From the IMG/VR virus record IMGVR_UViG_3300042922_001018: DNA of 64,000 nucleotides. One strand, given 5' to 3'. This stretch comes from a virus (lineage: Duplodnaviria; Heunggongvirae; Uroviricota; Caudoviricetes). Below the pieces are notes generated by a model. The model searched no databases and was not told where the DNA came from. It saw nothing but the letters and a program-made list of their open reading frames with translations. This document shows, in pieces, positions 1 through 64,000 of this stretch. The stretch's first letter is position 1. Each line of letters starts with the position of its first letter. The position numbers and the translations under genes are program-made.

Positions 1-108
1 GACGGTAGCGGGGACAACGGTTTCGAGCAGCCTGACCAGGGGGACGTGGACCTTCCCGCTCCCGGTAGCACGGGCAGCACGGGTACCACGGAGACTGACT
101 CCGAGTAA
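1..108 (+). CDS. 3' end of a CDS running in from upstream (acidic, Gly/Thr-rich tail)
   Basis: Frame 1 is open from base 1 (DGSGDNGFEQPDQGDVDLPAPG...) to TAA at 106-108; next gene starts 11 nt later. Confidence 0.6.
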   Translation, partial: DGSGDNGFEQPDQGDVDLPAPGSTGSTGTTETDSE

Positions 109-119
109 CCGCGAGCCAC

Positions 120-884
120 ATGAAACTTGCAGACCCAGTGTCGGTAGACCCGACACTCCCACCATCGCGGCCAGCAATCGTCCTGGGCCTGCTTACTGAA
201 GCTCGTGTCAACGGCTGGAGCCGAGAACTCACGGCAGATATCCTTCGTGAAGGCGTCGCCCTGTACAAGCCACTCGCTAAGAGGCTAGGGTTCGCTCCCG
301 AAGAACTGATGTCCCTCCTGTGGGAGTTCTGGCAGGATGCTGTGCCCGATGATGCACTCCTCGATAACACAGCGGCATTCATCTACCGTACGCTTGCGCG
401 CGAAGCTTCGGCGCAGGTCCGCTTGACCAGTGTCGAAGGTACCCGGCGTGTCGGCGCGAAGGACTTCCTCGTTGTCGCTATTCCGGCGAATGATGCTGAT
501 GTTCCCACCGTAGGTTCCGCTGGTGAAGATGATGAGGAGCTTCCTCTATCTTCGACAGGAACGATTGCAGTTCGGCACATCCTCATCGCGGCCGGTTTGG
601 ATGAGGATGCGGCGACTGGGCTAGTCGAGGCCGTTGTTGACCAACTGGTCACGAGCAGCTCTCTTCAAGGGGCCATCAAGCAGCTCGGAAAAGACGGAGC
701 GATGGCCGGTCGTTTGGGCTTGTCGCTCGCTCAGTGGCGTGCCATCGTTGGGCTAGTATTGGGTACGCCAAGAGGCCAGCCTGGATTGTATGAACTCGTC
801 TCCAGGGGCCACCCGAACCCGAGGCGCTTGAACTACGTCAAGCGTCAGATAGCGAGACTTCTGGAGCATGACTCTACCAACTGA
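120..884 (+). CDS. hypothetical protein in the pil operon (possible divergent sigma-like regulator)
   Basis: 254 aa ORF overlapping the next gene; the segment ELMSLLWEFWQ...AAFIYRTLARE loosely recalls sigma region 2. Confidence 0.55.
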   Translation: MKLADPVSVDPTLPPSRPAIVLGLLTEARVNGWSRELTADILREGVALYKPLAKRLGFAPEELMSLLWEFWQDAVPDDALLDNTAAFIYRTLAREASAQVRLTSVEGTRRVGAKDFLVVAIPANDADVPTVGSAGEDDEELPLSSTGTIAVRHILIAAGLDEDAATGLVEAVVDQLVTSSSLQGAIKQLGKDGAMAGRLGLSLAQWRAIVGLVLGTPRGQPGLYELVSRGHPNPRRLNYVKRQIARLLEHDSTN

Positions 885-1356
885 TTTCCTGGTAGCCGTC
901 TCTGCGTGGCCTGCGCTTGGCATCATCCAGAAGGCGCACGGTGCTACGGCAGCGCGGAACCTGCACAAGTTCTTGGTGGACCTCCAGGCTTCGGAGCCTG
1001 AGCGGATGTCGGCGGAGAAGGCAGCTCTTGACGCTGTCTGGGGCGTTCCGAGTTCGCTGCCTCAGATTCGCGAGAACGTCTTCGAGATGTCTCAGCAGAT
1101 AAGCGACATCTCTCGTTGCTGGGACAAGGAGAGCCTCGCTCTTGTGGCGCCGGAGTTGCCTCTGGGCACGCGAATCGTGTGGCTTCGCCTTGCTACTCAG
1201 CTCGATGCTGTGGCCAGCGAAATCCGCGAAGTGATGGCCGATTCTTCCCGTTCTCGTGGTGCTGACGATGTGCTAAACTATAGTGGACCGTCCACGACCG
1301 TGCACGCTTCCGTGGTGGATGGCGCTCACACGGATAACCAGGGGTACTTACTATGA
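868..1356 (+). CDS. hypothetical protein
   Basis: 162 aa; overlaps both neighbours, with an ATGA coupling to pilB. Confidence 0.6.
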   Translation: MTLPTDFLVAVSAWPALGIIQKAHGATAARNLHKFLVDLQASEPERMSAEKAALDAVWGVPSSLPQIRENVFEMSQQISDISRCWDKESLALVAPELPLGTRIVWLRLATQLDAVASEIREVMADSSRSRGADDVLNYSGPSTTVHASVVDGAHTDNQGYLL

Positions 1357-2510
1357 CGGAACAAGCGATTGTCTGGCTCGACAGGCTGGTGGACATGGCC
1401 GTCGAGTATCGCATCTCCGACCTCCATCTCCGCTTCGTCGATGACAACCCTCCGACGCTTACGGTTCGTGCTCGCCGCGACGGACAGCTCGTGCAGTGGG
1501 GTGAACCTCTGGTCGGTCAGGTAGCTCGCGCTGTCACCCTCCGCATCAAGTCTCTCGCGAACGTCGGTTCAGGTCAAATCCGCAAGGCGGAGGAAGGCCG
1601 GTATCCTCACCGACTCGGTTCCGGGAAGATTCCGGAGAACACGTTCGAGAACGTGTATGAGGATGAGGTGAAGAAGCTGCCTCGGATGGAGCTTCGTCTC
1701 GCCGTGCTGCCTACGGGTCGCGGTGAGACGATGATTATGCGTCTCCCGAGCGTTTCAGCAATCCCTGCCCTCAGCGACCTCGGGTTCTCGACCCACAACT
1801 ACAACGTCCTCCAGAAGCTCTTCGGTTTCGCGAACGGGTTGACTCTGTTCGCTGGTCCGATGGGTGCTGGTAAGACGACGAGTATGTACTCGGCTCTGAC
1901 CTATCTCGGTGGCGCCGACAAGGCCGTCTACTCGGTGGAAGACCCCATCGAGCGATTCCTCGACGACGTTGAGCAAATCGAGGTCAACGAAGAGGCGGGT
2001 AACGACTACAAGTCCATCCTTCGTTCTATGCGACGAGCGGACCTTCAGGTCATGCTCCTCGGTGAGATTCGAGACCGCGACACTTCGATGGCGGCTATCC
2101 AGATTTCCATTGCTGGTGCGCGAGTCATCTCCTCCATCCACGCTAACGACTCGGTCGGCGCGATGGAGGCCATGGTGACGCTTTCTGGCGCACCGCCCCT
2201 CCAGGTTCTCCAGTCTCTCCGTGGTGTCGTGTCTCAGCGTCTTGTGAAGACGCTGTGTAAGGCGTGCAACAAGGCCGGATGCCAGGAGTGCATGGGCACC
2301 GGCTACCGCGGCCGTGCGGCCATTCACGAGGTTCTCCACATCACACCTGAGCTGTCCTCGCTGATGGTCCGAGGCGCGCCCCGTCACAAGCTGCTGGAGA
2401 TGGCGAAGGAACAGGGGATGATGGCTCTGGAAGAGGATGCGAAGCGTCTTCTCAGCCAGAACCTCACCGACTGGGACGCTGTCAACGAGGTTCTCGGCGC
2501 GGGCGAGTAA
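1353..2510 (+). CDS. pilB: PilB/GspE-family pilus extension ATPase (short, lacks the N-terminal domain)
   Basis: SDLH motif, Walker A GPMGAGKTT, VEDPIE Asp box, LLGEIRD Walker B, SSIHAND His box, tetra-Cys CKAC...CQECMGTGYRGR. Confidence 0.93.
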   Translation: MTEQAIVWLDRLVDMAVEYRISDLHLRFVDDNPPTLTVRARRDGQLVQWGEPLVGQVARAVTLRIKSLANVGSGQIRKAEEGRYPHRLGSGKIPENTFENVYEDEVKKLPRMELRLAVLPTGRGETMIMRLPSVSAIPALSDLGFSTHNYNVLQKLFGFANGLTLFAGPMGAGKTTSMYSALTYLGGADKAVYSVEDPIERFLDDVEQIEVNEEAGNDYKSILRSMRRADLQVMLLGEIRDRDTSMAAIQISIAGARVISSIHANDSVGAMEAMVTLSGAPPLQVLQSLRGVVSQRLVKTLCKACNKAGCQECMGTGYRGRAAIHEVLHITPELSSLMVRGAPRHKLLEMAKEQGMMALEEDAKRLLSQNLTDWDAVNEVLGAGE

Positions 2511-2586
2511 CCCGCGTACCGCGCTCAGTTCACAGGCCTCTCAGCGGTAGAGTATTACACGACTTCCCTAACAGAAAGACGTGTAA

Positions 2587-4125
2587 ATGTCAACTGATTC
2601 CGTATGGGGCGGTGCTCCGTCCGCCGAGGCGTTCCCGCCCCCGCAGCAGCGAGAGCCGCACCCCGTTCAGGTTCCCACACCTGTTCCCCAGCAGGCCGTC
2701 CAGCCACAGCCGCTCACCAGGGCTGAACAGCGCCAGGCCGCAGCCTCGGTCGCGGCGCCTACCCCGGTTCCGGTGCCCGTCCCGGTCCCTCAGCCAGTCG
2801 CTCCTGACGCCGCGCCGCAGGCAGCTCCCGCAGCTCCTCAGCCCGTAGCTCCCCAGCCTGTCGCCGCCGCTCCTGCTCCGGTGGCAGCCCAGCCGCCGCA
2901 GCAGGTACAGCCGCTTCAGACGGTGAAGGTCGGAGAGGCCGCAGCGCGGTTCACGGAGGCACAGCTCGGTGGTGCGCGCGTGAAGTTCGAGCACATCATC
3001 GGTGTCGCGGCCGGTATGGGTGTCTCGGACATCCACATCGTTGGCGACTCGCCTCTTCGTGTGCAGAAGGCGGGTGCTGTTGTGACCATCGACGGCATCT
3101 ACGTCACGAACCAGGAAATCCTGATGTTCGTCGAGATGTACGGCAAGCAGCGCGGTGGTGCACACGAACTGGAACACGGCCGGAAGGGAACAGTCGAGTG
3201 TATGACGCAGGTCGGCGATGTCCGACTGCGTATGACGTACGTCCGCGAGGTTCACGGATTCGGCTGCACCGCTCGTATCGTGCCGGGTGACCCGCCCAGC
3301 ATCCACAGCGGCGTATTCGAGGACAACCCGATTCCGCAGAAGCTCATCGACATCACGATGGGCACCCGTGGCGGTGGCCTCATCATCGCAGAGGGACCGA
3401 CGGGTTCTGGTAAGACGACGCTCATCGCAGCTCTGCTGCGCGAGGTGAACGACAACCTCGAACGTCACATCTACACCATCGAAGACCCCATCGAGTTCTT
3501 GCACCGCTCGAACCGTTCGCTGGTTACCCAGCGCGAGGTCGGCGAGCACGCGGAGTCCATCCCGAGCGCTCTGCGTACTTCGCTGAGGTACAAGCCGCAC
3601 ATCATTCTCGTCGGTGAGCTTCTGGACCTGGAGACGGTCAAGGGCGCTATCGAAGCGGCGAACAAGGGTCACCTCATCTTCGCGACCTCGCACGCCTCGT
3701 CGGCGGAGGAAGGCGTCTCGGCGCTGGTGAACCAGTTCCCCGGTTCCGAGCAGAAGCAGATTCAGGTGGCCCTCTCGCAGGCGTTGAAGGCGGTCGTGGT
3801 GCAGCGACTCATCCCTCGTGTCGGCGGCGGTCTCGTACCGGCTCGTGAGCTTCTGCTGAACACCATCCCGGTGGCACTGAAGATTCGCGAGGGTAGCTTC
3901 CAGCAGCTCTCCCAGGCTATGAAGCCGACGGACAACATGTTCAAGTTCGAGAACGACCTGGCGCGCCTCATCCACGAGGGTCTGGTGGATGTCGAAGACG
4001 CGAAGCAGTTCGCGAACGACCGCAAGGAGCTGTACTCCAACGTGGACATGTACGTCCGCGAGCACGGCATGGACGCTCGCGTTCGTGAGCTGTTCACGGA
4101 TGACGAGAAGGGCATCGCGCGGTAA
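2587..4125 (+). CDS. pilT: PilT-family retraction ATPase with a Pro/Gln/Ala-rich N-terminal extension
   Basis: SDIHI, GPTGSGKTT, HIYTIEDPIEFLH, QREVGEH, ALRTSLRYKPHIILVGE, ATSH, PVALKIRE (AIRNLIRE-like); no Zn motif. Confidence 0.92.
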   Translation: MSTDSVWGGAPSAEAFPPPQQREPHPVQVPTPVPQQAVQPQPLTRAEQRQAAASVAAPTPVPVPVPVPQPVAPDAAPQAAPAAPQPVAPQPVAAAPAPVAAQPPQQVQPLQTVKVGEAAARFTEAQLGGARVKFEHIIGVAAGMGVSDIHIVGDSPLRVQKAGAVVTIDGIYVTNQEILMFVEMYGKQRGGAHELEHGRKGTVECMTQVGDVRLRMTYVREVHGFGCTARIVPGDPPSIHSGVFEDNPIPQKLIDITMGTRGGGLIIAEGPTGSGKTTLIAALLREVNDNLERHIYTIEDPIEFLHRSNRSLVTQREVGEHAESIPSALRTSLRYKPHIILVGELLDLETVKGAIEAANKGHLIFATSHASSAEEGVSALVNQFPGSEQKQIQVALSQALKAVVVQRLIPRVGGGLVPARELLLNTIPVALKIREGSFQQLSQAMKPTDNMFKFENDLARLIHEGLVDVEDAKQFANDRKELYSNVDMYVREHGMDARVRELFTDDEKGIAR

Positions 4126-4140
4126 TCCCGCAGCCAGACA

Positions 4141-4189
4141 AGCAGTCTGCCCGCCACCGGCCGTTTGGTCAGGTGGCGGGCAGACTGCT
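4141..4189 (+). terminator. hairpin terminator after pilT
   Basis: 18-bp inverted repeat agcagtctgcccgccacc / ggtggcgggcagactgct. Confidence 0.75.
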
Positions 4190-4218
4190 TTAGGGAAAGT
4201 CCCTGGTATGCTGGCAGC

Positions 4219-4686
4219 ATGAACTCTTTCGCCCGTGGCTCAATCTTCGTCGTCAGCTCCATCATCGGTCTTACCGCGCTGGTCGGATGCACGTCTTCGA
4301 CCCCGGCTCCGGTAGCGACCACTGAGACACCGATTTCGAGTGGCATTTATGTGGAGGCTCTGGCGACTGCCTTCCCCTCTGCGACTGAGATTGTCGCGTC
4401 CTCCGGAGGGACCGCCCCAACACCGGAGCTGACAGTTTTCGTCACCGTCCTGCCCGAGACAGAAGTCGGCCCGGAACAGGTACGTAGCGCTGTCGATGCG
4501 GTCTGCGACGTGGATGAGGGAGCGCACCGGCTTCTCTCGCTCTCAGTGGCCCGTGAAGGGTCGGAGAGCGGCATCTTGACGCCAGAGGACTACATCGACA
4601 CAGAAGCTCTCCTGGACGCTGCATTCCCCGAGGAGGGCAAGGTCTCGGCCAGCGGCATTGTCGTGCTGGAAGAGGCTTGCGCCTGA
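4219..4686 (+). CDS. lipoprotein (leaderless)
   Basis: TATGCT-N6-ATG; signal peptide with lipobox LVGC. Confidence 0.75.
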   Translation: MNSFARGSIFVVSSIIGLTALVGCTSSTPAPVATTETPISSGIYVEALATAFPSATEIVASSGGTAPTPELTVFVTVLPETEVGPEQVRSAVDAVCDVDEGAHRLLSLSVAREGSESGILTPEDYIDTEALLDAAFPEEGKVSASGIVVLEEACA

Positions 4687-4752
4687 CCGCGCGTCCAGTT
4701 TCAATGAGTGGCCTCGGTAAACTGAACCGAGCGCCTGAACCGGAGATTTCGC

Positions 4753-5217
4753 ATGCCTTTTGAACCTGACTATGAGTCGAGCTTGTCGTACCGGCCTCCG
4801 GGCGTGAAGGAACGCAACACTGCACGTTTCGTGGGTGCCCTCCTGGTGCTCATCGCTATCGGCATTGTCGTGTGCGGCTTCTTCTTGGAGACACAGTCGG
4901 AGCCGGTCCGGTCGCAGGGGACCGAAGCGGTAGGCACGCTGGAGAGCTTCAAGTACGTCGAGAACGAGGGGTACTACGCGGAGGTGCGGTTCAACGATGC
5001 GGCCGGGAACACCCACGTAGCTACCGCTCGCGAACCGATGTTCACTCAGAGCGCACGCCTTCTGGACCAGCCGTACACAGTCTTCTACAGCGGCGGAGAG
5101 CCTCCGGCGACGTTCATTGAAGGGTTGGACCCGACGATGCCGCTGTGGCCGTTCTTCGCAGGAGGCGGCTTCGTCGGCCTCCTGGGCATCGTGTTCCTGA
5201 TGAAGCCTAAGCGGTAG
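4753..5217 (+). CDS. two-TM membrane protein, DUF3592-like
   Basis: N- and C-terminal hydrophobic helices flanking a GTEAVGT...YYAEVRF...YTVFY beta domain. Confidence 0.65.
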   Translation: MPFEPDYESSLSYRPPGVKERNTARFVGALLVLIAIGIVVCGFFLETQSEPVRSQGTEAVGTLESFKYVENEGYYAEVRFNDAAGNTHVATAREPMFTQSARLLDQPYTVFYSGGEPPATFIEGLDPTMPLWPFFAGGGFVGLLGIVFLMKPKR

Positions 5218-5264
5218 TCGAAACTTCGTTCACTCTGCGAGCACCCCTCTATTACCATGAGGGT

Positions 5265-5855
5265 ATGAAGATTCGCAAGTTTGTACCTTTGACCGGTCTT
5301 GTTCTGGCCGCGTCGTTGGGTCTTGCGGGTTGCGCTCCGTCTGAGGCTCCCGCCCCGGACACGACTGCTACAGCCCCGGTTGTTCAGACTCCGGAGGTCG
5401 GAGGAACCGTAGACGCGGCGCAGGCGGAGGGCTTGAACGGTGGCGCCGTCCCCGGTCTTCGTGCCTACGCGATGCAGGACGGTACGTTCCTCGTCGTCTC
5501 GGAGACTGAACCACTCCCCGAAGCGGTACTCGCCGACATGGAGGCGCGCGTTGCTGCTGTACCTCTTGCAACGGACACCGCGTCATCGGCGGAAGTGGAT
5601 GCCCAGCTCAGCGGGTTCGTATTCGATGCTCGGGAGCAGACTGGGAAAGACATCGTCGTCCTGACGTACTCGTGGTACCCGATTGGGGTGGACGTGGATG
5701 CTCCGACGCAGGAGCGCTGGGTCCACATGGGGGATGTCGAGGGCGTCACTGACCCCATGGGGGACATCACGATTCGTACTCGCGAAGAGTACAGGGCGAT
5801 GCTGGACGCGGCTCAGGCTAACGACCCGAACATCGTCATCATCGAACACGGGTGA
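5265..5855 (+). CDS. lipoprotein, paralog family A (1 of 3)
   Basis: Lipobox LAGC; shared motif RAYAMQDGTFLVV...PLP...TGK. Confidence 0.8.
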   Translation: MKIRKFVPLTGLVLAASLGLAGCAPSEAPAPDTTATAPVVQTPEVGGTVDAAQAEGLNGGAVPGLRAYAMQDGTFLVVSETEPLPEAVLADMEARVAAVPLATDTASSAEVDAQLSGFVFDAREQTGKDIVVLTYSWYPIGVDVDAPTQERWVHMGDVEGVTDPMGDITIRTREEYRAMLDAAQANDPNIVIIEHG

Positions 5856-6445
5856 GCGCCGTGCGTCGGCCCGCGTTCTTTGTCGTGCCTGCGATGGCCC
5901 TAGCGCTCGTCCTAACGGCCTGTGGCTCCACGGAGACGCCCGAGCCAGTTTCGTCGCCCACAGAGGCCGTCAGCGGCTCCCAGGAGCCTTCTGTCGGTGA
6001 TGTGGTCGTGCCAGAGCCGGGAGCGACACAAGTCCCCTCCTGGTCTCAGGAACCTCGGCCATACCCGATGCGCGATGGGACGTTCGTTCTGGTCGCTCCC
6101 GGTGTCCCGCTTCCTGAGTCTGCCCGGCTGGACATGGAAGCTCGCGTCGCGGCCGTAACGCCTGCGACGCTGGAGGATAGCCCGGAAGTGGTGGACGCTG
6201 TCTTCTCGAACTTCTCTCGTCTTGCACAGACGCTACGTAGCGAGACCGGCCGGGCGGTGGTCATCATCGCGCACACCGTCTTGCCTTCGACAGGGCGTGA
6301 CCGATGGGTCCATTTCGGTGGGACGGCTCGTGAGAACATCCCTGCTCCGGAGTCTCTGACGGGTACTGAAGTTACCGTGGAAGAGTACCAGGAGAAGGTC
6401 TTCGAGCGCTCGAATGAGGACTATTTCGACGTGTTCATTCGATGA
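5852..6445 (+). CDS. lipoprotein, paralog family A (2 of 3)
   Basis: Lipobox LTAC; RPYPMRDGTFVLV...PLP...TGR. Confidence 0.8.
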   Translation: MSAVRRPAFFVVPAMALALVLTACGSTETPEPVSSPTEAVSGSQEPSVGDVVVPEPGATQVPSWSQEPRPYPMRDGTFVLVAPGVPLPESARLDMEARVAAVTPATLEDSPEVVDAVFSNFSRLAQTLRSETGRAVVIIAHTVLPSTGRDRWVHFGGTARENIPAPESLTGTEVTVEEYQEKVFERSNEDYFDVFIR

Positions 6446-6504
6446 GTGCGAACCGTACCATACTCGCGCTCACTGCGCAACTACCCCGCCGCTAACATAG
6501 GGGT

Positions 6505-7140
6505 ATGTCTAAGAAGAATCGCTTGGGTGGCCTGCTTGCGGTGCCCCTCGTTACCATCCTCCTGATTACGGGGTGCTCCGTCGGTTCGCCTGAACCTACC
6601 GAGACGCCGAACCCGTCTCCGAGCATTTCCGCGCCCGCCGACCCCACGGCCGCGCCCGAGCCGACGGAGCCACCAGCGCCCGCCCCGGAGGAGACTGCGG
6701 GTGCTGTCGTTGACGCTGCGACGGCCAGTGAGCTGAACTCGGAGAAGAACGGACAGTTCCGCGGCTACCCGATGCCGGATGGCTCCTACGTCGTCGTTGA
6801 CAAGACCGCTCCGCTCCCGGCCCCCGTCCAGCAGGACATCCACAACAAGGGGACGAACCACGCGAACACCTACACGGTGGACGACGGCACAAACGCCTTC
6901 CTTCAGGAACGTCAGAAGATGATTAACGAAGTCCAGACGAACACGGGAAAGCGTGCGGTTGCGCTTCTCCGTATGACCGGCTACGACTTCAACGAGAACC
7001 TCGTGACGAAGTATTTCTTCAACGGCCCGTATCAGCCTGACACGGCCTTCGGCTCAGCCGCTGAGGCTCAGGCTGCCGCCGAGGCGTGGATTGCTTCCCA
7101 GGAGAACCCGAACAACTACGTTCTCATCCTTCCGGAGTAA
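6505..7140 (+). CDS. lipoprotein, paralog family A (3 of 3)
   Basis: Lipobox ITGC; RGYPMPDGSYVVV...PLP...TGK. Confidence 0.8.
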   Translation: MSKKNRLGGLLAVPLVTILLITGCSVGSPEPTETPNPSPSISAPADPTAAPEPTEPPAPAPEETAGAVVDAATASELNSEKNGQFRGYPMPDGSYVVVDKTAPLPAPVQQDIHNKGTNHANTYTVDDGTNAFLQERQKMINEVQTNTGKRAVALLRMTGYDFNENLVTKYFFNGPYQPDTAFGSAAEAQAAAEAWIASQENPNNYVLILPE

Positions 7141-7141
7141 G

Positions 7142-7200
7142 AGCCGCGGCAACAAGAAAGGCACCCACGCGATGTGGGTGCCTTTCTTGTTGCCGCGGCT
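7142..7200. terminator. 27-bp perfect hairpin at the convergence of two transcription units
   Basis: agccgcggcaacaagaaaggcacccac-gcgat-gtgggtgcctttcttgttgccgcggct. Confidence 0.8.
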
Positions 7201-7234
7201 GGGGCTTGCACAGGAACCGCTGCCGACTAACGGT

Positions 7235-7280
7235 GCATGAGTGAGGGCCGGAGGCATCTCGCCCCGGCCCTCACTCATGC
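7235..7280 (-). terminator. hairpin terminator of the large pilin-adhesin gene
   Basis: gcatgagtgagggccgg / ccggccctcactcatgc just past the stop codon. Confidence 0.75.
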
Positions 7281-7284
7281 GTGC

Positions 7285-10200
7285 TTAGAAGCAGCCCATG
7301 TTCACTCGGTCGATACCGGTCGGCACGCTCGTAGCGCCAGTGGTGAACCAGCCGCTAGAACCCCAGCCGTTAGTAGCCTGGGACTGAGCCTGCTTGCTAG
7401 AGGCGCCGTCGAAGCAACCAATCTGAGTGGCCCATCCGGTCCAGGTACCACCGTTACGGGGTACCGTTCCCTGGATACGAACGCTGTTGTTGTATCCGTT
7501 CGCGTTCGCACCACCCGAGCCGTTGAAGCGGAGGGTGTTGACGACGTACCCACCGTAGTCGGTACCACCGAGAGCGGCCATGTACGAGCCGTCGTAGGAG
7601 CCGCCGGTCGGGGTGCCGGGGTAGGGAGGAACCTCCCAGTTGGCGCCGACTCGAACCGAACGGTCCTGCCATCCGGTGCCGACACCAGCGCCGCGAGTAC
7701 CGTTGTCGTTGGCTGCGCAGTAGACGGAAGCGCCGAAGCTACGGGTGACCCAACCGCTGTAGTAGGTTCCAGCGCTGCTGGAGCTGCGGCTTGCCGAAGC
7801 GCTCTGCGAGGTCGGGCTGGCCCAGTCCACCTGAGTGTTGGTGCCCGCCGGGCATCCGCCACCGGCCGAAGCGCTCCACGAGCCGCTCGTCGAGACGGTG
7901 GTACCCGTGTAGACGGTGCCGCGCCAGGTGTCCACGTTCGACCCAGAGACGTTCAGGTAGACGCCACCCGGTGCGGGCGGGATTTCAGCCTGGACGCCGC
8001 CGGTCTGGCGGAACTCGACACCGGAGTTGGCGAAGACGCCGACGCAGATGTAGTTGGCCGAGCTGCCGTACCAGTTCGCCCACGTTGCCGTGATGTTGCC
8101 GGTGCGGAAGCCGTTGCCGCTGTTCGGGTTGAACCAGCCCTGCCAGACACCCGTGTTGCCACCAGCGCCGTCGTTACGCCACTGGTACTGGATGCCTACG
8201 GTGCTGGCCGAGCAGTTCGCCTCGATGCCGACAGAACGCTGCGTGCCGTTCGGCACACCGCTCCAGAACGGCTGCTCCAGGTACATGCCAGTCGGGTTCT
8301 CGACGTTGCGGACCGTTTCGCGGTGCTCTACGGCGCTAGCCGGACCCTTGTTGTTCAGGCTGTCCTGAGTGTAGGGGTCGATGCAGCGGTGCTGAACGTC
8401 CACGTCGAGACGGTGTCCCTGAGCGACGTTGTACAGTACGGCCAGGTGGCGGTTGTCACCCAAGTTGCGCGGCGACGTGCCAGCGAGAACCGGGAGGGTG
8501 GTGTTCTGGCGCGTGTTGTTGATGTAACGCTCACGACCAGCCGTGTCACCCCAGGTGCTCCAGCCGCTCCAGGCGTTACCGGCACCCGTGGTGTTGATGC
8601 GGTAGCGGAAGCGGGACTCGCCCCACTGTCCGGCGCCGGAGCAGTTCTCGTAGGTGAAGACGTTGTCGAGGGTGGTCGAGTTGCCGCTTCCGCCCTGGTC
8701 AACACGGATGCGCTCAGCGGTGGCCGTGTTGTTGACGACCGGGTAGTTGACTCGGATGAGTCCCTGGCCCGGACCGGGAACGGTCGAGAGCGCTTCGAGC
8801 GGGTTGGTGATGGAGGCGTCGCGGTCAGGTCCGTCACAGACGGCGTAGCCGACGTAGCTCGCGTCGTAGAAGTTCGCGCGAGCCTTCGGAGCGGTGTGGC
8901 TGACCGACAGGTTGTTCCAGCGGGTCGGCTCCGAGCGCTTGTCCGTCTCGAAGGTGGACCAACCGCTGTTGAACCAGGCGCGACCAGCGTTCTGGAGGGC
9001 GTTGTTGGTACCGGTCATCGCGTAACGGATGGTCGTACCTGCGGGGCAGGACGAGTTGCCACCGATGGTGACGTTGTACTCAATGTCCATCGGAGTGGTG
9101 GACGGAGCGGCCAGGGTGATGTTACCGCTGGGGAGCGGCAGGTTGGTCGTCCACGTGGTGCTACGGGTCGGGGAAGGGTCCGAGGCCAGGTACGGGGAGA
9201 TGCAGCGTGCTACGGCCTCCCAGACGTAGTAGCGGCCCCATGCGGTGTCCACGTTGTAGAACGGTCCACCGACCGGCGAGGCAGCCCACGTCGTCCATGC
9301 ACCGGTCGGCGCAGGCGTGGTCTGACGGTAGCGGTACTCCGCCGTGGTGCCAGCCGGGCAGACAGCCGCGTCGTGGATGATGCGGTTGTTGATAGGCTCA
9401 GCGGTGCCCTGGTCGTTGGTCGTGAGGTTGGTCAGACCCGGCGGGGCCGGGATGGGACGAATCCACGTCTCGGTGTTGGTCGGGGACTCCGGACCCTGAG
9501 CGTAAGGGGAGACACAGCGTGCCTTCACTTCGATTTCGATGCGTCCACCGCGAAGGATGGCGATGAGGGCGCTCGTGTCACCGCTCCACGAAGTGAATGA
9601 GGTGTACGAAGTCGCCTCGTTCAGGCGGTAGCGGTAGCTGTACTCGGGAGTCGTGCCAGCGGGGCAACCCGTGGTGACGAAGTTCGCGGGTACCGGGTCA
9701 GCGTCGGCCGAAGGGTCGGTGAACGTGACGGTCGGCGTCGCCGGTACCGTCACGATGGGGCGAATCCACTGTGCCGTGTTGCGCGCGGCCTGAGTCGGCG
9801 AGAACTGAGTCGCGTTGTATGCACAACGGACCTGAGCGTTGACCTGGATGCGGGCACCCTCGGCGACGTTCGTCGTCATCACACGCGTGGTGCCCCAGGT
9901 GGTCCATGCGCTCCATGCGGAAGTACCGAAGCGGTAGCGCTGCTGGTACTGGCCGCTGGTGCCAGCGGGGCATGTGATAGCGGAGACAGTCGTCTGGTAG
10001 GAAGCCGTCGTCGGGTTAGTGCCCGTGATGGTCGGCGCCGCAATCGGGGGCCATGGTGTCTGGATGGTGACGATGTTCGACGGGTTGGACTCCACCGGAG
10101 GGAGCACGGCGATGGCACGGTAACGGTGGTTCTGACCGTAGGTCGAACCAGTGTCGAAGGTGAGCTGTGCGGTTACGCCGTCCTTCGGGTTCGGCGAGAT

Positions 10201-11460
10201 TGCCGGGGAAGGCGTCCAGGCACCGTTGTTGATGCTCTGCTCGACGCGGTAACGGACTGCCTGAAGCGACGAGACCGGACCCCAGGAGAGGTTGTGCTCG
10301 TGCGGACGGGCCGAGTTCTCGGAACCGGCGAGGACCGGAGCAGGAAGCGTCTGCGTGTAGTTCACCGTGTCGGTGGACGTGGCGTTCGATACGCTCGGCG
10401 GGCAGGCGGCGACAACCGCGACCTGGCCGACGGAACCGTTCGGTACGCCTTCAATCTGGACAGGCTCGAATGCGCCGTAAGAGGTGAAGGTGACTTCGTG
10501 GTTCTCAGCGCCCGTGGTCGAGGTGACCCAACGGACGGTGTACTCCGTCGTGAACGGCCCACAGGTCACGTAGTCCCAGGTAATCTGGATACCTTCACGC
10601 ATGGAGCCATAGATGTCACCGTTGGTGGCGGAGCGCTCGACCCGGAGGTTGTTGATGGGTCCAGGGTTGTAGAGAGTCTGCTCCGGCTGCTCTTCGGGGT
10701 TGGTGAGCGTGTCACCTTCGGCCGTCGGAGTAATCCAAGTCTTGCCAGCGATGTCGGTCGGACGGGGACCGGTGAGCGGCATGGCAACCTGGGTCTCCGA
10801 GCCGTTGGCGCGAGAAATCTTCACCAGCGAAGGCTGGCTCCATTCCCACTCGTAGTCACGCCAGTAAGAGTCGCGAGTGGCGGTGGACTTCTGAGCCGCG
10901 GGGACAGTCGTGGACAGGCCCACTTCGAGACCGGAAGCGTTGTAGTGGAGGTCACGACCGGCAGAGTTCGATGCGACGAACACTGCGTCGGTCGCGAAGC
11001 CGTCCACCGAGATGGTCTTAGTGGTCGCGGCGGGGGTACCTGGCGATGTGCCGAGGTCACAGACTTCGTTGTTGAAGTACGAGACCGTGTTGCTCAGCAC
11101 TCCACCGTCGAGGGTCCAGACGCTCTTACGGCAGTCGTCACGGAATGAACCGCTGCCGCGCTGCTGGTAGACACCAGGGGACCGACCGGGTAGCTCATAG
11201 AAGATAGCCGTCTTGTCGCCTCGAAGGAAGACCTGAGACGAGTTGTTGGCGTCGAGCGACCACGCCTTGCTAGCCGTGGTGAGGTTCGCTGCGCGAGTCT
11301 GCTCGTCGGCGTACTTACCTACGAAGTTGAAGGTCGTGATGAGCACGGCGAAGATGGTCGCGCCCACAATCATGCTGCCGAACACAGCGATGATACTCAG
11401 GACGGGGTCAGTGGCCCCTCGCTCTGAGCGCAGGTGTGTGAGCAGTCTGTTCATCATCAT
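7285..11460 (-). CDS. giant pilin-anchored adhesin (~1390 aa) with ~9 Cys-paired Fn3-like repeats
   Basis: Prepilin-like leader LRSERG|ATDPVLSIIAVFG plus hydrophobic helix; repeats CPAGTxxEYRYR...WxxW...ARCxS. Confidence 0.8.
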   Translation of the reverse strand: MMMNRLLTHLRSERGATDPVLSIIAVFGSMIVGATIFAVLITTFNFVGKYADEQTRAANLTTASKAWSLDANNSSQVFLRGDKTAIFYELPGRSPGVYQQRGSGSFRDDCRKSVWTLDGGVLSNTVSYFNNEVCDLGTSPGTPAATTKTISVDGFATDAVFVASNSAGRDLHYNASGLEVGLSTTVPAAQKSTATRDSYWRDYEWEWSQPSLVKISRANGSETQVAMPLTGPRPTDIAGKTWITPTAEGDTLTNPEEQPEQTLYNPGPINNLRVERSATNGDIYGSMREGIQITWDYVTCGPFTTEYTVRWVTSTTGAENHEVTFTSYGAFEPVQIEGVPNGSVGQVAVVAACPPSVSNATSTDTVNYTQTLPAPVLAGSENSARPHEHNLSWGPVSSLQAVRYRVEQSINNGAWTPSPAISPNPKDGVTAQLTFDTGSTYGQNHRYRAIAVLPPVESNPSNIVTIQTPWPPIAAPTITGTNPTTASYQTTVSAITCPAGTSGQYQQRYRFGTSAWSAWTTWGTTRVMTTNVAEGARIQVNAQVRCAYNATQFSPTQAARNTAQWIRPIVTVPATPTVTFTDPSADADPVPANFVTTGCPAGTTPEYSYRYRLNEATSYTSFTSWSGDTSALIAILRGGRIEIEVKARCVSPYAQGPESPTNTETWIRPIPAPPGLTNLTTNDQGTAEPINNRIIHDAAVCPAGTTAEYRYRQTTPAPTGAWTTWAASPVGGPFYNVDTAWGRYYVWEAVARCISPYLASDPSPTRSTTWTTNLPLPSGNITLAAPSTTPMDIEYNVTIGGNSSCPAGTTIRYAMTGTNNALQNAGRAWFNSGWSTFETDKRSEPTRWNNLSVSHTAPKARANFYDASYVGYAVCDGPDRDASITNPLEALSTVPGPGQGLIRVNYPVVNNTATAERIRVDQGGSGNSTTLDNVFTYENCSGAGQWGESRFRYRINTTGAGNAWSGWSTWGDTAGRERYINNTRQNTTLPVLAGTSPRNLGDNRHLAVLYNVAQGHRLDVDVQHRCIDPYTQDSLNNKGPASAVEHRETVRNVENPTGMYLEQPFWSGVPNGTQRSVGIEANCSASTVGIQYQWRNDGAGGNTGVWQGWFNPNSGNGFRTGNITATWANWYGSSANYICVGVFANSGVEFRQTGGVQAEIPPAPGGVYLNVSGSNVDTWRGTVYTGTTVSTSGSWSASAGGGCPAGTNTQVDWASPTSQSASASRSSSSAGTYYSGWVTRSFGASVYCAANDNGTRGAGVGTGWQDRSVRVGANWEVPPYPGTPTGGSYDGSYMAALGGTDYGGYVVNTLRFNGSGGANANGYNNSVRIQGTVPRNGGTWTGWATQIGCFDGASSKQAQSQATNGWGSSGWFTTGATSVPTGIDRVNMGCF

Positions 11461-11495
11461 GATTGTATCACCCTGTAGGTAGGAACGCTGACGGA

Positions 11496-14400
11496 TTATC
11501 CGTATGCGCCAGCGGACCACTGGTATCCGCTGTTGGCGTACGGACCGGTGCACGTCGCGCGAGAGTTCCACTCGACGTAGCCCCAGCTACCACCCTGGTT
11601 GTTGTAGTCCCAGGCGGCACCTTCCCAGCGCCAGTTGGATGCCTTGTTCATCAGCATCCAGAAGTACGGGTCTGCGCCCCACGCACCGTTGTAGCAGTTG
11701 ATGCCGTGGTTGAAGTGACGGTAGCCTGCACGGCCACTCCACTTGCCACCAGCGCTGACGCCACGGACGTAGAAGCCATTGCTGCCGCCCAGTGTGGACT
11801 GGTTCGTAGCTGCACCGCGAGCGCCCGTGAGGTCGTTGTAGCACGTCGTCTGCACGTAGGTCTTCTGAGCGCGACCTTCTTCAGCCTGCGTACCCCGGCT
11901 CCGGTGGTTGCGGTCCCAGCCGGTCCAACCGCTGTCCATGTTACCCGGCTCCTTCGTCATGGAGCCTTCCCAGTTGACACGGTTGAACGAGCTGTAGTCG
12001 GTGACGGTGCCCGCGGGGCAGGCGTTGCCGTTGACAGTCCAGTTCGAGTTCAGGGAACCATCGTAGCCGATGTGGACGGTCGGGCCAGCGGGCATGTCGC
12101 GCATGCGAGCCTGCGCGGCATGTTCGACAACCGGGCCAGCGGCGCTGGAATACTGGTTGATGCATCGCGTAGCGACCTGCACGTCGAAGTAGTCACCGTG
12201 GTACCACGGGTTGCCGCCGAGCGTCTGAGCGCCGGGGTTGCCACCCCATGCACTCCATGCGCGAGTCCAGCCGCCTTCGTTCCGGTCAGACCAGACGCCG
12301 CTCTTCGTGCGGTACTGGTACTGCGGGCTGAGGCCGGTACCACAGGTGACATCGGTGAACTGGAAGGTCGCCCAGGTGGAGGTGTTCCAGGAGACGGTCG
12401 GCGAAGCGGTCGTCGCGGTAACCGGCGTGGTGAACGACACGACCGTGTACTGGTAGGTCGGGCCGGTCGAGTAGTCAGAGACGCAGCGGGCCTGAAGCTG
12501 CGCACGGGCAACGTCACCGTTCGACACTGCGTCGAAGGTGAAGTTCGGCAGGGTCGCTGCGAATGCGCCCCATGCAGCCCACGAATCGTTCATTCCGGTG
12601 CGCGAGGAGACGCGTGCGGTGGTCGTCGCGGGGCAGTTCGTGGGGTTGGAGTACGAGGCCACGGGCGGAGCACCAGCGATGACAGTCTTGCCACCGACGG
12701 TCGGCTGAGCCGTGATTTCGTAGATGTGCCAGTCGCCGGTCGATGCAGCGCTCGGGCCGACGAGGGTTGCATCGGTGCCCGAGACGCAACGCGCCTCAAC
12801 GTCGAACTGAACGCGCTCGCCCTGGTTGATGGGCGAGTTGGCGCCGTTGGCGGCTCCCCAGCCAGTCCAGTTGGACCATCCACCAGCGTTCATCTGGTAG
12901 CGGCTACGCGACTCCCAGGTGGTGCCGGTTGCACAGCCCGCCTTGACCCAGGTCGGTGCGCCGTTGGCGGCGTACGTGACGGTGGGCGCGGAGGGGATGG
13001 ACGTGACGGGGCGGACACGCTCGACAACCGACTCGTCCGAAGAGGGGCCGTAGAGCTGCGTGCCGTTACCGAGGCAGTTCGCGGTGGCAACGATACGGAC
13101 CTTGCCACCTTCGGGAACGGTCACGTTCCGGGTGAACTGGTTCGGCGAGATGTTCGTGTAGGTCTCACGAGTGACATCGTTGACCTGAGCGAGCCAGGTA
13201 TAGCGAGGGGTCGTGCCAGCGGGGCAGGTAACCTGACCGATGGTGAACTGGTTGAAGCCGCTCGCGAGCGTCAGGAGAGGAGCGTCGGGCTTCGTCGTGA
13301 CTGGCACGTTGAGGACCACGATGTCGGACTCCGGCGAACCCGGTCCCTGTACATACGGGGAAACGTAGCGCGACTGGCCCTGGCCTTCGACCTTAGAACC
13401 CTGGTCTACGGCGCGAGTGTCGATGCGGTTGGTCGTCCACGGACCGTAAGTCCATGTGTTGCCGCCGTTGACACGGACGCGGTAGCGGTACTCGGCCGTG
13501 AGGCCAGCGGTCGTAGCGGCAGTGGAGACGGTCGTGGTGACGGTGTTGGTTCCACCGATGGACACGGTCGGCTTGGTCGGCGCCGAAGTGATGGGGCGGT
13601 CGAGCTGAGCGCTAGCAGTTGCAGTCTGGTTACCGACAGCGAACTCAGAGGCACAGCGTGCACGCACCTGGAACTCGATACGAGCGCCTTCAAGAGCCTT
13701 CGTGTCGTGGGAGAGCACACCATCGGCCCAGGTCGTCCACGTGGTCCAGGTGCCCTCGTCAAGGCGCGTACGGTGCTGGTACTGAGGCGTGGTGCCGGTA
13801 CCGCAAGATACGGTGGTCCAGGAAGCGACGCCGGTCGGCGCGATGGTCAGCGTCGGGGCACCGGGAGGCGGCAGAATCGGGTGGGTGTACTCCGCGATTT
13901 CGGAAGCCGCGGTCGGGTCGGTGACGCCCATCGAGGTACGGCAACGCGCCATGGCCTGAACAGAAATCTTCTGGCCCTGGTTGATGTTCTGGTTGAAGGA
14001 CTTGCCTGCGGCCCATTCGCTCCATGCGGTCCACTCGCCGTTACCCATCTTGTAGCGGTAGCGGTACTCCGTCGAACCACCGTACTGGCAGTAGACATTC
14101 GAGAAGGTGGAGGTGGCGGTGTTTCCGGACGCGGTGATGTTCACGCTCGGCGGAATCGGAGGCGCGACAGAGGTGTAGTCACCACCGGGGGTCAGGTACT
14201 CGATGGAGTTCGGGTTCAGCTCCCACAGCGCGAGCGCGTCGAGGTTGTCATCAGAGTAGACCCATACCGGACGTCCCTGAGCGTCGAGACCGGTGAACAC
14301 ACCAGCGCCGGAGGGAACGAACTGGACACGGGCCTTCGCGGTAACGCCGAGAGCGTTGTCGGACTTACCTTCCATCTCGGCCGTGACTACACCGGATTCC

Positions 14401-14795
14401 GGGTTGACGGCGAAGAAGGTGACGTGGCTGTTCGCGCCGAGTTCTGGCGTGTTGCCGAACTGCGAGGTGGCCTCAGTCAGCCCTTCAGCATCCATGTACT
14501 GCCATTCCCGCGGGAAGTCAGAGTTCATCTGTCCGAGGACGTTGGATGCGAGCTGGTTGATGCTGGAGCGAACCTGCGCCTGCTGCGCGGTCGTGTAGTC
14601 GAGAGTCTGGCGGAAGAAGAACCACGACATCGAGACGATGAGCAGAGTGGTGACGACGAGCACCAGGATGAGGGCGTTCGAGAGCGCGCCTCGTTCGCTG
14701 TTACGTTCCAGGATGGTGCGACGACGTTCTACGAACGCGCGGATACGAGCGAGCGGGTTTCCCTGCTCGCTCATCGGCGACTTAGCGCTGCTCAT
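11496..14795 (-). CDS. large pilin-anchored adhesin (1099 aa) with ~9 Cys-paired Fn3-like repeats
   Basis: Leader RNSERG|ALSNALILVLVV; same repeat unit as the neighbouring gene. Confidence 0.8.
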   Translation of the reverse strand: MSSAKSPMSEQGNPLARIRAFVERRRTILERNSERGALSNALILVLVVTTLLIVSMSWFFFRQTLDYTTAQQAQVRSSINQLASNVLGQMNSDFPREWQYMDAEGLTEATSQFGNTPELGANSHVTFFAVNPESGVVTAEMEGKSDNALGVTAKARVQFVPSGAGVFTGLDAQGRPVWVYSDDNLDALALWELNPNSIEYLTPGGDYTSVAPPIPPSVNITASGNTATSTFSNVYCQYGGSTEYRYRYKMGNGEWTAWSEWAAGKSFNQNINQGQKISVQAMARCRTSMGVTDPTAASEIAEYTHPILPPPGAPTLTIAPTGVASWTTVSCGTGTTPQYQHRTRLDEGTWTTWTTWADGVLSHDTKALEGARIEFQVRARCASEFAVGNQTATASAQLDRPITSAPTKPTVSIGGTNTVTTTVSTAATTAGLTAEYRYRVRVNGGNTWTYGPWTTNRIDTRAVDQGSKVEGQGQSRYVSPYVQGPGSPESDIVVLNVPVTTKPDAPLLTLASGFNQFTIGQVTCPAGTTPRYTWLAQVNDVTRETYTNISPNQFTRNVTVPEGGKVRIVATANCLGNGTQLYGPSSDESVVERVRPVTSIPSAPTVTYAANGAPTWVKAGCATGTTWESRSRYQMNAGGWSNWTGWGAANGANSPINQGERVQFDVEARCVSGTDATLVGPSAASTGDWHIYEITAQPTVGGKTVIAGAPPVASYSNPTNCPATTTARVSSRTGMNDSWAAWGAFAATLPNFTFDAVSNGDVARAQLQARCVSDYSTGPTYQYTVVSFTTPVTATTASPTVSWNTSTWATFQFTDVTCGTGLSPQYQYRTKSGVWSDRNEGGWTRAWSAWGGNPGAQTLGGNPWYHGDYFDVQVATRCINQYSSAAGPVVEHAAQARMRDMPAGPTVHIGYDGSLNSNWTVNGNACPAGTVTDYSSFNRVNWEGSMTKEPGNMDSGWTGWDRNHRSRGTQAEEGRAQKTYVQTTCYNDLTGARGAATNQSTLGGSNGFYVRGVSAGGKWSGRAGYRHFNHGINCYNGAWGADPYFWMLMNKASNWRWEGAAWDYNNQGGSWGYVEWNSRATCTGPYANSGYQWSAGAYG

Positions 14796-16546
14796 TCTTC
14801 CCCTCCGCGCTGGGACGTGACGCCAGCCAGAACCTTCATCAGAGTCACATCCTTGACGAGCGCAGATTCGATGATGTCACCGTCCGCACTCCACACCCTA
14901 ATGTTAGCAGACCCACACTCGTTCAAGCGGTCGAGAGCTGGAACTTCGAGGCGCGCCCAGTACCAGTCGCGGCCAGAGGTGTCCTGCGACAGGTTGATGT
15001 TGTTCGTCGAGAGTGAACCGATGCCCAGGTTGGTCGAGCAGAACACGCCGATTTTCAGGTTCCGTGGTGCGGTGCTGCCGGTGTACTGGTAGGAGACGCG
15101 GAGGACGGTGTCCTTAATCAGGGCGGGGTCAATCTTGGCGATTTCGACGCTCGACGCGGTCGTCGTGGCACTGTTACGTCCGGTGGCAACCAGGCTGATG
15201 TCCGATGCCGTAATGGTCTTGGCCGGGCCACCTGTCTGGGTGACACGGATGATGAACCGACCGACAGCGGTTGGGGTCGCGATGGTGTGGTTCAACGCGA
15301 GAGGTACGCTCTCGGTGCCGATACCTGCGAGGTCGATGGTCTGGAGGATGGTTGCCGTGCCGCTAGTGCTCGGGGCGTACTCGACGGTGACGGTACCAGT
15401 TGCTCCAGCCACCTGAGCGGTAGCCTGAAGGCGCATGCCAACGGTGATGGCGTTGATGCCGGTCATCTGCGGGGACGCGATGTTGTAGCGGAGCCACTTG
15501 CCCGTGTTTCCGCCGTTGAACGTGACGACGCCGGTTGCCTGGTCGTAGGCAGCGTTGGTGGAAGTCTCGAACGTTGCCGGGGTCTTCAGGATGTTCTCGA
15601 CGGTCTTGATGAGAGTCACATCGTCTACTGCGACGCGGCAACCGCTACAGTTCGTCACACGAATGGCGAGACGATACTGACCGGCAGCGGCGGCGGTGGA
15701 CTCGCTCGCGATGGTGGACCATTCACGGCGGTTCGTGGAAGGACCGAACGTAGGAGCGTTCGTACCCGCCTGGAGGCCCACCTGGACGAGCGCGCTACCG
15801 GATACGACCCTGGCGAAGCCGGAGGCCTTCAGGCGGTCTGCTACGGCCGCAGCGATGGGCTGGCTGTACACGACAGTGTCGCCCTGGATGATGAGTTCCT
15901 GCGCACCTGTAGAACGAGGCGTGGACGTTCCGGTCACTGTGGCGACGGCGCCTCCGGCTTCGGTGCTCCAGTTCGTCTGGGCGGCGGCACCTTCGAAGTC
16001 ACCCGCTGTTGCGAGGTTGGTCGAAAGGTTCTCGTTGTTGATGTCGCGAACGGACACGGTGATGCCGCTCGGGAGGTTCGGACCGATGTCCGAAGGCGTT
16101 CCGACCACGGTGGAGGACAGCGAGAGGCAGCCCTTCGGGGTCTTGCCCGCTGAGTCGAGCGTGCCACAGGACATCGTCGGACGGTTCGCAAGGATGCCAC
16201 GAGGCGCGGTCACTCGCAGCGTGAAACCGTTCACCGACGGGTCGAAGAAGACCTCACGGGTGACCGGAACAGTACGTCCCGAAACCGTGACGTTGAACGT
16301 CGTGGGAGGCTGGTCCGTAATCTTGTTGTACGGGGTCTTCTCGAAGTTGACGATTTCCTGTTCGAGACGGGTTGTCAGGTCGGAGTTACTCTGAGCGAGA
16401 GAGCTGCCCGCGAGCATCGTTGTGATGGCGCCACCGATAATGACCATCGTGACCATCGTGAGGATGGATGCAGCAATGAGAGCAACGGGCGAGGCATCGC
16501 CTCGGTCGCTTCGAAGGTGGGAAAGCAGTCTACGCATCACGCTCAT
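14792..16546 (-). CDS. minor pilin-like protein with probable carbohydrate-binding (jelly-roll) domains
   Basis: Leader LRSDRG|DASPVALIAASIL; NLATAGDFE...W...VDDVTL resembles CBM4/9-type modules. Confidence 0.7.
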   Translation of the reverse strand: MSVMRRLLSHLRSDRGDASPVALIAASILTMVTMVIIGGAITTMLAGSSLAQSNSDLTTRLEQEIVNFEKTPYNKITDQPPTTFNVTVSGRTVPVTREVFFDPSVNGFTLRVTAPRGILANRPTMSCGTLDSAGKTPKGCLSLSSTVVGTPSDIGPNLPSGITVSVRDINNENLSTNLATAGDFEGAAAQTNWSTEAGGAVATVTGTSTPRSTGAQELIIQGDTVVYSQPIAAAVADRLKASGFARVVSGSALVQVGLQAGTNAPTFGPSTNRREWSTIASESTAAAAGQYRLAIRVTNCSGCRVAVDDVTLIKTVENILKTPATFETSTNAAYDQATGVVTFNGGNTGKWLRYNIASPQMTGINAITVGMRLQATAQVAGATGTVTVEYAPSTSGTATILQTIDLAGIGTESVPLALNHTIATPTAVGRFIIRVTQTGGPAKTITASDISLVATGRNSATTTASSVEIAKIDPALIKDTVLRVSYQYTGSTAPRNLKIGVFCSTNLGIGSLSTNNINLSQDTSGRDWYWARLEVPALDRLNECGSANIRVWSADGDIIESALVKDVTLMKVLAGVTSQRGGEE

Positions 16547-16626
16547 TGTACTCGTACGGAGATAGGTGGATGAACGAGGCGGGAACCGGTTGGCGCTGGG
16601 GCTTTCAATCCGGTCCTCATCTCGGT

Positions 16627-17172
16627 TTACGACTTGACGTTGTTGATGTCAGTGAGCAGTTGGCTTGCGCTGCGGCCGGAGGGGAGAACTGCTCTCAACC
16701 GGTCGTTCTCGTGGAGGATTTCGCTGCTCTCAGACGTACGGATGAACACTTCACCGTTACCCGAGTGGCTCACAGCAGTCCATCCGTTCGCGAATCCGCG
16801 GACAAGAAGAGTCGTGCCTTCCGTCGGGGTGAAAGCGATAGAAGAGTTCATAAGAGCCTTCTGCGCTGTCGTAGGGGTACCGAGGTTCGGTCCGAACACC
16901 AGCGTAGCATAGTTGCCGTCGTTCTCGGCCATGTACGCAGCTTGCGCCGTCGCGACGCGGTCAAGGTCGGCCTTCGCGTTCAGGTTGTGCGCGTTCCCGA
17001 TGAAGCCGCTGATGGCGAAGGAACCGCCCACGAGCAGGATGAGCGTGATAGCGATACCCGCGATGATGAGGATGGGGTCGGTGGCACCGCGCTCCTTGCG
17101 CAGGCGTGCGATTTCGGCCTTGCGGGCCTTCAGGTGTTCAAGCATGGAAATCTTTCGGGTTGGGAGTGTCAT
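16627..17172 (-). CDS. type IV pilin-like protein (copy 7)
   Basis: ERG|ATDPILIIAGIAITLILLVGG...AKADLDRVATAQAAY; ATGA overlap with the upstream pilin. Confidence 0.88.
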   Translation of the reverse strand: MTLPTRKISMLEHLKARKAEIARLRKERGATDPILIIAGIAITLILLVGGSFAISGFIGNAHNLNAKADLDRVATAQAAYMAENDGNYATLVFGPNLGTPTTAQKALMNSSIAFTPTEGTTLLVRGFANGWTAVSHSGNGEVFIRTSESSEILHENDRLRAVLPSGRSASQLLTDINNVKS

Positions 17173-17699
17173 GAGCGGATGTCCGCAATGTCGGTCATCA
17201 CGGCGTTCCAGGTGATACCTGATGGCATCAGTACGCCAGCGGCTTCGTTCGTAGCGGGCGTAGTCGCTGGAATAGCGACGATGTTGGACGACACTGACGT
17301 ACGCAGAAACACAGTTCCCGAGGCGGAGAGCGTTACTGCCACCCAGCCGGAACTGGAGACACGAGCGCGCGAGGTACTCCCAGCGGTCGGCGTGAATCCA
17401 ATGGACGAGTTCTGAAGCTGGGTGTTCTGACCCGATGCATTCGGCCCAACCGCAAGGACCGCGTAACGGTCGTTCTCGGCGAGGTACGCAGCTTGCGCAG
17501 TCGCCATGCGGTCAAGGTCACCCTTGGCGTTCAAGTCGTTTGCATTGCCGATGAAACCGGAGATGGCGAAGGAACCGCCCACGAGCAGGATGAGCGTGAT
17601 AGCGATACCCGCGATGATGAGGATGGGGTCGGTTGCACCGCGCTCTTCACACAGGCGCGCGATTTCGGCCTTGCGAGCCTTCAGCTTGTCAAGCATCAT
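17169..17699 (-). CDS. type IV pilin-like protein (copy 6)
   Basis: Same conserved leader and helix; divergent C-terminus. Confidence 0.88.
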   Translation of the reverse strand: MMLDKLKARKAEIARLCEERGATDPILIIAGIAITLILLVGGSFAISGFIGNANDLNAKGDLDRMATAQAAYLAENDRYAVLAVGPNASGQNTQLQNSSIGFTPTAGSTSRARVSSSGWVAVTLSASGTVFLRTSVSSNIVAIPATTPATNEAAGVLMPSGITWNAVMTDIADIRS

Positions 17700-18202
17700 G
17701 ACCTCACGTTGTTGATGTCGGAGAGAAGCTGGGTAGCCGTAAGACCATCAGGAAGTACGACGTTTCCTCTGTCGGCCGATTCGTAAATCTGGCTCTGCGC
17801 AGAGCTACGGATGAATACCTTGCCAGAAGCAGAGTGTGTCACCGCCACCCAGCCGCTAGCGGTGAATCGGACGATGAACGTGTTCCCGGAAGTTGGCCGG
17901 AAGCCGATGGAAGAGTTCTCCAGGGCCAGGACGGGTGTGTTGATGTTCGGCCCAGAGACGTAGGTGGCGTAGGTGTCGTTCTCGGCGAGGTACGCAGCCT
18001 GGGCGGTCGCGACACGGTCGAGGTCACCCTTCGCGTTCAGGTCATTCGCGTTCGCAATGAAACCGCTGATAGCAAAGGAACCACCGACGAGGAGGATAAG
18101 GGTGATGGCGATACCCGCGATGATGAGGATGGGGTCAGTGGCGCCGCGCTCCTCACGCAGGCGCGCGATTTCGGCCTTCTTGGCCTTCAGTGCGTCAAGC
18201 AT
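17696..18202 (-). CDS. type IV pilin-like protein (copy 5)
   Basis: Same conserved leader and helix; divergent C-terminus. Confidence 0.88.
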   Translation of the reverse strand: MLDALKAKKAEIARLREERGATDPILIIAGIAITLILLVGGSFAISGFIANANDLNAKGDLDRVATAQAAYLAENDTYATYVSGPNINTPVLALENSSIGFRPTSGNTFIVRFTASGWVAVTHSASGKVFIRSSAQSQIYESADRGNVVLPDGLTATQLLSDINNVRS

Positions 18203-18235
18203 GTTGAGAGAATCTTTCAGGTTGGGGGGAGAGAA

Positions 18236-18274
18236 CCGAAGCCCTGGTCTAAGGGTATCAGACCAGGGCTTCGG
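18236..18274 (-). terminator. hairpin after pilin copy 4
   Basis: ccgaagccctggtct / agaccagggcttcgg. Confidence 0.7.
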
Positions 18275-18298
18275 GACCGCGCGTTAGCGCGGAGCGGT

Positions 18299-18826
18299 TC
18301 AGAGCGCGTTGATGGCGGTGAGAACTGCGGTGGCGAACGTGGTGTTCGCCGCGGCGTTGCCAGCGTTCGGCAGCACCAGCGTGCCCGGAAGGGCCGCGAT
18401 GTTGTTGCCCTGCGAGCCGACCTCGATGATGGCCGTGCCGGACGAGGTGCGCGCGTAGCGGGTGCCCGACGCGGACTCGGTGACAGCGACCCATCCGCCG
18501 GAAGCGGTCGGGGTGGTCAGGATGGTGAGCGAGTTGCCCGCGGTCGGCGTGAAGCCGATGGACGAGCTGCCCAGCGTCGCAACGTTGTTCGAGTAGGAGT
18601 CGCGCTCGGCGAGGAACGCGGCCTGAGCGGTCGCGACGCGGTCGAGGTCACCCTTGGCGTTCAGGTTGTTCGCGTTCGCGATGAAGCCGGAGATGGCGAA
18701 GGAGCCACCAACGAGCAGGATGAGGGTAATCGCGATACCCGCGATGATGAGGATGGGGTCAGTTGCTCCCCGCTCCTCGCGGAGGCGTGCGATTTCGGCC
18801 TTCTTGGCCTTCAGCTTGTCAAGCAT
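18299..18826 (-). CDS. type IV pilin-like protein (copy 4)
   Basis: Start MLDKLKAKK at 18826 with AAGGA RBS; conserved N-terminus. Confidence 0.9.
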   Translation of the reverse strand: MLDKLKAKKAEIARLREERGATDPILIIAGIAITLILLVGGSFAISGFIANANNLNAKGDLDRVATAQAAFLAERDSYSNNVATLGSSSIGFTPTAGNSLTILTTPTASGGWVAVTESASGTRYARTSSGTAIIEVGSQGNNIAALPGTLVLPNAGNAAANTTFATAVLTAINAL

Positions 18827-18872
18827 GCGTGGATGGTTCCTTTGGGTTGGTGGAGAGGAAGTCTCTCCATAA

Positions 18873-18896
18873 AGTAAATGGGCAGGCAGGTTCCAC
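18873..18896 (-). promoter_or_regulatory. conserved pilin upstream motif (variant copy)
   Basis: GTGGAAC-N3-CCTG-N2-CATTTACT. Confidence 0.7.
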
Positions 18897-18936
18897 AAAG
18901 AGAGGTTTCTTGTGTCCCCTCTTCGGGGGACAACGA

Positions 18937-18970
18937 CGAATCCCCCGCCCAGCGAAGGGCGGGGGATTCG
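18937..18970 (-). terminator. hairpin after pilin copy 3
   Basis: cgaatcccccgccc-agcgaa-gggcgggggattcg. Confidence 0.75.
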
Positions 18971-19004
18971 GTTTCCGCTAGAGTGTCGGTCCGTTGTCCG
19001 TGGG

Positions 19005-19520
19005 TTACGGGATGGCGACAACCGCGTCGCGGACCTGCGTCGCGGTGATGCCGGTCGGGAGCGTCAGCGTGCCACCGACGTAGGCGACGGTCGCGGTGGC
19101 ACCGGTACCGGTCACGTTGGCGTCGAGGACGGTCGTGGAAGCGGAGGTACGGACGTACTTCTGTCCGGAGGCCGACTTCGTGACGGCGACCCAGCCGGTG
19201 CTGCCGCTGGCGAGGATGGTGATGGGGTTGCCCGCGGTCGGCGTGAAGCCGATGGACGAGCTGCCCAGCGTGGTGACGCTGTTCGAGTAGGTGTCACGCT
19301 CGGCGAGGAACGCGGCCTGGGCGGTCGCGATGCGGTCGAGGTCACCCTTCGCGTTCAGGTTGTTCGCGTTCGCGATGAAGCCGCTGATGGCGAACGAGCC
19401 ACCCACGAGCAGGATGAGGGTGATGGCGATACCCGCGATGATGAGGATGGGGTCCGTTGCACCGCGCTCTTCGCGGAGGCGTGCGATTTCGGCCTTCTTG
19501 GCCTTCAGCTTGTCAAGCAT
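19005..19520 (-). CDS. type IV pilin-like protein (copy 3)
   Basis: Start MLDKLKAKK at 19520; conserved N-terminus. Confidence 0.9.
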   Translation of the reverse strand: MLDKLKAKKAEIARLREERGATDPILIIAGIAITLILLVGGSFAISGFIANANNLNAKGDLDRIATAQAAFLAERDTYSNSVTTLGSSSIGFTPTAGNPITILASGSTGWVAVTKSASGQKYVRTSASTTVLDANVTGTGATATVAYVGGTLTLPTGITATQVRDAVVAIP

Positions 19521-19566
19521 GGATGGTTCCTTAGGTTGGTCGGGTGGAGAGCTTGTCCCTCCACCT

Positions 19567-19590
19567 AGTAAATGTACAGGTGTGTTCCAC
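19567..19590 (-). promoter_or_regulatory. conserved pilin upstream motif
   Basis: GTGGAACACACCTGTACATTTACT. Confidence 0.75.
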
Positions 19591-19638
19591 AAAAAGTGAG
19601 CGCGCTTGTCCCCTCTTTGGGGGACAAGCCTTAGACAC

Positions 19639-19675
19639 AACGAATCCCCGACCCAGCGAAGGGTCGGGGATTCGT
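19639..19675 (-). terminator. hairpin after pilin copy 2
   Basis: aacgaatccccgaccc-agcgaa-gggtcggggattcgtt. Confidence 0.75.
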
Positions 19676-19713
19676 TGAACCGATGGTGGTCGGTGTGGCC
19701 TTGGCCGTGAGGC

Positions 19714-20208
19714 TTACAGCGCGCCGAACGCGGTGGCCACGTTCGCTGCGTTGATGCCGGTCGGCAGGGTGCCGGGCACGGACTCGGTGATGGTCGTCGA
19801 GGCCGAGGTACGGACGTACTTCGTACCCGAAGCCGACTTGGTCATGGCGACCCAGCCGCTCGGCGACGCGAAGAGGCGGATGGGGTTGCCCGCGGTCGGC
19901 GTGAAGCCGATGGACGAACCGCTCAGGGCGGTCAGCGCGGTGGCCTGGGTGTAGGTGCCGACACCTTCACCCGCGTAGGAGTCACGCTCGGCGAGGAACG
20001 CGGCCTGGGCGGTCGCGATGCGGTCGAGGTCACCCTTCGCGTTCAGGTTGTTCGCGTTCGCGATGAAGCCGCTGATGGCGAAGGAGCCACCGACGAGCAG
20101 GATGAGCGTGATGGCGATACCCGCGATGATGAGGATGGGGTCGGTTGCACCGCGCTCTTCGCGGAGGCGTGCGATTTCGGCCTTCTTGGCCTTCAGCTTG
20201 TCAAGCAT
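19714..20208 (-). CDS. type IV pilin-like protein (copy 2)
   Basis: Start MLDKLKAKK at 20208; conserved N-terminus. Confidence 0.9.
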   Translation of the reverse strand: MLDKLKAKKAEIARLREERGATDPILIIAGIAITLILLVGGSFAISGFIANANNLNAKGDLDRIATAQAAFLAERDSYAGEGVGTYTQATALTALSGSSIGFTPTAGNPIRLFASPSGWVAMTKSASGTKYVRTSASTTITESVPGTLPTGINAANVATAFGAL

Positions 20209-20256
20209 GTGTGTGGTTCCTTTGTAGGTTGGTGTGGAGAGCTTGTCCCTCCACCT

Positions 20257-20280
20257 AGTAAATGTACAGGTGTGTTCCAC
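20257..20280 (-). promoter_or_regulatory. conserved pilin upstream motif
   Basis: GTGGAACACACCTGTACATTTACT, identical to the 19567 copy. Confidence 0.75.
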
Positions 20281-20318
20281 AAAATGTGAACGAGGTGTAA
20301 CAAGACGATTGCATAATG

Positions 20319-20362
20319 CACAAGGAAGGCTCCCCAGCCGAAGCCAGGGAGCCTTCCTTGTG
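20319..20362 (-). terminator. hairpin after pilin copy 1
   Basis: cacaaggaaggctccc / gggagccttccttgtg. Confidence 0.75.
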
Positions 20363-20377
20363 GTGCGACGCTGCTAC

Positions 20378-20935
20378 TTAGCCAGCGGTGCGGATGTCAG
20401 TGACGATGGCCTGGACTGCGGCCAGGTCGATGCCCGTCGGGTACGTCAGAGCCGGGGAGATGGTGGTTCCCGATGCTCCAGCCGAGGCGATGGTGGTGCC
20501 GGTGGAGCTGCGTACGAAGACTTCGCCCGAGTTCGAGCGAGTCACAGCGACCCAACCCGAGTTGTTGGTGCCCACGACGACCTTGGTGCTGTTGCCAGCG
20601 GTCGGCGTGAAGCCGATGGAAGAAGTCTGGAGCTGGGTGTTGGCCTGGACGCCCGCGGTGGCGGAGTCTGCGTCCACGTTCGGTCCTACGACGAGGACTC
20701 CGTAGCCGTCCTTCTCGGCGAGGAATGCGGCCTGGGCAGTCGCGATGCGGTCGAGGTCACCCTTCGCGTTGAGGTTGTTCGCGTTCGCGATGAAGCCGGA
20801 GATGGCGAAGGAGCCACCAACGAGCAGGATGAGGGTAATGGCGATACCCGCGATGATGAGGATGGGGTCCGTTGCACCCCGCTCATCACGCAGACGCGCG
20901 ATTTCGGCCTTCTTGGCCTTCAGCTTGTCAAGCAT
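20378..20935 (-). CDS. type IV pilin-like protein (copy 1)
   Basis: MLDKLKAKKAEIARLRDERG|ATDPILIIAG... Confidence 0.9.
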   Translation of the reverse strand: MLDKLKAKKAEIARLRDERGATDPILIIAGIAITLILLVGGSFAISGFIANANNLNAKGDLDRIATAQAAFLAEKDGYGVLVVGPNVDADSATAGVQANTQLQTSSIGFTPTAGNSTKVVVGTNNSGWVAVTRSNSGEVFVRSSTGTTIASAGASGTTISPALTYPTGIDLAAVQAIVTDIRTAG

Positions 20936-20991
20936 GAGTGTAGGTTCTTCCTTGGGTTGGGTATAGCAGAAAGGGCGCTGTGCCCTCCACT

Positions 20992-21015
20992 AGTAAATGT
21001 ACAGGTCAGTTCCAC
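20992..21015 (-). promoter_or_regulatory. conserved pilin upstream motif
   Basis: GTGGAACTGACCTGTACATTTACT. Confidence 0.75.
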
Positions 21016-21055
21016 GCAAAGTGAACGCGCCTGCCAGGAAGAATCTCAACCAGCT

Positions 21056-21850
21056 TTAGAAGATGACGCCCAGTTCCTCGGGTGTGGGTGCGTACATCTG
21101 GCCGAAGTACGGGATGGCGATGACGGCAATGACGGTCGCCAACGCCAGGAAGATGCCGAAGGGGACGCCTGTGTCTCCACCCGCGTTCTTGCGGATGCTC
21201 TTGAACAGCGCGCGCAGCAAGGTCCAGACGGTGCTGGTAAGGAAGGCGAGGAAGAGCCACGCGACGACGGCCAGTGCGCCCACGAGCCAGACAGCTCCCA
21301 TGTCACTCGGATTGTCCGGCGAGATGATGGGCGTACCGTACGCAATGCCGAGGGAACCCACCCAGAACGCCAGCGATGGCGCCAGCTTCACATCCCCCAT
21401 GCCCATCTGCTTCGCGAACAGGAACGAGAGGACGAGGAACACTACGCCGACGGCAAGTGCAATGGCCGCGCCGACGAGGAGGGAGATGACCCAGTGTTCC
21501 GTCTCGTACATGAGAGAGAAGGGGAGCACGACGAGCGAGAAGACGGCCGTGTAGCCCGTCAAGACGTTCGGCAGCGTGCGGTAGTAGTAGTCGGTCGCGG
21601 CGAATAGCGCCAGCAGTCCGAAGAGACCTGCGATAGCCGGAATGAGCGTGTACGCCCCGGTCAGGAACGCGGCCAGAGCTGCGGCGAGACCTGCTACTGT
21701 GCCCATGAGGGGCAGGTTGATGACGTGCTCCGGGTCACGAGGCTTGACGGCGTAGCGTCCAGCGAACACCGTGTGGAGCCAGGCAAACACGGCAGCAGCC
21801 ACAACGGCGGCAAGGAGTATCCAGTCGAACTCAGCAGTCATGACCATCAT
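21056..21850 (-). CDS. pilD: prepilin peptidase (A24 family), apparently without the Zn/methylase domain
   Basis: Multi-TM; first Asp in ATDYYYRTLPN; GMGDVKL; VPFGIFL; no CxxC pairs. Confidence 0.88.
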   Translation of the reverse strand: MMVMTAEFDWILLAAVVAAAVFAWLHTVFAGRYAVKPRDPEHVINLPLMGTVAGLAAALAAFLTGAYTLIPAIAGLFGLLALFAATDYYYRTLPNVLTGYTAVFSLVVLPFSLMYETEHWVISLLVGAAIALAVGVVFLVLSFLFAKQMGMGDVKLAPSLAFWVGSLGIAYGTPIISPDNPSDMGAVWLVGALAVVAWLFLAFLTSTVWTLLRALFKSIRKNAGGDTGVPFGIFLALATVIAVIAIPYFGQMYAPTPEELGVIF

Positions 21851-21889
21851 CCTATCAGTCGTTGCCCAGCTTCAGCGGCGTTCGGCGGG

Positions 21890-22027
21890 TCAGTGGCCGG
21901 AGGTGACCATGGACACTGCCATCACGATTCCCCACGCGCCCATGAGGACCGACACGCCTACGGCGTACAGCACCATTTCGCCAGCGGGAGAGAGGGAGAA
22001 CGAGAGTCGCTTGCTGTCAGTGGTCAT
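21890..22027 (-). CDS. small membrane protein (45 aa, leaderless)
   Basis: TAGGGT-N6-ATG; MTTDSKRLSFSLSPAGEMVLYAVGVSVLMGAWGIVMAVSMVTSGH. Confidence 0.55.
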   Translation of the reverse strand: MTTDSKRLSFSLSPAGEMVLYAVGVSVLMGAWGIVMAVSMVTSGH

Positions 22028-22066
22028 GGCTACACCCTAGCATGGTACGGGGCGGTCCAATCTCTA

Positions 22067-22189
22067 CTACCCGCCGAGAGCTTGCCAGATGAAGTAGCCT
22101 GCTCCCGTGACAAGGATAGCCCCGAATCCAGCGATGAGAGCGACATTCCGCCAACTGATGTCGAGCGGAGGCTTCTCGGTTTTCGTCAT
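22067..22189 (-). CDS. small membrane protein (40 aa)
   Basis: MTKTEKPPLDISWRNVALIAGFGAILVTGAGYFIWQALGG; ATGA-coupled to the upstream gene. Confidence 0.55.
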   Translation of the reverse strand: MTKTEKPPLDISWRNVALIAGFGAILVTGAGYFIWQALGG

Positions 22190-22593
22190 GCGTTCTCTCC
22201 GAGCAGAGTGTAACCCTTCAAGATGTCCCGCAGGCGCCAGCGCAGAAGCTCGTAGCGGTGCTTGGTACGCGCGTTGCTGAGCACGTAGTCTCGGTCGCGG
22301 CCGACCTCGTCTTCGATGACCAGTGGCGCGTCGAACTGCGAGCGGGTGAGGTCGATGATGGTGCCGTCTTCGAGGCGGTTCCAGTAGTGGGACTCGCCGT
22401 TGACGAGCGCCCGTCGTAGCTCTCCACCGAGGATGTCCTGGACGATGAGGGCGGTCACGGCACAGTGCCCGGCTTCGGGGCGGTCGTAGGACCAGTTGTC
22501 AGCGGCGCTGGTGTCAGCGACCCATCCCTGCTCGATGAGATGCCAGAGGCCAACAGCCTGCGGGGTGGGAACGAGGTTCAGAGCGCGTGTCAT
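22186..22593 (-). CDS. YunG-like protein
   Basis: GHCAVTALIVQDILGG...SHYWN...IDLTRSQF (Cys-His-Asp). Confidence 0.75.
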   Translation of the reverse strand: MTRALNLVPTPQAVGLWHLIEQGWVADTSAADNWSYDRPEAGHCAVTALIVQDILGGELRRALVNGESHYWNRLEDGTIIDLTRSQFDAPLVIEDEVGRDRDYVLSNARTKHRYELLRWRLRDILKGYTLLGENA

Positions 22594-22727
22594 GAGACGA
22601 CTTTACCATGTACTCAGACGAATGGCACGGAGCTGCGCCGTTGGGAGCTTCGTGCCATTCGTACCCACACTCTTGGGTGGGTGTACATCTTCAGTTTACT
22701 ACGCCAAGGTCGAGAAGTGGAGCGCGT

Positions 22728-22859
22728 TCATCCGCCGAACAGAGCGGAACAGATGACGGTGACGATGCCGCTGAGGACCACGACTGCGAACAGCCCAAGG
22801 AAGACATCGCCTGCGTGGCCGATGTGCGTGTCGGCGAGCTTGTCGTGAGTGTTGGTCAT
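22728..22859 (-). CDS. small membrane protein (43 aa, leaderless)
   Basis: TACAGT-N6-ATG; single hydrophobic helix. Confidence 0.5.
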   Translation of the reverse strand: MTNTHDKLADTHIGHAGDVFLGLFAVVVLSGIVTVICSALFGG

Positions 22860-22874
22860 AGCCCGACTGTAACA

Positions 22875-22911
22875 TGAACGGCCCCGACTCGCAATGAGCC
22901 GGGGCCGTTCA
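22875..22911 (-). terminator. hairpin after the LPxTG gene
   Basis: tgaacggccccg / cggggccgttca. Confidence 0.7.
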
Positions 22912-22922
22912 GAGGGCGAACC

Positions 22923-23558
22923 TCAGAGGGCGGTGTTGTTCTGGTGACGACGCACGGTGGCGCCGACGGCGATGGCGCCACCCGCGAGCACGAGGGCACC
23001 TCCACCGACCCAGAGGCCGAGGAGACTGTTCGCGTCGATACCGGTCGGCGGCAGGGCGTTCTCAGCGGCGGTGTTGCTGGTTCCGTCAGCCGCGACGGCG
23101 GACGAGACGGTGAACGATGCGCTGACGCCCTGCGGGAGGGACGGCGAGGTGGCGATGACCGTGTACGGGCCGCTGGCGTTCGCGGGCAGCGTGATGGTCA
23201 CAGGCGCAAGCGAACCATCGGCGGTCGCGGTACGCTCGCCGAGCACCTGTCGTTCGACGGCGGCTGCGCGAATCATTGCCATCGTCGCTGCGGAGGCGTT
23301 CTCGCCCTCCAGGGTGACGGTGACGGTCTCACCCGGCTCGAAGGTGTCAGGCGTGGCGGAGAACTCGACGCTGCCACCGGGCGTGACGGTGCTGCTGGAG
23401 AGCAGCGCATCCGGTCCGAGGTCGGCGTAGGCGTGAGCTGCGGTGGGGACCGCGAGAGTGGCCGCTGCGACGATAGTCAGCGCTGCGGCGGTCTTCGCAA
23501 GCTTGTGGCGAGCAGAGACGGCTAGGGCGTTCTTTCCGGTGGCGGTTGAGATAGACAT
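22923..23558 (-). CDS. sortase-anchored (LPxTG) surface protein
   Basis: Signal peptide ending AHA; C-terminal LPPTG + TM helix + RRH. Confidence 0.85.
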   Translation of the reverse strand: MSISTATGKNALAVSARHKLAKTAAALTIVAAATLAVPTAAHAYADLGPDALLSSSTVTPGGSVEFSATPDTFEPGETVTVTLEGENASAATMAMIRAAAVERQVLGERTATADGSLAPVTITLPANASGPYTVIATSPSLPQGVSASFTVSSAVAADGTSNTAAENALPPTGIDANSLLGLWVGGGALVLAGGAIAVGATVRRHQNNTAL

Positions 23559-23611
23559 GTGACCAGCCTATCAGACATCTATGAGTTTGCCGAATCCTTG
23601 GGTCAGAAGGC

Positions 23612-25270
23612 TTAGCTAGCGTCCGACAGACTCAGCATTCTGCACTGTGGGCACTTTCTGCCTCGCTTAGTCCGCTCGAAGACCTTCGACTCCCAGGTGT
23701 GTCCGTTCTCGCACTCCCACTTCACGACTTTCCCGGACCCGATGAGCGTCTCGTCGGGCGAGATGTCGGTGCTCCGCCATTCGTCGAGAAGCTCGGGCGC
23801 GGAGACGGTGACGCTCATGACAACGGGGTTCTTGCGGTCGCGTCGGTAGACGGCTCCGCCACAGTCCCAGGCCTTCTCGTACTCCTCGCCATTATTCACT
23901 TCGACGGCGTCAGGCGCGTAGCGTGTGCTGCCTTTCACGAGCGTATAGCGCGGGTTGAGCTTGTTTCGGACGGTGAACCCGTTGGCTCCGAGCGTGACCC
24001 GCTGCGAGCGCTCGTTGTTGTCGTCGTAGAGGATATGGTCGTAGCCGGTGACTGTAGCTTCGAGGTAGGTGATGAACGCTTCGAGGTAGCGAGTGTCTGC
24101 TCCGTCGGCGGCGTATCGTTCGATGCGCAGCGCACGTTCCACGGTCTTGCGGTAGACGATGACAGCGAAGAGCTTCCCATCTCCGTGCGCGCCGACAGCG
24201 ATGAGCGGGTAGCTCTTGGAAGAGTTCTGACCGATGGGCGTTTCGAGCGAACGCTCGGTGAGGTACGCATTCGCTTCGTCGAGCGTGATGTTGTCGAGGT
24301 GCAGTGTGCCGGGCGTCTTCAGGTTGAGCATGGAGCGCAGCACGGCTTCGGCGCCGGTCCGACGGACCTTCCAGTCGTCTTCCCAGATGGTGATGAGGTT
24401 GATGCCTTGACCGGCGCAGGCTTCTGCCTTGTTCGCGTGGTAGTGCTCGGTCTTCCCGAACTTCTCGGTGTGCCAGTAGACTCCGTTGGCTTCGATGGCG
24501 ATACTGCGGCCGGGGATGTACATGTCGAGTTCGCGGTTCTTCACGACACTGCGAGCCGTAGGCGTGATGTCCTCATTGGGCAGGGTTTCACGAACGAGCG
24601 CGAGAATGTCTCGCTCGAAGATGGAGGAGAACTCCTTGCGCACACAGGTGTTGCACCCGCGGTTGTCACGCGTCCGATTGAATACGCGCGTCTTCCAGGT
24701 ATGCCCGTTCGCGCATGTCCACTGGACCATGATGTTCGAGTTGGGGAGGAGCTGGTCGGCGGTGTAGTTCTCGTCGTCGAGTTCAGCGGCGATGTCTGGG
24801 AACTTGGTGGCGAGGTCGTTGTTGCCGGGGACCACGACTTTCCCCGAGCATGCGGGGCATCCACGACCGGCTGTGCGATGGGAGACACGGGCTTGCCATT
24901 GGTAGCTGCATGTATCACAATGCCATATGAACTGGACTTTGGTTCCTACAGGAACGGTAGAAGGGTCGTGCTTCCCCAACGGGTCTTTTGCGAATTGGGC
25001 TGCGATGTCCGGTCGCAGCGTAGCGAGGTCGTTCACGCCTGCGACGATGACGCGACCTGCGCATACGGGGCAGCCTAGGCCTTCACGGGCGCGTCGAAAT
25101 ACGCTGGCTTCAGAGGCCTGCCCGCACATGGCGCATAGCCACTTAGCACGGTAATCCGAACCGGAAGAGACCTGTGCCGGAGACTTTGTGTTGTCAGGGT
25201 GCCAGAGCGCGGCGAGGTGCGGGTGAGTGGTCGCGATGTCATTCACGCCGGTAACGACTGAGGTGGGCAT
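23612..25270 (-). CDS. zinc-ribbon repeat (DUF4379-like) + PD-(D/E)xK nuclease; homing-endonuclease-like
   Basis: Four NDLAT..P / W.C..GH.W...V..R...GCP.C repeats; ELDMYIP...IAIEANGVYWH nuclease motif. Confidence 0.75.
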   Translation of the reverse strand: MPTSVVTGVNDIATTHPHLAALWHPDNTKSPAQVSSGSDYRAKWLCAMCGQASEASVFRRAREGLGCPVCAGRVIVAGVNDLATLRPDIAAQFAKDPLGKHDPSTVPVGTKVQFIWHCDTCSYQWQARVSHRTAGRGCPACSGKVVVPGNNDLATKFPDIAAELDDENYTADQLLPNSNIMVQWTCANGHTWKTRVFNRTRDNRGCNTCVRKEFSSIFERDILALVRETLPNEDITPTARSVVKNRELDMYIPGRSIAIEANGVYWHTEKFGKTEHYHANKAEACAGQGINLITIWEDDWKVRRTGAEAVLRSMLNLKTPGTLHLDNITLDEANAYLTERSLETPIGQNSSKSYPLIAVGAHGDGKLFAVIVYRKTVERALRIERYAADGADTRYLEAFITYLEATVTGYDHILYDDNNERSQRVTLGANGFTVRNKLNPRYTLVKGSTRYAPDAVEVNNGEEYEKAWDCGGAVYRRDRKNPVVMSVTVSAPELLDEWRSTDISPDETLIGSGKVVKWECENGHTWESKVFERTKRGRKCPQCRMLSLSDAS

Positions 25271-25300
25271 GCTAACAGTCTAGCATGCCCACCTCAGTCG
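25255..25300 (-). promoter_or_regulatory. 20-bp hairpin covering the -10 box and ATG of the nuclease gene; also the likely pilC terminator
   Basis: cgactgaggtgggcatgcta-acagtc-tagcatgcccacctcagtcg. Confidence 0.7.
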
Positions 25301-25313
25301 GTCCGAACCTACA

Positions 25314-26738
25314 TCATACTTCCGTCAAACCAAGGAACATATCGTAAATTGGCAGGTACGTGGACACGATGACCAGGACCATGATGAGACCCACGGCGCC
25401 GTTCGCGATAGGCTGGAGAGCCGTGGTGAGGTTCTCCGTGCGCTTGTGCGCTTCACGTCGGTAGAAGTCGGTGAGGTTCGCGAGCGCCTTGATTTCAGAA
25501 CCGGAGTCGAAACCGTTGCGCATGATGAAGCCAGCGGACGGCGGGATGAGGTAGCCGTCGGCGACGCCTGCGAAGTCGGAAGTACCGTTGTCCATGCGGC
25601 GGATGTGCGCGAGAAGGTGGTACTTGTACGCGGCGTTCGAGGAGGCTTCCGCAGCCGTCTTCAGTGCCTCGCGGTCGGACATACCGACTTCGAGGAGACC
25701 TGACAGGATGGAGAACACCTGGACGAGACGCTGCGACTGGAGCACCTTACCGAGGATGGGCACCTTCACGCTCATCCGGCCCAGCTTCATGCGAAGCCGC
25801 TCGTTGTAACGTCCCCAGAACTTGTAGTAGATGAACCACGAGATGCCCGAGACGATGGCGATAGCACCGACCCAGATGAGGCCCGTTCCGAGGTCCATGA
25901 CGAACTGAGACAGCGGCGGAAGCGGCTTGCCGAGGGACTCGAACATGTCCGCGAACACCGGCAGAACGAACAGGATGACCGCGTAGAGGAACAGGATGAT
26001 GACCGTGAAGAGGATGATGGGCTGCATGGTCGCGGACTTGATTTTCTGCTTCAAGTCCTGGCCTTCCAGCATGATTTCCGCGCCCTTCTTCAGGTTCACG
26101 GCCTCCGCACCGGACTGGGCACCAACGTGCAGAAGGTCCGCCACGATGCGAGGGAAAATCTTCTCCTCCTCGCGCATAGCGGCGGAGAACGACTTCTGAC
26201 CAGACGCGACAAGCTGGTACATGCGGGCGTAGGCGTTGCCCAGCTCGGTCTTCTTGTACTGCTCTGCCAGCGTCGCGAGCGGCCGTGTCTCACCACGGGC
26301 CGTTTCGAGCATTAGAGCGAGGATGCGGAGGGACTCCGCTACCTCAACCGGCTTGACGTTCTTGTCGAACTCCAGCCATTGCGGGCGGCGGGAAACCTTC
26401 TCCTTGACGGGACGCGCAGCCTTCTCGATGAGTTCGCGGAGAATCTTGTCCTGCTGCGCCTTCTGCGAGGCTTCGCGAGCTTCCAGCTTCTCGCGGTTCT
26501 TCTCCGAGGTCTTGCGCTGCTTCTCCAGACCGGCGCGTTCGCGAGCGAGCTGAGCCTCGGTCTGGACCTTCGGCTGCTTGGCAGCTTCGGTGTCGCGCTT
26601 GCCCTGTTCCTTCTGGTTTCGGGCGCGCTCCTTCTCCATCCGAGCCTGCTCTTTTGCGAACTCCTTGTCGCGCTTCGCCTGCTCCTTAGGGGACAGGTCG
26701 GAAACGACTCCGGGCGGGGTGTCCGGGTTAAGCGTCAT
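25314..26738 (-). CDS. pilC: PilC/GspF-family pilus platform protein
   Basis: Two T2SSF repeats; IKSATMQP-TM-VLPVFADMF..LP.LS; KVPILG; C-terminal LQP...TYLPIY. Confidence 0.9.
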   Translation of the reverse strand: MTLNPDTPPGVVSDLSPKEQAKRDKEFAKEQARMEKERARNQKEQGKRDTEAAKQPKVQTEAQLARERAGLEKQRKTSEKNREKLEAREASQKAQQDKILRELIEKAARPVKEKVSRRPQWLEFDKNVKPVEVAESLRILALMLETARGETRPLATLAEQYKKTELGNAYARMYQLVASGQKSFSAAMREEEKIFPRIVADLLHVGAQSGAEAVNLKKGAEIMLEGQDLKQKIKSATMQPIILFTVIILFLYAVILFVLPVFADMFESLGKPLPPLSQFVMDLGTGLIWVGAIAIVSGISWFIYYKFWGRYNERLRMKLGRMSVKVPILGKVLQSQRLVQVFSILSGLLEVGMSDREALKTAAEASSNAAYKYHLLAHIRRMDNGTSDFAGVADGYLIPPSAGFIMRNGFDSGSEIKALANLTDFYRREAHKRTENLTTALQPIANGAVGLIMVLVIVSTYLPIYDMFLGLTEV

Positions 26739-26807
26739 GGGTGTTCTCCTGGTCAGAAATCTAGGCCTACTCTATCACCCTGCGGCAACTCTCAGCGACG
26801 GGGAGGT

Positions 26808-27650
26808 TCAGTCCTTCCACACCTTGACTTGCTCGATGAGAAGAGTGTCCGTGTCCAACAGCCAGGTGTTGCGATTCGTCCATTCCAGCTCGGTACCACG
26901 CACAAGGGTCTGGAAGCCGCCCTCCCCTTCCGCGTGGTCGAAACTCACGAGCCGGTTGATGAAGTGATGCCAGTGGCCGTGCCAGAACTGGGCTGGCATC
27001 ACTTCGCGGAACACGCGGTCAAGCTGCGCACGGCTCTGGTTCGCGTAAGTGAGTTCCTCCGCACGCCAACCACCCGCTCGGGAGAGGGCGTCGAGTTCCG
27101 CAATGCCGAACGGCGCGTCATGCGCCAGCATGATGTCCATAGCGATGCCGATGCGTCGCAGCTTGCCGATGCGCTCGATGATGCGGTCCGCCTGAGCGGG
27201 CGTGATGTTCTCCTGGAGCCACCAGTCGAACCCGACCTTCCGATATCGGAAGTCGATGCTGGAAGCCCCGCCGAGAGCAAGACCGTGGAGGACGCCGTCT
27301 TCGCGCGCAGCGCTCGGGCGCTCGAATACGTAGCCGCGCGGCAGAATGTTCAGTCGGCCGCGGCGCCGGATGCCTTCGTCGTTGTGGAGTTCCGGCTCAT
27401 CCTCGACCTGCTTCTCAATCCAGTCGTAGCCTTCGTGGTTCCCGAGTACGACGTTCATGGTCAGCTCGCTCTTATCGAGCCAGTAGTTGAGGCTGTTCGC
27501 GTATGCGTTCGCGTCGGAGTAGCGGCCGAAGCCCAGGCCGAGGTCACCGAGGTGGAAGATTTCTTCCGCCCCGGCGCGCTTGAAGGCAGGGATGGCGCGT
27601 TGCGCCCACTTGATGTTCCCGTGCCAGTCTCCCGCTATTCCGATGAGCAT
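26808..27650 (-). CDS. calcineurin-like metallophosphoesterase
   Basis: GDWHG, HLGDLG, GNHE, AHDAP, HGHWH. Confidence 0.88.
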   Translation of the reverse strand: MLIGIAGDWHGNIKWAQRAIPAFKRAGAEEIFHLGDLGLGFGRYSDANAYANSLNYWLDKSELTMNVVLGNHEGYDWIEKQVEDEPELHNDEGIRRRGRLNILPRGYVFERPSAAREDGVLHGLALGGASSIDFRYRKVGFDWWLQENITPAQADRIIERIGKLRRIGIAMDIMLAHDAPFGIAELDALSRAGGWRAEELTYANQSRAQLDRVFREVMPAQFWHGHWHHFINRLVSFDHAEGEGGFQTLVRGTELEWTNRNTWLLDTDTLLIEQVKVWKD

Positions 27651-27695
27651 GTCAGCAGTCTACAGGAGCTTCGAGACTCAGCGAGTAGCCCGGTT

Positions 27696-28397
27696 CTAGA
27701 GCAGTAACTCTTTCACGTACTCCGGCGCGACGCCCTCTTCCAGAACGAGTCTCACCGTGGAGAACGGTAGCCCTCCTTCGGGCGGGATGACACCTTCGCT
27801 TACCGGGTTGCCAATCAGAGCGAAGACTGTCCGCGACAAGTCGTCTGGGGTGGCTCCTGAGTTCACAAGCCACAGAAGGTCATCCGTGCTCCACCGATGC
27901 GCGTAGTGCCCGAAGACGATGCCCGGCCACCCAGCGGCGAACTGAGCGGAGCGCGCGAACTTCCCCTTGCTGAACCAGCGGGCCGCGGTCATAATCTCCG
28001 GCGGCGCCATGCCGTAGTGGGAAACGAACAGCATCAAGTACGTGAGGCGCTGCGATGCCGTACGGTTCTCGACGCGCCGTGTCTGAGACCAGGCTACCGC
28101 TCGGGTGGTCTCACTGACCTCGTCTCGGGTAAACCCCGTCAGCTTCCACGGGTCGTCGATGTAGAGGTTCAGGTTGACGTTGTTGTCGTTTATCGCGAGC
28201 AGGGCAGCCGTCTCGAAGTCTTCGAGGAACCGACCGGCGCCGCGCAGCCAGGCCATGTTCGACTCTGTACCGGGGCTGGAGCTGCTGGCGGTACAGAGCG
28301 TGCGTAGAGCTGGCGCGTCTACGTGTCTGAACGCCTCTGCATAGCTGTAGACAGGACGGAACAGTCGGAATACGGGACGTTCGAGTTCACGCTTCAT
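27696..28397 (-). CDS. hypothetical protein, paralog pair B
   Basis: Shares YIxDPWKLTG, GMAP and LPFS...PEY with the neighbour. Confidence 0.7.
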   Translation of the reverse strand: MKRELERPVFRLFRPVYSYAEAFRHVDAPALRTLCTASSSSPGTESNMAWLRGAGRFLEDFETAALLAINDNNVNLNLYIDDPWKLTGFTRDEVSETTRAVAWSQTRRVENRTASQRLTYLMLFVSHYGMAPPEIMTAARWFSKGKFARSAQFAAGWPGIVFGHYAHRWSTDDLLWLVNSGATPDDLSRTVFALIGNPVSEGVIPPEGGLPFSTVRLVLEEGVAPEYVKELLL

Positions 28398-29100
28398 GAT
28401 GGAGCATCTCCCTTGCGTACTCCGGCGAGATGTCATCGGCCAGAACAGCTTGCAGGACACTGAACGGCAGCTCAGCGCGAGAGGTGGTGTTCGCAGACTT
28501 TATGCCCGTGAGCGCGGTGTACGCGGCCGTGAACGCCGCCTTGTCGTCGAACTCCACGAGCCACTTCATGTCCGCTGCGCTCCAGGTGCCAGCAGGCGTA
28601 CCGAAAAGGAGCGTGGCCCACCCATGAGTGTATGTGCGCACATCAGGGGCGATGGTACGGCCTCCGCTGTACCATTCAGCACACTTGATGAGTTCGTCCG
28701 GCGCCATACCGTGACGAGTTACGGTGCGCATCAGGAACGAGAGGCCCGAGAACCCGGTGTGCTCGCGGAGGAGCGGCGGCGTGTGCACAGCGGCGAGGTA
28801 GTGAGTGGCAAGGCTCACTTCTTCGTGGCGGTAGCCGGTCAGCTTCCAAGGGTCGGAGATGTAGGGGTGCAGCTTGCCCGGTATGCGCGACGGGTCTTCC
28901 GAGTATGCGACGGCGGCTTCCTCGAAGTCATCACCGAATCGTTCGTAGGCCCGGAGCCATGTCCGCGCTTCCGTGCTCGTGCTTCCGCCGAAGCCTTCTG
29001 AGACCACACCGAACACTTCAGGATGCAAGTCTTCACGGATGTAGAGCAGTTGTGACTTCGTCGGCGCGAACGCGTGGAACGCGGTCTGCGGAACAGTCAT
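28387..29100 (-). CDS. hypothetical protein, paralog pair B
   Basis: As above; TAGAGT-N6-ATG leaderless start. Confidence 0.7.
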   Translation of the reverse strand: MTVPQTAFHAFAPTKSQLLYIREDLHPEVFGVVSEGFGGSTSTEARTWLRAYERFGDDFEEAAVAYSEDPSRIPGKLHPYISDPWKLTGYRHEEVSLATHYLAAVHTPPLLREHTGFSGLSFLMRTVTRHGMAPDELIKCAEWYSGGRTIAPDVRTYTHGWATLLFGTPAGTWSAADMKWLVEFDDKAAFTAAYTALTGIKSANTTSRAELPFSVLQAVLADDISPEYAREMLHHEA

Positions 29101-29157
29101 ACGCACACTCTACAACGTGCAACCAGCATTGTCCAGTACCGGTGGTACGATGAGGGT

Positions 29158-29475
29158 GTGACTTTCGAACCGGGTGAAGATGTAATCGTCGAACGCTTCG
29201 GCGGATTCTACGCTGACCACGTTGCTGTGGTCGTCGGTGATTTCGTGGAGCTGGAGATGGGCGGGACCGCTATGCTGTCCAGCGTCCGCAGCTTCGACGA
29301 CCCTGAGGCGCAAGCTGCTATGAAGGCGACGCTGTACCAGCGTCGTGGAGAAGATGTCGAACGCGCTCTCCTTGCCTTCGAGACGGACCCGAGCGACGAG
29401 AACCGCGAGCGCCTCGTGTTCCTGTCGTCCCAGGTTCTCCACAAGGCGGAGACCGACGTAGACTCCGACGAGTAA
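29158..29475 (+). CDS. hypothetical protein
   Basis: TACGAT-N6-GTG start; coding-like codon usage. Confidence 0.6.
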   Translation: MTFEPGEDVIVERFGGFYADHVAVVVGDFVELEMGGTAMLSSVRSFDDPEAQAAMKATLYQRRGEDVERALLAFETDPSDENRERLVFLSSQVLHKAETDVDSDE

Positions 29476-29480
29476 GCGCC

Positions 29481-29693
29481 ATGCTGAAGCAAGGCGTCCT
29501 GAAGACTTCGACGCACGCTCTCGCTCGCGCGCTCCTGGCTCGTCGGGAAGGTCCGCTCCGCGGCATCACTGTCGGGCGTTTCTTCATCTCCTGGGATGGG
29601 AAGCCTGGCGACTACATGGAGACCGTGGACACGGCCGAGTTCTTCGGCGAGGCCAAGACGAAAGACCGCTTCACCGTCGGAGCCTCGAACTAG
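29481..29693 (+). CDS. hypothetical protein (70 aa)
   Basis: ORF directly following the previous gene. Confidence 0.5.
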   Translation: MLKQGVLKTSTHALARALLARREGPLRGITVGRFFISWDGKPGDYMETVDTAEFFGEAKTKDRFTVGASN

Positions 29694-29900
29694 GATTCCC
29701 TTCCGGCACGGCGTATGCTATGCTGTCGAGTATGAATCGTTCACTGGTCTCCCTCGCGTGGCACGCGTTTGAAACGCGCGCCATTTCGGCACTGGGGCAG
29801 CCGACCGATTCGGCATACCCCAAGCTCATCCATTAGGGCCACTCCAGGTGGCTCGCCCTAGAAGGCTCGAAGTCACGAAACGCGGAGGGAGGCTCGCAAG

Positions 29901-30410
29901 ATGACTAGCAGCGAACGAGAGCGTAGTGTCGTCGTCCTTGACGCGAGCTACCAGCCTCTCAACGTCGTGTCCTTCCGTCGCGCCATCGGTTACCTTCTCT
30001 CGAACAAGGCGACTGTGGTTGAGACGGACCCGGAGGTTCCTATAGGCATCACTCTGCCTGATGGAACGAACACAGCTCCTCGCGTCATTGCGTTCGCGTA
30101 CTCGGTGCCGTGGATGTGGACTCATGATGTTCCGTGGAACCGGCGTCGGATGCTGGAACGTGACAACTGGACGTGCGCTTACTGCGGTGGGCACGCGCGT
30201 ACCGTTGACCACGTTATGCCTCAGTCCCGTGGTGGTGGGAACACCTGGATGAACACGGTGGCTGCGTGCGGCCCTTGCAACAACAAGAAGGCCGACCGTA
30301 CGCCAGAAGAGGCCCACATGACGCTGCTGTTCCAGCCTCGCGTCATGTCTCGGCGTGAACTCTTCAAGCGTCGTATCGCTACGGCCGGAGTAGACATCGA
30401 CTGGTTGTGA
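29901..30410 (+). CDS. HNH endonuclease
   Basis: VLDASYQPL, RDNWTCAYCG, TVDHVMPQSRGG, ACGPCNNKK. Confidence 0.9.
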   Translation: MTSSERERSVVVLDASYQPLNVVSFRRAIGYLLSNKATVVETDPEVPIGITLPDGTNTAPRVIAFAYSVPWMWTHDVPWNRRRMLERDNWTCAYCGGHARTVDHVMPQSRGGGNTWMNTVAACGPCNNKKADRTPEEAHMTLLFQPRVMSRRELFKRRIATAGVDIDWL

Positions 30411-30520
30411 ACACGAGTGCTCACTGCCAGCAGATGCCTGCATCTGCACGTTGTAATCGCGAGGCGATTACGGCTCATGGATGGCTCCATCCATCGGTTG
30501 TGAGCACTCGGCAGGAATAG

Positions 30521-30562
30521 ACGAAGCCCCCGGAGGGAACCATCCAACCTCCGGGGGCTTCG
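30521..30562. terminator. hairpin between convergent genes
   Basis: cgaagcccccggagg / cctccgggggcttcg. Confidence 0.7.
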
Positions 30563-30633
30563 CTTGGCGTATGCCCAACCTGACTACGTGTAGGCGGCGA
30601 AGGTTTCGCGACACGCCGTCTCTCAGGCTACGG

Positions 30634-31398
30634 TCAGCTTTCGATGAGCGACCGCCAGTTATACCGGGCCAATGCCACGACTGCCGAGAGGACTGCCCCG
30701 GCGACGCCCAGCGGCGTGAAGAATGCACAGGCCACCGCGAACACGATGGCGGCGGGCGCGAGCCAGAGCCAGCGCTTACCGTACCGGAAGGCGAACACGA
30801 TGGCGCTCACCACGGTGAACAGCGTGAGAGCGATAGCGAAGACTGCCACCCAGCTCAGGAGCGCAGAGTTGGAACCATCGAACCGGTCCAGCCCGATGAG
30901 GGCAACGATGGACGAGAACAGCATCATGAAGAGGATGGGGAGCTGGCCGATAGCTGATGCCACCGCCGAGAAGGTCACTCCTCGGCTGAGGATGCTTCGA
31001 CCGACGGCGACACCGAGGAGGGGGATGCTCACGATGGTAGTGGCGAGCGCCATCCAGCCGAGCGCGCTCCCCAGGATGGGCCAGAAGCCGCTGAGTGCGC
31101 CTGCGGCAAGGTTCGCCACCCAGCCGATGCCCGCGATGAGCAGAATGAGGGCGGAACCGGCGTAGATGGCGGTGGTTGCACCAGGGCCGATGGTGAAGAG
31201 GTCGCGAATAGCGCGGTCCTGACGCCGGGCGGCTGCTCGGTCGGAAGCGCTACGTTGACGTGCGCCTGGGACGCGAGTCGTGTACGCCTTGCCTTCGAAG
31301 TAGGTAGTGCGGGCAGTGACCTGCCCCTTCTTGTTCCGGTGCTCCGTGAACTCCGGAAGCGCACCCCAGGTCTTGACCTTGCGACTGTATTTGCCCAC
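30634..31398 (-). CDS. multi-pass membrane protein
   Basis: Basic N-terminus followed by ~6 hydrophobic helices. Confidence 0.7.
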   Translation of the reverse strand: MGKYSRKVKTWGALPEFTEHRNKKGQVTARTTYFEGKAYTTRVPGARQRSASDRAAARRQDRAIRDLFTIGPGATTAIYAGSALILLIAGIGWVANLAAGALSGFWPILGSALGWMALATTIVSIPLLGVAVGRSILSRGVTFSAVASAIGQLPILFMMLFSSIVALIGLDRFDGSNSALLSWVAVFAIALTLFTVVSAIVFAFRYGKRWLWLAPAAIVFAVACAFFTPLGVAGAVLSAVVALARYNWRSLIES

Positions 31399-31435
31399 GA
31401 CGCTAGGCTACCAGCATCCGCGGACATACGCAACA

Positions 31436-31930
31436 TCACATGCGTTTGGCGTTCTTGATACCCGCCCCGGCTGGCCCTGGGGGCTTTCGCGGCAAGAGGC
31501 TGCCGAAGGCTCCAGCGAACGCTGCGGTGACTGTGATGGCAATGCCGAAGATGCCGATGTAGACGAACCGTTCGGACCCTTCGAGGAAGAAGAAGTTGGG
31601 CGTCATGAGGATGTATGCCATGGCGATACCTAGCGTGAACGGTACGCTTCCCATTGCGAACCAGACGGCCCACCATGCGCGTCTAAGCCGCATCACTTTC
31701 TTCGTTGGCGCGACTCGTAGGATGTCGCCTTCGCGCGTCTGGTACCGGTTTATGAACGCCATCTCCAGTACGATGCCGCGTTTCCCATCGGCTGCGCGCA
31801 AGTCGATGGAGTCCTTACCGGAACGTGTCAGATACCCGTAGTAGGCTCTCTTGACGCGCGCGACCTGCCCGCCGGGCAGGGTAATCCACTGTCCTACGAG
31901 CGCCTCAGGCGTCAGCACCAACAAGTTCAC
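31436..31930 (-). CDS. membrane protein
   Basis: Two C-terminal TM helices. Confidence 0.6.
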   Translation of the reverse strand: MNLLVLTPEALVGQWITLPGGQVARVKRAYYGYLTRSGKDSIDLRAADGKRGIVLEMAFINRYQTREGDILRVAPTKKVMRLRRAWWAVWFAMGSVPFTLGIAMAYILMTPNFFFLEGSERFVYIGIFGIAITVTAAFAGAFGSLLPRKPPGPAGAGIKNAKRM

Positions 31931-32297
31931 GGGGAGTTCCTTCGCGTACCCATTCCCCGTTCCGACGCACTTCGACGACGGTCGTCTCAGGGTCGTCTAG
32001 CTCGCGCTGTACACGGTCTAGAGCGGTCTCTTCGCCTTCACGGCGCTTCCGTTCCTGGTCAAGCCAGAATCGGAACTCAGGAGTCTCCGTCATTCGGATG
32101 AAGGCATTGCGCTTGTTGCGCTTCTGCTCACGGTTGTCACGAGCTTCGCCGACCGCGCCGGACGCGGTATGCACGATGCGTACACCTGTCTTCGCGCGGT
32201 CGCGATGCTGTCCACCAGCGCCGGAGACGGTGAACGTCTGCACGTCACAGTCGTCCAGCGTCACGCTGAACAATGGGGCATCGCTTCTTGTCGTCAT
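31905..32297 (-). CDS. stand-alone RF-1/peptidyl-tRNA hydrolase domain protein (ArfB/PrfH-like)
   Basis: SGAGGQHRDRAKTGVRIVHTASG...REQKRNK, with an intact GGQ motif. Confidence 0.88.
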   Translation of the reverse strand: MTTRSDAPLFSVTLDDCDVQTFTVSGAGGQHRDRAKTGVRIVHTASGAVGEARDNREQKRNKRNAFIRMTETPEFRFWLDQERKRREGEETALDRVQRELDDPETTVVEVRRNGEWVREGTPRELVGADA

Positions 32298-32713
32298 GAT
32301 GGGAGTCGTTCCTGTACTTGCTCCCACGTCACCTGTTCGGCTCCCCAGAAGCAGACCACGGGGATGTTCTTCTTTACAGCCAACAGCGTAGCACCTCGGG
32401 TACCCGCATTGCGCTCACCCGGCTGGAAGAAGGCCAACACCCCGTCAGGCTCTCGCGCAATCATTCGGGCATTGCGACGGTGGCCTGCGGCCTTGTCGGT
32501 TGAACCATCCGGCCGCTTCCAGTCAGTCACCGGATGCGGTTCAAGCTGCCAGCCACGACGACCCGCGACTCGCGCGCAGAGCTGGTCGGCGCCACGCGCG
32601 GCGCCGTGAATGAGTGTGCCTGTGCCGTGCTTGCGCTCGATGCGTCGGAAGGCGTCATCGACGGTTTCCTCATTGCCGTACTCGCGTGAACCTGTGACCA
32701 TGACCGTGAACAT
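32294..32713 (-). CDS. SLOG family (DUF2493/YspA-like) protein
   Basis: VMVTGSR, LIHGAARGAD, AGHRRNARM, GT motif. Confidence 0.85.
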   Translation of the reverse strand: MFTVMVTGSREYGNEETVDDAFRRIERKHGTGTLIHGAARGADQLCARVAGRRGWQLEPHPVTDWKRPDGSTDKAAGHRRNARMIAREPDGVLAFFQPGERNAGTRGATLLAVKKNIPVVCFWGAEQVTWEQVQERLPS

Positions 32714-33330
32714 CAGTCTTCTCCTGCAATCTCGTGGAGCCAGATGCTACCGGGGATGAAATGCCACTCGGTTCGCGACTCATCGTCAACCATGTTGTTC
32801 CACACGGGTTCGCGTGCTTCCCACTTCGCTGAAGCGTTCTCGTCGTCGTAGTAGGAGAACTCCTCTACGCCTTCAATGCCGAGCAGCGCAATGTACGTCT
32901 CGTCCACGGCGCTGCACACGATGCGCCCGTAGACGTAGTCCGCATCCCGTCCAGAAGCATCGGCGTAGGGCATCCACAGGTCTACGCGGATAGTGAGGTC
33001 GAACGACGACCAGAGCTGGTGCGGGTGCATGTAGTACGGAGCGAAGTCCGCCAGCAGCTCGATAGCGAACTCTTTGTCGGTGACGCTCCCCTCCCGTAGC
33101 CGATGCCGAACGAATATGGACGGCGAGTAGCCTCGTGGCGCAATGACTTTCGTTACGAAGCCCTCAGCGTTCGACGGGTCGCCTCCGGCCATATCACCGT
33201 GCAGCTCGTCGAGCTTCACGCGCGCATACGGCGCAAGTGCCGCTGGGAGCCGTCCTGCGAGCATAGCGGGGAACGCCCGGTACTGAGAGTACGGAACGCG
33301 GAAGCCGTTGAGGATGCGGACGTTGCTCAT
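32713..33330 (-). CDS. hypothetical protein
   Basis: 205 aa ORF coupled within the operon. Confidence 0.65.
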   Translation of the reverse strand: MSNVRILNGFRVPYSQYRAFPAMLAGRLPAALAPYARVKLDELHGDMAGGDPSNAEGFVTKVIAPRGYSPSIFVRHRLREGSVTDKEFAIELLADFAPYYMHPHQLWSSFDLTIRVDLWMPYADASGRDADYVYGRIVCSAVDETYIALLGIEGVEEFSYYDDENASAKWEAREPVWNNMVDDESRTEWHFIPGSIWLHEIAGED

Positions 33331-33333
33331 CGC

Positions 33334-34194
33334 TCAGTCGTCGCTGAAGCCCCAGTCGTCATCCTCATCGTAGTCGTCGTCGTCCTCATCGTAGTGAGTC
33401 TCGGTGTACTCGACATCGGAGGCTTCGAGAACGACGTAGCGGGTGACGCGCACCTTCTGGTAGTTGCAGTCGCGCGGGACGCTGACGACATCGCGAGGGT
33501 TCACGCGGACGCGGAGGAGCACGCCCTGAGCGAAGCCACTGGCGTATGCGTAGGTGCCTGCGTGCAGTCCTCGCGAGCAGCCACGGTCGATGTTCGAGTC
33601 CACGTACGAACGCTGAATCTCGATGGTCGAGCCGACCTGATTGAGGAGGTGTCCGCGGGTCGGGACGCCGTCGATGATGCCAGGGCCGGAGTGGATGCTG
33701 CGGTAGTCGCGACGGACACCCTTATACGCGATGAAGTCGCCGTCGTTGGTGATGGCGAAGTCGAAGCGGCGCAGGAAGCCGTAGAGCGACTGACGGGACG
33801 CCTCGGAGGGGTTCTGGTAGAGCTTCTCCAGGAACCGCACTGCGGGCTTCCACTTGTCCTCATCGCCGATGCCGTACTTCTCGATGGTACGGCGGATGAA
33901 GCGGGCGATGCCTTCGTCGATGGGGTCGTGGTCGTAGAGGACGTTCGTGCCGTCGTACGTGATGTTGTCGGAGAGCTTCGCGAGCCGGTCACCGATGACG
34001 ACTGCCAGCGAGAGAAGCTCCTCGATGCGTTCGATGTCGTCGGTCTTCTCCACCTCCAGCAGCTCCAGCACCCGGTTGTAATGAGGGCTGTCGCTCAGGA
34101 CGGTCAGCGGAAGGCCCGTCGGCCGATAGATGGTGATGGCCGATGGGATGTTCTCGCCCTCGCCGGGCGTGTACGTGCTGTACGGAAGTACCAT
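33334..34194 (-). CDS. rIIB: rIIB-like protein
   Basis: NPS...LYGFL...ITNDGDFIAYKGV...CSRGLHAG...VNPRDVVSVPRD. Confidence 0.9.
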   Translation of the reverse strand: MVLPYSTYTPGEGENIPSAITIYRPTGLPLTVLSDSPHYNRVLELLEVEKTDDIERIEELLSLAVVIGDRLAKLSDNITYDGTNVLYDHDPIDEGIARFIRRTIEKYGIGDEDKWKPAVRFLEKLYQNPSEASRQSLYGFLRRFDFAITNDGDFIAYKGVRRDYRSIHSGPGIIDGVPTRGHLLNQVGSTIEIQRSYVDSNIDRGCSRGLHAGTYAYASGFAQGVLLRVRVNPRDVVSVPRDCNYQKVRVTRYVVLEASDVEYTETHYDEDDDDYDEDDDWGFSDD

Positions 34195-34224
34195 GATTGT
34201 GTCCTCTCGGGCCTCAGTCTAGCA

Positions 34225-36645
34225 TCACTCTACGACGTTGAGAAGCTGGTCGTAGGCAGCGTTCACGTAGAGCACCGCGTGCTTGATGCGACCGTCTCCG
34301 CGCTCCAGCCCAGACAGCAGCGGGTACCGCTCGATGATGGTCAGCTCAGTGATGTAATCGTGAACGGCAAGAACACGCTCGCGCTGGTCTTCAGTCAGCC
34401 CGAGGGTGTGAACGTTCTGCTGCACCGTCGTAGTGAAGTTCTCCTTGTCACCCCGCCAGTAGCTCACACGGGCGCCCTTGCGGAGCATCGCGAGGAACTG
34501 TTCGACGGAGTGAGAGGGACGCTTCCCGCCTTCGCGGAAGATAGGGTCTTTCAGCTCGTCAAGGCGTGGTTCCAGCTTCATCATGACGGCCTGGGACTTC
34601 GACTCGGTCCACAGCGCCATCGAGGTGTCAGCGGCTTCGAACTCATCCACGAGACTCTCGAAGAGTTCAGTGACGACCTCATCGAGCGGGCGAATACCGG
34701 GCGCGTCCTGGATGAGGTCTTCGAGCTTCTGTGAAGCACGCAGCACGATGACACGATAGCCCGCACGGCTGACCTGCTTCATGACATCGAGGGCGAGTTC
34801 TGCCGCCAGCCGTCCAGGGTGCGCGCCACGGTCCGCGAGCTTCGCCACGAGGTCTGCGGCGGTACCCGTTGCGGCCTGCGAGTCGGGAAGGACGTAAGCC
34901 ATCTTCCCGCCGCCACCGACACGCTCGTTCTCCAGGAGCGCCCGTTGGGTCTCGGTTGCATCCTCAGGGATTTCGACGCGCTCCCCCAGGATGAAAGTCT
35001 CCATCTCGGAGTTGTCCATCGAGTCGGTGTTCAGGCGCGCCCGGTCGGAGGTAGATGACAGCGCAGGCTGGAGGACCGAGTAGTCTCGCTTCTCGCGGGC
35101 CGCACGCTTCACGTAATCGCTTCGCGACCGCCGCGCCGAAGCATCCCGTCGGTACTCGCGCCGCTCCTCCATCGCCTCTTCTTCGATGCTCTGGACCGGC
35201 ACGAACTGTGCCAGCTCACGGAACCACGGGGAGAAGTCCTCGGGGCGTCCGAGCGTGATGTAGCGCGTCGTCGTTTCGACGGTCTCGACACCCGCGCGGC
35301 GGAGCCACCGCTCGTAGTCGCGGATGTCGCGTTCAGCGTTGCTGATGGTCTTCGAGTAGTCGTCGGGCAGCGTGTACACGACCGTCAGCTCATCGAGAGT
35401 CTCCGGGGCGTCGTGGGTGTCCGCGTGCTTGATGGAACGCGCCGTGTACCGGGTTCCGGTGTTGCGTGGTGCCACCTCAGACAGGTAAGGCGGGCGCACA
35501 TAACGAAGGTGGTCTTCCGGCGTCACGGCGATGAACTCGCCTGTTGCCTTGCCTTCCTCGTTGAGCCTCGGCCGCTCCTGGGCGGGGAAGAACGGGACTT
35601 CCCCCTTCGTAGGAATCACTTCACCGTGCCACGTGCTCAGCTCCTCCTGGAGGAACTTCGGAAGGGAGCTGTGGTAGAGCAGCGCTTCGTTCCGCGATGA
35701 GTTCTCGATGCGGGCCGCGGCCTGCACACGGAACTCTTCCACCCATGCCTCAGCGATGCGCGTGATGGTTTCGCGGCTCTGGGACACTGCCCGAATGCCT
35801 TCACGGCTGGTCTCAACCTTGACCTGGCCGTTCGGAAGTGAGAGGAAGATGCGCTTCGCACCGTCGATGCGCGACACAACGCCGCCGTCGAGTTCGGACG
35901 TGATGTCGTACCGGACGCCGAGAATCTCGGCTGACGCGCCCTTGAACCCTTCCACCGCGTCTTCGTCGAGTGCGTACCAGCCATGCTCACCGATGCGCTG
36001 GAACTGCGTCGGGTTGTGCAGGCTGTACTTCGGCGCCTGGCCGTTGACGAGGATGCTGCCGGGCGGGTAGGAGATGAACAGGTTCTCGGCAGCGGCCTGC
36101 ATCGCATCGACATCCGCAACGGGGATGCAGACGGTGACACCGTTCGGCTCATCCGTCTCCTCGTAACCGATGAACTTGAAGTCGGGGATGCCGTCTTCGT
36201 CGCGGATGACCGCGATGGTGTGCTTCTCGCCGTTCTTGATGGTGATGAGCGAGAACGACGGCGTGATAGCGAGTGGGGACTTGGACCCGAGGCCGAACCC
36301 GCCGCGTTCCTCATTCGAGCCACGCTTATCGGATGCGCCGACCTTCGAGTAGGTGTCGCGGATGTCCGCCTTCGACATCCCTGTTCCCCAGTCCTGAATC
36401 ACGAGGACCGGGTTGAGCGAACTCGGCAGAGAGATTTCGATGGGACGGGTCTGCTTCGCGCGGATGTGCGCGTCGGCAGCGTTCGACCCCAGCTCTTGCA
36501 GGATGGCTCGCCACGGGTTCTTGTACAGCGACTCCGAGATGGACTGGAGGAGGAAGACCGTAGCTTCCTCGTCGATGGTCAGCTTGATGCTGTCCTTGAC
36601 ATCGACGTTGTCTTCGACCGTACCCTTGATGCTTTCGATAATCAT
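34225..36645 (-). CDS. rIIA: rIIA-like protein (GHKL ATPase N-terminus)
   Basis: LYKNPWRAILQELGSNAADAH, DWGTGMS, GGFGLGSKSP; adjacent to rIIB. Confidence 0.88.
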   Translation of the reverse strand: MIIESIKGTVEDNVDVKDSIKLTIDEEATVFLLQSISESLYKNPWRAILQELGSNAADAHIRAKQTRPIEISLPSSLNPVLVIQDWGTGMSKADIRDTYSKVGASDKRGSNEERGGFGLGSKSPLAITPSFSLITIKNGEKHTIAVIRDEDGIPDFKFIGYEETDEPNGVTVCIPVADVDAMQAAAENLFISYPPGSILVNGQAPKYSLHNPTQFQRIGEHGWYALDEDAVEGFKGASAEILGVRYDITSELDGGVVSRIDGAKRIFLSLPNGQVKVETSREGIRAVSQSRETITRIAEAWVEEFRVQAAARIENSSRNEALLYHSSLPKFLQEELSTWHGEVIPTKGEVPFFPAQERPRLNEEGKATGEFIAVTPEDHLRYVRPPYLSEVAPRNTGTRYTARSIKHADTHDAPETLDELTVVYTLPDDYSKTISNAERDIRDYERWLRRAGVETVETTTRYITLGRPEDFSPWFRELAQFVPVQSIEEEAMEERREYRRDASARRSRSDYVKRAAREKRDYSVLQPALSSTSDRARLNTDSMDNSEMETFILGERVEIPEDATETQRALLENERVGGGGKMAYVLPDSQAATGTAADLVAKLADRGAHPGRLAAELALDVMKQVSRAGYRVIVLRASQKLEDLIQDAPGIRPLDEVVTELFESLVDEFEAADTSMALWTESKSQAVMMKLEPRLDELKDPIFREGGKRPSHSVEQFLAMLRKGARVSYWRGDKENFTTTVQQNVHTLGLTEDQRERVLAVHDYITELTIIERYPLLSGLERGDGRIKHAVLYVNAAYDQLLNVVE

Positions 36646-36758
36646 GCGGCTGCAAGCCTTCCTCTGCGAGTCCCTGCCACCCTAGCAGACGATACGGGGA
36701 AGTGTCAATGTGAGGGATAGTGCACATCCACCCTAATGTGCACTATCCCTCACATTGC

Positions 36759-37538
36759 TCAGCGGCCGGAGAGAATCCCGCGGAGCACTTCAGCGCACTT
36801 CTCGGCTGGTACAACCTCGTTCCGGTGCACAAGCACGATACGCACGTCCGGCGTCTTGCGGCGGGCGCCGAGCACATCGTTGACGAGGGCGCGGTCGTCA
36901 CGGCCTCCATTGAGAAGGAGGAAGACGACATCAGCGGTCTGCACGGCTCGTGTCATGTCGGTGCACACTTCAACGGCAGTCTCGTTCCGCGCACGGTCCA
37001 GCAGGTCGAGAGACGTGGTGTGAAGGACGACGGCGGGCCGCTGCGGGTTCTCGAAGCCTCGGCCTTCACGGAGCGAGACGGTCTCCAGGTCAGTCTCGTA
37101 CGCGCGCTCCAGAATCTTGCGGATAGCGGCGGTGTTGCCACGGACGGGACCGACGAACGTGAAGCGGTAGTACCAGCCGCGGGGGAACTCGGTAATCCAG
37201 TTGTACCGCTGCATCCCCGTGTTCGGGTCCAGGTACGTGATGGGGGCACCATCCGGGTTCTCAGCGCGGGCGCGGGCTGAGAGCAGCCCGTAGCGAGCGC
37301 GCGTGCGACGCACGAAGGAGACGCTGCGCTTCACCTTGTTTGCAATCTGGCTGTCAGAAAGGCCTTCCTCGTATGCCGCCATGACTGCGACGACATCGGT
37401 GGGAAGCTCCTCACTGATGAACACGCAGTCGTCACACAGCGCTTGGTTCTTGGGTCGGGCCTGACCGCAACGGGGGCAGGACGGCTTGCTGGAGGAGGTG
37501 GTCGCGGACGAGCCGACGAGGGTGCCAGTGATACTCAT
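36759..37538 (-). CDS. putative regulator (Zn finger + HTH)
   Basis: CPRC...CDDC followed by GLSDSQIANKVKRSVSFVRRTR. Confidence 0.55.
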   Translation of the reverse strand: MSITGTLVGSSATTSSSKPSCPRCGQARPKNQALCDDCVFISEELPTDVVAVMAAYEEGLSDSQIANKVKRSVSFVRRTRARYGLLSARARAENPDGAPITYLDPNTGMQRYNWITEFPRGWYYRFTFVGPVRGNTAAIRKILERAYETDLETVSLREGRGFENPQRPAVVLHTTSLDLLDRARNETAVEVCTDMTRAVQTADVVFLLLNGGRDDRALVNDVLGARRKTPDVRIVLVHRNEVVPAEKCAEVLRGILSGR

Positions 37539-37594
37539 ACACCCTTTATGCAGCTCGTTCCAAGTTACCTGTCAACTTTAGCCCTTGACAAGGA

Positions 37595-37632
37595 ACAGGT
37601 TTTCCTGTATACGCGATTACAGGTTTTCCTGT
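37595..37632. promoter_or_regulatory. two palindromic operator-like boxes ACAGG-TTTT-CCTGT
   Basis: Exact 14-mers at 37595-37608 and 37619-37632, next to TTGACA hexamers on both strands. Confidence 0.6.
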
Positions 37633-37662
37633 TCGCTGGTATCTGCCACAGGAGCGCTCTTT

Positions 37663-37833
37663 TCAGGCGGACTGCTTGTCGTAATAGACGACGGTGGGGA
37701 CTTCTTCGCCCAGGATAGCGAGGATGTCGCGAGCAAGAGGAATAGCGCGCTCAGGGACCGGACCGTAGGTGCCCCGTTCGATTTCATAACACAGTTGCCG
37801 TATGCGTGTGATGACATCGAAATCGGCCGTCAT
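37663..37833 (-). CDS. small hypothetical protein (56 aa, leaderless)
   Basis: TAGACT-N7-ATG; MTADFDVITRIRQLCYEIERG... Confidence 0.5.
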   Translation of the reverse strand: MTADFDVITRIRQLCYEIERGTYGPVPERAIPLARDILAILGEEVPTVVYYDKQSA

Positions 37834-37887
37834 AGCAGCGAGTCTATCAGACGCATACTCGACCCATGGGATGCTAGGCTGTGAGGC

Positions 37888-38406
37888 ATGAAGAAGCCGT
37901 TGAAGCTCCTGCCGTTCATCCTGCTTGCGTCCATCTTCGCTGTGTGGATGACGACCGCGGGGATGACCGGGCAGGCTTCGCTCGAAGCAGAGTTCGCGAA
38001 GGCGGAGCAGCGTCTCGCCGATGGAACCGGGACTCAAATCACGGTCCAGTCGGAAGGTCAGGACCGTATCCGAACTGGTCGTCGTGCATCCTACAAGTGG
38101 TGCTACAAGTTCGAGTATCAGGCGGATGGCTACTCGGTGCCTTTCACTGAAAAGCGCTGGTGCGAACGCTCGCAGACCAGCGAGCCTGTGTCGGCCACCC
38201 TGGTGTACCGGGAAGACTTCCCGCAGATTCACTACTGGGTACGCTCCGACGCCACTGAGGAGATGTACTACGGTACGAGCATTCAGCTCTGGTCAGGCTG
38301 GGCAAGCGGCGCGGCTGCGCTCGGCCTGTCTGGGTTTGCGGTCATCTCTGCTGTGGTGAACCGCAAGCGAAAGACCCCGTCAGCCGAAGCCAACGGGGTC
38401 TCATAG
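37888..38406 (+). CDS. two-TM membrane protein (DUF3592-like)
   Basis: N- and C-terminal TM helices; TAGGCT-N7-ATG. Confidence 0.6.
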   Translation: MKKPLKLLPFILLASIFAVWMTTAGMTGQASLEAEFAKAEQRLADGTGTQITVQSEGQDRIRTGRRASYKWCYKFEYQADGYSVPFTEKRWCERSQTSEPVSATLVYREDFPQIHYWVRSDATEEMYYGTSIQLWSGWASGAAALGLSGFAVISAVVNRKRKTPSAEANGVS

Positions 38407-38413
38407 CGGCGAC

Positions 38414-38635
38414 TCAGTCGTCGAGGATTTTCGTCTCCCAGGTGCCGTCCGGCCGCTGGTTGGCGATGCCCGCCTTGCCTGTCGTCATGGCCTCCATCAT
38501 GAAGTTCCATGCCGGGTCACCCTCGCGGATGCTCCCATCGGCGCGGTAGTCAAGCGGGTTGTCCACAGGCGCGTCCCGCATGTCGTTGGACGGCTCCGCC
38601 TCTGTCTTCGCCTTCTTCCGACTGAACCAGCCCAT
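38414..38635 (-). CDS. hypothetical protein (73 aa)
   Basis: MGWFSRKK start; coupled to the upstream gene. Confidence 0.65.
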   Translation of the reverse strand: MGWFSRKKAKTEAEPSNDMRDAPVDNPLDYRADGSIREGDPAWNFMMEAMTTGKAGIANQRPDGTWETKILDD

Positions 38636-39372
38636 CAGACCGAGGCGGGGTCGGAGTTGAAGCCGATGTACGCGGCGCCGACGATGAAACGGTCATCGTA
38701 CGCGAGCGTTTCATCCGCAGCCGCATCGTTTGCCGAGAAGTCGAGCAGCGTGAACGCGTAGTATGCCGTCAGCGCGAGGTTGTGGAACCCCGTCGCCTCA
38801 TCGACCGAGCGACCCGCCCAGTATTCGTTGACGTGATGCTGGAGCAGCGAGTAGTACACGCCCCAGTTCTTCGTCTCGGCGACTCCGAGCGTCCCGTAGA
38901 CCTCCGCGACCATCGCGAGGGGACGCAGCGGGATGAGGTCGTACCGAGCCGTCACGCCTTCAACCACGCGGTCCGGGTCTTTCATGTTCTCGTCGTTCTC
39001 GCGGTATGCCAGCGGGGCACGGGTGAAGCTCTCGCCCACGTAGTCGTACTGGCGGTCGTCGAACTCCGGGTGCATCTCCTGCGACTCGATGAGCGTGAAA
39101 GCGTGCCAGGCCACCGACGAAAGGTGGCTGAGCTGCATCTCGATGTCGATGTTCTCACCAGCCCAGAAGAGGTTCGCGTGGCGCTGGAGGGCAGAGTACG
39201 ACTTCGACTGCTCGTAGCCGCGACGGAAGTTGTGCGCGTCGTACTTGCGGGCACCGTTGCCGTAGAGGGTCGCCAGCTCTCGTAGAGCGAAAGGCGGGAT
39301 GAGCGCGTAGGCCTGCTTCTTCACGCCCTTCGCACCGCCGGTCGATGAGACGCTTCGTGTTTCCTTCGTCAT
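38635..39372 (-). CDS. tandem DUF5664 (dATP/dGTP diphosphohydrolase-like) protein
   Basis: GGAKG...YALIPP...GARKYDAHNFRRG...ALQRH...HL; second degenerate copy RYDLIPL...LQHH...GFHNL. Confidence 0.8.
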   Translation of the reverse strand: MTKETRSVSSTGGAKGVKKQAYALIPPFALRELATLYGNGARKYDAHNFRRGYEQSKSYSALQRHANLFWAGENIDIEMQLSHLSSVAWHAFTLIESQEMHPEFDDRQYDYVGESFTRAPLAYRENDENMKDPDRVVEGVTARYDLIPLRPLAMVAEVYGTLGVAETKNWGVYYSLLQHHVNEYWAGRSVDEATGFHNLALTAYYAFTLLDFSANDAAADETLAYDDRFIVGAAYIGFNSDPASV

Positions 39373-40964
39373 GCGTTGTTCCTGTTCTTCTTGATGTCAG
39401 CGGTGATACCTGCGATGTCGAGACCCGAGAACGCCTTCTTCGCGATGGCCTTCTCCTGAGCGAACGTTTTCTTCTTCTCTTCCTCCGACGTGGCGGCACC
39501 TGAGAAGGTCTCGACCCACTCTACACCCAGCGGGTCGAGATGCCGCTGGGCGCGAGTGACGGCCACGTAGGAGAGCATGACCTCTTCCACGGACACCGTG
39601 TCACCACGAGGCGCTCGGAAGTCATCGGCAACGGTGACCTGGAACCACTCCAGACCCTTCGCCGCGTGAGCGGTCGAGACGATGGTCCGCGCCTGTCCTG
39701 CCTCCACGCAGTTGTCGATGGAGCGGACCACAGCGTCAGGGCCGTAGTCGTCGATGAGGGAGACGAGCTTTCCCAGCTCAGCGTCAGCCTCTTCCTCGAC
39801 ATGGTTCTGAACCTGCTTCCAGGAGCCGAACATCGAGAGGTCAGCGTGATTCGTCTTGCCCTTGTCGTGGAGTTCCTTCGCCGCAACGGCGAGCTTCCGA
39901 AGCTCCTGTGGGACGTGGCGTCCGCCGATAGCCGTGGAGTGGCCCTGCTGCTGCGCCTTCGCCAGCTCGACCAGCGCGCCCATGTTGGTGCGGGTGAGGA
40001 TGGCTTCCGGCTGACGCTTCGTTGCGCGGAACACACTGGAAGGCAGTCCGGGCATACCGCTGAGACGGAAGTCACCGAGGAGCGCTAGGAAGCGGTTCGC
40101 GTAGTCCGCGATGGCGTCTCCGAAGCGGAAGGACTGTGAGAGGTCATACCCAGTGCCACCGAACGCGTCCATCGCAGAGATAGCGCCACGCCACCCGTAG
40201 ATGGCCTGTGCCCGGTCGCCGACGACGACGACCTGAGCGTTCTTCTGGGACTCGATGAGGCCAATCATCAGGGGGTCCGTGTCCTGCGCCTCGTCCAGCA
40301 GGATGAAGTCGTAAGGTAGCTCGGGGTTGGAGAGCGCGTACATCTTCAGGTAGTGGTCGTGGCTGAACTTCAGCTTGCCGTCGAGCGCGACGACATCGTT
40401 CCAGTACGACTTCGCGTACCCGAGAACATAGTCGCCGAGCTGGCGCTTGCCTTCCTCGGTGAGGCGGAACGCCGGGTCGAACGCGATGTGGGAGACCTGG
40501 AACTCCGTGTCGGCCGAATGGCAGAAGCCGGAGACGGCGCTTTCCACGAGCTTGACAAGCTGCTGAGCGCTCACGGCGCCAACAGAGCCACCATCGTTCA
40601 GGCCACGGAGGCTGAACTTCCCCTGGCGGTTGATGCTCAGCACGTCCGCCTTGTCGGTCCAACGCTGCCACTTGCTCGCGTTCATCCGGTGCTGACGCGG
40701 AGCGCCGAACTCGGCATAGGCGAGGGAGTGGATGGTCCGCGAGACGACAGGGGTGCCAGCGAAGCGTCGCTGTGCTTCCTCGGCGATGGGCTTGTTGAAC
40801 GCGAGGTAGATGCCGTTCTGGCCCTTCGGCTTCGCCTCATCCGCAAGAAGCCGAAGCGAGGCGGTCTTTCCCGTCCCCGCTCCTGCGTTGATGACGAGGT
40901 TCTGGCCGGTACGGAAACCGTCGCGAATGGCTACTTGCTCGTCTGTAGGAGAAAACTCAGGCAC
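39369..40964 (-). CDS. UvrD/Rep-like SF1 helicase
   Basis: AGAGTGKT, YLAFN, LLDEAQD, VGDRAQAIYGWRGA, LSQSFRFG, STAHAAKGLEW, YVAVTRA. Confidence 0.92.
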   Translation of the reverse strand: MPEFSPTDEQVAIRDGFRTGQNLVINAGAGTGKTASLRLLADEAKPKGQNGIYLAFNKPIAEEAQRRFAGTPVVSRTIHSLAYAEFGAPRQHRMNASKWQRWTDKADVLSINRQGKFSLRGLNDGGSVGAVSAQQLVKLVESAVSGFCHSADTEFQVSHIAFDPAFRLTEEGKRQLGDYVLGYAKSYWNDVVALDGKLKFSHDHYLKMYALSNPELPYDFILLDEAQDTDPLMIGLIESQKNAQVVVVGDRAQAIYGWRGAISAMDAFGGTGYDLSQSFRFGDAIADYANRFLALLGDFRLSGMPGLPSSVFRATKRQPEAILTRTNMGALVELAKAQQQGHSTAIGGRHVPQELRKLAVAAKELHDKGKTNHADLSMFGSWKQVQNHVEEEADAELGKLVSLIDDYGPDAVVRSIDNCVEAGQARTIVSTAHAAKGLEWFQVTVADDFRAPRGDTVSVEEVMLSYVAVTRAQRHLDPLGVEWVETFSGAATSEEEKKKTFAQEKAIAKKAFSGLDIAGITADIKKNRNNA

Positions 40965-41505
40965 CCGCCAAGCCTAACACATGTCCGCGCGGACGAACCG
41001 GCCGAACCATGATTTGCACTGGCTCATCGGGAGACTCCATCGCCACTTCGTCACCGGGATTACCCAGCGGCAGGAAGCCCTCCGCCGCATACAGCGGCCC
41101 CACTCCGGCGGAGACCCGCGTGAAGTACGAAAGCCCTACCGCTGCACGTTCCGCGTCGGCATGTTCGAGTGCCCGGCTGAGAAGCGCACGAGCGATGCCA
41201 GACCGACGAGCGGACGGCACAGTGAACAGTCTGCTCACTTCGTAGTAGCTCGTGTATCCAGCCAGCGCTCGCTGCATCGGTTCCCAAATGGGGAGGGACA
41301 GGCTGACGTGACCAACTACTTCGTCACCGTCCAGTGCGATGAAGCGCGCCAGCGTTTTCCCGTCGGATGTGTCGAGGTAGCCGTCGATTCCCTGTTCGCG
41401 CTGAAGTGGCGTAGGGTACTGCTCCTGTGCTGCGAACATCTCGGCGGTTGCGGAACGCAGCGCGTCGCTGTAACGACCTTCGTATGGGAGGTATCGAGCT
41501 GTCAC
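40957..41505 (-). CDS. GNAT acetyltransferase
   Basis: VSRLFTVPSARRSGIARALL...LYAAEGF. Confidence 0.8.
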   Translation of the reverse strand: MTARYLPYEGRYSDALRSATAEMFAAQEQYPTPLQREQGIDGYLDTSDGKTLARFIALDGDEVVGHVSLSLPIWEPMQRALAGYTSYYEVSRLFTVPSARRSGIARALLSRALEHADAERAAVGLSYFTRVSAGVGPLYAAEGFLPLGNPGDEVAMESPDEPVQIMVRPVRPRGHVLGLAGA

Positions 41506-42128
41506 TGGTCTTCGAGACGACGGCGCGGCCGACGCTCCGTGTTCTCCTGTGCTGCTTCGACTGCGTCCCTGGTCGCAGAATCGCTCAGAACGGCCTTCTC
41601 GTCGTCTGTGAGGACCGAAATGCTCTCCCGCGTCCCGTACAGCGTCTTGACGTACTCGGCGTGCTCAGCGGCTTCGTCCTCGCTAACGAGTGCGACGTTC
41701 GGCTCCTTCGCCTCGCCCTTGACGTACTCCTCACCGTTGCCCGTACGGCGCATGGTGTACTCGCCGTTGCGACGTTCCAGCACGAGACCGATGCCGTGCG
41801 CGATGTACGAGTTCTTGCCGCGCACGTCGGCCTCGTCATCAGGGAAGTCCTTCGTCAGCTTGAACGCGTCGCCGACATCGAGGTTCAGCCCGTATCGCTC
41901 ATTGATGGCCTTCAGGTTCGCCCGCGCGGCTCGAAGGTCACCCTGCTCGTTCTTGACGCGCTGGTAGAGGAAGAGAGCAGTCGCGATGACGAACAGGCCC
42001 ACGGTGCCCCAGACCCAGTTCACGTACGTCGTGATGACGGCGATGAAGATGGGAGCGATAGACAGGCAGAGCAGGGCCATGCCGATGTAGCTGAGGTTCT
42101 TGTTGGGCTTGTAGAGGACGATGTTCAT
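41502..42128 (-). CDS. membrane-anchored hypothetical protein
   Basis: Two N-terminal TM helices; leaderless start. Confidence 0.65.
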   Translation of the reverse strand: MNIVLYKPNKNLSYIGMALLCLSIAPIFIAVITTYVNWVWGTVGLFVIATALFLYQRVKNEQGDLRAARANLKAINERYGLNLDVGDAFKLTKDFPDDEADVRGKNSYIAHGIGLVLERRNGEYTMRRTGNGEEYVKGEAKEPNVALVSEDEAAEHAEYVKTLYGTRESISVLTDDEKAVLSDSATRDAVEAAQENTERRPRRRLEDQ

Positions 42129-42165
42129 TCGTACAGCCTAGCACTTGCTGCTGTGGTCGCTGCGC

Positions 42166-42597
42166 TCAGTACAGCTCTCGCTGCGGCGGCGTGTAAGGCG
42201 CACCATCGTGGTCCAAGTCCTCACCCGCATCGTACTCGGTCGCTGCGACCCGAAGGGAATCCCGCGAGCTACGCCGGACATGGCGGATGCGCTCGCGTCG
42301 GTTCTTCTTCTCCCACCGCCCCGTGTCCCGGTTGACCCACATCATCCCCTTGTGACAGGGAGCCAGGAGGCCACCCAACTGCGACGAGTCCACGTCCACG
42401 GTGCAGAAGTCCGCGAACGTGCCCTGAAGTGTCTTCACCCGGTCGTACTCACCGTCGGCGTTCTTGACGAGACGGTCGTAGTAGTGGTCCCGGCCGAAGA
42501 GGACATGCGAGTGGTACTCGTAGCGACGAACATCCGGGTACGCCGCATCGTCGCGCACCATCACGTGATGCGGCAAGTCTTTCCTCGTGCGGGACAT
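42166..42597 (-). CDS. 'MSRT' family basic protein (1 of 3)
   Basis: MSRTRKD...FADFCTVD...PCH; Arg-rich C-terminal helix. Confidence 0.7.
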   Translation of the reverse strand: MSRTRKDLPHHVMVRDDAAYPDVRRYEYHSHVLFGRDHYYDRLVKNADGEYDRVKTLQGTFADFCTVDVDSSQLGGLLAPCHKGMMWVNRDTGRWEKKNRRERIRHVRRSSRDSLRVAATEYDAGEDLDHDGAPYTPPQRELY

Positions 42598-42617
42598 AGC
42601 GCTCAGCCTAGCACGAA

Positions 42618-43148
42618 TCAGTACCACCAGGAAGCCCCGCGGCGGTGGCGGGTTTCCAGCACGTCGAAGCTGTCCTCGATGTCACCGTTGGCGCGGTACT
42701 CAGCGACGTGGCGTCGCAAGGTGTCGCGAACGTGGCGCCGGTCACCCGCGTACCAGTCGCGCTCCTCAGCCTGGCTGTTGCCCTGGCGCATGCGGCCGAA
42801 GGCGGGACGGCAGGGCGGCAGGATGCCAGCGGGCAGGTCACGCGGGTGGATGTCCGCGGTGCAGTAATCCGCGAAGTGACCCACGACCACCGACTCGAAG
42901 CGGTACCGCTTCACGAGACGCTTCTCGTACCGGTAGACCGGCCACTGCCCGCTCGTGTCGAGAACGGCGCGGTCCACCTCTTCGATGGTGAAGAGCGGGT
43001 TGCCGCGCTCGTCCTTCATCATCCGGGTGCGGTGGCGCGCACGACCGAACATGAAGTGCCAGTGGAGCGCGTAACGGGGGTTCTCCGGGTAAGCCGTCTT
43101 GTCGCGAGCGATGACATCGTACGGCCGGTCCTTGTCCGTGCGGGACAT
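42618..43148 (-). CDS. 'MSRT' family basic protein (2 of 3)
   Basis: MSRTDKDRP...FADYCTAD...PCR. Confidence 0.75.
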   Translation of the reverse strand: MSRTDKDRPYDVIARDKTAYPENPRYALHWHFMFGRARHRTRMMKDERGNPLFTIEEVDRAVLDTSGQWPVYRYEKRLVKRYRFESVVVGHFADYCTADIHPRDLPAGILPPCRPAFGRMRQGNSQAEERDWYAGDRRHVRDTLRRHVAEYRANGDIEDSFDVLETRHRRGASWWY

Positions 43149-43154
43149 GGTGTT

Positions 43155-43271
43155 CTCTCCTTAGTGCAAGATGCGCGAAACAACCGTGACGCAGGTACGT
43201 CACGGTGCACGTCGCGCTAGGCAAGGTGCCTAACTATGCACTAGGTGGAAGAACTTCATGGAGCTATCGTA
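43155..43271 (-). promoter_or_regulatory. candidate leader-peptide attenuator (MKFFHLVHS at 43230-43259)
   Basis: TACGAT-N6-ATG uORF; TAGTGCA in the uORF pairs with TGCACTA abutting the AGGAGAG RBS; two internal hairpins. Confidence 0.5.
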
Positions 43272-44237
43272 TCACACGATTGTTTCAAGTGAATGAGCAT
43301 CCAGAGCCGCAAGGACCGCGCGCACCACAGGAGGCGGTGTAGCGCGGGTGATTTGGGTGAACACCGACTTCCGGTTTCCCGCGAACTTCGTGGTGGGGGT
43401 GAACCCCTGAAGAAGTGCGGCCTCCTCTGGCGAGATGAGACGGGACTGCATCTGCGTCACCGGCGTCTGCACAACGTCGCGGTACAGGAGGCGTTCGCGC
43501 GCATTCGGTCGTTCGTTGAACGAGTCGATGAGCACAAGGTCGCGTGCGCGCGGCGTGAGAGTGCGGATGGGGACGCTCAGCGGCGTGCAGACGCGCTCGG
43601 AGAGGAACCACAGGTCCGGCGGGAGGCTCAACACGTCAGCAGCGCTACGCCAGAGCGGGAGGCTGTCATCCGTGCGGTACGGCGCCTGATGGTTGTACCG
43701 AGAGTGAGTCGGCGCGGGACACTTCGCTTCCACGCCATCGCGACGAGCGAGGAGATAGGCGCGAGGTCGAAGCTGAGCGACGCCGTACTGTTCAGCGTGC
43801 AGGATGCCTGCCCACACGCTGTACCCGATGGCGCGGAACACGTCAGCGACGGCCTCGAAGAGAGGCAGGTACTCCGGCTCTTGCTCGAAAGCGGCAGCTC
43901 GCGGGAGGAATCGAGCAACATGCGTCACGGGGAGCAGCGCGTCTCCGACATCTTCCAGCTCACGGAGTGCGGCCATGTCATCCCACAGACCGCCGTGGAT
44001 GCGTTCCGCAAGCTGCGCGGGCTTGACACCCTTCGGCAGCGGCAGGTAGGCCCAGTACAGGTCGGTGGGGAACTCCCGCACCGTGTCGAAGTCCCAGATG
44101 TCCACGAAAGGTGTGGACAGACCGAGAAGGCTGCGAGTGGCAAGCAAGTCGTCCATGACGCCGAGGTCTTGGGTTTTCGAGCCGTACTCCTTCGCGGCTA
44201 CGGTCACGCCGATACCGCCGAATGCGTTGAGAATCAC
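43272..44237 (-). CDS. degenerate C5 DNA methyltransferase-like protein
   Basis: NAFGGIG (motif I), EQE (VI), GVAQLRPR (VIII), LLQGF (IX), QITRATPP (X); catalytic PC replaced. Confidence 0.7.
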   Translation of the reverse strand: MILNAFGGIGVTVAAKEYGSKTQDLGVMDDLLATRSLLGLSTPFVDIWDFDTVREFPTDLYWAYLPLPKGVKPAQLAERIHGGLWDDMAALRELEDVGDALLPVTHVARFLPRAAAFEQEPEYLPLFEAVADVFRAIGYSVWAGILHAEQYGVAQLRPRAYLLARRDGVEAKCPAPTHSRYNHQAPYRTDDSLPLWRSAADVLSLPPDLWFLSERVCTPLSVPIRTLTPRARDLVLIDSFNERPNARERLLYRDVVQTPVTQMQSRLISPEEAALLQGFTPTTKFAGNRKSVFTQITRATPPPVVRAVLAALDAHSLETIV

Positions 44238-44557
44238 GCTGCTACATACTCCTTCTGGGCGCGAAGGGATTCCATCTTGCCTGCACGCCTCGTCTGCTTG
44301 GTCTTCTTACGGCGTCCGTCGCGGTCAGTACACATCGGGCATCCACACGTAGAGACGTGGGAGAACCAGTCGTAGCGGCAGCGGAGACGCACGTACCGAG
44401 GGTTGTCGTGGAGGTACATCTCGCGGGCCTCTGCCATGGACGGCAGTTCGCAGGGCGCGCCATCGCGATGGTCATGGTCTTCCTCGAAACGGACCTTCGT
44501 GTCGGCCGTATCGAAAGCTCGAACGAGAGGAGGCCGAGTCTTACGAGTCCTGGACAT
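44234..44557 (-). CDS. 'MSRT' family basic protein (3 of 3)
   Basis: MSRTRKTRP...HDHRDGAPCELP...CRY...CGCPMC. Confidence 0.7.
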   Translation of the reverse strand: MSRTRKTRPPLVRAFDTADTKVRFEEDHDHRDGAPCELPSMAEAREMYLHDNPRYVRLRCRYDWFSHVSTCGCPMCTDRDGRRKKTKQTRRAGKMESLRAQKEYVAA

Positions 44558-44569
44558 GGCCTCAGTCTA

Positions 44570-45148
44570 TCACGATGCAGCGGGGAGGGATGTTGCCCCA
44601 GGCAATGTACAGGTTCCGAGGTAGTGCAGGCGCTCGTACGGGATGCCTTGCGACGATGCGTAGATGTCAGCCCAGCACTCGCTGTCGAGAGTTCCCATAC
44701 CGGTGGTTGTAGACCCGCCAACCGGCCAGGCTCCGCGAGCTTGAAGGATGTGCGCGTATTCGTGGATGAGGACGTAGACATGCTCGTCTTCGCCCATCTC
44801 CGGGGACAAGTAGATGCGCTCCGGGGAGGTGCCCATGTAGACGCAGCCGCCCTTGCTTATTGCGCCGTTGGCATCCGGCTGCGCGGCACAGTTCAGCTCC
44901 GGGTCTTCAGTGTAGACGAGCTGAACTCCGTCAGCTTCGATGCGCTCAGCCAGTTCGTCAGACGACAACACGGCGCTGCCGGTCACGACTTCGTCCTGCT
45001 TCGTGGTGCTCGACTCGGTGCCGAGGTACCAGCCGCCCATCAGCAGCGCCAGGCCGATGATGACGGCGATAGGGTACATCAGGATGCTTGTGCGCCGCTT
45101 CTCTGGCGGCGCCGCAATGATGTCGATGTCAGTGGTGACGGTGTTCAT
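44570..45148 (-). CDS. membrane-anchored HEXXH metallopeptidase-like protein
   Basis: N-terminal TM; LIHEYAHILQ...ECWAD. Confidence 0.75.
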   Translation of the reverse strand: MNTVTTDIDIIAAPPEKRRTSILMYPIAVIIGLALLMGGWYLGTESSTTKQDEVVTGSAVLSSDELAERIEADGVQLVYTEDPELNCAAQPDANGAISKGGCVYMGTSPERIYLSPEMGEDEHVYVLIHEYAHILQARGAWPVGGSTTTGMGTLDSECWADIYASSQGIPYERLHYLGTCTLPGATSLPAAS

Positions 45149-45858
45149 GCAGCCTTCGACTCTTCGGCCAACGCGGCCTCGACACGGGCAAGGTCTTCAG
45201 CGAAGTCAACTTCGATGGCAGTGTACGGCGTGATGTCAACCGGCTCGAAAGCGATACGCGACGCAGAAGCGGACAGCTCGATAGCGCGCTCGAAATAGTC
45301 CTGCTCGCGCACAGCATTCAGCCAGTACAGGAACTCGCCCTTGTCGTCGGCCGAGATGTAGTTGATGCCTACAGCTTCACCGAGAGCCACGGTGGGCGAG
45401 ATGTCCTTGGAGATGCGGTCGATGTGCCCGTACTCGTCCAGCGTGTACTTGACTTCCTCATCCGCTACCCGCGAGCGGTCAACCGCCACCCCGTTCCGGC
45501 CGGTCACAACGATGGGCTGAAACGCCCGAAGAACGCCTTCATCGAACACAAGGTCGCCGTTTACCCAGAGCACGCCTTCATCGAAGGGCGTCCCGTGCAT
45601 AGCGCCGAGTAGCGTCTTCGCGGTATTCGTTGAAGCGAAGTCCGCGTTGTAGTGCTTCCGGATGTCCGGGTAGGCGTCCACAATGTCTTCGACCTGATGG
45701 CCTACTGCAATCGTGATGGAGGCTTCGGGGAACACGGAACGAAAAGCTCGAAGCTGGCGCTCCAGGATGGTCGTGCCGTCGCCGACTGGCGTCAGAGACT
45801 TCGGGAACGGCTTGCCGAGACGCGTTCCCTTCCCCGCTGCCAGGATGACGATGTGCAC
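45145..45858 (-). CDS. NTP transferase (LicC/phosphocholine cytidylyltransferase-like)
   Basis: ILAAGKGTRL..PKSL, NGDLVFD, DEEVKY, GEAVGI, EVDFAEDL. Confidence 0.85.
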   Translation of the reverse strand: MHIVILAAGKGTRLGKPFPKSLTPVGDGTTILERQLRAFRSVFPEASITIAVGHQVEDIVDAYPDIRKHYNADFASTNTAKTLLGAMHGTPFDEGVLWVNGDLVFDEGVLRAFQPIVVTGRNGVAVDRSRVADEEVKYTLDEYGHIDRISKDISPTVALGEAVGINYISADDKGEFLYWLNAVREQDYFERAIELSASASRIAFEPVDITPYTAIEVDFAEDLARVEAALAEESKAA

Positions 45859-45947
45859 GTCACCCAGGATACCATCACGCTCGCAGGACGGGCGGTTAGC
45901 CTACTCGGCGAGCCAGGAAGATGCCGACTGGCACGAGGTCGAATCCG

Positions 45948-46907
45948 TCATCTCCCCGACGCCGCAATCGACTGAGGAGGCACCACGGTCAGCGTGACGG
46001 TATCATCACGGCCTTCCAGGAGACGGGGACGCGCCTCGAACGTCTCTCGCAGCTCGTCATCCGAATGCTTCCGGATGTCCACCGATACCCACTCGCCGCC
46101 GTCCCAGTCCAGGCTCCGGTCCCACGGGCAGATGACGCGGCGCCACTTGTAGTGCGAGTGGCGTTCGGTGTCCGTCGGGTCAGTGGGGTTCACACTCGAA
46201 TACTGCATGACCATCGTGTTGTGGACCTTGCGTGCCGGGTCTGCTTCCAAGGCAAGGAAGTCCTCCGGTGCCAGACGCTCGACGACGAACTGGAACACAC
46301 GGAACACCTCGCCATGACCGACGGCCACCATGTTCTCCACACCGTCACGACGGTAGAAGGAAGTCATCAGCGACTCGACCCGGCCCCGCAGACCGGTCGC
46401 GAGCGACTCGCCGCCCTGCGGCTTCCAGTACCACTCGTGCAGCGAACGGACACGACGCGTTGCGTCATCCATCGCTCGGTGCGAAACGACCTCGCCCCAG
46501 TCGCGCTCGCGCAGACGGTCTTCGACGCGCCATTCGCCGTCCAGGTGGAGATGGAACGCCGTCTCACGGGTACGAACGTGAGGGGAGACGTAGAACCGGT
46601 CGAAGCCTGCGTGCGGAGTCCCCGCCTCGATGTACTCGCGGATACGCTCCGCGCGCTCGACACTTCCCATCGCTTCGGCGAACTGGAGAGCGTCCTGCGC
46701 TTCGCGGAGCGCTTCAGCGAACAGCCACTCGCCAGCCGCTTCTGCCTGCTCTACACCGAGCGGGGACAGACGCATGTAGCTGTCATGACGCCCATCGTAA
46801 GCGTCGATGGGCAGCTCGGTCTCACGTCCCGCCTTGATGAGGCGCTGCGCGACGTTCGCCTCGGACTCGCCGTGGCGGATGAGCGTGAGTCGTGTGGGGA
46901 GCGTCAT
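45948..46907 (-). CDS. histidine phosphatase (PGAM-like)
   Basis: LIRHGESEAN, VSPHVRTRET, LRERDWG, VGHG. Confidence 0.9.
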   Translation of the reverse strand: MTLPTRLTLIRHGESEANVAQRLIKAGRETELPIDAYDGRHDSYMRLSPLGVEQAEAAGEWLFAEALREAQDALQFAEAMGSVERAERIREYIEAGTPHAGFDRFYVSPHVRTRETAFHLHLDGEWRVEDRLRERDWGEVVSHRAMDDATRRVRSLHEWYWKPQGGESLATGLRGRVESLMTSFYRRDGVENMVAVGHGEVFRVFQFVVERLAPEDFLALEADPARKVHNTMVMQYSSVNPTDPTDTERHSHYKWRRVICPWDRSLDWDGGEWVSVDIRKHSDDELRETFEARPRLLEGRDDTVTLTVVPPQSIAASGR

Positions 46908-46940
46908 GGCACCAGTGTACCACGACAGGACGAGAGCTGT

Positions 46941-47129
46941 CTACCGACGCTGTGTCTGAAGGTCGCGCCGTGCCGCAGCCGCGGACTTACCTTCACCGAC
47001 GATGAAGTGACCCTGGACGCTGCGGCCGGTCACGTAGTAGTTCCACCCGAGAGGCCACTTGCGCTTCTTCGCGAGCAACCGGAAAGTGGGGTGGTCCGGG
47101 AGGCGGTCGTACGAGCGAGTCGTTCTCAT
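46941..47129 (-). CDS. small basic hypothetical protein
   Basis: 62 aa ORF, ATGA-coupled to the macro gene. Confidence 0.5.
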   Translation of the reverse strand: MRTTRSYDRLPDHPTFRLLAKKRKWPLGWNYYVTGRSVQGHFIVGEGKSAAAARRDLQTQRR

Positions 47130-47572
47130 CGGTCGAAAGTCCAGACCTCGATGTCAACACCGTGCTTCGTGGACAGAGCGTCATAGACAGGTTCCACATC
47201 ATCCCACTGGAGACCGCCGATGCCACAGCCGATGAGCGGAAGAGCGATGCGGTCGAACCCCTGGGTCGCGGCGTGGCCGAGAGCGCGGTCTAGGCCGTCC
47301 TCCAGCCATTCCAGACGCGCGTTCGCGCCGGGAGCGTCCTGCGACGCGATGTTGTACACGTCGGGCTTCTCCGGGTCTTTCCAATAGAACACGCGGCCCG
47401 GCTGGAGGAGCTTCTGCGCACAGTGAGCCGCGTACTGCTCATACATTGCCGGGTACTCACGGCGGAACCGCACCGCGATGCCTGCGCCCATGACACCGAA
47501 GACGTTGACACCATGGCCGAGAGCCGGAGCGTCCGAGTCGAACAAGTCGCCGGAGAAGTGGAGAAGGGTCAT
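47126..47572 (-). CDS. macro domain (TARG1/DarG-like ADP-ribose hydrolase)
   Basis: GDLF, HGVNVFGVMGAGIA, IALPLIGCGIGGLQW. Confidence 0.9.
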   Translation of the reverse strand: MTLLHFSGDLFDSDAPALGHGVNVFGVMGAGIAVRFRREYPAMYEQYAAHCAQKLLQPGRVFYWKDPEKPDVYNIASQDAPGANARLEWLEDGLDRALGHAATQGFDRIALPLIGCGIGGLQWDDVEPVYDALSTKHGVDIEVWTFDR

Positions 47573-47611
47573 GCCGCTGAGCCTACCACAGTTTCATCGC
47601 GAGTAGGGTGC

Positions 47612-48136
47612 TCAGCTTCGGAAATGCGTGATGCCGAGCTGGGCCGCATGCAGGACCACTACGAAGTACATCGCGTCCTGCGAAACGCCAGACTCCTCCG
47701 CTACCCACTTCGAGAACTCCGAGTCGTACAGGCCGTCGAGACGGTTCTTCTCGGTGCTCGCGCCCGAGAGGTCAGCGCCACGGACTTCGGCGGTAACGGC
47801 CGAATCCGGCGCTGCCGCACCGATGTAGCCTAGGTTCCAGATGAAGGGTTCGGGGAGGCTCTCGTTCACCATTCGAGTGTTGATGTCAGCCGAGTTCAGG
47901 ATGCTGTCCCAGTAAGCGGTCTTCTGCGCATCTGTCGCCTCGATGCCGCGCGTGTTGAGCTGTGCTCCAATCGCGCGCTCAGAGATTTCGTACTCCTGGT
48001 CAGTCGTGTCAGTCACGCCGTCTTCCGTCGCGACTGATGGAGTCGGCGGAAGAGGAGGCGTCGAAGGTGCGCACGCGCTGAGCGTCAACGCCAGAGCGGC
48101 TGCGGAGACGAAGAGAACGAGACGATTACGAGGCAT
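47612..48136 (-). CDS. lipoprotein, paralog family C (1 of 4)
   Basis: Lipobox LSAC; WNLGYIGA. Confidence 0.75.
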   Translation of the reverse strand: MPRNRLVLFVSAAALALTLSACAPSTPPLPPTPSVATEDGVTDTTDQEYEISERAIGAQLNTRGIEATDAQKTAYWDSILNSADINTRMVNESLPEPFIWNLGYIGAAAPDSAVTAEVRGADLSGASTEKNRLDGLYDSEFSKWVAEESGVSQDAMYFVVVLHAAQLGITHFRS

Positions 48137-48150
48137 GTACCCATCTTACC

Positions 48151-48741
48151 TTACGGAGTCAGCGATGAGAACTGTGGACCGCAGAGCGTGGCAAGACCCA
48201 TCTTGATGATGGGAGCATACCCGCGTTCAACGACCTCATCCGCGACCGCGTAGTTGAGAGCTTCCGCAGTCTCATTGATGATGCGCTGTGCCATCTGGTC
48301 GATAGGCGTCGCGGTCGTGTCTGCCTGCGCTTCTGCACATCCGACGTACAGAACGTTCAGGAGATAGTCGCCTGTCGGAGCGACGCCTTCGAGCTTCTCG
48401 ATGACCGACGCATACGTCTGCCCCTGGTCGTCGAGGATAGGCTCCCCGCCCAGGCCCGCCTGGCTGAGGAAGAGAGCCTCCGCCGTCGCGTCTCGCTCTA
48501 CGCCCTGCGGGTCCACGCCCTCACGGGGGAAAGTCTCCAGAGGTGACGCGCCCGGTGTAGGCGTCGCGTCCGGCGTCGTGGTGGGCGTAGGTGTCGCGGT
48601 CACGACAGGCGCGTCCGGCATCTTGATAGTGCCCCGAGTCGTAGAGGTCGGCGTGGGAGCAGGCTCAGGCGCAGAGCAACCGGCGAACAGAAGCGTCGCG
48701 GCTACAACGGCCGCTGCGCTAGCAACGGTCTTGAACTTCAT
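48151..48741 (-). CDS. lipoprotein, paralog family C (2 of 4)
   Basis: Lipobox FAGC; PTGDYLLNVLYVGC. Confidence 0.8.
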   Translation of the reverse strand: MKFKTVASAAAVVAATLLFAGCSAPEPAPTPTSTTRGTIKMPDAPVVTATPTPTTTPDATPTPGASPLETFPREGVDPQGVERDATAEALFLSQAGLGGEPILDDQGQTYASVIEKLEGVAPTGDYLLNVLYVGCAEAQADTTATPIDQMAQRIINETAEALNYAVADEVVERGYAPIIKMGLATLCGPQFSSLTP

Positions 48742-49379
48742 CCTCGGAAGACTCCATTTTCCAGGTCACGTCGAGCTTGCTCGTCGAACAGGGGGACACA
48801 GACGTACGAGTAGCTGGTCGTGGCCGCAGCCATGTACGCCGTGGAGAGTTCTGCATCCTCAGAGGAGGAGAAGCCCACCCACATCGGAACTTCGGCCAGC
48901 GCCTTAGTGAAAGCGTCATTCAGACTGAGGTTCTGGCTCTGGTATGCCTGCACAGCATTGCAGAGCTTGTACGTCAGGTTCAGCACGTAGTCGGTCGTGG
49001 GGGCAGTACCGCCCGCCTGGATGATTTTCTGGACCGGAAGCTCCTCAGTGCGGTCCGACGGCACGACGTAGGCCGAGTCGGTCTTCACACCGACGGCGAT
49101 GAGGGCTTCATCTTCGAGAATGGGGTATTGCGGAAGACCGCCCGTCTGGACTCCGCTCGCAGGAAGGATTTCCGTTGACGGTGCAACCAGCTCTTCCGGC
49201 TCTTCCGCAGGTGACTCTGACGGTTCCGAAGATGATGTGGGGTCAGCGCCCGGAGATTGAATGCCGCCAGGGTCCGTGGGCAACGGCCCAGGCGTGTTCG
49301 TGGTTGGCGCACACGCAGTCAGCATCAGGGCGACGCTCACTGCGGCGAGAATGCCGGGGAGAACCTTCAGCTTCTTCAT
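48738..49379 (-). CDS. lipoprotein, paralog family C (3 of 4)
   Basis: Lipobox LTAC; PTTDYVLNLTYKLC. Confidence 0.8.
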   Translation of the reverse strand: MKKLKVLPGILAAVSVALMLTACAPTTNTPGPLPTDPGGIQSPGADPTSSSEPSESPAEEPEELVAPSTEILPASGVQTGGLPQYPILEDEALIAVGVKTDSAYVVPSDRTEELPVQKIIQAGGTAPTTDYVLNLTYKLCNAVQAYQSQNLSLNDAFTKALAEVPMWVGFSSSEDAELSTAYMAAATTSYSYVCVPLFDEQARRDLENGVFRG

Positions 49380-49921
49380 TCCGCACCCTCCTTCGGCGTG
49401 TACCCATCGAACGGAGTCAGCACGGGTTCACAGAGGAGCGACATTCCGCGGAACATCAGTTCACTGTAGACGTTGGCCTGCCGCGACTCAGCCGCGTAGC
49501 CGGTGACTTCGGGGAGCTTCGCGTAGAGGGACTCGACGAGAGCCTGGATGTTCTCAGCTTGACCGGTCTGCTGCTTGGCCTGGTCGCAACCCCAGTAAGT
49601 GAGGTTGAGCGCGTATTCCGCCGTGGGTACCGTGGCACCGCTCTCCTCAGCATAGTCGGGGAAGCTGAGTGCGCCTGGCTCTGGTTCGGCACTGGGAACG
49701 TCGCCGAGACTAGCGAAGCTCAACATCTGGTTCTCAGCTTCGGTGTTGCGCTCGAACCCGATGGAGTCCACCTCTGTCTCCGAGATGACCTCAGTGCTGG
49801 GAGCGACCGCCGGAGCAGGGGTGCTGGTCACGTCGGGCGGAAGGGGAGGCTCGGAAGCGGTGCAGCCCGCAAGCAGGAGCGCAGCGACGAGCGGTACGCC
49901 TACAGCGATAAGTCGCTTCAT
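49376..49921 (-). CDS. lipoprotein, paralog family C (4 of 4)
   Basis: Start MKRLIA; lipobox LAGC; PTAEYALNLTYWGC. Confidence 0.8.
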   Translation of the reverse strand: MKRLIAVGVPLVAALLLAGCTASEPPLPPDVTSTPAPAVAPSTEVISETEVDSIGFERNTEAENQMLSFASLGDVPSAEPEPGALSFPDYAEESGATVPTAEYALNLTYWGCDQAKQQTGQAENIQALVESLYAKLPEVTGYAAESRQANVYSELMFRGMSLLCEPVLTPFDGYTPKEGAE

Positions 49922-49966
49922 CGGTGCGCTCCTGTCTTGACGGCCGCGGATTTCACAACCGTGTTG

Positions 49967-50038
49967 TGGAGAGGGTGGGACTTGAACCCACATCCTTACG
50001 CTGAAGAACGCGTTGCTCTGAACCTGAGCTACCTCCCC
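49967..50038 (-). ncRNA. atypical tRNA-like RNA with an 8-nt anticodon loop
   Basis: Good acceptor, D and T arms; anticodon arm ACGC-GTTCTTCA-GCGT. Confidence 0.7.
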
Positions 50039-50126
50039 GAGGACTGGCGGGCAAGCGCCCGCCAGCTAGAGCAAAGCTCTACGTGAACAGTGTAGCACAC
50101 GCGGAATGCTCCATAGTGGATGAAGT

Positions 50127-50327
50127 TCAGAGGGGTCCGTGCTCAGCTTCCCAAGCCGCCCACTCTTCTGGGGTCTTCGGTCGTTCGCGTTCGAGCCAGT
50201 AGTCGAGCGTACCGTCTTCGTACGCCTTCTTGACTTCCAGGTACGTGTCGTAGCGACCGAGACCCACTCCGACATCAACGCCCGCGTCGAACTGTGGGTC
50301 GCTGTGCGGCTTCTGCATGTCTGCCAT
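50127..50327 (-). CDS. small acidic protein (66 aa) within the RNA array
   Basis: AGAAAGGA RBS; MADMQKPHSD... Confidence 0.55.
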   Translation of the reverse strand: MADMQKPHSDPQFDAGVDVGVGLGRYDTYLEVKKAYEDGTLDYWLERERPKTPEEWAAWEAEHGPL

Positions 50328-50341
50328 ATCGTTCCTTTCTG

Positions 50342-50415
50342 TGCAGCTAAGAGGACTTGAACCTCTGACCTCCACCGTGTCAAGGTGGCGCTCTAACCGC
50401 CTGAGCTATAGCTGC
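50342..50415 (-). tRNA. tRNA-Val(GAC)
   Basis: Cloverleaf; CCACC-TTGACAC-GGTGG. Confidence 0.93.
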
Positions 50416-50419
50416 GTGA

Positions 50420-50765
50420 TGCCCTAGCGAGCGACGCTCGCGTCGGACTTCACATGCGTTCGGTGAACGATGTGATGCCCTTGGAGCCTGCGCCGCGGTC
50501 GGCTCCAGAAGCGGTGAGCAGGGACTTTGCTCCCGGTGGACAGCCCGCACCTCCGCGGAGGTCGTTGCAACAGCAGGCCGTTAGTTCGCCAGAGACAACT
50601 CACACCCACCCCGCGCTCTGACAGACGGATTGTGGGAGAGCTACGACACGACACTCGACTTGTCCTCGTCGTGTTGCAGCCGTCTACAGCCTACCACGCG
50701 TGGTAGACATTGTGCCCTAGCGAGCGAAGCCCGCACCGGACCCGACATGCGGCCGTTGGCCGATG
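50420..50765 (-). ncRNA. structured spacer RNA with two homologous 53-nt covarying units
   Basis: Units at 50420-50472 and 50713-50765. Confidence 0.55.
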
Positions 50766-50768
50766 GTG

Positions 50769-50841
50769 TGCCCTCGACAGGAATCGAACCTGCGACCTCT
50801 GGTACCGGAAACCAGCCTTCTATCCACTGAAGTACGAGGGC
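50769..50841 (-). tRNA. tRNA-Arg(CCG)
   Basis: CTGGT-TTCCGGT-ACCAG. Confidence 0.92.
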
Positions 50842-50896
50842 AAAGGAAAACGCGGCCCGGTATCTAATCGGACCGCGTCTCCACCCCACGCCCCTT

Positions 50897-50971
50897 GATT
50901 GCAAGAGGGGACTTGAACCCCTGGCCCATACGCCTTGTGGCGTCGCTCTTCCAACTGAGCTACAAGCAATC
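50897..50971 (-). ncRNA. tRNA-like RNA with a 4-nt anticodon loop and extended acceptor
   Basis: D arm GCTC/GAGC; ACGCC-ACAA-GGCGT; T arm AGGGG-TTCAAGT-CCCCT; ends GATTGC/GCAATC. Confidence 0.7.
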
Positions 50972-50997
50972 GCAGGATGTGGAGTTATTGCGAGGGT

Positions 50998-51064
50998 GAG
51001 AGACCCTGGGATTCGAACCCGGCGCCCGAAGGCGCTTCACCCGCGTGCTCGCGTTCAGTCTCTC
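50998..51064 (-). ncRNA. mini tRNA-like RNA with a UUCG tetraloop in place of the anticodon
   Basis: GAGAGAC/GTCTCTC acceptor; GCGCC-TTCG-GGCGC; GGG-TTCGAAT-CCC. Confidence 0.6.
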
Positions 51065-51142
51065 GGCCGAATGGTTACAGCCATCCGGTTGTATCGCCCG
51101 CTGTAACGAGCGACATGTACAGCGTACCACACGTCTCAGACA

Positions 51143-51412
51143 TCACTGTCGTTCGTCGGAACGCTCGTTCAGGAAGGCGTGAAGCGCCTCATCGGACACC
51201 TTCGCGCGTACCGTCCGGGCATGCACCCAGCGCTTGATGTGGTTGGCATCATTCCACAGACCGCGGAACGCGGCGGGGAGGAAGTAGAACAGCGGCAGGA
51301 GAATCCAGAAACCGCCTGGCAGCCCGTTGTAGAGGAGGGGCATGGCGAAAATCCCCAGGAGCAGGGTCGCGATGAAAGTGGCTACGGGCCACCGTGACAT
51401 GAGCGCGCGCAT
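51143..51412 (-). CDS. small membrane protein (89 aa, leaderless)
   Basis: TACACT-N6-ATG; two TM helices. Confidence 0.6.
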   Translation of the reverse strand: MRALMSRWPVATFIATLLLGIFAMPLLYNGLPGGFWILLPLFYFLPAAFRGLWNDANHIKRWVHARTVRAKVSDEALHAFLNERSDERQ

Positions 51413-51443
51413 AGGGCGAGTGTACCACGGTTCCGCCGAAAGC

Positions 51444-51759
51444 GAACACACCTGTAAGCCGGGTTCTGTCCAGGACGCGAGTCCCTGGGCTGCCATCTTT
51501 CTGAAGCGCAGAGCGCCCCGCGGCTTAGCCGCTGCCACTTACCCGTCCATCATCGAGGCACGACGCCCTAGGACTGTTTGTGTTGCACCGGTCCTCACCC
51601 TACTTCTTAGGCTGGGCTTAGTGGTATGAAGGTGTCAAGTTCGGCACGTTAGTCACCGAATCAGTAACCAACGTGCCGACTCTGACACTCCCACATGGAT
51701 GTCGTGTTGGTGCCCGGACTTTCCTCAACGCTTATGCGCTGCGACAGCCTGGTGTGTTC
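51444..51759 (-). ncRNA. rnpB: RNase P RNA with a non-canonical specificity domain
   Basis: P1 GAACACACC/GGTGTGTTC; P2; P3; GAGGAAAGTCCGG and ACAGAACCCGGCTTA (P4); P5 GCACC/GGTGC-AA; P6 CACGAC/GTCGTG; GGGTAAG loop 15. Confidence 0.92.
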
Positions 51760-51837
51760 TGGAGGCGCTGACGGGATTTGAACCCGCGATTGTACGGTTT
51801 TGCAGACCGTTCCCTTTGGCCGCTCGGGCACAACGCC
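51760..51837 (-). tRNA. tRNA-Cys(GCA), CCA encoded
   Basis: ACGGT-CTGCAAA-ACCGT; U73. Confidence 0.95.
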
Positions 51838-51842
51838 GTGTA

Positions 51843-52418
51843 TCAGTCGTCTTCTGACGAACCGAAGAGGGAGGACAGCGGCCCCGGCTGTCCAGATTCA
51901 GGAGGGTTCTCGATGCCATGCACTGACAAGGCCGTGAAGAAGGTACAGATGGCGAACGCGAACGCGAAGATACCCACAGCCATCTTCCTGGCGTCCGAGA
52001 TTTCGCCAAGGGTGTCATCAAGACGCTCGCGGGGGAACTTGTCCCAGGCTTCCGGGTTCTCGGCCTTGTACGTTCTGACGAGCGACATGAGCAGCGAATC
52101 GGTCAACGGGGTGAACTTCTTCACCGCCCGGCTGTCGGCCGTCGGAAGCGCGTACATGCTCGACGCTGAAGGCAGGAGGATGCGTTCCAGCCGCGAGTAG
52201 ACATCACCGGGGCGGTAGATGACGACGGTCGCTGTAGATGATGCCCCAATGCTGGAAGCGTTCGTCGTCATCTTCACCCCGGACTTCGGGTCGATGATGA
52301 CGAACTTCCGGTCGATGACTCGGAGGATGTAGCGGTCTCCGAAGACGTGGTCTGCGGACGTTGCGATGTCCTCCCGGTAGTAAACCCGTTCCAGGCCGGT
52401 GATTTCGAGCTTAGCCAC
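51843..52418 (-). CDS. hypothetical protein with a C-terminal TM helix
   Basis: GTG start after a GGAGG RBS (MAKLEITG). Confidence 0.6.
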   Translation of the reverse strand: MAKLEITGLERVYYREDIATSADHVFGDRYILRVIDRKFVIIDPKSGVKMTTNASSIGASSTATVVIYRPGDVYSRLERILLPSASSMYALPTADSRAVKKFTPLTDSLLMSLVRTYKAENPEAWDKFPRERLDDTLGEISDARKMAVGIFAFAFAICTFFTALSVHGIENPPESGQPGPLSSLFGSSEDD

Positions 52419-52641
52419 GGTCAACCTCCAGTCGGCGAATGACGAGCCAGTACATCGCCTGTTGGAATCCGATGAGAACCGTGAGCGACACAATGGCCAT
52501 CGTGGCGTACGCGAAGATGTCGCCGTCGAGGAGGGACACGAAGTCGAAGATGTACGGCACGCCGCGCACGAGGAGCAGGAACACTGCGCCGATGGCGAAG
52601 AAGACGATACCGGCGCCGAGCGCCTGAAGCTGCTGCTTCAT
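52411..52641 (-). CDS. small membrane protein
   Basis: Two TM helices; coupled to neighbours. Confidence 0.6.
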   Translation of the reverse strand: MKQQLQALGAGIVFFAIGAVFLLLVRGVPYIFDFVSLLDGDIFAYATMAIVSLTVLIGFQQAMYWLVIRRLEVDRG

Positions 52642-52994
52642 CAGTTGACCTTCCCGATGGCGAAGATGACTTCGCGGGCGATGACAAAGAGAACCAGCGG
52701 CACGCCACCGGCAAGAAGGACCAGGCCGATGATGTCCCAGAACGGTCCAGGAACTCGCTCGGTGGCATACACGAGGCTCGCGGTGAGTGTACCCAGAAGG
52801 TACGACACGATGGCTGCGGCCGGGACTGCGGCAAGGACACCGAGCGCTTTCAAGCTAGCCCGGCCCATCGTGTCGGGTTCCCGGTCAGCGTCGGCGTACT
52901 TCAGATACGCCGACCGCTTCCAGTAGGCCAGTGCGGACATCACCCCGATGAGCAGGAAGATGAGCACCGCGTGGACGATGGACATTGCGAACAT
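52641..52994 (-). CDS. membrane protein
   Basis: Three TM helices; TAGGCT-N6-ATG. Confidence 0.65.
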   Translation of the reverse strand: MFAMSIVHAVLIFLLIGVMSALAYWKRSAYLKYADADREPDTMGRASLKALGVLAAVPAAAIVSYLLGTLTASLVYATERVPGPFWDIIGLVLLAGGVPLVLFVIAREVIFAIGKVN

Positions 52995-53039
52995 GTTCCG
53001 AGCCTACCACGAGTCTCGGCCGTCCGCCCAGTCGTTACG

Positions 53040-53113
<74 letters not shown>

Positions 53114-53194
53114 TGGAGCCATCGGTTGTTACGGAGTCCCATGACTTACTCCGGGCGCGAGAGGCGAGCGCTACGCCCCTCGTTTACGCCGTTG

Positions 53195-53265
53195 CTCCCC
53201 GTCCAGGACTCGAACCCAGGCGACTGGGTCCAACGCCCAGCGTGCTGCCATTACACCAACGGGGA
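53195..53265 (-). tRNA. tRNA-Gln(TTG), G at position 33
   Basis: CTGGG-CGTTGGA-CCCAG. Confidence 0.85.
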
Positions 53266-53467
53266 ATAGGGTATCCTGACGAGCTACCCTGGAGCGTTCT
53301 CCGTGACCGTGCAGACCCGAAGGCCCGGACAGTGCGGCAAGAACGACATCGGCACGCCCTCGCCAGAGCGCCTTAGACGCCCTGACTCTCTTTTCGGGGG
53401 CTGCGACCCTGCCTGATGTGTTTTCGCGGCGTACGCCCGCTTGTGGCGCCGTTCCGTGCATCGTGCG

Positions 53468-53540
53468 CTCCCCCGCCTGGACTCGAACCAAGAACAACTG
53501 AACCAGAATCAGCCGTGTTACCGAATTACACCACGGGGGA
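53468..53540 (-). tRNA. tRNA-Gln(CTG)
   Basis: GCTGA-TTCTGGT-TCAGT. Confidence 0.93.
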
Positions 53541-53600
53541 ATAGGAGTGTCCGTGGAATCTGACACTCCTGAAGATGTCCGAGTTTACGGACAAGTTGAG

Positions 53601-53763
53601 GACCGGCGCTCTGCCTGGTTGAGCTACCACCCGCGTGTGCGAGGTGAATCCGCCGACGCCGCTAGCAAGCGTCTTGGCGAACCGTTACGGTCTTCCCGAT
53701 TCATCGTGCGCACGAGTCGTCGTTCAGACCGGAACGCCGGGATTTGAACCCGTATCTCCGGCC
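53601..53763 (-). ncRNA. circularly permuted tRNA-like RNA opened at the anticodon (Y-RNA/YrlA-like order)
   Basis: GGCCGG-AGAT-T arm ... ~100 nt ... TA-GCTC-AACCAGGCA-GAGC-G-CCGGTC. Confidence 0.55.
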
Positions 53764-53765
53764 GG

Positions 53766-53840
53766 TGGGCGTGACGGGACTTGAACCCGCGAATCGTTCC
53801 ATTATGAGTGGAGTGCCTTGACCAGCTTGGCTACACGCCC
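53766..53840 (-). tRNA. tRNA(CAT), probably Ile2
   Basis: TCCA-CTCATAA-TGGA; GGGCGTG acceptor; separate fMet and Met genes are present. Confidence 0.85.
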
Positions 53841-53844
53841 ATGC

Positions 53845-53890
53845 CAACTATACACATTCGTTATCATGTAACAACAAATGTGTATAGTTG
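53845..53890. promoter_or_regulatory. AT-rich 14-bp inverted repeat with a TATAGT box in each arm
   Basis: caactatacacatt...aatgtgtatagttg. Confidence 0.55.
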
Positions 53891-53894
53891 ACGA

Positions 53895-53969
53895 TGGAGC
53901 CGACAGCGGGGATTGAACCCGCGACCCCCGTATTACGAGTACGGTGCTCTACCACTGAGCTATGTCGGC
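53895..53969 (-). tRNA. tRNA-Thr(CGT), CCA encoded
   Basis: CCGTA-CTCGTAA-TACGG. Confidence 0.95.
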
Positions 53970-53972
53970 ACT

Positions 53973-54176
53973 GCCAGGGTGCTACGGGATTCTACCTCTC
54001 CAAGTGTGAGGCCAGCCACCGCCGTCGCGATGACCGCTGCTTTCGCAGTCCGTAGTCGTTCTTACACGGACGAGGGCTTGGAGTCCCTGCCGTCAAACGG
54101 GAGATTACGCAACTGACCTTTCGGTGACGAGCTTTACTGAGACAACCGGAGCCTCAATCCCGCCGTACAACCTGGC
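53973..54176 (-). ncRNA. candidate structured ncRNA between Thr tRNAs
   Basis: Closing helices GCCAGG/CCTGGC and CGGGATT/AATCCCG; GAAA tetraloops; no credible ORF. Confidence 0.45.
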
Positions 54177-54187
54177 TTCCCGTTCTG

Positions 54188-54260
54188 TGCCACCAGCGGG
54201 GTTCGAACCCGAGACCTCGCCCTTACCATGGGCGCGCTCTACCAACTGAGCTATGGCGGC
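54188..54260 (-). tRNA. tRNA-Thr(GGT)
   Basis: CGCCC-ATGGTAA-GGGCG. Confidence 0.9.
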
Positions 54261-54289
54261 ATCGCCCGATTGGGACCGGGCCTATCCTG

Positions 54290-54361
54290 AGCCACCAGTG
54301 AGGATTGAACTCACGACCTCTTCCTTACCAAGGAAGCGCTCTACCACTGAGCTATGGCGGC
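54290..54361 (-). tRNA. tRNA-Thr(GGT), second copy
   Basis: CTTCC-TTGGTAA-GGAAG. Confidence 0.93.
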
Positions 54362-54435
54362 ATGACCCAGCCAGCTAGCCGACCGTCCGGAAGGCTGCCG
54401 CTGGGCGCATGTTCGGGCTACTGCCCGGACTTCAT

Positions 54436-54707
54436 GGTATCAGACAGTGTGCGATTAGGCCAAACACTCTGACGGTAGTACATCCGGCTACGCGGTTACC
54501 AACCCGCTTTCGGTTTCGGAGCGCGTTCGCCGCACGCTCCTACTCGATACGACCGGCCTTCCCCTGAGTCCGTGGTTCAGGGCATCCCGTGGGGTCTGTG
54601 TATGCGACTTCAACGAGCGTGTTGCAACACGCACCGTCCGCGACAAGCGCGGCCCCCTCGTGACTCCTTAGATGATGACGTTCTAGGCCAACATTCTGAC
54701 GGATACC
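54436..54707 (-). ncRNA. candidate structured ncRNA with an internal ~20-nt repeat
   Basis: Ends GGTATC/GATACC; CCGTCAGARTGTT(T)GGCCTA occurs twice. Confidence 0.45.
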
Positions 54708-54708
54708 G

Positions 54709-54777
54709 TGCCGGAGTGGGACTCGAACCCACGCCCTCCAGCCCTTTCAAGGCGGCGCTCCCCTGGAGCTGTCCAGC
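54709..54777 (-). ncRNA. atypical tRNA-Phe(GAA)-like RNA
   Basis: Shrunken D arm, bulged anticodon stem, intact T arm. Confidence 0.6.
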
Positions 54778-54793
54778 TAGACCTTTCAGTCCG

Positions 54794-54867
54794 TACCTGC
54801 GGGGAGGCTTGAACTCCCGACCTCGCGATTATGAGTCGCGCGCTCTCACCAACTGAGCTACACAGGC
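54794..54867 (-). tRNA. tRNA-Met(CAT), elongator
   Basis: CGCGA-CTCATAA-TCGCG. Confidence 0.9.
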
Positions 54868-54899
54868 ATAAGGGCGCGAGCGCCCCCGTGGAGAGGCTA

Positions 54900-55778
54900 T
54901 CACGCCTCGCCAGGTTCCGGTGTCCAGAAGTCCGCGATGAGACCCTTGTGGTCGCTCACCGGCAAATCTCCCAGCTCCGGGTCGTAGAACGTCTCCGAAC
55001 CGAACGTCCGGGCCGCGGCAGGCTGCCCCGCGCTACCCCAAGCCCATTCGTAAGCCATGATGTAGTCGATGCGCCGCTTCGGCGTCTGCTCCGGACGGTA
55101 GATGGAGCCAACCGACTCGAAGGTGCGCTTCGACCAATGATTCACGTCACCTGACGTGTGCCCCGATTGTTCCGGGTCACCGCACTCGTTCCACGCATCC
55201 AACCAGAGCGTCGAATCATCTTCTACACCCAGGTCCAGACCGCGAAGATACCGAACCGTCCGAGATTCGGGTACAGCGTTCAGGTCTCCCGCAAGCAGAA
55301 TGATGGGACGGTGCTGCCGGTGGTGTCCACCGGGCTGACGAGTGAAGATGTCGTGAGCGTTCACGCTCACATGCCGCGCTTCCTTCATCCGGGACTTCTC
55401 GAACCCGGCGCCCCACTTGAAGTGCGCGTTGAAGATGTAGACGGCGCGGCCATCGACTTCCGATTTCGACACGAGTACCGGCACGTTCACGTCCGGCGTC
55501 TGCATCTTCACGTTCAGCTCGTGCACGGCGATGGGGTGACGGGACAGGGTGATGTTCCCGTACTCACCTTTCTTCGTTTCGCCGATGACCTTGTAATCCA
55601 TCCCCAGCTTGAAGCTCAGGACATCACCGACGTAGAAGCCCGCCGCCTCAGGGCCGGGCACTTCCTGAAGGCACAAGAAGTCGAGGTCTTCGAACTTCAG
55701 CGTGTCTACGAGAAGGTCAAGCCGCTCTTTGAGCAGCTTCGGCTCTTTGAGCAGGTTCAGGGTCGCAACGCGTATCAC
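54900..55778 (-). CDS. endonuclease/exonuclease/phosphatase (EEP) family protein
   Basis: VATLNL, LCLQEV, FNAHF, AGDLN, RIDYI, SDH. Confidence 0.9.
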   Translation of the reverse strand: MIRVATLNLLKEPKLLKERLDLLVDTLKFEDLDFLCLQEVPGPEAAGFYVGDVLSFKLGMDYKVIGETKKGEYGNITLSRHPIAVHELNVKMQTPDVNVPVLVSKSEVDGRAVYIFNAHFKWGAGFEKSRMKEARHVSVNAHDIFTRQPGGHHRQHRPIILLAGDLNAVPESRTVRYLRGLDLGVEDDSTLWLDAWNECGDPEQSGHTSGDVNHWSKRTFESVGSIYRPEQTPKRRIDYIMAYEWAWGSAGQPAAARTFGSETFYDPELGDLPVSDHKGLIADFWTPEPGEA

Positions 55779-55810
55779 GTCACGACCCTATCACGAAACT
55801 GCGCCCTACG

Positions 55811-56047
55811 CTACTGAGCGATAGGCTGCGCGGTCTTACGCGCGTGGACTTCGAGCGGCGATTCCGCCGGGAGTCGGGCACCGTACACCTGAGCGTAATC
55901 GGCAGCACGGTCGCGCTCCTCGCGGAGCATGTCCATGTCGTCACGCGTCGCAGGCGTATCGCGAGACTCGATGTAGTTTCGGGTGGCGATGTACGCCTCC
56001 ACAGGGTTGAGCTTTCCGCGCTTCTTCCCTACGCCTTTCAAAGACAT
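55811..56047 (-). CDS. small hypothetical protein
   Basis: AAAGGA RBS; MSLKGVGKKRG... Confidence 0.55.
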   Translation of the reverse strand: MSLKGVGKKRGKLNPVEAYIATRNYIESRDTPATRDDMDMLREERDRAADYAQVYGARLPAESPLEVHARKTAQPIAQ

Positions 56048-56104
56048 GATGAATCCTTTCTGGGGCCAGTCTAGTGGCCGTCGTCGTGCGCTGCGATGCA
56101 GCGC

Positions 56105-56180
56105 TGGTGCCCCCGACCCGAATCGAACGGGCAACCGACGGATTAGAAGGCCGTTGCTCTATCCGTTGAGCTACGGGGGC
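56105..56180 (-). tRNA. tRNA-Arg(TCT), CCA encoded
   Basis: Anticodon loop CTTCTAA. Confidence 0.92.
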
Positions 56181-56193
56181 GTAGAAGAACTTG

Positions 56194-56266
56194 TGCCGAC
56201 TGTGGGACTCGAACCCACAACCCCCGCATTACAAGTGCGGTGCGCTACCAGTTGCGCCAAGTCGGC
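56194..56266 (-). tRNA. tRNA-Thr(TGT)
   Basis: CCGCA-CTTGTAA-TGCGG. Confidence 0.95.
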
Positions 56267-56335
56267 ATGCGACGGGAGGCCTCACCCGCTTGGGGCAACC
56301 TACGCGACCGAAGCCGCCGCTCTTCGGCCGAACCG

Positions 56336-56407
56336 AGCGGATGACGAGATTCGAACTCGCGACCCTCACCTTGGCAAGGTGATGCGCTACCACTGCGCTA
56401 CATCCGC
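56336..56407 (-). tRNA. tRNA-Gly(GCC)
   Basis: TCACC-TTGCCAA-GGTGA. Confidence 0.95.
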
Positions 56408-56452
56408 GTATGCAACTACTCTAGCACGCGCTCGTTGCCCTTCACGTTACTG

Positions 56453-56528
56453 CGGAAGCGGTAGGGGTCGAACCTACAGACCTTCTCGGCACCGGATTAC
56501 GACCGGCTGCTCTCCCCAGCGCGCCTCC
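56453..56528 (-). tRNA. atypical class II tRNA: GTA (Tyr) anticodon on a Ser-like body
   Basis: GGAGGCG/CGCTTCC-G73; reduced D arm; GCCGG-TCGTAAT-CCGGT; variable hairpin. Confidence 0.6.
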
Positions 56529-56608
56529 ACGACTCTCCAACCGGTATCGGTGTCGCTTCTGACGCTGCCTGATTGAACTGCACTTCCATGAGACTCCGTG
56601 GAGTCTTG

Positions 56609-56681
56609 TGGGACCAACGGGGATTGAACCCGTGACCTTTCGATTTTCAGTCGAACGCTCTACCAACTGAGCTACAGCCCC
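56609..56681 (-). tRNA. tRNA-Phe(GAA)
   Basis: TTCGA-CTGAAAA-TCGAA. Confidence 0.95.
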
Positions 56682-56855
56682 ATCCGGCCCGCCCAGCTCA
56701 ACCGCCATGAGCTATCGGGCAGACCTTCCCGTGAACGCGGTGCTTCGCCGCAATGTCCCCGCCTGGGAGCACGAGCACTCCCACCGAGTAAGGTTGCGAG
56801 AGGGGACGGAATCCTCCCACATCCAGACCACGGACCTAAGCCCGTGACCGTAGCG

Positions 56856-56929
56856 TAGCCGAGGGGAGACTTGAACTCCCGACCTTTGCATTATCAGTGC
56901 AACGCTCTAACCAACTGAGCTACACGGCT
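56856..56929 (-). tRNA. tRNA-Ile(GAT)
   Basis: TTGCA-CTGATAA-TGCAA. Confidence 0.93.
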
Positions 56930-57058
56930 GTAGCCAGGGTAGCCTTACGGCTAGCTTCACGAGTCGCCCTGGCGCCGACTCACTACCCTTCTGACCACTC
57001 CGGGTGGGGCGCTCGCAGACTAGGCGTTTGCCTGTTCTCAGCGCTCTCATTCGAGCTG

Positions 57059-57132
57059 TTGCGGGAGGTGGATTTGAACCACCGGCCTCCAGGTTATGAG
57101 CCTGGCGGGCTACCGAGCTGCCCTACCCCGCG
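57059..57132 (-). tRNA. tRNA-fMet(CAT)
   Basis: CGCGGGG start with C1:A72 mismatch; CCAGG-CTCATAA-CCTGG. Confidence 0.9.
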
Positions 57133-57315
57133 TCAAGGTCACACGTGACCTGCTACTGTATTCGTGTCCTGAGCGCCCGGTTCATAACGCCGAGCAGGAC
57201 GTTTTCATTGCGAGGAGTCACCGAGGGCCGCAGCATTACTCGGTAACCCAGTTAGCTGGAGAGCTTACGCCGACGCACCAACTGTTCCTACGTGACCAGT
57301 GTAGCACACTAGTTG

Positions 57316-57388
57316 TGACCCCAGCGGGATTCGAACCCGCGCTAACGCCGTGAAAGGGCGCCGTCCTGGGCCGCTAAACGATGGGGCC
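57316..57388 (-). tRNA. tRNA-Glu(TTC)
   Basis: GCGCC-CTTTCAC-GGCGT. Confidence 0.95.
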
Positions 57389-57570
57389 AGGTGGTTCCCG
57401 AGCGAAGAATCCGGCTCGGGAACCAGTTCGCAGCGACCCCAGCTATCAGCCCACCCAGCGCAGTGAACCTATCCGAGACCGGCGCTCTGCCGGGCTGCTG
57501 ACATTGAGCTTATCACACCGCGAGCGAGACGACAAGCTAAGACACGCCGGAGATGCACTCCGACGCCATG

Positions 57571-57643
57571 TGACCCCAGCGGGATTCGAACCCGCGTTAC
57601 CGCCGTGAGAGGGCGACGTACTAGGCCGCTATACGATGGGGCC
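57571..57643 (-). tRNA. tRNA-Glu(CTC)
   Basis: TCGCC-CTCTCAC-GGCGG. Confidence 0.95.
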
Positions 57644-57665
57644 ATACGAACCGCAGTGCGGTCCT

Positions 57666-58172
57666 TCAGCTCCCCATGTGCGCGTCCACAAGCTCGTCAA
57701 GGAACTCGCGGAGACGGTTACGGGGAACCTTCTCGATACGAGCTGCTCCGGCCTGGAGCTGCTCGTCGAAGTGTTTCAATAGTGCCTCTGCGTCGAGGTG
57801 CAACCGACGCGCCAGCCGAGGCACGTCTTCGTTCTTCTTGTACTCGGCCGGGCCGACGGGGGTCGGCGCGCTATCGGCTGACGCAGCGCTCACGATACGG
57901 ATGCCCCGCAGTCGTGAGAGGCGGTGGTTATACCCCGCCGGTTGCAGCGCGTGTATCGCGTCATTCGTGACGAACCCTAGAAGCATCTTGTCCCGTTGAG
58001 CGGCCCAAGCGGACACCTCGTCGTAGGAGCGAGGGATGCTCAGGTATCGCATGAACTCTGCAACATCAGCGGATACGTGTCTTCCCGCGTACCCTGGGCC
58101 GGGGACGATTCGCCTCCCGTCCAGATGGCCGACGAGGAAGTAAGTCCGCTGGTGCTTAGCTGCAAGAGTCAC
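57666..58172 (-). CDS. hypothetical protein (leaderless)
   Basis: TACACT-N6-GTG; 168 aa. Confidence 0.6.
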   Translation of the reverse strand: MTLAAKHQRTYFLVGHLDGRRIVPGPGYAGRHVSADVAEFMRYLSIPRSYDEVSAWAAQRDKMLLGFVTNDAIHALQPAGYNHRLSRLRGIRIVSAASADSAPTPVGPAEYKKNEDVPRLARRLHLDAEALLKHFDEQLQAGAARIEKVPRNRLREFLDELVDAHMGS

Positions 58173-58325
58173 CGGACCAGTGTATCAAGCCTGTACAGGC
58201 GGGGACGGTACGACATTACGCATCTCCGGTTCGCGGGGCAACCCGCCTGTCAGTTCTATCCGCTTCGAGCGGTTTTCTCATGAGCCTGCGTTTACGCCTG
58301 AATCGTGAGAAAACTCGAAGCGTTG

Positions 58326-58411
58326 CGGAGGGCAAGGGATTTGAACCCTTGTGCGCTTGCACGCTCACCGTTTTCAAGACGGGCACCTTAGGCCAACTCA
58401 GTCAGCCCTCC
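58326..58411 (-). tRNA. tRNA-Ser(TGA)
   Basis: Loop CTTGAAA; long variable arm; G73. Confidence 0.92.
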
Positions 58412-58514
58412 ATGCTTGCGTCCGCGGACCCGCTCAACCCACGATGCTCTGCTGCGTTTCCGCCCTGAAGCTTGTCGTGAACGTCGCGCCCCGCGGACGC
58501 AAGTTGTGACAGTC

Positions 58515-58570
58515 TCGGCAAGAGGATTCGAACCTACTCTTGGGGTAGCTGACCCCACGGCTCCACGCCG
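58515..58570 (-). ncRNA. D-armless tRNA-like RNA
   Basis: CGGCG/TGCCG; TGGGG-TCAGCTA-CCCCA; AGG-TTCGAAT-CCT. Confidence 0.5.
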
Positions 58571-58687
58571 CTACTTTTTCTCGAATCGAACGAGACGCAA
58601 CCAGCACCGAGACTGCAAGAGATTCCAGGAGCCTCTCCACGAGAAGCGCCCTGGAACATACATCTAGGTCTCGCGAATGAGACCCTG

Positions 58688-58776
58688 CGGAGCGAGAGGG
58701 ATTTGAACCCTCGATGCCCTTGCGGGCATACCACCTTTCCAGGGTGGCGCACTAGGCCGGACTATGCGACCGCTCC
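58688..58776 (-). tRNA. tRNA-Ser(GGA)
   Basis: CCACC-CTGGAAA-GGTGG; long variable arm. Confidence 0.95.
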
Positions 58777-58946
58777 AGGCTCCGACCTCCCCGGCAGATT
58801 GAACCGCCAGTAACCCGTTGTCGGAATCACGGGGATTTTGGACCTGGCACCAGACCCAAGAAAATGAGGGGCACAAACCATGTGCCAACCCTTGTCTTTC
58901 CCATCGCTTTCTTCGCTACGCGTACGCTTCACGATGAGGGTGTCAA

Positions 58947-59005
58947 GACCGCCCCCGAATCGAACGGGGAACATCCTCCGTGAGTATGAAGCCTCTGACA
59001 GCGTC
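58947..59005 (-). ncRNA. short T-arm-containing tRNA-like fragment
   Basis: CCCCG-TTCGATT-CGGGG followed by GCGGTC, which pairs with the 5' GACGC. Confidence 0.35.
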
Positions 59006-59016
59006 ATACCCTCTAC

Positions 59017-59155
59017 CCGGTAGTGGGTGCCGGACTCGAACCGAACTCCTAAGAGCGCGCATTGTTCCTAAAACCGGCCATGTCGTGAGGAACGCCTCCC
59101 CGCGACAGGACCAGCCCAATGGTGCCGGGCGCCTGCCTGTTCTACCCTCTACCGG
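59017..59155 (-). ncRNA. enlarged tRNA-like RNA (long acceptor + T arm + ~90-nt core)
   Basis: CCGGTAGAGGGT/ACCCACTACCGG; TCGG-TTCGAGT-CCGG. Confidence 0.5.
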
Positions 59156-59199
59156 CAGCCACCGCACGGAAGAGCGACCAACCTGCGTGATGACTGTCG

Positions 59200-59272
59200 T
59201 ACCCCGACTCGGATTCGAACCGAGAACCTCCGGTGTTTGAAGCCGTCGCCTCTGCCATTGGGCTACCAGGGT
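59200..59272 (-). tRNA. tRNA-Leu(CAA), short variable arm
   Basis: Loop TTCAAAC; Leu-type D arm GCCCAATGGCAGAGGC. Confidence 0.8.
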
Positions 59273-59317
59273 GTATGAGACAACTTTACAGGATGTCTCA
59301 GTCTGTTGTCAAGTCGG

Positions 59318-59701
59318 TTACCACCAGACCCGGACGACGTACTTTCCGTGAGGAAGTTCGCCCTTGCTGATGAGGTCGGCAAGGATGTAGTCCGGCTCAG
59401 GGGCCGAACGGATGAGCTTGATTTCCTCGCTACGGTCAGCGGGCGACGCCGCGTCCAGCCATCGTTGGAGGCTGTCGAACCCGGAGTATTCGCGCTCCTC
59501 TTCGAGGTTCGCGATGAGCTGCTCCACCATGTCCTCGTCCATGTCGTAGACGACGTGTGAATCGTTGGGGAGCATATCGCCCGTCTGCTGACCGATGTAC
59601 TTCCGCCCGTAGAAGCGGGTAGCGATGGCGTCGAGAGTGTCGGGGCCGTCGTGGTCCAGCATGTCCATGATGAACACGTTCTCTTGCTGCGGTGTATGCA
59701 C
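59318..59701 (-). CDS. acidic hypothetical protein
   Basis: 127 aa ending GKYVVRVWW; TAGACT-N6-GTG. Confidence 0.7.
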   Translation of the reverse strand: MHTPQQENVFIMDMLDHDGPDTLDAIATRFYGRKYIGQQTGDMLPNDSHVVYDMDEDMVEQLIANLEEEREYSGFDSLQRWLDAASPADRSEEIKLIRSAPEPDYILADLISKGELPHGKYVVRVWW

Positions 59702-59740
59702 GCGGCTAGTCTACATCATGAAAACGACTTGCGTCAGACG

Positions 59741-59829
59741 CGGAGCGAGAGGGATTTGAACCCTCGGTTCCCTTACGGGAACACCACCTTAGCAGGGTGG
59801 CGCACTAGGCCGGACTATGCGACCGCTCC
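59741..59829 (-). tRNA. tRNA-Ser(GCT)
   Basis: CCACC-CTGCTAA-GGTGG; long variable arm. Confidence 0.95.
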
Positions 59830-59883
59830 ATTCGGCTGGATTAAGCGCCAGCCCGCTGTGTGGATTCCAACAGCAGAATCTCG

Positions 59884-59956
59884 TACCCCGCCCCGGACTC
59901 GAACCGGGAACTCCCAGATTTTAAGTCCGTTGCCTCTGCCGTTGGGCTAGCGGGGC
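59884..59956 (-). tRNA. tRNA-Leu(TAA), short variable arm
   Basis: CGGA-CTTAAAA-TCTG. Confidence 0.88.
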
Positions 59957-60406
59957 TTAGTCGCCTCCGCCACCACCTCCGCCGCCACCACCTCCACCGC
60001 CGTCGCCACCCGACGAACCTCCAGTGTCGCCGCCATAAGAACTGGGCGAGTCGTAGCTGGGGGTGTCGGAGTAACTCGGAGTATCGGACTGGGGGCGCGG
60101 GTTGTTGTCGTAGCTGCTGGTAGTAGCGAGGAAGGCGACGGATGCTGCTCCCGCCGATGCTCCCCCGTCCCCACTGTCATTGCGGCGTTCCTCGCGAAGA
60201 CGCGCGCGGGTGAGAGGAGCCTCAGCCGGTGCGGTACGCGAGACGGTTGCGACCGGGGCACTGGGCGTGATGCGAGGCATCGCTTCGGTCATTGGGGCAG
60301 CGGTTTCTGTCGTCGCGGTCTTCCGTCTGGCGCGTACGACCAGGAGGACGATGACGACGATTGCGACGAGGACAAGTGCCCCTCCGATGATGAACTCTGG
60401 CTGCAT
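59957..60406 (-). CDS. single-TM protein with a Ser/Gly-rich tail
   Basis: N-terminal TM; poly-Gly C-terminus; TAAGAT-N6-ATG. Confidence 0.7.
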   Translation of the reverse strand: MQPEFIIGGALVLVAIVVIVLLVVRARRKTATTETAAPMTEAMPRITPSAPVATVSRTAPAEAPLTRARLREERRNDSGDGGASAGAASVAFLATTSSYDNNPRPQSDTPSYSDTPSYDSPSSYGGDTGGSSGGDGGGGGGGGGGGGGD

Positions 60407-60429
60407 GGTGCTATCTTAGCACCTCTGTG

Positions 60430-60502
60430 TGCCCGCGGCCGGATTTGAACCGGCGACCTACCGATTAGGAGTCGGTCGCTCTATCCGCTGAGCTACGCAG
60501 GC
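60430..60502 (-). tRNA. tRNA-Arg(CCT)
   Basis: ACCGA-CTCCTAA-TCGGT. Confidence 0.95.
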
Positions 60503-60814
60503 TTAGCCTTTGCTGATGCGATTGTAGAACGCTTCCAGCTCGTCGGGACTGTACGTGTGCCACACATCGAAGCCGAGAGCGCCCGCGGTCTGGAACACAG
60601 CGAAGGTCGTTCCGACTGCCATCATGATGGCGATGGCACCTACCGCCATGCCGATGAGTGCGAAACCGGGGTGCGAGCGTTCGCGCCTCGCGATGAAGAG
60701 CGAGACCGTGCTGACGATGAACCCGACGAATGGGACGAAGGCCAAGGTCAACCCGACGACGCTTGTCAGGTTCGCGTCCTGAAGCTTAGGCTTCGGTGTG
60801 GCTACCGTTGTCAT
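60503..60814 (-). CDS. small membrane protein (DUF4190-like)
   Basis: Two TM helices around RRERSHPGFA; TACCCT-N6-ATG. Confidence 0.6.
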   Translation of the reverse strand: MTTVATPKPKLQDANLTSVVGLTLAFVPFVGFIVSTVSLFIARRERSHPGFALIGMAVGAIAIMMAVGTTFAVFQTAGALGFDVWHTYSPDELEAFYNRISKG

Positions 60815-60843
60815 GGGGCTAGGGTACCACATGGGTTAGCGAG

Positions 60844-60934
60844 CGGAGCGGGTGGGATTTGAACCCACGGAACGGGATGAACCGTTCACCTGATTTCGAA
60901 TCAAGCGCACTCGGCCGGACTATGCGACCGCTCC
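60844..60934 (-). tRNA. tRNA-Ser(CGA)
   Basis: CTTGA-TTCGAAA-TCAGG; long variable arm. Confidence 0.93.
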
Positions 60935-61039
60935 ATAGGGCAAGGACTCCTTAGGTAGCGACCCCAGGAGGTTGAGACTTCCGCACAGGCCTCGCCAGCC
61001 CCATGCTCCCACCCGAAGGCAGGCTCTCGAAGTTGTTTC

Positions 61040-61118
61040 CGCCCCGAGGGTGGACTTGAACCACCGACCCTCCGCACCAACTGGGGGTGTTCCGCCGTCA
61101 CGAACTTGCAGCGGGGAC
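61040..61118 (-). ncRNA. atypical tRNA-like RNA (irregular acceptor and anticodon arm)
   Basis: D arm GTTC/GAAC; T arm GGTGG-TTCAAGT-CCACC; CCCCG/CGGGG. Confidence 0.55.
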
Positions 61119-61227
61119 AGCATCCGGGAACCTCCCGGAACGCAGTTTCCTGCGCGTAGAGGTCAGTGAGTTGTTCGCAGGTTGAACGCGTATTGCCTGC
61201 GACCGCTTCTCTGCATCAGCGGTACGT

Positions 61228-61317
61228 CACGAACCGGACAGGCTACCCAGCCAGTCGTTTTACCAAGCCGTCTATGTGGCACAGGCGGGGACTCGAACCC
61301 CTTGCATCCGGTTCTCG
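61228..61317 (-). ncRNA. permuted tRNA-like RNA (YrlA-like order) abutting the tmRNA 3' end
   Basis: GAACCGGA...TCCGGTTC closing stem enclosing T arm GGGG-TTCGAGT-CCCC, a closed acceptor-like hairpin and a D-like segment. Confidence 0.55.
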
Positions 61318-61701
61318 TGGAGATGGGGGGAATCGAACCCCCGTCCATTGTCATCTTTCCAGGCCTTCTACGAGCGTATCCTCTTGTTCTTCCTGTCCGT
61401 CGCGGCGTTGGAGGCACCGGAGCGCGGGGACACCACACCCTCATACTCAGTACCGCCGAGTGTGAGACTCGGTACTGCGCCTGTGTCTTGGGTTTGATAC
61501 CGGGCCGTCCAGGTGTTCAGGCTACCTGATTGACGGTGCGGCAGACCTCATTGAGGCCGTCGCGGCTTACGCTGCGAGGGCGAGGTCGTTGCGAGTTGCG
61601 TTGGCATCTCTTGGTGGACTGGCATTGATGCGGGGTTACCAGACCAATCCCCGGCTCGCTTCTCCTCGAAGCAACTGACGATGTCGAAACCGGTCATCCC
61701 C
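61318..61701 (-). ncRNA. ssrA: tmRNA; tag peptide ANATRNDLALAA
   Basis: 5' GGGGATGACCGGTTTCGAC; 3' GGACGGGGGTTCGATTCCCCCCATCTCCA; G3:U70; internal tag ORF ending ALAA-TAA. Confidence 0.96.
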
Positions 61702-61827
61702 AGTCGTGACCTGCCGAAGCGGGTCACTGGTTGAGAAACAGGACAAGTTCGTTTACACAGGCCTCGTCACGCCTCGATACAACTCATCCCCGGCCGTTTC
61801 TCCTGACCGTTGAGGGACTTCGTTTCG

Positions 61828-61899
61828 CACGCCTGCCTGGACTCGAACCAAGAACAAAGGTACCAGAAACCTCCGTGTTGCCAATTACACCACAAGCGT
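61828..61899 (-). tRNA. tRNA-Gln(CTG), second divergent copy
   Basis: GAGGT-TTCTGGT-ACCTT. Confidence 0.85.
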
Positions 61900-61944
61900 A
61901 TAGCGCCGAAGCGCTGTCATGCATCCGATATCTCGTATCGGAAA

Positions 61945-62098
61945 CCGTTGAGCTACATCTCGTTCTCGGAGAAGCTGCGCGAACCTCTCTGGCCGATGTC
62001 ACGGACCCGAACCGTACGCCACCATCATCGACTGTCTCTTAGAACGAGCGGGCGAGGAGTTGAACCCACCGTCTCCCGAGCGTGCATCGGGTGCTCTC
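61945..62098 (-). ncRNA. circularly permuted tRNA-like RNA opened in the D loop (CAC at the anticodon position)
   Basis: GAGC-A-CCCGA-TGCACGC-TCGGG-AGAC-T arm-CGCTCGTTCT ... 74 nt ... AGAACGAGATG-TA-GCTC-AACGG. Confidence 0.65.
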
Positions 62099-62101
62099 TA
62101 G

Positions 62102-62175
62102 GGTGAATAACGGGATTCGAACCCGCGACATCCGCGACCACAACGCGGCGCTCTACCGACTGAGCTATATCCACC
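62102..62175 (-). tRNA. tRNA-His(GTG)
   Basis: G-1:C73; CCGCG-TTGTGGT-CGCGG. Confidence 0.95.
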
Positions 62176-62178
62176 ATG

Positions 62179-62276
62179 CGCCGTTGCGGCTACCTGCTCC
62201 GCGGGAGTCGAACCCAACGGACAGCGGGATTTGAACCCGTAGCGACAACAGCCTTCGCGCTGCTCGCCCCGTGGCG
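62179..62276 (-). ncRNA. RNA with two tandem T-arm hairpins
   Basis: CGGG-TTCAAAT-CCCG and GGG-TTCGACT-CCC enclosed by GCTAC/GTAGC and CGCC/GGCG. Confidence 0.5.
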
Positions 62277-62415
62277 AGTTGTTCAGCGCTGACCGAACCT
62301 GGGGTGCATGCTGCGTCAGGTTCAGAAGAAGTGAGGGACGGGCGGCATAACGCGTACTTGGAAGCGTCCGTGCACAGACTTGTATTCCGACCGCCAGAGG
62401 CCGACCCCGCCCCCG

Positions 62416-62488
62416 TGGACCCAGAGGGACTTGAACCCCCGACATCCTCGGTGTAAACGAGGCGCTCTACCAACTGAGCTATAAGTCC
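62416..62488 (-). tRNA. tRNA-Val(TAC)
   Basis: CCTCG-TTTACAC-CGAGG. Confidence 0.92.
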
Positions 62489-62571
62489 ATTCGAGTGTCC
62501 GATGCAAGCACCGTCAGACGCACTCGACGCCTGTGACCGCTTATTTCTAGGGTGCAGTTCACTATACCCCG

Positions 62572-62757
62572 TACCCTCTGCGGGACTCGAACCCGCACCT
62601 TGTATCCAGGCTTCGAAAACGCGCTTCCCTGCCGGGGGCTAAGGTTCCCCAACCTCGTACCTTCTGGGTAGCGAGGCCCGGTCCCGGTGCATCCGCAACG
62701 TTCCTGGAATGACACCCCACCGTTTTTGGGCCGCTCTTCCTTTTGAGCTAAGAAGGT
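62572..62757 (-). ncRNA. tRNA scaffold with a ~110-nt inserted domain
   Basis: Acceptor ACCTTCT/AGAGGGT-A; D arm GCTC-AAAAGGAA-GAGC; T arm GCGGG-TTCGAGT-CCCGC; insert closed by TCCAGG/CCTGGA. Confidence 0.6.
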
Positions 62758-63105
62758 ATGCAAGTGGGACTCGCCCGGCTCAGGCTTCACCCACATCCGC
62801 CGTCCCGGACCCATTTCGCACCGAACAGTGGCGGGATTCCTTCGTTTGTCGAACACGCGAAGTGTTCAGTCGCCAGACGACTGGCTGCTCTACCCCGAGC
62901 CAGGGCCGTGGTTCTTGCGGTGCCACGGTACCGTCGGGGCGCCAACCCCTGCTCCTGGCGAATCAGGCATGATGTGAGCGTACAGCATTCATAGCGAGTA
63001 CGCAAGTGGCAAGGCCCGTTAGCCCTCGGGTAGCGAGACGCGTCCCGCCGACTTGCGGAAGCAACGCCGCGCATCTTTTGCTGAGTTGCCCCTCAGCGAG
63101 CCTTG

Positions 63106-63177
63106 CTCCCCCGACTGGATTCGAACCAGTGACGCATCGGTTAACAGCCGAACGCTCTGCCGCTGAGCTACAGGGGA
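63106..63177 (-). tRNA. tRNA-Asn(GTT)
   Basis: TCGG-CTGTTAA-CCGA. Confidence 0.94.
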
Positions 63178-63402
63178 ATAGTGGTGGACGACCCTCACGC
63201 CGCCCGGCCTCACACCGGGACTGAGGCTTGCTTCGCAAGCTGCCTCTCTTCAACGTTGGGCTACGGTCTAGGGGTCGCCCGGTGACGGCTGTTTGTGTCA
63301 TAGGGGCCGTCGGTCCCCATCTCGGGAGAGTCTAGAATCTCCGAGCACGGCGCGTACGCGACGCTGTGTTACAAGCGCCACGGTTTGTATGCCGTCGTAC
63401 AG

Positions 63403-63475
63403 TGGACCTGAGGGGAATCGAACCCCTGACCTCCTCGATGCGAACGAGGCGCGCTACCAACTGCGCTACAGGCCC
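63403..63475 (-). tRNA. tRNA-Ala(CGC)
   Basis: G3:U70; CCTCG-TTCGCAT-CGAGG. Confidence 0.94.
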
Positions 63476-63629
63476 GTATGGGCCGACCCGTTGACTGCCC
63501 TCCGGTTTACACACCGGTTCGTGTGGCTGCCCTCCCTCAGTCGCGCGTACGGGTCAAGCCGCGCGGGTGTTCTTTCCTACAGCCGAGGGGAGCGCGAGGC
63601 GCTCTTGCTTCCGCTCCGAGGAGCGGCAG

Positions 63630-63712
63630 TGCCGGACACGGGACTCGAACCCGCACGAGCTAATGCTCACTGCGACCTGAACGCAGCGCGTCTACCATTC
63701 CGCCAATCCGGC
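63630..63712 (-). tRNA. tRNA-Leu(CAG)
   Basis: CTGCG-TTCAGGT-CGCAG; long variable arm. Confidence 0.95.
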
Positions 63713-63870
63713 ATAGCAGCGAGCGCCCGAAGACACCCACCGCCACGACGAGCCACCTGTTCTAGCCAGTCCTCTACTGACCCCGGAGTGGTAGCTCCGT
63801 AACCCGCTCGTCATCGGGGTCACAGCTCCTTTCTAGATGCCTCGGGCGAGACTATGCTGTGACTGCTCGG

Positions 63871-63943
63871 TACCCCGCATCGGACTTGAACCGATAACCT
63901 TCCGACCCTAAATCGGACGCCTCTTCCATTGGGCTAGCAGGGC
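63871..63943 (-). tRNA. tRNA-Leu(TAG), short variable arm
   Basis: TCCGA-TTTAGGG-TCGGA; Leu-type D arm. Confidence 0.88.
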
Positions 63944-64000
63944 GAATGGAGCCGCGAGCAAATACCACCGACTGCTCCTTCTCCTCTTCCAGCCCGGATT

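What the first reader, a model, noticed from the sequence alone, without database searches (positions are those of the whole stretch)
50420..50765. Two 53-nt units with compensatory base changes: candidate new RNA motif
Seen: CATCG-GCC-AAC-GGC-CG-C-ATG versus CATCG-TTC-ACC-GAA-CG-C-ATG (three covarying pairs, same bulged C), then GTCCG, a GCGRGC-NTC-GCTCGC hairpin and TAGGGCA. Each unit is also preceded by AGGGCA-N3, which in one case is the tRNA-Arg acceptor strand. Inference: a selected RNA structure such as a protein-binding site, processing element or ribozyme.
Basis: partly seen in the sequence, partly recalled or inferred. Interest (0 to 1): 0.7.

Follow-up and report, generated by a model that had tools for sequence, protein, structure and literature searches.

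The report
Optional double-hairpin RNA behind tRNA ends
The two repeats are real copies of an undescribed 56-62-base double-hairpin RNA module that is gained, lost and swapped right behind tRNA-like ends in the tRNA clusters of a family of giant soil mobile elements; its shape is clearly conserved, but nothing yet shows that it is an enzyme.

Summary
Confirmed and extended. The two minus-strand units (50768-50713, 50475-50420; 41 of 53 bases identical, shuffles at most 33) are copies of an undescribed 56-62-nt two-hairpin module. I found 19 copies in the tRNA arrays of 11 related uncultured giant plasmid/phage-like elements, and none in Rfam, IMG/VR, three cultured Microbacterium phages or four related plasmids. 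Covariation is strong: 14 of 23 pairs change on both sides (0/500 shuffles). Each unit starts on the base after a tRNA-like discriminator, ends in a copy of that end, and keeps a bulged pyrimidine in each arm; loops are free. It is optional and turns over fast: either site can be empty, copies occur in tandem, one sits at a third site. Best reading: a shape-selected spacer module of the tRNA transcript, cut out by tRNA processing and spread by recombination through its 7-10-nt end repeats. A ribozyme is not excluded but lacks support. The ~207-nt stretch between the units is a separate, always-present RNA with two covarying pseudoknots, a better candidate for a new functional RNA. Earlier notes of this scan describe different hairpin modules in other phage tRNA arrays, not this one.

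The parts
50769..50841 (-). tRNA-Arg(CCG); its discriminator A (50769) is directly followed by unit 1 (site 1)
50713..50768 (-). Unit 1 (site 1), 56 nt: hairpin 1 with 3'-side bulged C, one purine, hairpin 2 with 5'-side bulged U, terminal purine; ends in a copy of the tRNA-Arg 3' end (8 of 10 nt identical)
50683..50712 (-). Degenerate extra half-unit; its hairpin (50708-50689) is nearly the same as the distal stem of hairpin 2 in the L036 site-1 unit
   Evidence: direct sequence comparison
50476..50682 (-). Separate ~207-nt conserved RNA ('core'), present in all 11 relatives. Loop-loop helix 50558-50553 with 50498-50493; pseudoknot 50523-50520 with its 3' end 50481-50478; ends in a tRNA-like purine + CCA in most relatives (TCA here)
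50420..50475 (-). Unit 2 (site 2), 56 nt, same architecture; flanked by a perfect 10-nt direct repeat (50481-50472 and 50425-50416)
50342..50415 (-). tRNA-Val(GAC), 4 nt after the terminal purine of unit 2
51439..51760 (-). Element-encoded RNase P RNA (class A-like; 91.5 bits, below the gathering score of 100; E 5.5e-28); context, and a candidate processing enzyme
51121..51130 (-). One of four copies of an extended -10-like motif in the array; candidate promoter for the cluster that holds the units (inference)
   Evidence: the generic sigma-70 scan found nothing

Best explanation
The unit is an optional, shape-selected spacer module of a polycistronic tRNA/ncRNA transcript. SHOWN: it runs from the base after a tRNA-like discriminator to its own copy of that end. 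It folds as an 11-bp hairpin (6 bp, bulged pyrimidine, 5 bp) and a 12-14-bp hairpin (6 pairs including U.G/A.G and G.A, bulged pyrimidine, 6-8 bp) joined by a single purine, so its 5' and 3' ends meet at a nick (a dumbbell). Its middle strand is complementary to the 10-nt end motif that stands both before and after it. It is present, absent, tandem or replaced among relatives without disturbing the upstream RNA's 3' end or the downstream RNA's leader. INFERRED: it is co-transcribed. Host or element-encoded tRNA-processing nucleases cut at the upstream discriminator and at or near its own acceptor-like end (site 2: RNase P at tRNA-Val). This leaves end-paired, nuclease-resistant termini on the neighbouring RNA and releases a ~60-nt RNA whose bulged stems are read by a protein. 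It is gained, lost and swapped at DNA level by recombination or slippage through the 7-10-nt end repeats.
For: Covariation: 14 of 23 pairs two-sided, 48 cells, 0/500 shuffles. One relative loses the U.G pair on both strands (L046 site 2), and another changes G-C to A-U in step with a different target end (L029 site 3). Strand bias: 15 G.U and 0 A.C in hairpin 2. Position: 18 of 19 copies lie at the two sites around the core RNA; the 19th follows another tRNA-like end. Turnover: site 1 filled in 9/11 and site 2 in 7/11. L036 and L037 are 99.8% identical in the next gene, yet their first site-1 units are 51% identical and differ in number. The L029 site-3 unit is 87% identical to a site-2 unit of another element but 45% to its own site-1 unit; at least 5 state changes on the tree. 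Empty sites keep exactly one copy of the repeat. Further contigs show an empty site 1 or an extra 59 letters. Hairpin 2 has 12 stacked pairs in most copies, the length of an acceptor+T minihelix (own knowledge).
Against: No expression, processing or binding data. Hairpin 2 lacks a T-loop and CCA is not conserved after it, so recognition by RNase P or RNase Z is uncertain. Empty sites are common, so the unit is not needed for processing at either site. No sigma-70 promoter was found by the generic scan. Many tRNAs in these arrays end in a similar motif and carry no unit. The sample is 11 related loci, three of them near-identical, so counts are not independent.
Confidence: 0.45

Rival explanations
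1. A selfish mini-element. The nicked dumbbell is excised and ligated into a ~58-nt circle (RNA, or single-stranded DNA) and re-inserted at tRNA-like ends, its middle strand serving as a guide to the 10-nt target. The structure is selected for its own propagation.
For: Head-to-tail tandem copies (L037, L038). Target-matched ends and a guide strand that can pair with the upstream repeat (93% of cells) or the downstream one (74%, 2 pairs two-sided). A copy at a third site with a site-2-like sequence. The 5' and 3' ends are adjacent. Insertion is silent for the neighbouring RNAs.
Against: Copy number is only 1-3 per array; no copy elsewhere in the 64-kb window. No reverse transcriptase, HUH transposase or integrase among the window proteins scanned (386 kb of the contig could not be searched). 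Pairing to both repeats follows automatically from a direct repeat. No joint suggesting a circle in the source run (contigs only).
Confidence: 0.2
2. A new class of small self-cleaving (or self-splicing) ribozyme that trims tRNA 3' trailers, as theta ribozymes do in gut phages.
For: Starts within 1 nt of a tRNA 3' end, the theta position (within 5 nt; PMC10879173). Invariant paired core around a G.A mismatch and a bulged pyrimidine. Bulged pyrimidines in both arms could dock. Dispensable where RNases exist.
Against: No HDV fold in the unit; hammerhead, hairpin, twister and pistol core words absent in 17 of 17 (words from memory); no Rfam hit. Loops vary freely, so no pseudoknot. Only one invariant unpaired base lies inside the unit. 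The hairpin-1 bulge is missing in L040 and L046 site 1, and L029 site 1 pairs up the internal loop.
Confidence: 0.13
3. Nearly neutral debris. It arose once as an inverted triplication of the tRNA end (direct copy, inverted copy, direct copy) or from a circularly permuted tRNA mimic, and is kept paired by template-switch repair or by selection only against misfolding of the neighbours.
For: The direct-inverted-direct layout is exactly what is seen. The middle motif equals the T-loop end, T-stem 3' strand and acceptor start of tRNA-Leu(TAG) in the same array. A closed 6-8-bp stem followed by U-purine-G resembles the closed acceptor of permuted tRNA mimics. Frequent loss.
Against: Template-switch repair perfects hairpins, yet both bulges, the G.purine mismatch (17/17) and the never-Watson-Crick U/A/G.G position persist while the stems turn over. 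The ancestral T-stem pairing is not maintained (62.7% paired, no better than shuffles).
Confidence: 0.12
4. A DNA-level recombination or nicking site (attC-like or REP-like) acting as a single-stranded hairpin during transfer of the element.
For: Extrahelical bases at fixed distances, free loops, strand asymmetry, modular exchange of distal hairpins; the element carries pilus and secretion genes.
Against: The foldable strand is the tRNA-sense strand and the borders coincide with RNA processing sites. No integron boxes, no cassettes between units, no dispersal over the replicon, no RAYT or integrase found nearby.
Confidence: 0.1

Closest known systems
E. coli tyrT trailer repeats / rtT RNA (Rfam RtT)
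   Same: Repeated structured unit behind a tRNA gene, linked to processing of the tRNA transcript (10.1101/2024.07.17.603846). From own knowledge: the repeats re-use the tRNA 3' end and are released as a small RNA.
   Different: No Rfam match. About 60 nt instead of about 170-180 nt; dumbbell with fixed bulges; on a mobile element; moves between sites.
Theta ribozymes (minimal HDV-like, tRNA-associated; PMC10879173)
   Same: Similar size; starts at a tRNA 3' end in a phage-like tRNA cluster.
   Different: No nested double pseudoknot, no L3/P1.1 and no J4/2 catalytic C in the unit.
REP/REPIN/BIME repeats (RAYT-associated)
   Same: Short imperfect hairpins in pairs, variable copy number, modular arrays in spacers.
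   Different: Confined to 2-3 tRNA-array sites rather than dispersed; direct rather than inverted end repeats; no RAYT seen in the scanned proteins.
Y RNA Ro60/Rsr-binding bulged helix; YrlA-type permuted tRNA mimics (PMC4201824)
   Same: The 5' strand of hairpin 2 resembles the vertebrate Ro60 motif; a closed stem followed by U-purine-G recalls the closed acceptor of permuted mimics in the same arrays.
   Different: Exact vertebrate motif in 2/17 and bacterial motif in 1/17; bulge in a different place; no T or D arm; no TROVE gene in the window scan or in four related plasmids.
mascRNA/menRNA (tRNA-like RNAs cut out by RNase P and RNase Z)
   Same: Small structured RNA proposed to be released by tRNA-processing enzymes.
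   Different: No cloverleaf and no T-loop; the weak Rfam hits lie on the real tRNAs, not on the unit.

Membership tests
HDV-like / theta ribozyme | 5' end within 5 nt of a tRNA 3' end | tested here: met
   Unit 1 begins on the base after the tRNA-Arg discriminator
HDV-like / theta ribozyme | Nested double pseudoknot with P1, P3, conserved L3, P1.1 and a J4/2 catalytic C | tested here: not met
   My descriptor finds no core in either unit. The single hit (50579) lies in the core RNA, where no P2 or J4/2 was found, the J1/4 bases covary with bases upstream of P1, and L3 pairs with a distant loop
HDV-like / theta ribozyme | Mg2+-dependent self-scission | not testable with these tools
   Needs an in vitro assay
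Hammerhead, hairpin, twister, pistol, hatchet, twister-sister ribozymes | Rfam match or conserved catalytic core words | tested here: not met
   No Rfam hit at E <= 10 over the unit. Core words 0/17 for hammerhead, hairpin, twister and pistol; a short hatchet-like word 5/17, not conserved (words from memory)
Y RNA (YrlA/Yrn1) | Rsr-binding motif plus tRNA-like T and D arms | tested here: not met
   Motif in 1/17; no T-loop; YrlA Rfam hit only 15.9 bits against a gathering score of 69, and mostly on tRNA-Val
Y RNA (YrlA/Yrn1) | TROVE/Ro60 gene nearby | tested here: inconclusive
   None among the window proteins scanned or in four related plasmids; the rest of the 450-kb contig could not be searched
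rtT / tyrT-type tRNA trailer repeat | Repeat carrying a copy of the tRNA 3' end, directly behind the tRNA | tested here: met
   5-10 of 10 nt identical between the upstream end and the unit's end
rtT / tyrT-type tRNA trailer repeat | Homology to Rfam RtT | tested here: not met
   No hit
rtT / tyrT-type tRNA trailer repeat | Released as a discrete RNA during tRNA processing | not testable with these tools
   No raw RNA reads were available
REP/REPIN | Many dispersed extragenic copies | tested here: not met
   Two copies in 64 kb
REP/REPIN | Cognate RAYT transposase | tested here: inconclusive
   None in the scanned window proteins; rest of the contig not searchable
tRNA / tRNA-like | T-loop and elbow, or maintained T-stem | tested here: not met
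   ARAGORN and Rfam do not call it; T-stem-like pairing no better than shuffles

The most novel reading that the evidence does not exclude
The unit is the smallest known self-propagating or self-processing RNA element: a ~58-nt dumbbell whose middle strand guides it to tRNA-like 3' ends, which is excised (by its own chemistry or by tRNA-processing enzymes), circularised at its nick and copied back into the element's DNA as monomers and tandem arrays.
Probability: 0.15. Interest if true: 0.85.

Novelty: new variant of a known kind. Interest (0 to 1): 0.52.

Why it matters
tRNA arrays of giant phages and plasmids hold many unannotated RNAs between the tRNAs, and how these transcripts are cut up is largely unknown outside theta ribozymes. 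This is a small, cheap-to-test motif with an 18-sequence covarying alignment and natural knock-outs (empty sites in close relatives). One in vitro transcription experiment separates ribozyme from passive substrate. If it is mobile through an RNA circle it would be a new minimal selfish element. The finding also exposes a ~207-nt double-pseudoknot RNA with invariant loops and no Rfam match, which may matter more than the repeats.

Tried and rejected
Rfam at gathering and E <= 10: nothing for the unit; only a weak HDV hit in the core RNA, rejected by covariation. Pattern scans: IMG/VR 0, 0 and 0 hits, one hit inside a phage coding frame and 49 chance hits with no model match. The one JGI metagenome scan gave 21 chance hits. 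GTDB: protein scan and core-RNA pattern both empty; the unit itself was not scanned there. BLAST of the spacer against plasmids and phages: nothing beyond tRNAs. Whole-record model searches of Curtobacterium and Arthrobacter plasmids and of phages A3Wally, Big4 and Zooman: no convincing unit or core (best E 0.013-0.08). No whole genome was held, and the contig could not be searched. No RNA holder listed; contigs laid cannot show expression. One search used a misregistered structure and is superseded. An early idea that the core RNA is closed by a long acceptor-like stem was dropped: that segment covaries with an upstream strand instead. A conserved mini-ORF was rejected because the ATG is not kept. 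'At least one unit is required' is not supported: all 11 have one, but this is expected about half the time under independence. Paper searches found no description of this motif.

Full report
Setting. The window is part of a 450-kb soil-metagenome contig. It carries a minus-strand array of 36 tRNA calls plus tmRNA and SRP RNA and an RNase P RNA just under Rfam's threshold. Its nearest plasmid matches over the array are Curtobacterium and Arthrobacter megaplasmids. Its RNase P RNA matches four Microbacterium phages. It has both pilus/secretion genes and rIIA/rIIB-like genes, so I call it a giant plasmid/phage-like element of a probably actinobacterial host without deciding further. The finding spans exactly the 353-nt spacer between tRNA-Arg(CCG) and tRNA-Val(GAC).

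Observation. The two units are real (41/53 identical; at most 33 in shuffles) and unique in the window. Each folds into two hairpins. The true unit is 56 nt, from the base after the upstream purine to its own terminal purine.

Homologs. DNA scans failed, so I used neighbouring proteins and fetched their contigs. Ten more distinct loci cover the spacer; the next gene is 60-99.8% identical in the pairs compared. Covariance models found 19 units, 18 distinct. No convincing copy turned up in IMG/VR, three cultured phages or four related plasmids. It is thus a lineage-restricted family so far.

Structure. On 15 distinct aligned copies, 14 of 23 proposed pairs change on both sides, 90.6% of cells pair, none of 500 shuffles reach this, and slid controls pair at 25-39%. 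Caveats: the alignment was fitted to the structure and some rows are close kin. Hairpin 1 is 6 bp, a bulged pyrimidine on the 3' strand, 5 bp and a free loop; 10 of its 11 pairs covary. One purine links it to hairpin 2: G-C, a position that is U.G, A.G or G.G but never Watson-Crick, two C-G, a G.purine mismatch, A-U or G.U, a bulged pyrimidine on the 5' strand, then 6-8 bp and a free loop. One copy has lost the wobble pair on both strands; another has switched G-C to A-U together with its target. Hairpin 2 has 15 G.U pairs and no A.C mismatch, which points to the tRNA-sense strand. The invariant bases are nearly all paired. The two bulges sit six bases either side of the central purine, and the ends meet, so the released unit would be a nicked dumbbell. 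Its middle strand is complementary to the 10-nt motif found before and after it and can pair with either copy; energy models put the two conformers close for many copies.

Behaviour across relatives. Site 1 (after tRNA-Arg) is filled in 9 of 11 and site 2 (before tRNA-Val) in 7 of 11; empty sites keep one copy of the repeat. L037 and L038 carry two and a half units in tandem, while L036, 99.8% identical in the next gene, carries one different unit. L029 has a unit at a third site, behind another tRNA-like end; it is 87% identical to a site-2 unit of another element and 45% to its own site-1 unit, and its end follows the local target. The states need at least five changes on the tree and are not more clustered than shuffles (the tree is partly unresolved). 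Distal hairpins are exchanged between positions. Further contigs show an empty site 1, a replaced site 1 or 59 extra letters. Many other tRNAs with similar ends have no unit.

How it most likely works. Shown: position, structure, strand, optional presence, turnover. Inferred: the unit is part of the tRNA transcript (a recurring extended -10-like motif lies upstream at 51130), tRNA-processing nucleases cut at its borders, and recombination through the short end repeats moves it. Because the insertion restores both the upstream 3' end and the downstream leader, it is tolerated. Because the bulges and mismatches persist while stems and loops turn over, something reads the shape, most simply a nuclease or RNA-binding protein. 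I give this 0.45. A self-propagating circle (0.2), a new ribozyme (0.13), near-neutral debris from an inverted triplication or a permuted tRNA mimic (0.12) and a DNA hairpin site (0.1) are the rivals. The origin question is separate: the middle motif matches the T-loop/T-stem/acceptor junction of tRNA-Leu in the same array and the closed stem recalls permuted mimics, but T-stem pairing is no longer maintained.

The core RNA. Between the units lies a ~207-nt RNA present in all 11 loci. It gives a weak HDV hit, which I reject: no P2 or J4/2 was found, the stem extends past the would-be cleavage site with covariation, and the loop pairs with a distant loop (G-C to A-U in two relatives). A second pseudoknot joins an internal loop to the 3' end, with 2 of 4 pairs covarying (9 sequences). 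It has invariant unpaired segments and no Rfam family, and deserves its own study.

Comparison and verdict. It works most like the tRNA-trailer repeats of E. coli tyrT (rtT RNA) and sits where theta ribozymes sit, but it fails the sequence or fold tests for every named family I tried. It is a real, undescribed, structure-conserved and mobile-looking RNA module with no demonstrated activity. Novelty: new variant of a known kind (structured tRNA-trailer repeat). Interest 0.52; 0.85 if the circle or ribozyme reading proves true.

Noticed in passing
window 50476-50682 (-): Undescribed ~207-nt RNA, conserved in all 11 relatives, with a covarying loop-loop helix, a covarying 3'-terminal pseudoknot, invariant palindromic bulge segments and a purine+CCA end in most relatives; no Rfam family.
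   Followed up: partly
window 51439-51760 (-): Element-encoded RNase P RNA missed at Rfam's gathering score; partial matches in four Microbacterium phages.
   Followed up: partly
window 50998-51100 (-): Conserved tRNA-like RNA with a T arm and an extra hairpin in place of a normal 5' half; present in L027, L029 and L032.
   Followed up: no
window 49966-50038 and 50897-50969 (-): tRNA-like genes whose anticodon loops vary in size and sequence among relatives (called Ser, Lys, Thr, Stop or undetermined).
   Followed up: no
L029 380-600 and 770-950; L027 2213-2415 and 2526-2706: Two further unannotated non-coding stretches, 87% identical between relatives, flanking tRNA-Arg(ACG) or its remnant.
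   Followed up: no
L036 1476-2371; L037 2773-3668; L027 end; L040 about 1026-1702: HNH-type or other genes inserted at tRNA genes with a duplicated tRNA 5' part (tRNA-Val in L036-L038, tRNA-Arg in L027).
   Followed up: no
L032 8094, L036 87, L038 404: The unit's central 10-nt motif recurs in a different single hairpin between tRNA-Pro and tRNA-Cys.
   Followed up: partly
window 57307, 51428, 51130, 50098 (-): Recurring extended -10-like motif upstream of tRNA clusters and a small gene; conserved in relatives.
   Followed up: no
L027 1068; L054 22332 and 22467: Circularly permuted tRNA-like RNAs (T arm, closed acceptor stem, D arm), two of them unannotated in the cultured phage A3Wally.
   Followed up: partly
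window 16627-20935 (-): Tandem run of about six near-identical pilin-like genes next to T2SS/pilus genes, on an element that also has rIIA/rIIB-like genes at 33334-36645.
   Followed up: no

What the first reader, a model, noticed from the sequence alone, without database searches (positions are those of the whole stretch)
51444..51759. Element-encoded RNase P RNA with its specificity domain replaced by a long rod hairpin
Seen: the catalytic-domain landmarks (P1-P6, both P4 strands, L15, P16/17, P19) are present. Between the P5 strands there is only a ~73-nt imperfect hairpin (51624-51696) and one small hairpin, and I find no ACAGAAA/TGAAA interdigitated T-loop motifs. Known: the S-domain reads the tRNA elbow. 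Inference: a ribozyme with altered or relaxed substrate recognition, plausibly suited to the odd tRNA-like RNAs around it. RNase P RNA on a mobile element is itself unusual.
Basis: partly seen in the sequence, partly recalled or inferred. Interest (0 to 1): 0.9.

Follow-up and report, generated by a model that had tools for sequence, protein, structure and literature searches.

The report
Miniaturised RNase P ribozyme on mobile replicon
A large phage- or plasmid-like soil replicon carries, inside its tRNA gene array, its own copy of the tRNA-trimming ribozyme RNase P; the catalytic half is intact and the tRNA-reading half is shrunk to a small conserved stub that bears a dispensable long hairpin, and I found no published report of such a gene on a virus or plasmid.

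Summary
Window 51444-51759 (minus strand) is a bacterial class-A RNase P RNA homologue (RF00010, 91.5 bits, E 3e-28, just under Rfam's cut-off of 100). All catalytic-domain blocks are present, and the 113 nt where the specificity (S) domain should be do not align.

It belongs to a family of 18 sequences, all inside tRNA arrays. Members include four cultured Microbacterium jumbo phages, where the RNA is unannotated. The fold is strongly supported by covariation: 95% of cells paired against 78% in shuffles, 32 pairs with compensatory changes, and the P4 pseudoknot included.

- The "P17" strand instead forms a long-range P6 extended to 8 bp.
- The 74-nt rod does not replace the S domain. It is a fast-evolving expansion on an invariant 4-bp stem. 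The insert there is 5-66 nt across the family and only 19 nt in a relative that is 92% identical elsewhere. The constant part is a ~30-nt 3' module.

No RnpA gene was found in the window or in three near-complete relatives, so the RNA probably uses the host protein.

This scan has already found phage mini RNase P RNAs on other DNA several times. I found no paper describing one.

The parts
51444..51759 (-). Whole RNase P RNA gene (316 nt), from P1 5' end G51759 to P1 3' end C51444
   Evidence: RF00010 91.5 bits, E 3.1e-28; sequence read
51751..51759 (-). P1 5' strand; pairs with 51444-51452
   Evidence: Helix 1: 99% paired, 4 of 7 pairs with compensatory changes
51743..51749 (-). P2 5' strand; pairs with 51488-51494
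   Evidence: Helix 2: 100% paired, 6 of 7 pairs with compensatory changes
51726..51741 (-). P3 hairpin (6 bp, loop AUAA)
51712..51726 (-). CR-I / P4 5' strand GAGGAAAGUCCGGGC
   Evidence: Exact match to the consensus. P4 is 100% paired with 6 of 8 pairs compensatory across the family
51455..51469 (-). CR-V / P4 3' strand ACAGAACCCGGCUUA
51709..51712 (-). P5 5' strand CACC; pairs with GGUG at 51586-51589
   Evidence: Helix 5: CACC/GGUG, CUCC/GGAG and CUCGG/CCGAG variants
51701..51706 (-). P6 5' strand CACGAC; long-range pairing with GUCGUG at 51559-51564 (8 bp in the family consensus, 6 in the window)
   Evidence: RNAalifold. Helix 6: 95% paired, 7 of 8 pairs compensatory. The rival local P17 hairpin has no compensatory change and 83% paired
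51697..51699 (-). P7-like 5' strand UCC; candidate partner GGA at 51592-51594
   Evidence: Hand comparison: U-A, G-C, C-G and G-U in 11 sequences, A-A in 7. Weak support
51621..51694 (-). Stem Hs (GUGG 51691-51694 with CCAC 51621-51624) carrying the 66-nt rod insert (51625-51690)
   Evidence: Stem invariant in 18 of 18 sequences. Insert length 5-66 nt. Rod folds at -42.8 kcal/mol, z -7.7; 9 compensatory pairs against L103
51595..51620 (-). Conserved S-domain remnant UAAGCCCAGCCUAAGAAGUAGGGUGA, with stem Hm (CCC 51614-51616 / GGG 51598-51600)
   Evidence: Alignment A3. Hm is 96% paired, with a C-G to A-U compensatory change in five sequences of the Microbacterium-phage clade
51580..51585 (-). 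J5/15 (CAA, holding the A248-equivalent) and P15 5' strand CAC; P15 3' strand at 51536-51538
   Evidence: Invariant GCAAC. P15 shows an A-U to G-C change
51545..51574 (-). P16 (GUCC 51571-51574 / GGAC 51545-51548), enclosing the P6 3' strand
   Evidence: Helix 11: 99% paired, 2 pairs compensatory
51540..51544 (-). L15 GGGUA, the site that in type-A enzymes pairs with the tRNA 3' CCA
   Evidence: CGGGU invariant in 18 of 18 sequences
51503..51532 (-). Two hairpins in the P18 position (GCGG..CCGC, GGCGC..GCGCU), found only in the window/L103/L106 clade
   Evidence: Alignment A3; compensatory differences among the three sequences, read by eye
51494..51498 (-). CR-IV core AGAUG (J18/2)
   Evidence: Invariant in 18 of 18 sequences
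51471..51487 (-). P19 hairpin, clade-specific
   Evidence: CAGGGAC..GUCCUG in the window against CAGGAGC..GCUCUG in L103 and L106
51760..51837 (-). tRNA-Cys(GCA) with encoded CCA, ending at 51760, one base before the RNase P RNA starts
   Evidence: the same synteny in L103 and L106

Best explanation
This is a working gene for the catalytic RNA subunit of RNase P, carried by a large phage- or plasmid-like actinobacterial-type replicon from soil and transcribed as part of its minus-strand tRNA/tmRNA/4.5S-RNA array.

The RNA keeps the complete type-A catalytic domain: P1-P5, the P4 pseudoknot, J5/15, P15/L15 with the CCA-binding GGU, P16, CR-IV and CR-V. The core is re-braced by a P6 pseudoknot lengthened to about 8 bp in place of P17. 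The S domain is cut down to a three-way stub: a short closing helix, an invariant 4-bp stem that tolerates any insert (here a 66-nt rod), and a conserved ~30-nt module.

Inferred steps:
- Its 5' end is released when the upstream tRNA-Cys 3' end is processed.
- It assembles with the host's RnpA protein.
- It removes 5' leaders from the replicon's own pre-tRNAs, and possibly from the tmRNA and 4.5S precursors. Substrates are held mainly through the acceptor stem, position -1, the 3' end and the protein-leader contact, rather than by a full elbow-reading S domain.
- This raises or secures tRNA-processing capacity for about 36 extra tRNA genes.
For: - **Homology.** RF00010 E 3.1e-28 over the full model, with CR-I, CR-IV, CR-V, J5/15 and L15 intact.
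- **Selection on the fold.** 18 relatives; 95.0% of cells paired against 78.0% in shuffles (0 of 500 reach it); 32 pairs with changes on both sides; sliding the 3' partners drops pairing to 33-40%. P4 has textbook compensations, such as CCUCG/CGAGG in L099 and CGGGG/CCCCG in L100.
- **Context.** All 11 metagenomic relatives scanned sit in tRNA arrays, as do A3Wally, L038 and L077 by annotation or Rfam. Zooman, Big4 and L080 are flanked by annotated tRNA genes. In A3Wally the RNA exactly fills the gap between two tRNA genes.
- **Cultured carriers.** Microbacterium phages A3Wally, Zooman, Big4 and one more.
- **No RnpA.** No RNR motif in any plausible frame of the window. PF00825 is absent from the complete A3Wally genome and from contigs that are 96% and 89% complete.
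- **Published background.** The C domain alone cleaves pre-tRNA with or without RnpA at lower rate and affinity, and RNA and protein subunits from different species can complement each other (PMC4919922).
- **Substrate flanks fit type-A rules.** U at -1 in 20 of 35 tRNA genes, and C as the first trailer base in 35 of 35.
Against: - No expression or activity data; no RNA-seq run holding the stretch is listed.
- The score is below Rfam's gathering cut-off.
- The host is unknown.
- Whether the S remnant still touches the tRNA elbow is unresolved.
- The family was partly collected with a motif from the remnant. The invariance of CCACUAAGC and GCAAC..CAAACAG is therefore partly by construction. It is independent only for the 7 sequences found by blastn or by the P4 motif.
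Confidence: 0.72

Rival explanations
1. One reading: the long rod hairpin is the functional substitute for the S domain. It gives altered or relaxed substrate choice, tuned to the atypical tRNA-like RNAs of the array.
For: The rod is very stable (z -7.7). It keeps its hairpin shape against L103 through 9 compensatory pairs despite 54% identity. Long rods arose at the same site in L101 and L102. Two atypical tRNA-like genes exist, at 50897-50969 and 49966-50038.
Against: Insert length runs from 5 to 66 nt on the same invariant stem. L106 has the same array order, the same tmRNA tag and 92% identity outside the rod, yet only 19 nt there. L104 and L101 differ in the same way. 33 of the 35 Rfam-scored tRNA genes are ordinary.
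Confidence: 0.1
2. The RNA is kept not as an enzyme but as a decoy or regulator. It might soak up host RnpA or pre-tRNAs to redirect host RNA processing, or serve only as a structured spacer in the polycistronic transcript.
For: No rnpA on relatives. The S domain is largely missing. The RNA is flanked tightly by tRNAs.
Against: Every universally conserved catalytic-core block is invariant, including L15 and J5/15, which matter for substrate and metal positioning rather than for protein binding alone. P4 is maintained by compensatory change. A spacer or sponge would not need that.
Confidence: 0.08
3. It is a decaying fragment of a host rnpB gene picked up by the element, with the S domain lost through deletion and no function.
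For: Sub-threshold Rfam score. The S domain does not align and a canonical S-domain profile finds nothing.
Against: The same reduced architecture is conserved across clades that share only ~60% identity, with abundant compensatory changes. There is a single copy per genome, in a conserved position within the tRNA arrays of cultured phages.
Confidence: 0.04

Closest known systems
Bacterial type-A RNase P RNA (rnpB; E. coli M1 RNA, T. maritima; Rfam RF00010)
   Same: P1-P5, the P4 pseudoknot with bulged U, J5/15 GCAA, P15/L15 GGU, P16, a P6 pseudoknot, CR-I, CR-IV and CR-V.
   Different: No alignable P8-P14 or CR-II/CR-III. P17 is absent and P6 is lengthened to about 8 bp. The score is below the Rfam cut-off. 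It is encoded on a mobile replicon inside a tRNA array, not as a chromosomal single gene, and has no cognate rnpA nearby.
Pyrobaculum minimal RNase P RNA (type P/T; Lai et al. 2010, as summarised in PMC4919922)
   Same: A natural RNase P RNA that keeps the catalytic domain and lacks nearly the whole specificity domain.
   Different: That RNA is archaeal, works with several archaeal proteins and is chromosomal. The present RNA is clearly of bacterial type A (L15 GGU, P6). The primary paper was not available to me.
Engineered C-domain-only bacterial RNase P RNAs
   Same: They show that a type-A or type-B catalytic domain cleaves pre-tRNA with or without RnpA, at reduced rate and affinity (PMC4919922).
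   Different: Those are laboratory deletions. Here the reduction is natural, conserved, and comes with compensating changes (long P6, conserved stub).
Theta (HDV-like) ribozymes next to phage tRNA genes (PMC10879173)
   Same: Phage-encoded ribozymes placed in tRNA clusters and tied to tRNA maturation.
   Different: They are self-cleaving, small, unrelated in fold, and act on the 3' side. They are not a trans-acting RNase P.
Phage mini RNase P RNAs noted earlier in this scan (e1-5323822, e1-1907876, e1-5368323 and others)
   Same: Same kind of object: 188-343-nt type-A-derived RNAs in the tRNA arrays of large phages, with the Microbacterium phages named as carriers.
   Different: These are unpublished AI notes. 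The present lineage is distinguished by the GUGG/CCAC stem with its variable insert, the UAAGC..GGGUGA module, and clade-specific P18-position and P19 hairpins.

Membership tests
Bacterial class-A RNase P RNA (RF00010) | P4 pseudoknot formed by CR-I and CR-V with a bulged U | tested here: met
   Exact consensus strands; 100% paired with 6 of 8 pairs compensatory in 18 relatives
Bacterial class-A RNase P RNA (RF00010) | J5/15 GCAA, L15 GGU loop and CR-IV AGAUG | tested here: met
   Invariant columns in alignment A3; aligned by the covariance model
Bacterial class-A RNase P RNA (RF00010) | P6 pseudoknot between the strand 3' of P5 and the P16/P17 arm | tested here: met
   Present in an extended form, 8 bp, with 7 of 8 pairs compensatory. 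P17 itself is not supported
Bacterial class-A RNase P RNA (RF00010) | S domain with P8-P14 and CR-II/CR-III (J11/12 ACAGAAA, J12/13 GUGAAA) | tested here: not met
   The model skips positions ~75-213. A profile of 34 canonical S domains finds nothing. Only degenerate look-alikes exist (GC(C/A)CAG, GUAGGGUGA), judged by eye against the consensus printed
Bacterial class-A RNase P RNA (RF00010) | Score at or above Rfam's gathering cut-off (100 bits) | tested here: not met
   91.5 bits; relatives score 64-85 bits
Bacterial class-A RNase P RNA (RF00010) | Catalyses 5' leader removal from pre-tRNA, with RnpA in vivo | not testable with these tools
   No RNA run is listed. No rnpA in the window or in three relatives
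Mobile-element/phage mini RNase P RNA (undescribed family seen by this scan) | Type-A C domain with a reduced S domain, located inside a tRNA array of a phage-like replicon | tested here: met
Pyrobaculum-type minimal RNase P RNA | Archaeal-type C domain partnered with archaeal proteins | tested here: not met
   The best and only RNase P model reported after clan competition is bacterial class A. A bacterial L15 and P6 are present

The most novel reading that the evidence does not exclude
The replicon runs a largely private stable-RNA toolkit: about 36 tRNAs, a tmRNA, a 4.5S/SRP RNA and a miniaturised RNase P ribozyme. Its tRNA genes carry a uniform flank code (A at -2, pyrimidine at -1, C as the first trailer base in 35 of 35). 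This lets an elbow-blind ribozyme pick its own substrates, making an element-specific RNA-processing system that depends little on the host enzyme. The ~30-nt conserved stub could then be the smallest natural elbow- or core-bracing module of any RNase P.
Probability: 0.2. Interest if true: 0.85.

Novelty: new variant of a known kind. Interest (0 to 1): 0.72.

Why it matters
RNase P RNA is treated as a universal chromosomal housekeeping gene. A conserved, covarying version on phages and phage-like replicons means that mobile elements bring a catalytic RNA for tRNA maturation as well as the tRNAs.

The family is a natural deletion series of the S domain, with a tolerated insertion site and a compensating long P6. 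It shows what a bacterial RNase P minimally needs, and it gives compact ribozymes (about 215-320 nt) for structural and engineering work.

Cultured carriers exist (Microbacterium phages on M. foliorum), so the function can be tested directly. Current phage annotation and Rfam thresholds miss these genes.

Tried and rejected
- **Own genome.** Not held, so there was no genome-wide rnpA or rnpB search.
- **Window against the phage collection.** Megablast of 24 kb found no match.
- **Plasmid collection.** Only tRNA-sized matches to Mycobacterium plasmids.
- **Genome contigs.** A scan with the family motif gave 0 hits.
- **IMG/VR scan for the remnant motif alone.** It gave 15 further loci (L081-L095) with no P4 strands nearby. 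That number is about what chance predicts, so I dropped them. L097, L105 and L107 from the metagenome scan are AT-rich chance hits.
- **nhmmer.** A profile of 34 canonical S domains against the family gave no hit. This is uninformative for such short remnants.
- **P17 hairpin.** The local P17 hairpin was tested as the alternative to long-range P6 and rejected: no compensatory change and 83% paired.
- **P7-like helix.** As MAFFT aligned it, only 46% of cells pair, because the Microbacterium clade is misaligned there. The hand count is only suggestive.
- **Nested tRNA-like insert** (the idea from note e1-5367089). No tRNA or other family hit lies inside 51439-51760.
- **Rod as a repeated mobile hairpin.** No second copy in the window.
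- **Sequencing runs.** No RNA holder is listed. Three soil-metagenome DNA runs hold the stretch and may be its source.
- **Promoter and terminator scan of 50900-52600.** Nothing found.
- **Literature.** Eight searches found no paper on a virus- or plasmid-encoded RNase P RNA. Lai et al. 2010 is not held.
- **Homology of the remnant.** I could not decide between P8/P9 (as in the differently reduced L051) and a P11/CR-II/CR-III remnant.

Full report
**What is at the coordinates.** A gathering-threshold Rfam scan of the window reports 35 tRNAs, a tmRNA (61315-61701) and a small SRP RNA (58412-58503), all on the minus strand, but no RNase P. ARAGORN agrees on the array, with 36 tRNA calls plus the tmRNA.

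A permissive scan of 51000-52200 gives RF00010 (bacterial class A) on the minus strand at 51439-51760: 91.5 bits against a cut-off of 100, E 3.1e-28. The model is matched end to end. P1, P2, P3, both P4 strands, P5, J5/15, P15/L15, the P18 position, CR-IV, an optional P19 and CR-V all align. Model positions ~75-213 are jumped, with 113 nt of sequence standing against 140 model positions.

tRNA-Cys, with an encoded CCA, ends at 51760.

**What carries it.** No whole genome is held for the window.

- Phage-type genes: the window encodes rIIA (34225-36645) and rIIB (33334-34194) homologues, a UvrD-type helicase, a multi-zinc-finger HNH endonuclease, a C5 methylase and a Macro-domain protein.
- Tad/type-IV-pilus-like genes: two T2SSE ATPases, T2SSF and a prepilin peptidase.
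- No virion gene was seen in these 64 kb.
- The rIIA protein is about 32% identical to those of Microbacterium, Rhodococcus and Streptomyces phages.
- The DNA occurs in soil metagenomes.
I did not check that.

I therefore call it a phage- or plasmid-like replicon.

**Relatives.** blastn of the locus against GenBank phages hits an unannotated spacer in four ~192-kb Microbacterium foliorum phages. In A3Wally the 221-nt spacer between two tRNA genes is itself an RF00010 hit (72 bits, E 8.5e-22), again with the S domain skipped.

A scan of IMG/VR for the P4 5' strand returned 76 loci. Eight that I scored carry RF00010 hits of 207-325 nt (64-209 bits) among tRNA genes, six of them on contigs of 100-463 kb.

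A motif from the residual S region found more members in metagenomes and none in 185,579 reference prokaryote genomes. This gave an 18-sequence family.

All 11 metagenomic members lie in tRNA arrays. L106 has the same tRNA order, the same tmRNA tag (ANATRNDLALAA) and the same SRP RNA as the window.

**Is the fold under selection?** I tested a hand-built structure that includes the P4 and P6 pseudoknots.

- 95.0% of cells form standard pairs, against 78.0% in column shuffles (0 of 500 reach it).
- 32 of 55 pairs show changes on both sides.
- Sliding the 3' partners by 1-3 columns drops pairing to 33-40%.
- P4 is 100% paired with 6 of 8 pairs compensatory, for example CCUCG/CGAGG in L099 and CGGGG/CCCCG in L100.

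One caveat applies. Part of the family was fetched with CCACUAAGC...GCAAC..CAAACAG, so the invariance of those blocks is partly by construction. The helices that covary were not part of the search pattern.

**Corrections to the anatomy.**

- *P6 and P17.* RNAalifold and the counts show that the strand just 3' of P5 (window CACGAC, 51701-51706) pairs with GUCGUG (51559-51564) inside the P16 loop. In the family this helix is 8 bp, 95% paired, with 7 of 8 pairs compensatory. P17 is therefore gone, and P6 is roughly doubled in length.
- *The rod.* Between the P5 strands every member has a 2-3-bp closing helix (weak support), then an invariant stem GUGG/CCAC, then a conserved module: UAAGC(C/A)CAG...AAG.AG.GGUG(A/C)AGG in most members and GGUGAGG in the Microbacterium-phage clade. 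The insert on the invariant stem is 5 nt in the Microbacterium phages and 17-31 nt in most others. It is 60-66 nt in four sequences: the window, L103, L101 and L102.
- *How the rod evolves.* The window and L103 are 90% identical outside the rod and 54% inside it. Nine rod pairs are kept by double changes. The window and L106 are 92% identical outside the rod, but L106 has only 19 nt there.

The rod is thus a labile expansion segment, not the S-domain substitute. The constant element is the module.

**What the remnant is.** I could not settle this. Compared by eye with the consensus printed, GC(A/C)CAG(A) resembles the P11/CR-II segment (GCcACAGAAA), and GUAGGGUGA resembles GUAAGGGUGAAA at J12/13. 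L064, which was found only through P4, has AGUAAGGUG in the same place.

That would make the stub a P12-less core of the T-loop platform. The differently reduced L051, however, keeps what look like P8 and P9, so a P7/P8/P9 stub is an equally fair reading. A sequence profile of canonical S domains detects nothing.

**Protein partner and substrates.** No RnpA-like RNR motif lies in any plausible coding frame of the window. PF00825 is absent from the complete A3Wally genome and from contigs that are 96% and 89% complete, while the control genomes score. Each of those three records has a single RNase P RNA copy, always below Rfam's cut-off.

Published work summarised in PMC4919922 makes three relevant points:

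- A bacterial C domain cleaves pre-tRNA with or without RnpA, at reduced rate and affinity.
- Subunits from different species can complement each other.
- CR-II and CR-III normally read the D and T loops.

In the array, 20 of 35 tRNA genes have U at -1, most have A at -2, all 35 have C as the first trailer base, and only 3 encode CCA. These features fit recognition through J5/15 and L15, but no host comparison was possible.

**Mechanism proposed.** The following steps are inferred, not shown.

1. The RNA is co-transcribed with the array.
2. Its 5' end is freed by 3' processing of tRNA-Cys. In the Microbacterium phages, its 3' end is freed by RNase P cleavage of the next tRNA.
3. It assembles with host RnpA.
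4. It cleaves the 5' leaders of the replicon's pre-tRNAs.

The long P6, and in the window clade the extra hairpins in the P18 position and at P19, would compensate for the lost inter-domain braces.

**Novelty.** Eight full-text searches found no paper on a virus- or plasmid-encoded RNase P RNA. The nearest published concept is the theta ribozymes beside phage tRNAs (PMC10879173).

This scan has already reported phage mini RNase P RNAs on other genomes several times. This is a further, structurally distinct lineage of the same undescribed kind.

Noticed in passing
window 58412-58503 (-); L106 6205-6301 (+): Small SRP (4.5S) RNA hit, just at Rfam's cut-off in the window (40.4 bits against 40) and above it in the syntenic relative (43.3 bits). 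In both it abuts the 5' end of tRNA-Ser(UGA). The replicon therefore carries tRNAs, tmRNA, SRP RNA and RNase P RNA together, and the first three classes are natural RNase P substrates.
   Followed up: partly
window 61315-61701 (-): tmRNA (116.8 bits) with tag peptide ANATRNDLALAA. L106 has the identical tag.
   Followed up: partly
window 49966-63943 (-), all 35 Rfam-scored tRNA genes: Uniform flanks. The first base after the discriminator is C in 35 of 35 genes, but only 3 encode CCA. Position -1 is U in 20 and C in 9, and -2 is mostly A (leaders end in UAU, UAC or CAU). This could be a processing signature.
   Followed up: partly
window 50897-50969 (-) and 49966-50038 (-): Two atypical tRNA-like genes. 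The first has a 5-bp anticodon stem closed by a 4-nt loop and two U-U mismatches in the acceptor stem. The second reads as tRNA-Lys(CUU) with a G-A pair closing the anticodon loop.
   Followed up: partly
window 1353-2510 (+), 2587-4125 (+), 21056-21850 (-), 25314-26738 (-): Tad/type-IV-pilus-like set (two T2SSE ATPases, a prepilin peptidase A24 and T2SSF) on the same replicon as rIIA/rIIB. This is unusual for a phage and leaves phage versus plasmid open.
   Followed up: no
window 51400-51443 (-): The ~40 nt after the RNase P RNA are conserved in L103 and L106 (GGAACC..UGGUACACU.., then AUG a few bases on). This looks like an extended -10 promoter for a leaderless mRNA of the small membrane protein whose long ORF is listed as 51143-51538.
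   Followed up: no
L035 3325-3528 (-): Group I intron hit (68.4 bits) in a 202-kb IMG/VR phage contig that also carries a 298-nt RNase P RNA.
   Followed up: no
L012 4494-4569 (+): In a 463-kb IMG/VR contig, a short sub-threshold tmRNA hit (41.3 bits against a cut-off of 47, 76 nt) lies about 145 nt after a 321-nt RNase P RNA that has no P13/P14.
   Followed up: no

What the first reader, a model, noticed from the sequence alone, without database searches (positions are those of the whole stretch)
61945..62098. Circularly permuted tRNA opened in the D loop
Seen on the minus strand, in order: 3' D strand GAGC, anticodon arm CCCGA-TGCACGC-TCGGG, T arm, acceptor 3' strand CGCTCGTTCT, a 74-nt linker, acceptor 5' strand AGAACGAGATG, then TA-GCTC-AACGG. 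All four stems close only in permuted order. The linker holds another T-like hairpin, ACGG-TTCGGGT-CCGT. Known: permuted tRNA genes are described from some algae and an archaeon; I know of none in bacterial elements. Inference: it matures (via RNase P and perhaps a ligase) to a two-piece or religated tRNA-Val(CAC)-like RNA, or acts as a closed tRNA mimic.
Basis: partly seen in the sequence, partly recalled or inferred. Interest (0 to 1): 0.88.

Follow-up and report, generated by a model that had tools for sequence, protein, structure and literature searches.

The report
D-loop-permuted tRNA-like RNA gene
Between two ordinary tRNA genes of a giant actinobacterial plasmid- or phage-like element lies a conserved RNA gene that folds like a tRNA only if its two halves are read in swapped order, a layout not reported for bacteria in the reviews read here; its function is unknown.

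Summary
Observation confirmed. The spacer between tRNA-His and tRNA-Gln folds as a cloverleaf opened in the D loop (tRNA position 20/21). Its acceptor helix is closed by a 74-nt structured insert.

It is not a decayed pseudogene. Two orthologues were found on other metagenomic contigs (78-86% identical in the core, 23-42% in the 3' trailer). Across the three, 98% of the proposed pair cells stay paired, and six pairs show compensatory double changes: three in the acceptor-like helix, one in the T-like stem, two in a linker hairpin. RNAalifold finds the same helices unaided. Junction lengths (1, 4, 0, 2 nt) and the conserved tRNA core nucleotides match tRNA.

It is not a normal tRNA-Val. It has G33, G37, no A73, a 6-bp T stem with an 8-nt loop, a helix running past 1-72, and no special likeness to the array's own Val tRNAs.

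Best reading: a non-decoding tRNA mimic released by processing of the flanking tRNAs. Main rival: RNase P/RNase Z opening into a two-piece, CCA-tailed tRNA-like RNA, as shown for M. smegmatis YrlA.

No expression data were available. Only three family members were found. Earlier notes of this scan on this same element flag other permuted, YrlA-like tRNA mimics in the array, not this topology; a look-up by sequence found no look-alike on other DNA.

The parts
62101..62174 (-). Flanking tRNA-His(GTG). Its 3' processing site lies 3 nt upstream of the element.
   Evidence: ARAGORN; Rfam tRNA 67.6 bits; 92-97% identical in the orthologues.
62093..62097 (-). A21 plus the 3' strand of the D stem (GAGC, positions 22-25). 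The conserved core starts here.
   Evidence: Invariant in the 3 orthologues. Pairs with GCTC at 61953-61950 in the MFE fold and in the RNAalifold consensus.
62075..62091 (-). Anticodon-like arm: 5-bp stem CCCGA/TCGGG and 7-nt loop TGCACGC (G33, C34 A35 C36, G37).
   Evidence: All 17 nt are invariant in the three lineages, whereas the anticodon stem of the neighbouring tRNA-Gln has changed.
62051..62070 (-). T-like arm: 6-bp stem and 8-nt loop TTCAACTC. It follows a 4-nt variable region (62074-62071).
   Evidence: One compensatory pair (G-C to A-U) and one U-G to C-G change. The same register comes from RNAalifold.
62041..62050 (-). 3' strand of the acceptor-like helix: positions 66-72 = 62050-62044; 73-75 = 62043-62041. 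C74 is invariant.
   Evidence: three compensatory pairs (2-71, 1-72, 0-73) and three one-sided compatible changes.
61967..62040 (-). 74-nt structured linker capping the acceptor helix. A 7-bp stem (62032-62026 with 61998-61992) encloses a T-like hairpin (62015-62001). A second hairpin lies at 61989-61969.
   Evidence: 72-82% identical between lineages, against 23-42% for the trailer. Two compensatory pairs in the second hairpin and a U-G to C-G change in the 7-bp stem.
61956..61966 (-). 5' strand of the acceptor-like helix: positions -2 to 7, with a bulged A at 61958 in the window only.
61943..61955 (-). U8 A9, the D-stem 5' strand GCTC (10-13), and the D-loop part AACGGTT (A14, A15, C16, G18, G19, U20). 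The conserved core ends here.
   Evidence: Invariant in the 3 orthologues. Sequence identity collapses immediately downstream.
61900..61942 (-). 3' trailer with two hairpins (61942-61924; 61915-61902, UUCG loop). The sequence is not conserved, but two or three hairpins are present in every lineage.
61827..61899 (-). Flanking tRNA-Gln(CTG). The RNase P site at its 5' end sets the latest possible 3' end of the element's transcript.
   Evidence: ARAGORN; Rfam 53.2 bits.

Best explanation
A real RNA gene under selection, with a core of about 155 nt at window 62097-61943, minus strand. It derives from tRNA and is circularly permuted at D-loop position 20/21.

Gene order: D-stem 3' strand, anticodon-like arm, T-like arm, acceptor 3' strand, 74-nt structured cap, acceptor 5' strand, U8-A9, D-stem 5' strand, D-loop GG.

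Inferred steps (none shown):
- It is transcribed with the tRNA array.
- It is freed by the cuts that mature tRNA-His (RNase Z or 3' trimming) and tRNA-Gln (RNase P).
- It folds into a tRNA-like L shape with an open D loop.
- It acts as a non-decoding tRNA mimic, a ligand or decoy for a factor that reads the invariant anticodon-like arm and the elbow. It is not a translating tRNA-Val.
For: Structure (shown):
- On three orthologues, 42 proposed pairs are 98.4% paired. Six are compensatory double changes and six are one-sided compatible changes. 0 of 500 shuffles reach the observed values, and slid controls are 38-47% paired.
- RNAalifold predicts the same helices unaided.
- The junction linkers (1, 4, 0, 2 nt) equal those of tRNA.
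- U8, A14, A15, G18, G19, A21, Y48, G53, T54, T55, C56, A58 and C61 are all present and invariant.
- Conservation starts exactly at A21 and ends at U20. The trailer is 23-42% identical against 78-86% for the core.
- Indels of 2, 1 and 1 nt exclude protein coding.

Non-decoding mimic (inferred):
- G33 and G37 are invariant. The T stem has 6 bp and the T loop 8 nt. Position 73 is U/G/G.
- The helix continues past 1-72, and the 0-73 pair covaries.
- The cap is itself conserved and covaries, so it is unlikely to be discarded.
- The anticodon arm is more conserved than that of the neighbouring real tRNA-Gln.
- The re-joined sequence is not specially similar to the array's Val tRNAs.
- Precedent: YrlA is a permuted tRNA mimic with a closed acceptor (bioRxiv 10.1101/312249; PMC4201824).
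Against:
- Only three sequences, that is two independent contrasts. The D stem and the anticodon arm never vary, so their pairing rests on sequence and context alone.
- Some features fit a processed tRNA just as well: the exact 7-bp acceptor abutting U8, the invariant C74 after N73 (the pattern seen in most of the array's CCA-less tRNAs), and the presence of A35, C36, G3-C70 and G45 (Val determinants, PMC9976931).
- No binding partner is identified.
Confidence: 0.5

Rival explanations
1. Two-piece tRNA(-like) RNA. RNase P cuts 5' of position 1 (or of position -1), RNase Z or exonucleases trim to N73, and CCA is added. The cap is excised. What remains is a 55-nt piece (21-76) and a 20-nt piece (1-20), held together by the acceptor and D stems. 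It may be valylated and may even read GUG.
For: - The 7-bp acceptor is kept by covariation and abuts U8-A9 and the T stem.
- N73-C74 follows the pattern of most of the array's tRNAs; 32 of 36 lack an encoded CCA.
- A35, C36, G3-C70 and G45 are present (PMC9976931).
- No canonical Val(CAC) was seen in the array parts available, although GAC and TAC are there.
- M. smegmatis YrlA, with a closed 7-bp acceptor, is cut by RNase P and receives CCA in vivo (PMC4201824).
- An unverified note says the element encodes a CCA-adding enzyme.
Against: - G33 is invariant, position 37 is G, and A73 is absent.
- L004 has G4-U69. A G-U at the 3rd or 4th acceptor pair impairs valylation (PMC9976931).
- The acceptor plus T stack is 13 bp and the T loop has 8 nt.
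- The 0-73 pair covaries.
- A cap destined for removal would not need conserved, covarying hairpins.
- Gly(TCC) and Gly(CCC) are equally unseen, so the 'missing isoacceptor' argument is weak.
Confidence: 0.22
2. The tRNA-like halves are only a processing handle. RNase Z and RNase P excise the 74-77-nt cap (mini acceptor/T-arm module plus hairpin), and that cap is the functional product.
For: - The cap is conserved and covaries.
- It resembles a 7-bp acceptor plus T-arm 'top half'.
- A first-reader note suggests that tRNAs act as punctuation for cargo RNAs in this array.
Against: - Ordinary flanking tRNAs would serve as handles just as well.
- The tRNA-like part (84-91% identical), and above all the invariant anticodon arm, which RNase P and RNase Z do not read, is more conserved than the cap (72-82%).
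Confidence: 0.1
3. An algal- or archaeal-type permuted tRNA gene. The ends are joined into a circular intermediate (for example by RtcB or an Rnl ligase), and the acceptor is then opened to give a contiguous tRNA.
For: - It has the same gene order and the same junction (20/21) as C. merolae tRNA-Leu(TAA), and the intervening sequence falls within the known range of 1-74 bp (PMC3978253).
- An unverified note reports RtcB elsewhere on the element.
Against: - There is no leader-trailer helix or BHB motif. The 5' leader is 3 nt of tRNA-His trailer in two lineages and an unrelated 31 nt in the third. The trailers fold on themselves.
- RNase Z and RNase P leave 5'-P and 3'-OH ends, which RtcB does not join (established knowledge).
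- The non-canonical features listed above also apply.
Confidence: 0.05
4. Non-functional debris: the 3' part of one decayed tRNA gene and the 5' part of the next, left over from a tandem duplication.
For: - The array is littered with T-arm-like fragments.
- The covariance model R1 gives weak hits (20-40 bits) at many tandem tRNA junctions.
- ARAGORN accepts 38% of random chimeras.
Against: - Compensatory changes keep three helices intact.
- The core is 78-86% identical where the neighbouring trailer has diverged to 23-42%.
- 7/7 acceptor pairing arises by chance in only 0.6% of combinations.
Confidence: 0.03

Closest known systems
YrlA / bacterial Y RNA tRNA-like module (Rfam RF02553; Chen et al. 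2014, PMC4201824; bioRxiv 10.1101/312249)
   Same: - A bacterial, tRNA-derived, circularly permuted mimic.
- The T arm precedes the D-arm nucleotides.
- The acceptor stem is closed instead of ending in CCA.
- The tRNA tertiary nucleotides are retained.
- The actinobacterial member, with a 7-bp acceptor, is opened by RNase P and CCA-tailed.
   Different: - YrlA is opened at the anticodon loop. It has no anticodon hairpin, and its ends form a stem leading to the Ro60-binding helix.
- Here the opening is in the D loop, and a complete, invariant anticodon-like hairpin is present.
- The acceptor cap is a 74-nt three-way junction, not a small loop.
- No Ro60-binding motif was seen, and there is no Rfam hit over the element.
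Circularly permuted tRNA genes of Cyanidioschyzon merolae, green algae and Thermofilum pendens; type I junction 20/21 (Soma 2014, PMC3978253)
   Same: [quoted passage not shown]
- The junction is in the D loop at 20/21.
- The acceptor strands are joined by an intervening sequence (up to 74 bp in the known cases).
   Different: - The known genes carry a BHB motif at the termini and need the splicing endonuclease and a ligase. They yield canonical tRNAs.
- Here there is no BHB motif, the context is bacterial, the intervening sequence is conserved and structured, and the re-joined RNA is non-canonical (G33, 8-nt T loop).
Two-piece tmRNA from permuted ssrA genes (alpha-proteobacteria, cyanobacteria; discussed in PMC3978253)
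   Same: - A bacterial precedent for a permuted tRNA-like gene whose product stays in two base-paired pieces after the segment between the acceptor strands is excised.
   Different: - No tag reading frame or pseudoknots.
- ARAGORN calls no tmRNA here.
- A normal one-piece tmRNA lies about 200 nt downstream.
tRNA array units with tmRNA and structured RNAs on Mycobacterium plasmids and phages (Morgado and Vicente 2018, PMC5966550)
   Same: - The genomic setting: a dense array of tRNA genes plus a tmRNA on a mobile element with actinobacterial-type tRNAs.
   Different: - A term search of that paper turned up no permuted or split tRNA-like genes.

Membership tests
Circularly permuted tRNA gene (algal/archaeal type) | The 3' half is encoded upstream of the 5' half on the same strand, and a cloverleaf forms only after the swap. 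| tested here: met
   All four helices form in the permuted order, and three orthologues agree.
Circularly permuted tRNA gene (algal/archaeal type) | A bulge-helix-bulge motif formed by the leader and trailer at the junction, cut by the splicing endonuclease. | tested here: not met
   The leader is 3 nt (window, L002) or an unrelated 31 nt (L004). The trailers fold into their own hairpins, and there is no conserved leader-trailer helix.
Circularly permuted tRNA gene (algal/archaeal type) | A circular intermediate and a mature contiguous canonical tRNA. | not testable with these tools
Canonical elongator tRNA-Val(CAC) | U33, a purine at 37 (A in the array's Val tRNAs) and a 7-nt anticodon loop. 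| tested here: not met
   The loop is TGCACGC, with G33 and G37, invariant in all three. The array's Val tRNAs have U33 and A37.
Canonical elongator tRNA-Val(CAC) | Bacterial valine identity set: A35, C36, A73, G3-C70, U4-A69 (PMC9976931). | tested here: inconclusive
   A35, C36 and G3-C70 are present. Position 73 is U/G/G, and 4-69 is A-U / A-U / G-U.
Canonical elongator tRNA-Val(CAC) | A 7-bp acceptor, a 5-bp T stem and a 7-nt T loop (a 12-bp coaxial stack). | tested here: not met
   The acceptor has 7 bp (a bulged A in the window) plus 1-3 extra pairs. The T stem has 6 bp and its loop 8 nt. The register is supported by a compensatory change.
tRNA fold (L-shape core) | A four-way junction with linkers of 2 (positions 8-9), 1 (position 26), 4-5 (variable) and 0 nt, and the nucleotides U8, A14, R15, G18, G19, A21, Y48, G53, T54, T55, C56, A58, C61. 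| tested here: met
   Columns of alignment A3. All listed nucleotides are present and invariant except Y48 (C/C/U).
YrlA (RF02553) | The ends pair as the anticodon-position stem leading to a Ro60-binding helix. The D arm is a closed hairpin. A match to the Rfam model is expected. | tested here: not met
   There is no YrlA match over 61943-62097 even at E <= 10. The only weak hit (20.8 bits, E = 0.096) lies at 62128-62261, upstream. The anticodon arm is a closed hairpin and the D arm is open.
YrlA (RF02553) | Genomic linkage to rsr (Ro60/TROVE). | not tested
   Only 64 kb plus 1.8 kb of a 450-kb contig was readable. No TROVE gene turned up in the 10 ORFs scanned or in the notes.
Two-piece tmRNA (permuted ssrA) | A tag-peptide reading frame and pseudoknots after the 5' acceptor strand; detection by ARAGORN. 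| tested here: not met
   ARAGORN and Rfam report only the standard tmRNA at 61317-61701.
Tymovirus tRNA-like structure (RF00233) | A score at or above the Rfam gathering threshold (40 bits). | tested here: not met
   14.9 bits, E = 1.8. This is a chance-level match driven by the CAC hairpin.

The most novel reading that the evidence does not exclude
The element is opened by RNase P and RNase Z and CCA-tailed into a two-piece tRNA that is aminoacylated. That would be a split or permuted, chargeable tRNA encoded by a bacterial mobile element, with no precedent in the reviews read here. Its nicked D loop and G33 might make it a charged decoy that escapes or absorbs tRNA-targeting host nucleases, or a donor of valine outside normal decoding.
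Probability: 0.15. Interest if true: 0.9.

Novelty: new variant of a known kind. Interest (0 to 1): 0.64.

Why it matters
Permuted tRNA genes are known only from a few algae and one archaeon, where they depend on the splicing endonuclease. The known bacterial permuted tRNA mimics (YrlA) are opened at the anticodon and have no anticodon hairpin.

This element shows a third solution. It is a bacterial, mobile-element-borne tRNA-like RNA with a full and unusually invariant anticodon arm, a break in the D loop, and a structured cap on the acceptor end.

If it is expressed, it gives a directly testable case of two things:
- how tRNA-processing enzymes handle a permuted substrate in bacteria;
- what giant plasmid- or phage-like elements do with the many tRNA-derived RNAs packed into their arrays. 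Candidates are decoys against tRNA-targeting defences, ligands for repair enzymes, or split tRNAs.

It also warns that standard tRNA and Rfam scans leave such genes unannotated.

Tried and rejected
Searches for more relatives, all negative or uninformative:
- Exact and degenerate DNA patterns in IMG/VR, JGI metagenomes (only the contig already in hand) and GTDB genomes.
- All 25 hits to the T-loop...D-arm pattern were ordinary neighbouring tRNA genes.
- blastn of the core against GenBank phages and PLSDB plasmids found nothing relevant.
- Covariance model R1 found only the three orthologues (169-180 bits) in the window plus 26 loci. It found nothing above 40 bits in 5 + 151 actinobacterial genomes.
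- Neighbouring proteins (Exo_endo_phos and the 103-aa and 116-aa ORFs) led to the two orthologous contigs. Their other hits were contigs that stop short of the element, or unrelated phage contexts.

Tests that proved weak:
- ARAGORN on the re-joined sequence, because 38% of random chimeras pass.
- Single-sequence MFE: z = 0.53 for the window, and the MFE folds of L002 and L004 do not give the cloverleaf.

Ideas rejected or left open:
- Two-piece tmRNA, tymovirus TLS (E = 1.8), YrlA membership and protein coding (frame-breaking indels) are rejected.
- An anticodon-loop/linker kissing pair (ACGC with GCGU, 4 bp) cannot be tested, because both sides are invariant.
- 'Val(CAC) is the one missing isoacceptor' is weak. 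Gly(TCC) and Gly(CCC) are also unseen in the parts available.

Full report
**Setting.** The window carries 36 tRNA genes and a tmRNA, all on the minus strand, between 49966 and 64000. GC content is about 62%. The window's own protein P0001 lies on a 450,372-bp contig of JGI metagenome 3300042934. The 64-kb window has no DNA match in GenBank phages and no match beyond single tRNA genes in PLSDB plasmids. Its tRNAs are 90-97% identical to those of Tsukamurella, Nocardia, Arthrobacter and Streptomyces. Proteins in the window include T2SS E/F-type, UvrD-type and GHKL ATPases. The finding lies in the 201-nt spacer between tRNA-His (62174-62101) and tRNA-Gln (61899-61827). A standard tmRNA lies about 200 nt further downstream.

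**Observation.** The MFE fold of the 201-nt spacer recovers four helices:
- the D stem (GAGC with GCUC);
- the anticodon hairpin;
- a T-like hairpin;
- an 8-bp helix joining 62048-62041 to 61966-61959.

The folding energy is no better than that of shuffles (z = 0.53), so thermodynamics alone proves nothing. Re-joining the halves in silico gives an ARAGORN call of tRNA-Val(CAC) for the window and both orthologues at default settings. I tested how much this is worth. 483 of 1260 chimeras made from the 5' 19 nt of one array tRNA and the rest of another also pass. A sharper control is acceptor pairing: unrelated 5' and 3' acceptor strands of the array's tRNAs pair 7/7 in only 8 of 1250 combinations.

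**Relatives.** An Exo_endo_phos gene inside the array (54900-55778) has 60-73% identical homologues on an NCBI metagenome contig (L002, 43.7 kb) and an ENA contig (L004, 395 kb). Both carry syntenic arrays and a homologous His-[element]-Gln-tmRNA segment. Pairwise identity by segment:

| Segment | Identity |
|---|---|
| Flanking tRNAs | 90-97% |
| Element core | 78-86% |
| tRNA-like parts of the core | 79-91% |
| Linker | 72-82% |
| 3' trailer | 23-42% |

Conservation begins exactly at the A before GAGC (tRNA position 21) and ends at GGTT (positions 18-20). L004 has an unrelated 31-nt insert between tRNA-His and that A. Indels of 2, 1 and 1 nt inside the core rule out a coding explanation.

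**Covariation.** I wrote a 42-pair structure on the MAFFT alignment A3, which was not fitted to any structure, and counted it.
- 98.4% of cells are paired.
- Six pairs carry changes on both sides. Three are acceptor pairs: 2-71 (C-G/U-A/C-G), 1-72 (A-U/G-C/G-C) and 0-73 (A-U/C-G/C-G). One is a T-stem pair (G-C/A-U/A-U). Two are in the linker hairpin.
- Six more pairs change compatibly on one side.
- The only two unpaired cells are at the distal end of the extended acceptor helix.
- No shuffle out of 500 reaches the observed values. Sliding the partners by 1-3 columns drops pairing to 38-47%, with at most one compensatory pair.
- RNAalifold, given only the alignment, returns the same D, anticodon, T-like, acceptor-like and linker helices. 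It differs only inside the linker.

The D stem and the anticodon arm never vary, so they carry no covariation signal. With three sequences there are only two independent contrasts, so the case is strong for three helices and circumstantial for the other two.

**Anatomy in tRNA terms**.
- The junction linkers are 2 nt (U8, A9), 1 nt (R26), 4 nt (variable region) and 0 nt (T stem to acceptor), as in tRNA.
- U8, A14, A15, G18, G19, A21, Y48, G53, T54, T55, C56, A58 and C61 are all present.
- The break lies between positions 20 and 21. This is the 'type I' junction of C. merolae tRNA-Leu(TAA) (PMC3978253).

Departures from a working tRNA:
- G33 and G37 in an invariant loop UGCACGC.
- A 6-bp T stem with an 8-nt loop, a register fixed by the compensatory change.
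- A helix that continues for 1-3 pairs beyond 1-72.
- A bulged A in the window's acceptor.
- Position 73 is U/G/G, where the array's own Val tRNAs have A.

The re-joined sequence is no closer to the array's Val tRNAs than to any other tRNA. Of the bacterial valine determinants (PMC9976931), A35, C36, G3-C70 and G45 are present. A73, U4-A69 and G20 are not.

The lack of an encoded CCA is uninformative, because 32 of 36 array tRNAs lack it. Most of these, like the element, carry a C after the discriminator.

**The cap.** The 74 nt between the acceptor strands form a three-way junction:
- a 7-bp stem enclosing about 10 unpaired nt and a T-like hairpin (loops TTCGGGT, TTCAAGC and TTCGAGT in the three lineages). 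It looks like an acceptor/T-arm 'top half';
- a 6-7-bp hairpin with two compensatory pairs.

This conservation argues that the cap belongs to the functional RNA, or is itself a product. It does not look like a disposable spacer.

**Mechanism.** What is shown: a selected RNA structure with permuted tRNA topology. What is inferred:
- Co-transcription with the array. No promoter- or terminator-like site lies inside the element.
- Release by the cuts that mature tRNA-His and tRNA-Gln.
- An L-shaped fold with an open D loop.

I favour a non-decoding mimic (0.5), for three reasons: the anticodon-loop anomalies, the extended and capped acceptor helix, and the 17-nt anticodon arm. That arm is invariant even though the acceptor helix has turned over, and the anticodon stem of the neighbouring tRNA-Gln has changed in the same lineages. 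This points to a partner that reads the anticodon arm, and RNase P, RNase Z and the CCA enzyme do not.

The main rival (0.22) is opening by RNase P and RNase Z, with CCA addition, to give a two-piece tRNA-like RNA. This has a direct actinobacterial precedent: M. smegmatis YrlA, whose closed acceptor has 7 bp, is cut by RNase P in vitro and in vivo and gains CCA (PMC4201824; bioRxiv 10.1101/312249).

Lesser rivals are:
- excision of the cap as the product (0.1);
- algal-type circularisation (0.05), which lacks a BHB motif and fits the expected end chemistry poorly;
- debris (0.03), which the covariation contradicts.

**Comparison and novelty.** The closest known things are YrlA and the algal/archaeal permuted tRNA genes.
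- YrlA is permuted at the anticodon and lacks an anticodon hairpin. There is no Rfam match over this element.
- The algal/archaeal genes share the order and the junction, but are BHB-dependent and yield canonical tRNAs.
- Reviews list no permuted tRNA gene in Bacteria (PMC4033280). Full-text searches found none newer.
- Model R1 finds only the three orthologues among all loci fetched and 156 actinobacterial genomes.

I therefore class the element as a new variant of a known kind: tRNA-derived permuted mimics.

**Leads from earlier notes.** Other readers' notes on the same element report YrlA-like permuted RNAs elsewhere in the array, and RtcB and a CCA-adding enzyme 24-57 kb beyond the window. 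I could not verify those genes.

Noticed in passing
window 58412-58503 (-); L002:7766-7862; L004:6397-6493: A bacterial small SRP (4.5S) RNA match lies inside the tRNA array in three lineages (40.4, 43.3 and 47.4 bits; gathering threshold 40). In the window and L002 it abuts tRNA-Ser(TGA). An SRP RNA carried by a mobile element is unusual.
   Followed up: partly
window 62128-62261 (-): A weak YrlA (RF02553) match (20.8 bits, E = 0.096) joins a T arm in the Val-His spacer to the D arm of tRNA-His. That spacer (62179-62276) holds two tandem T-loop hairpins. The match is probably an artefact of T-before-D order at a tRNA junction.
   Followed up: no
window 49966-50038 and 50897-50969 (-); L002:750-825 and 14331-14404; L004:10998-11069 and 15180-15252; also L008:8937-9009 and 9605-9677, L010:10198-10270: ARAGORN reports 'tRNA-???' genes whose anticodon is given as 2 or 4 bases, which suggests anticodon loops of abnormal length. 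They recur in the related arrays.
   Followed up: no
window, whole array 49966-63943 (-): 32 of 36 array tRNAs lack an encoded CCA, and most have a C directly after the discriminator. This implies dependence on a CCA-adding enzyme.
   Followed up: partly
L004:3817-3847: A 31-nt insert between tRNA-His and the element contains a second GAGAGC and a TTCGTTCTCG stretch. The latter resembles the window's acceptor 3' strand. It may be a remnant of an older or duplicated copy.
   Followed up: no
window 54900-55778 (-); L001:4965-5276 and 6111-6461: Protein genes are embedded in the tRNA array and conserved between lineages: an Exo_endo_phos nuclease/phosphatase (60-73% identical) and small ORFs of 103 and 116 aa. 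The 116-aa protein has a 35% identical homologue in Microbacterium phage Pumpernickel (gp214).
   Followed up: partly
L038:133-912: In one related Logan contig a 259-aa ORF is inserted just after the tmRNA. The other lineages have only short spacers and RNA genes there.
   Followed up: no
L004:3375-3446: Rfam finds a tRNA (50.9 bits) that ARAGORN missed, at the position of the window's tRNA-Val(TAC).
   Followed up: no
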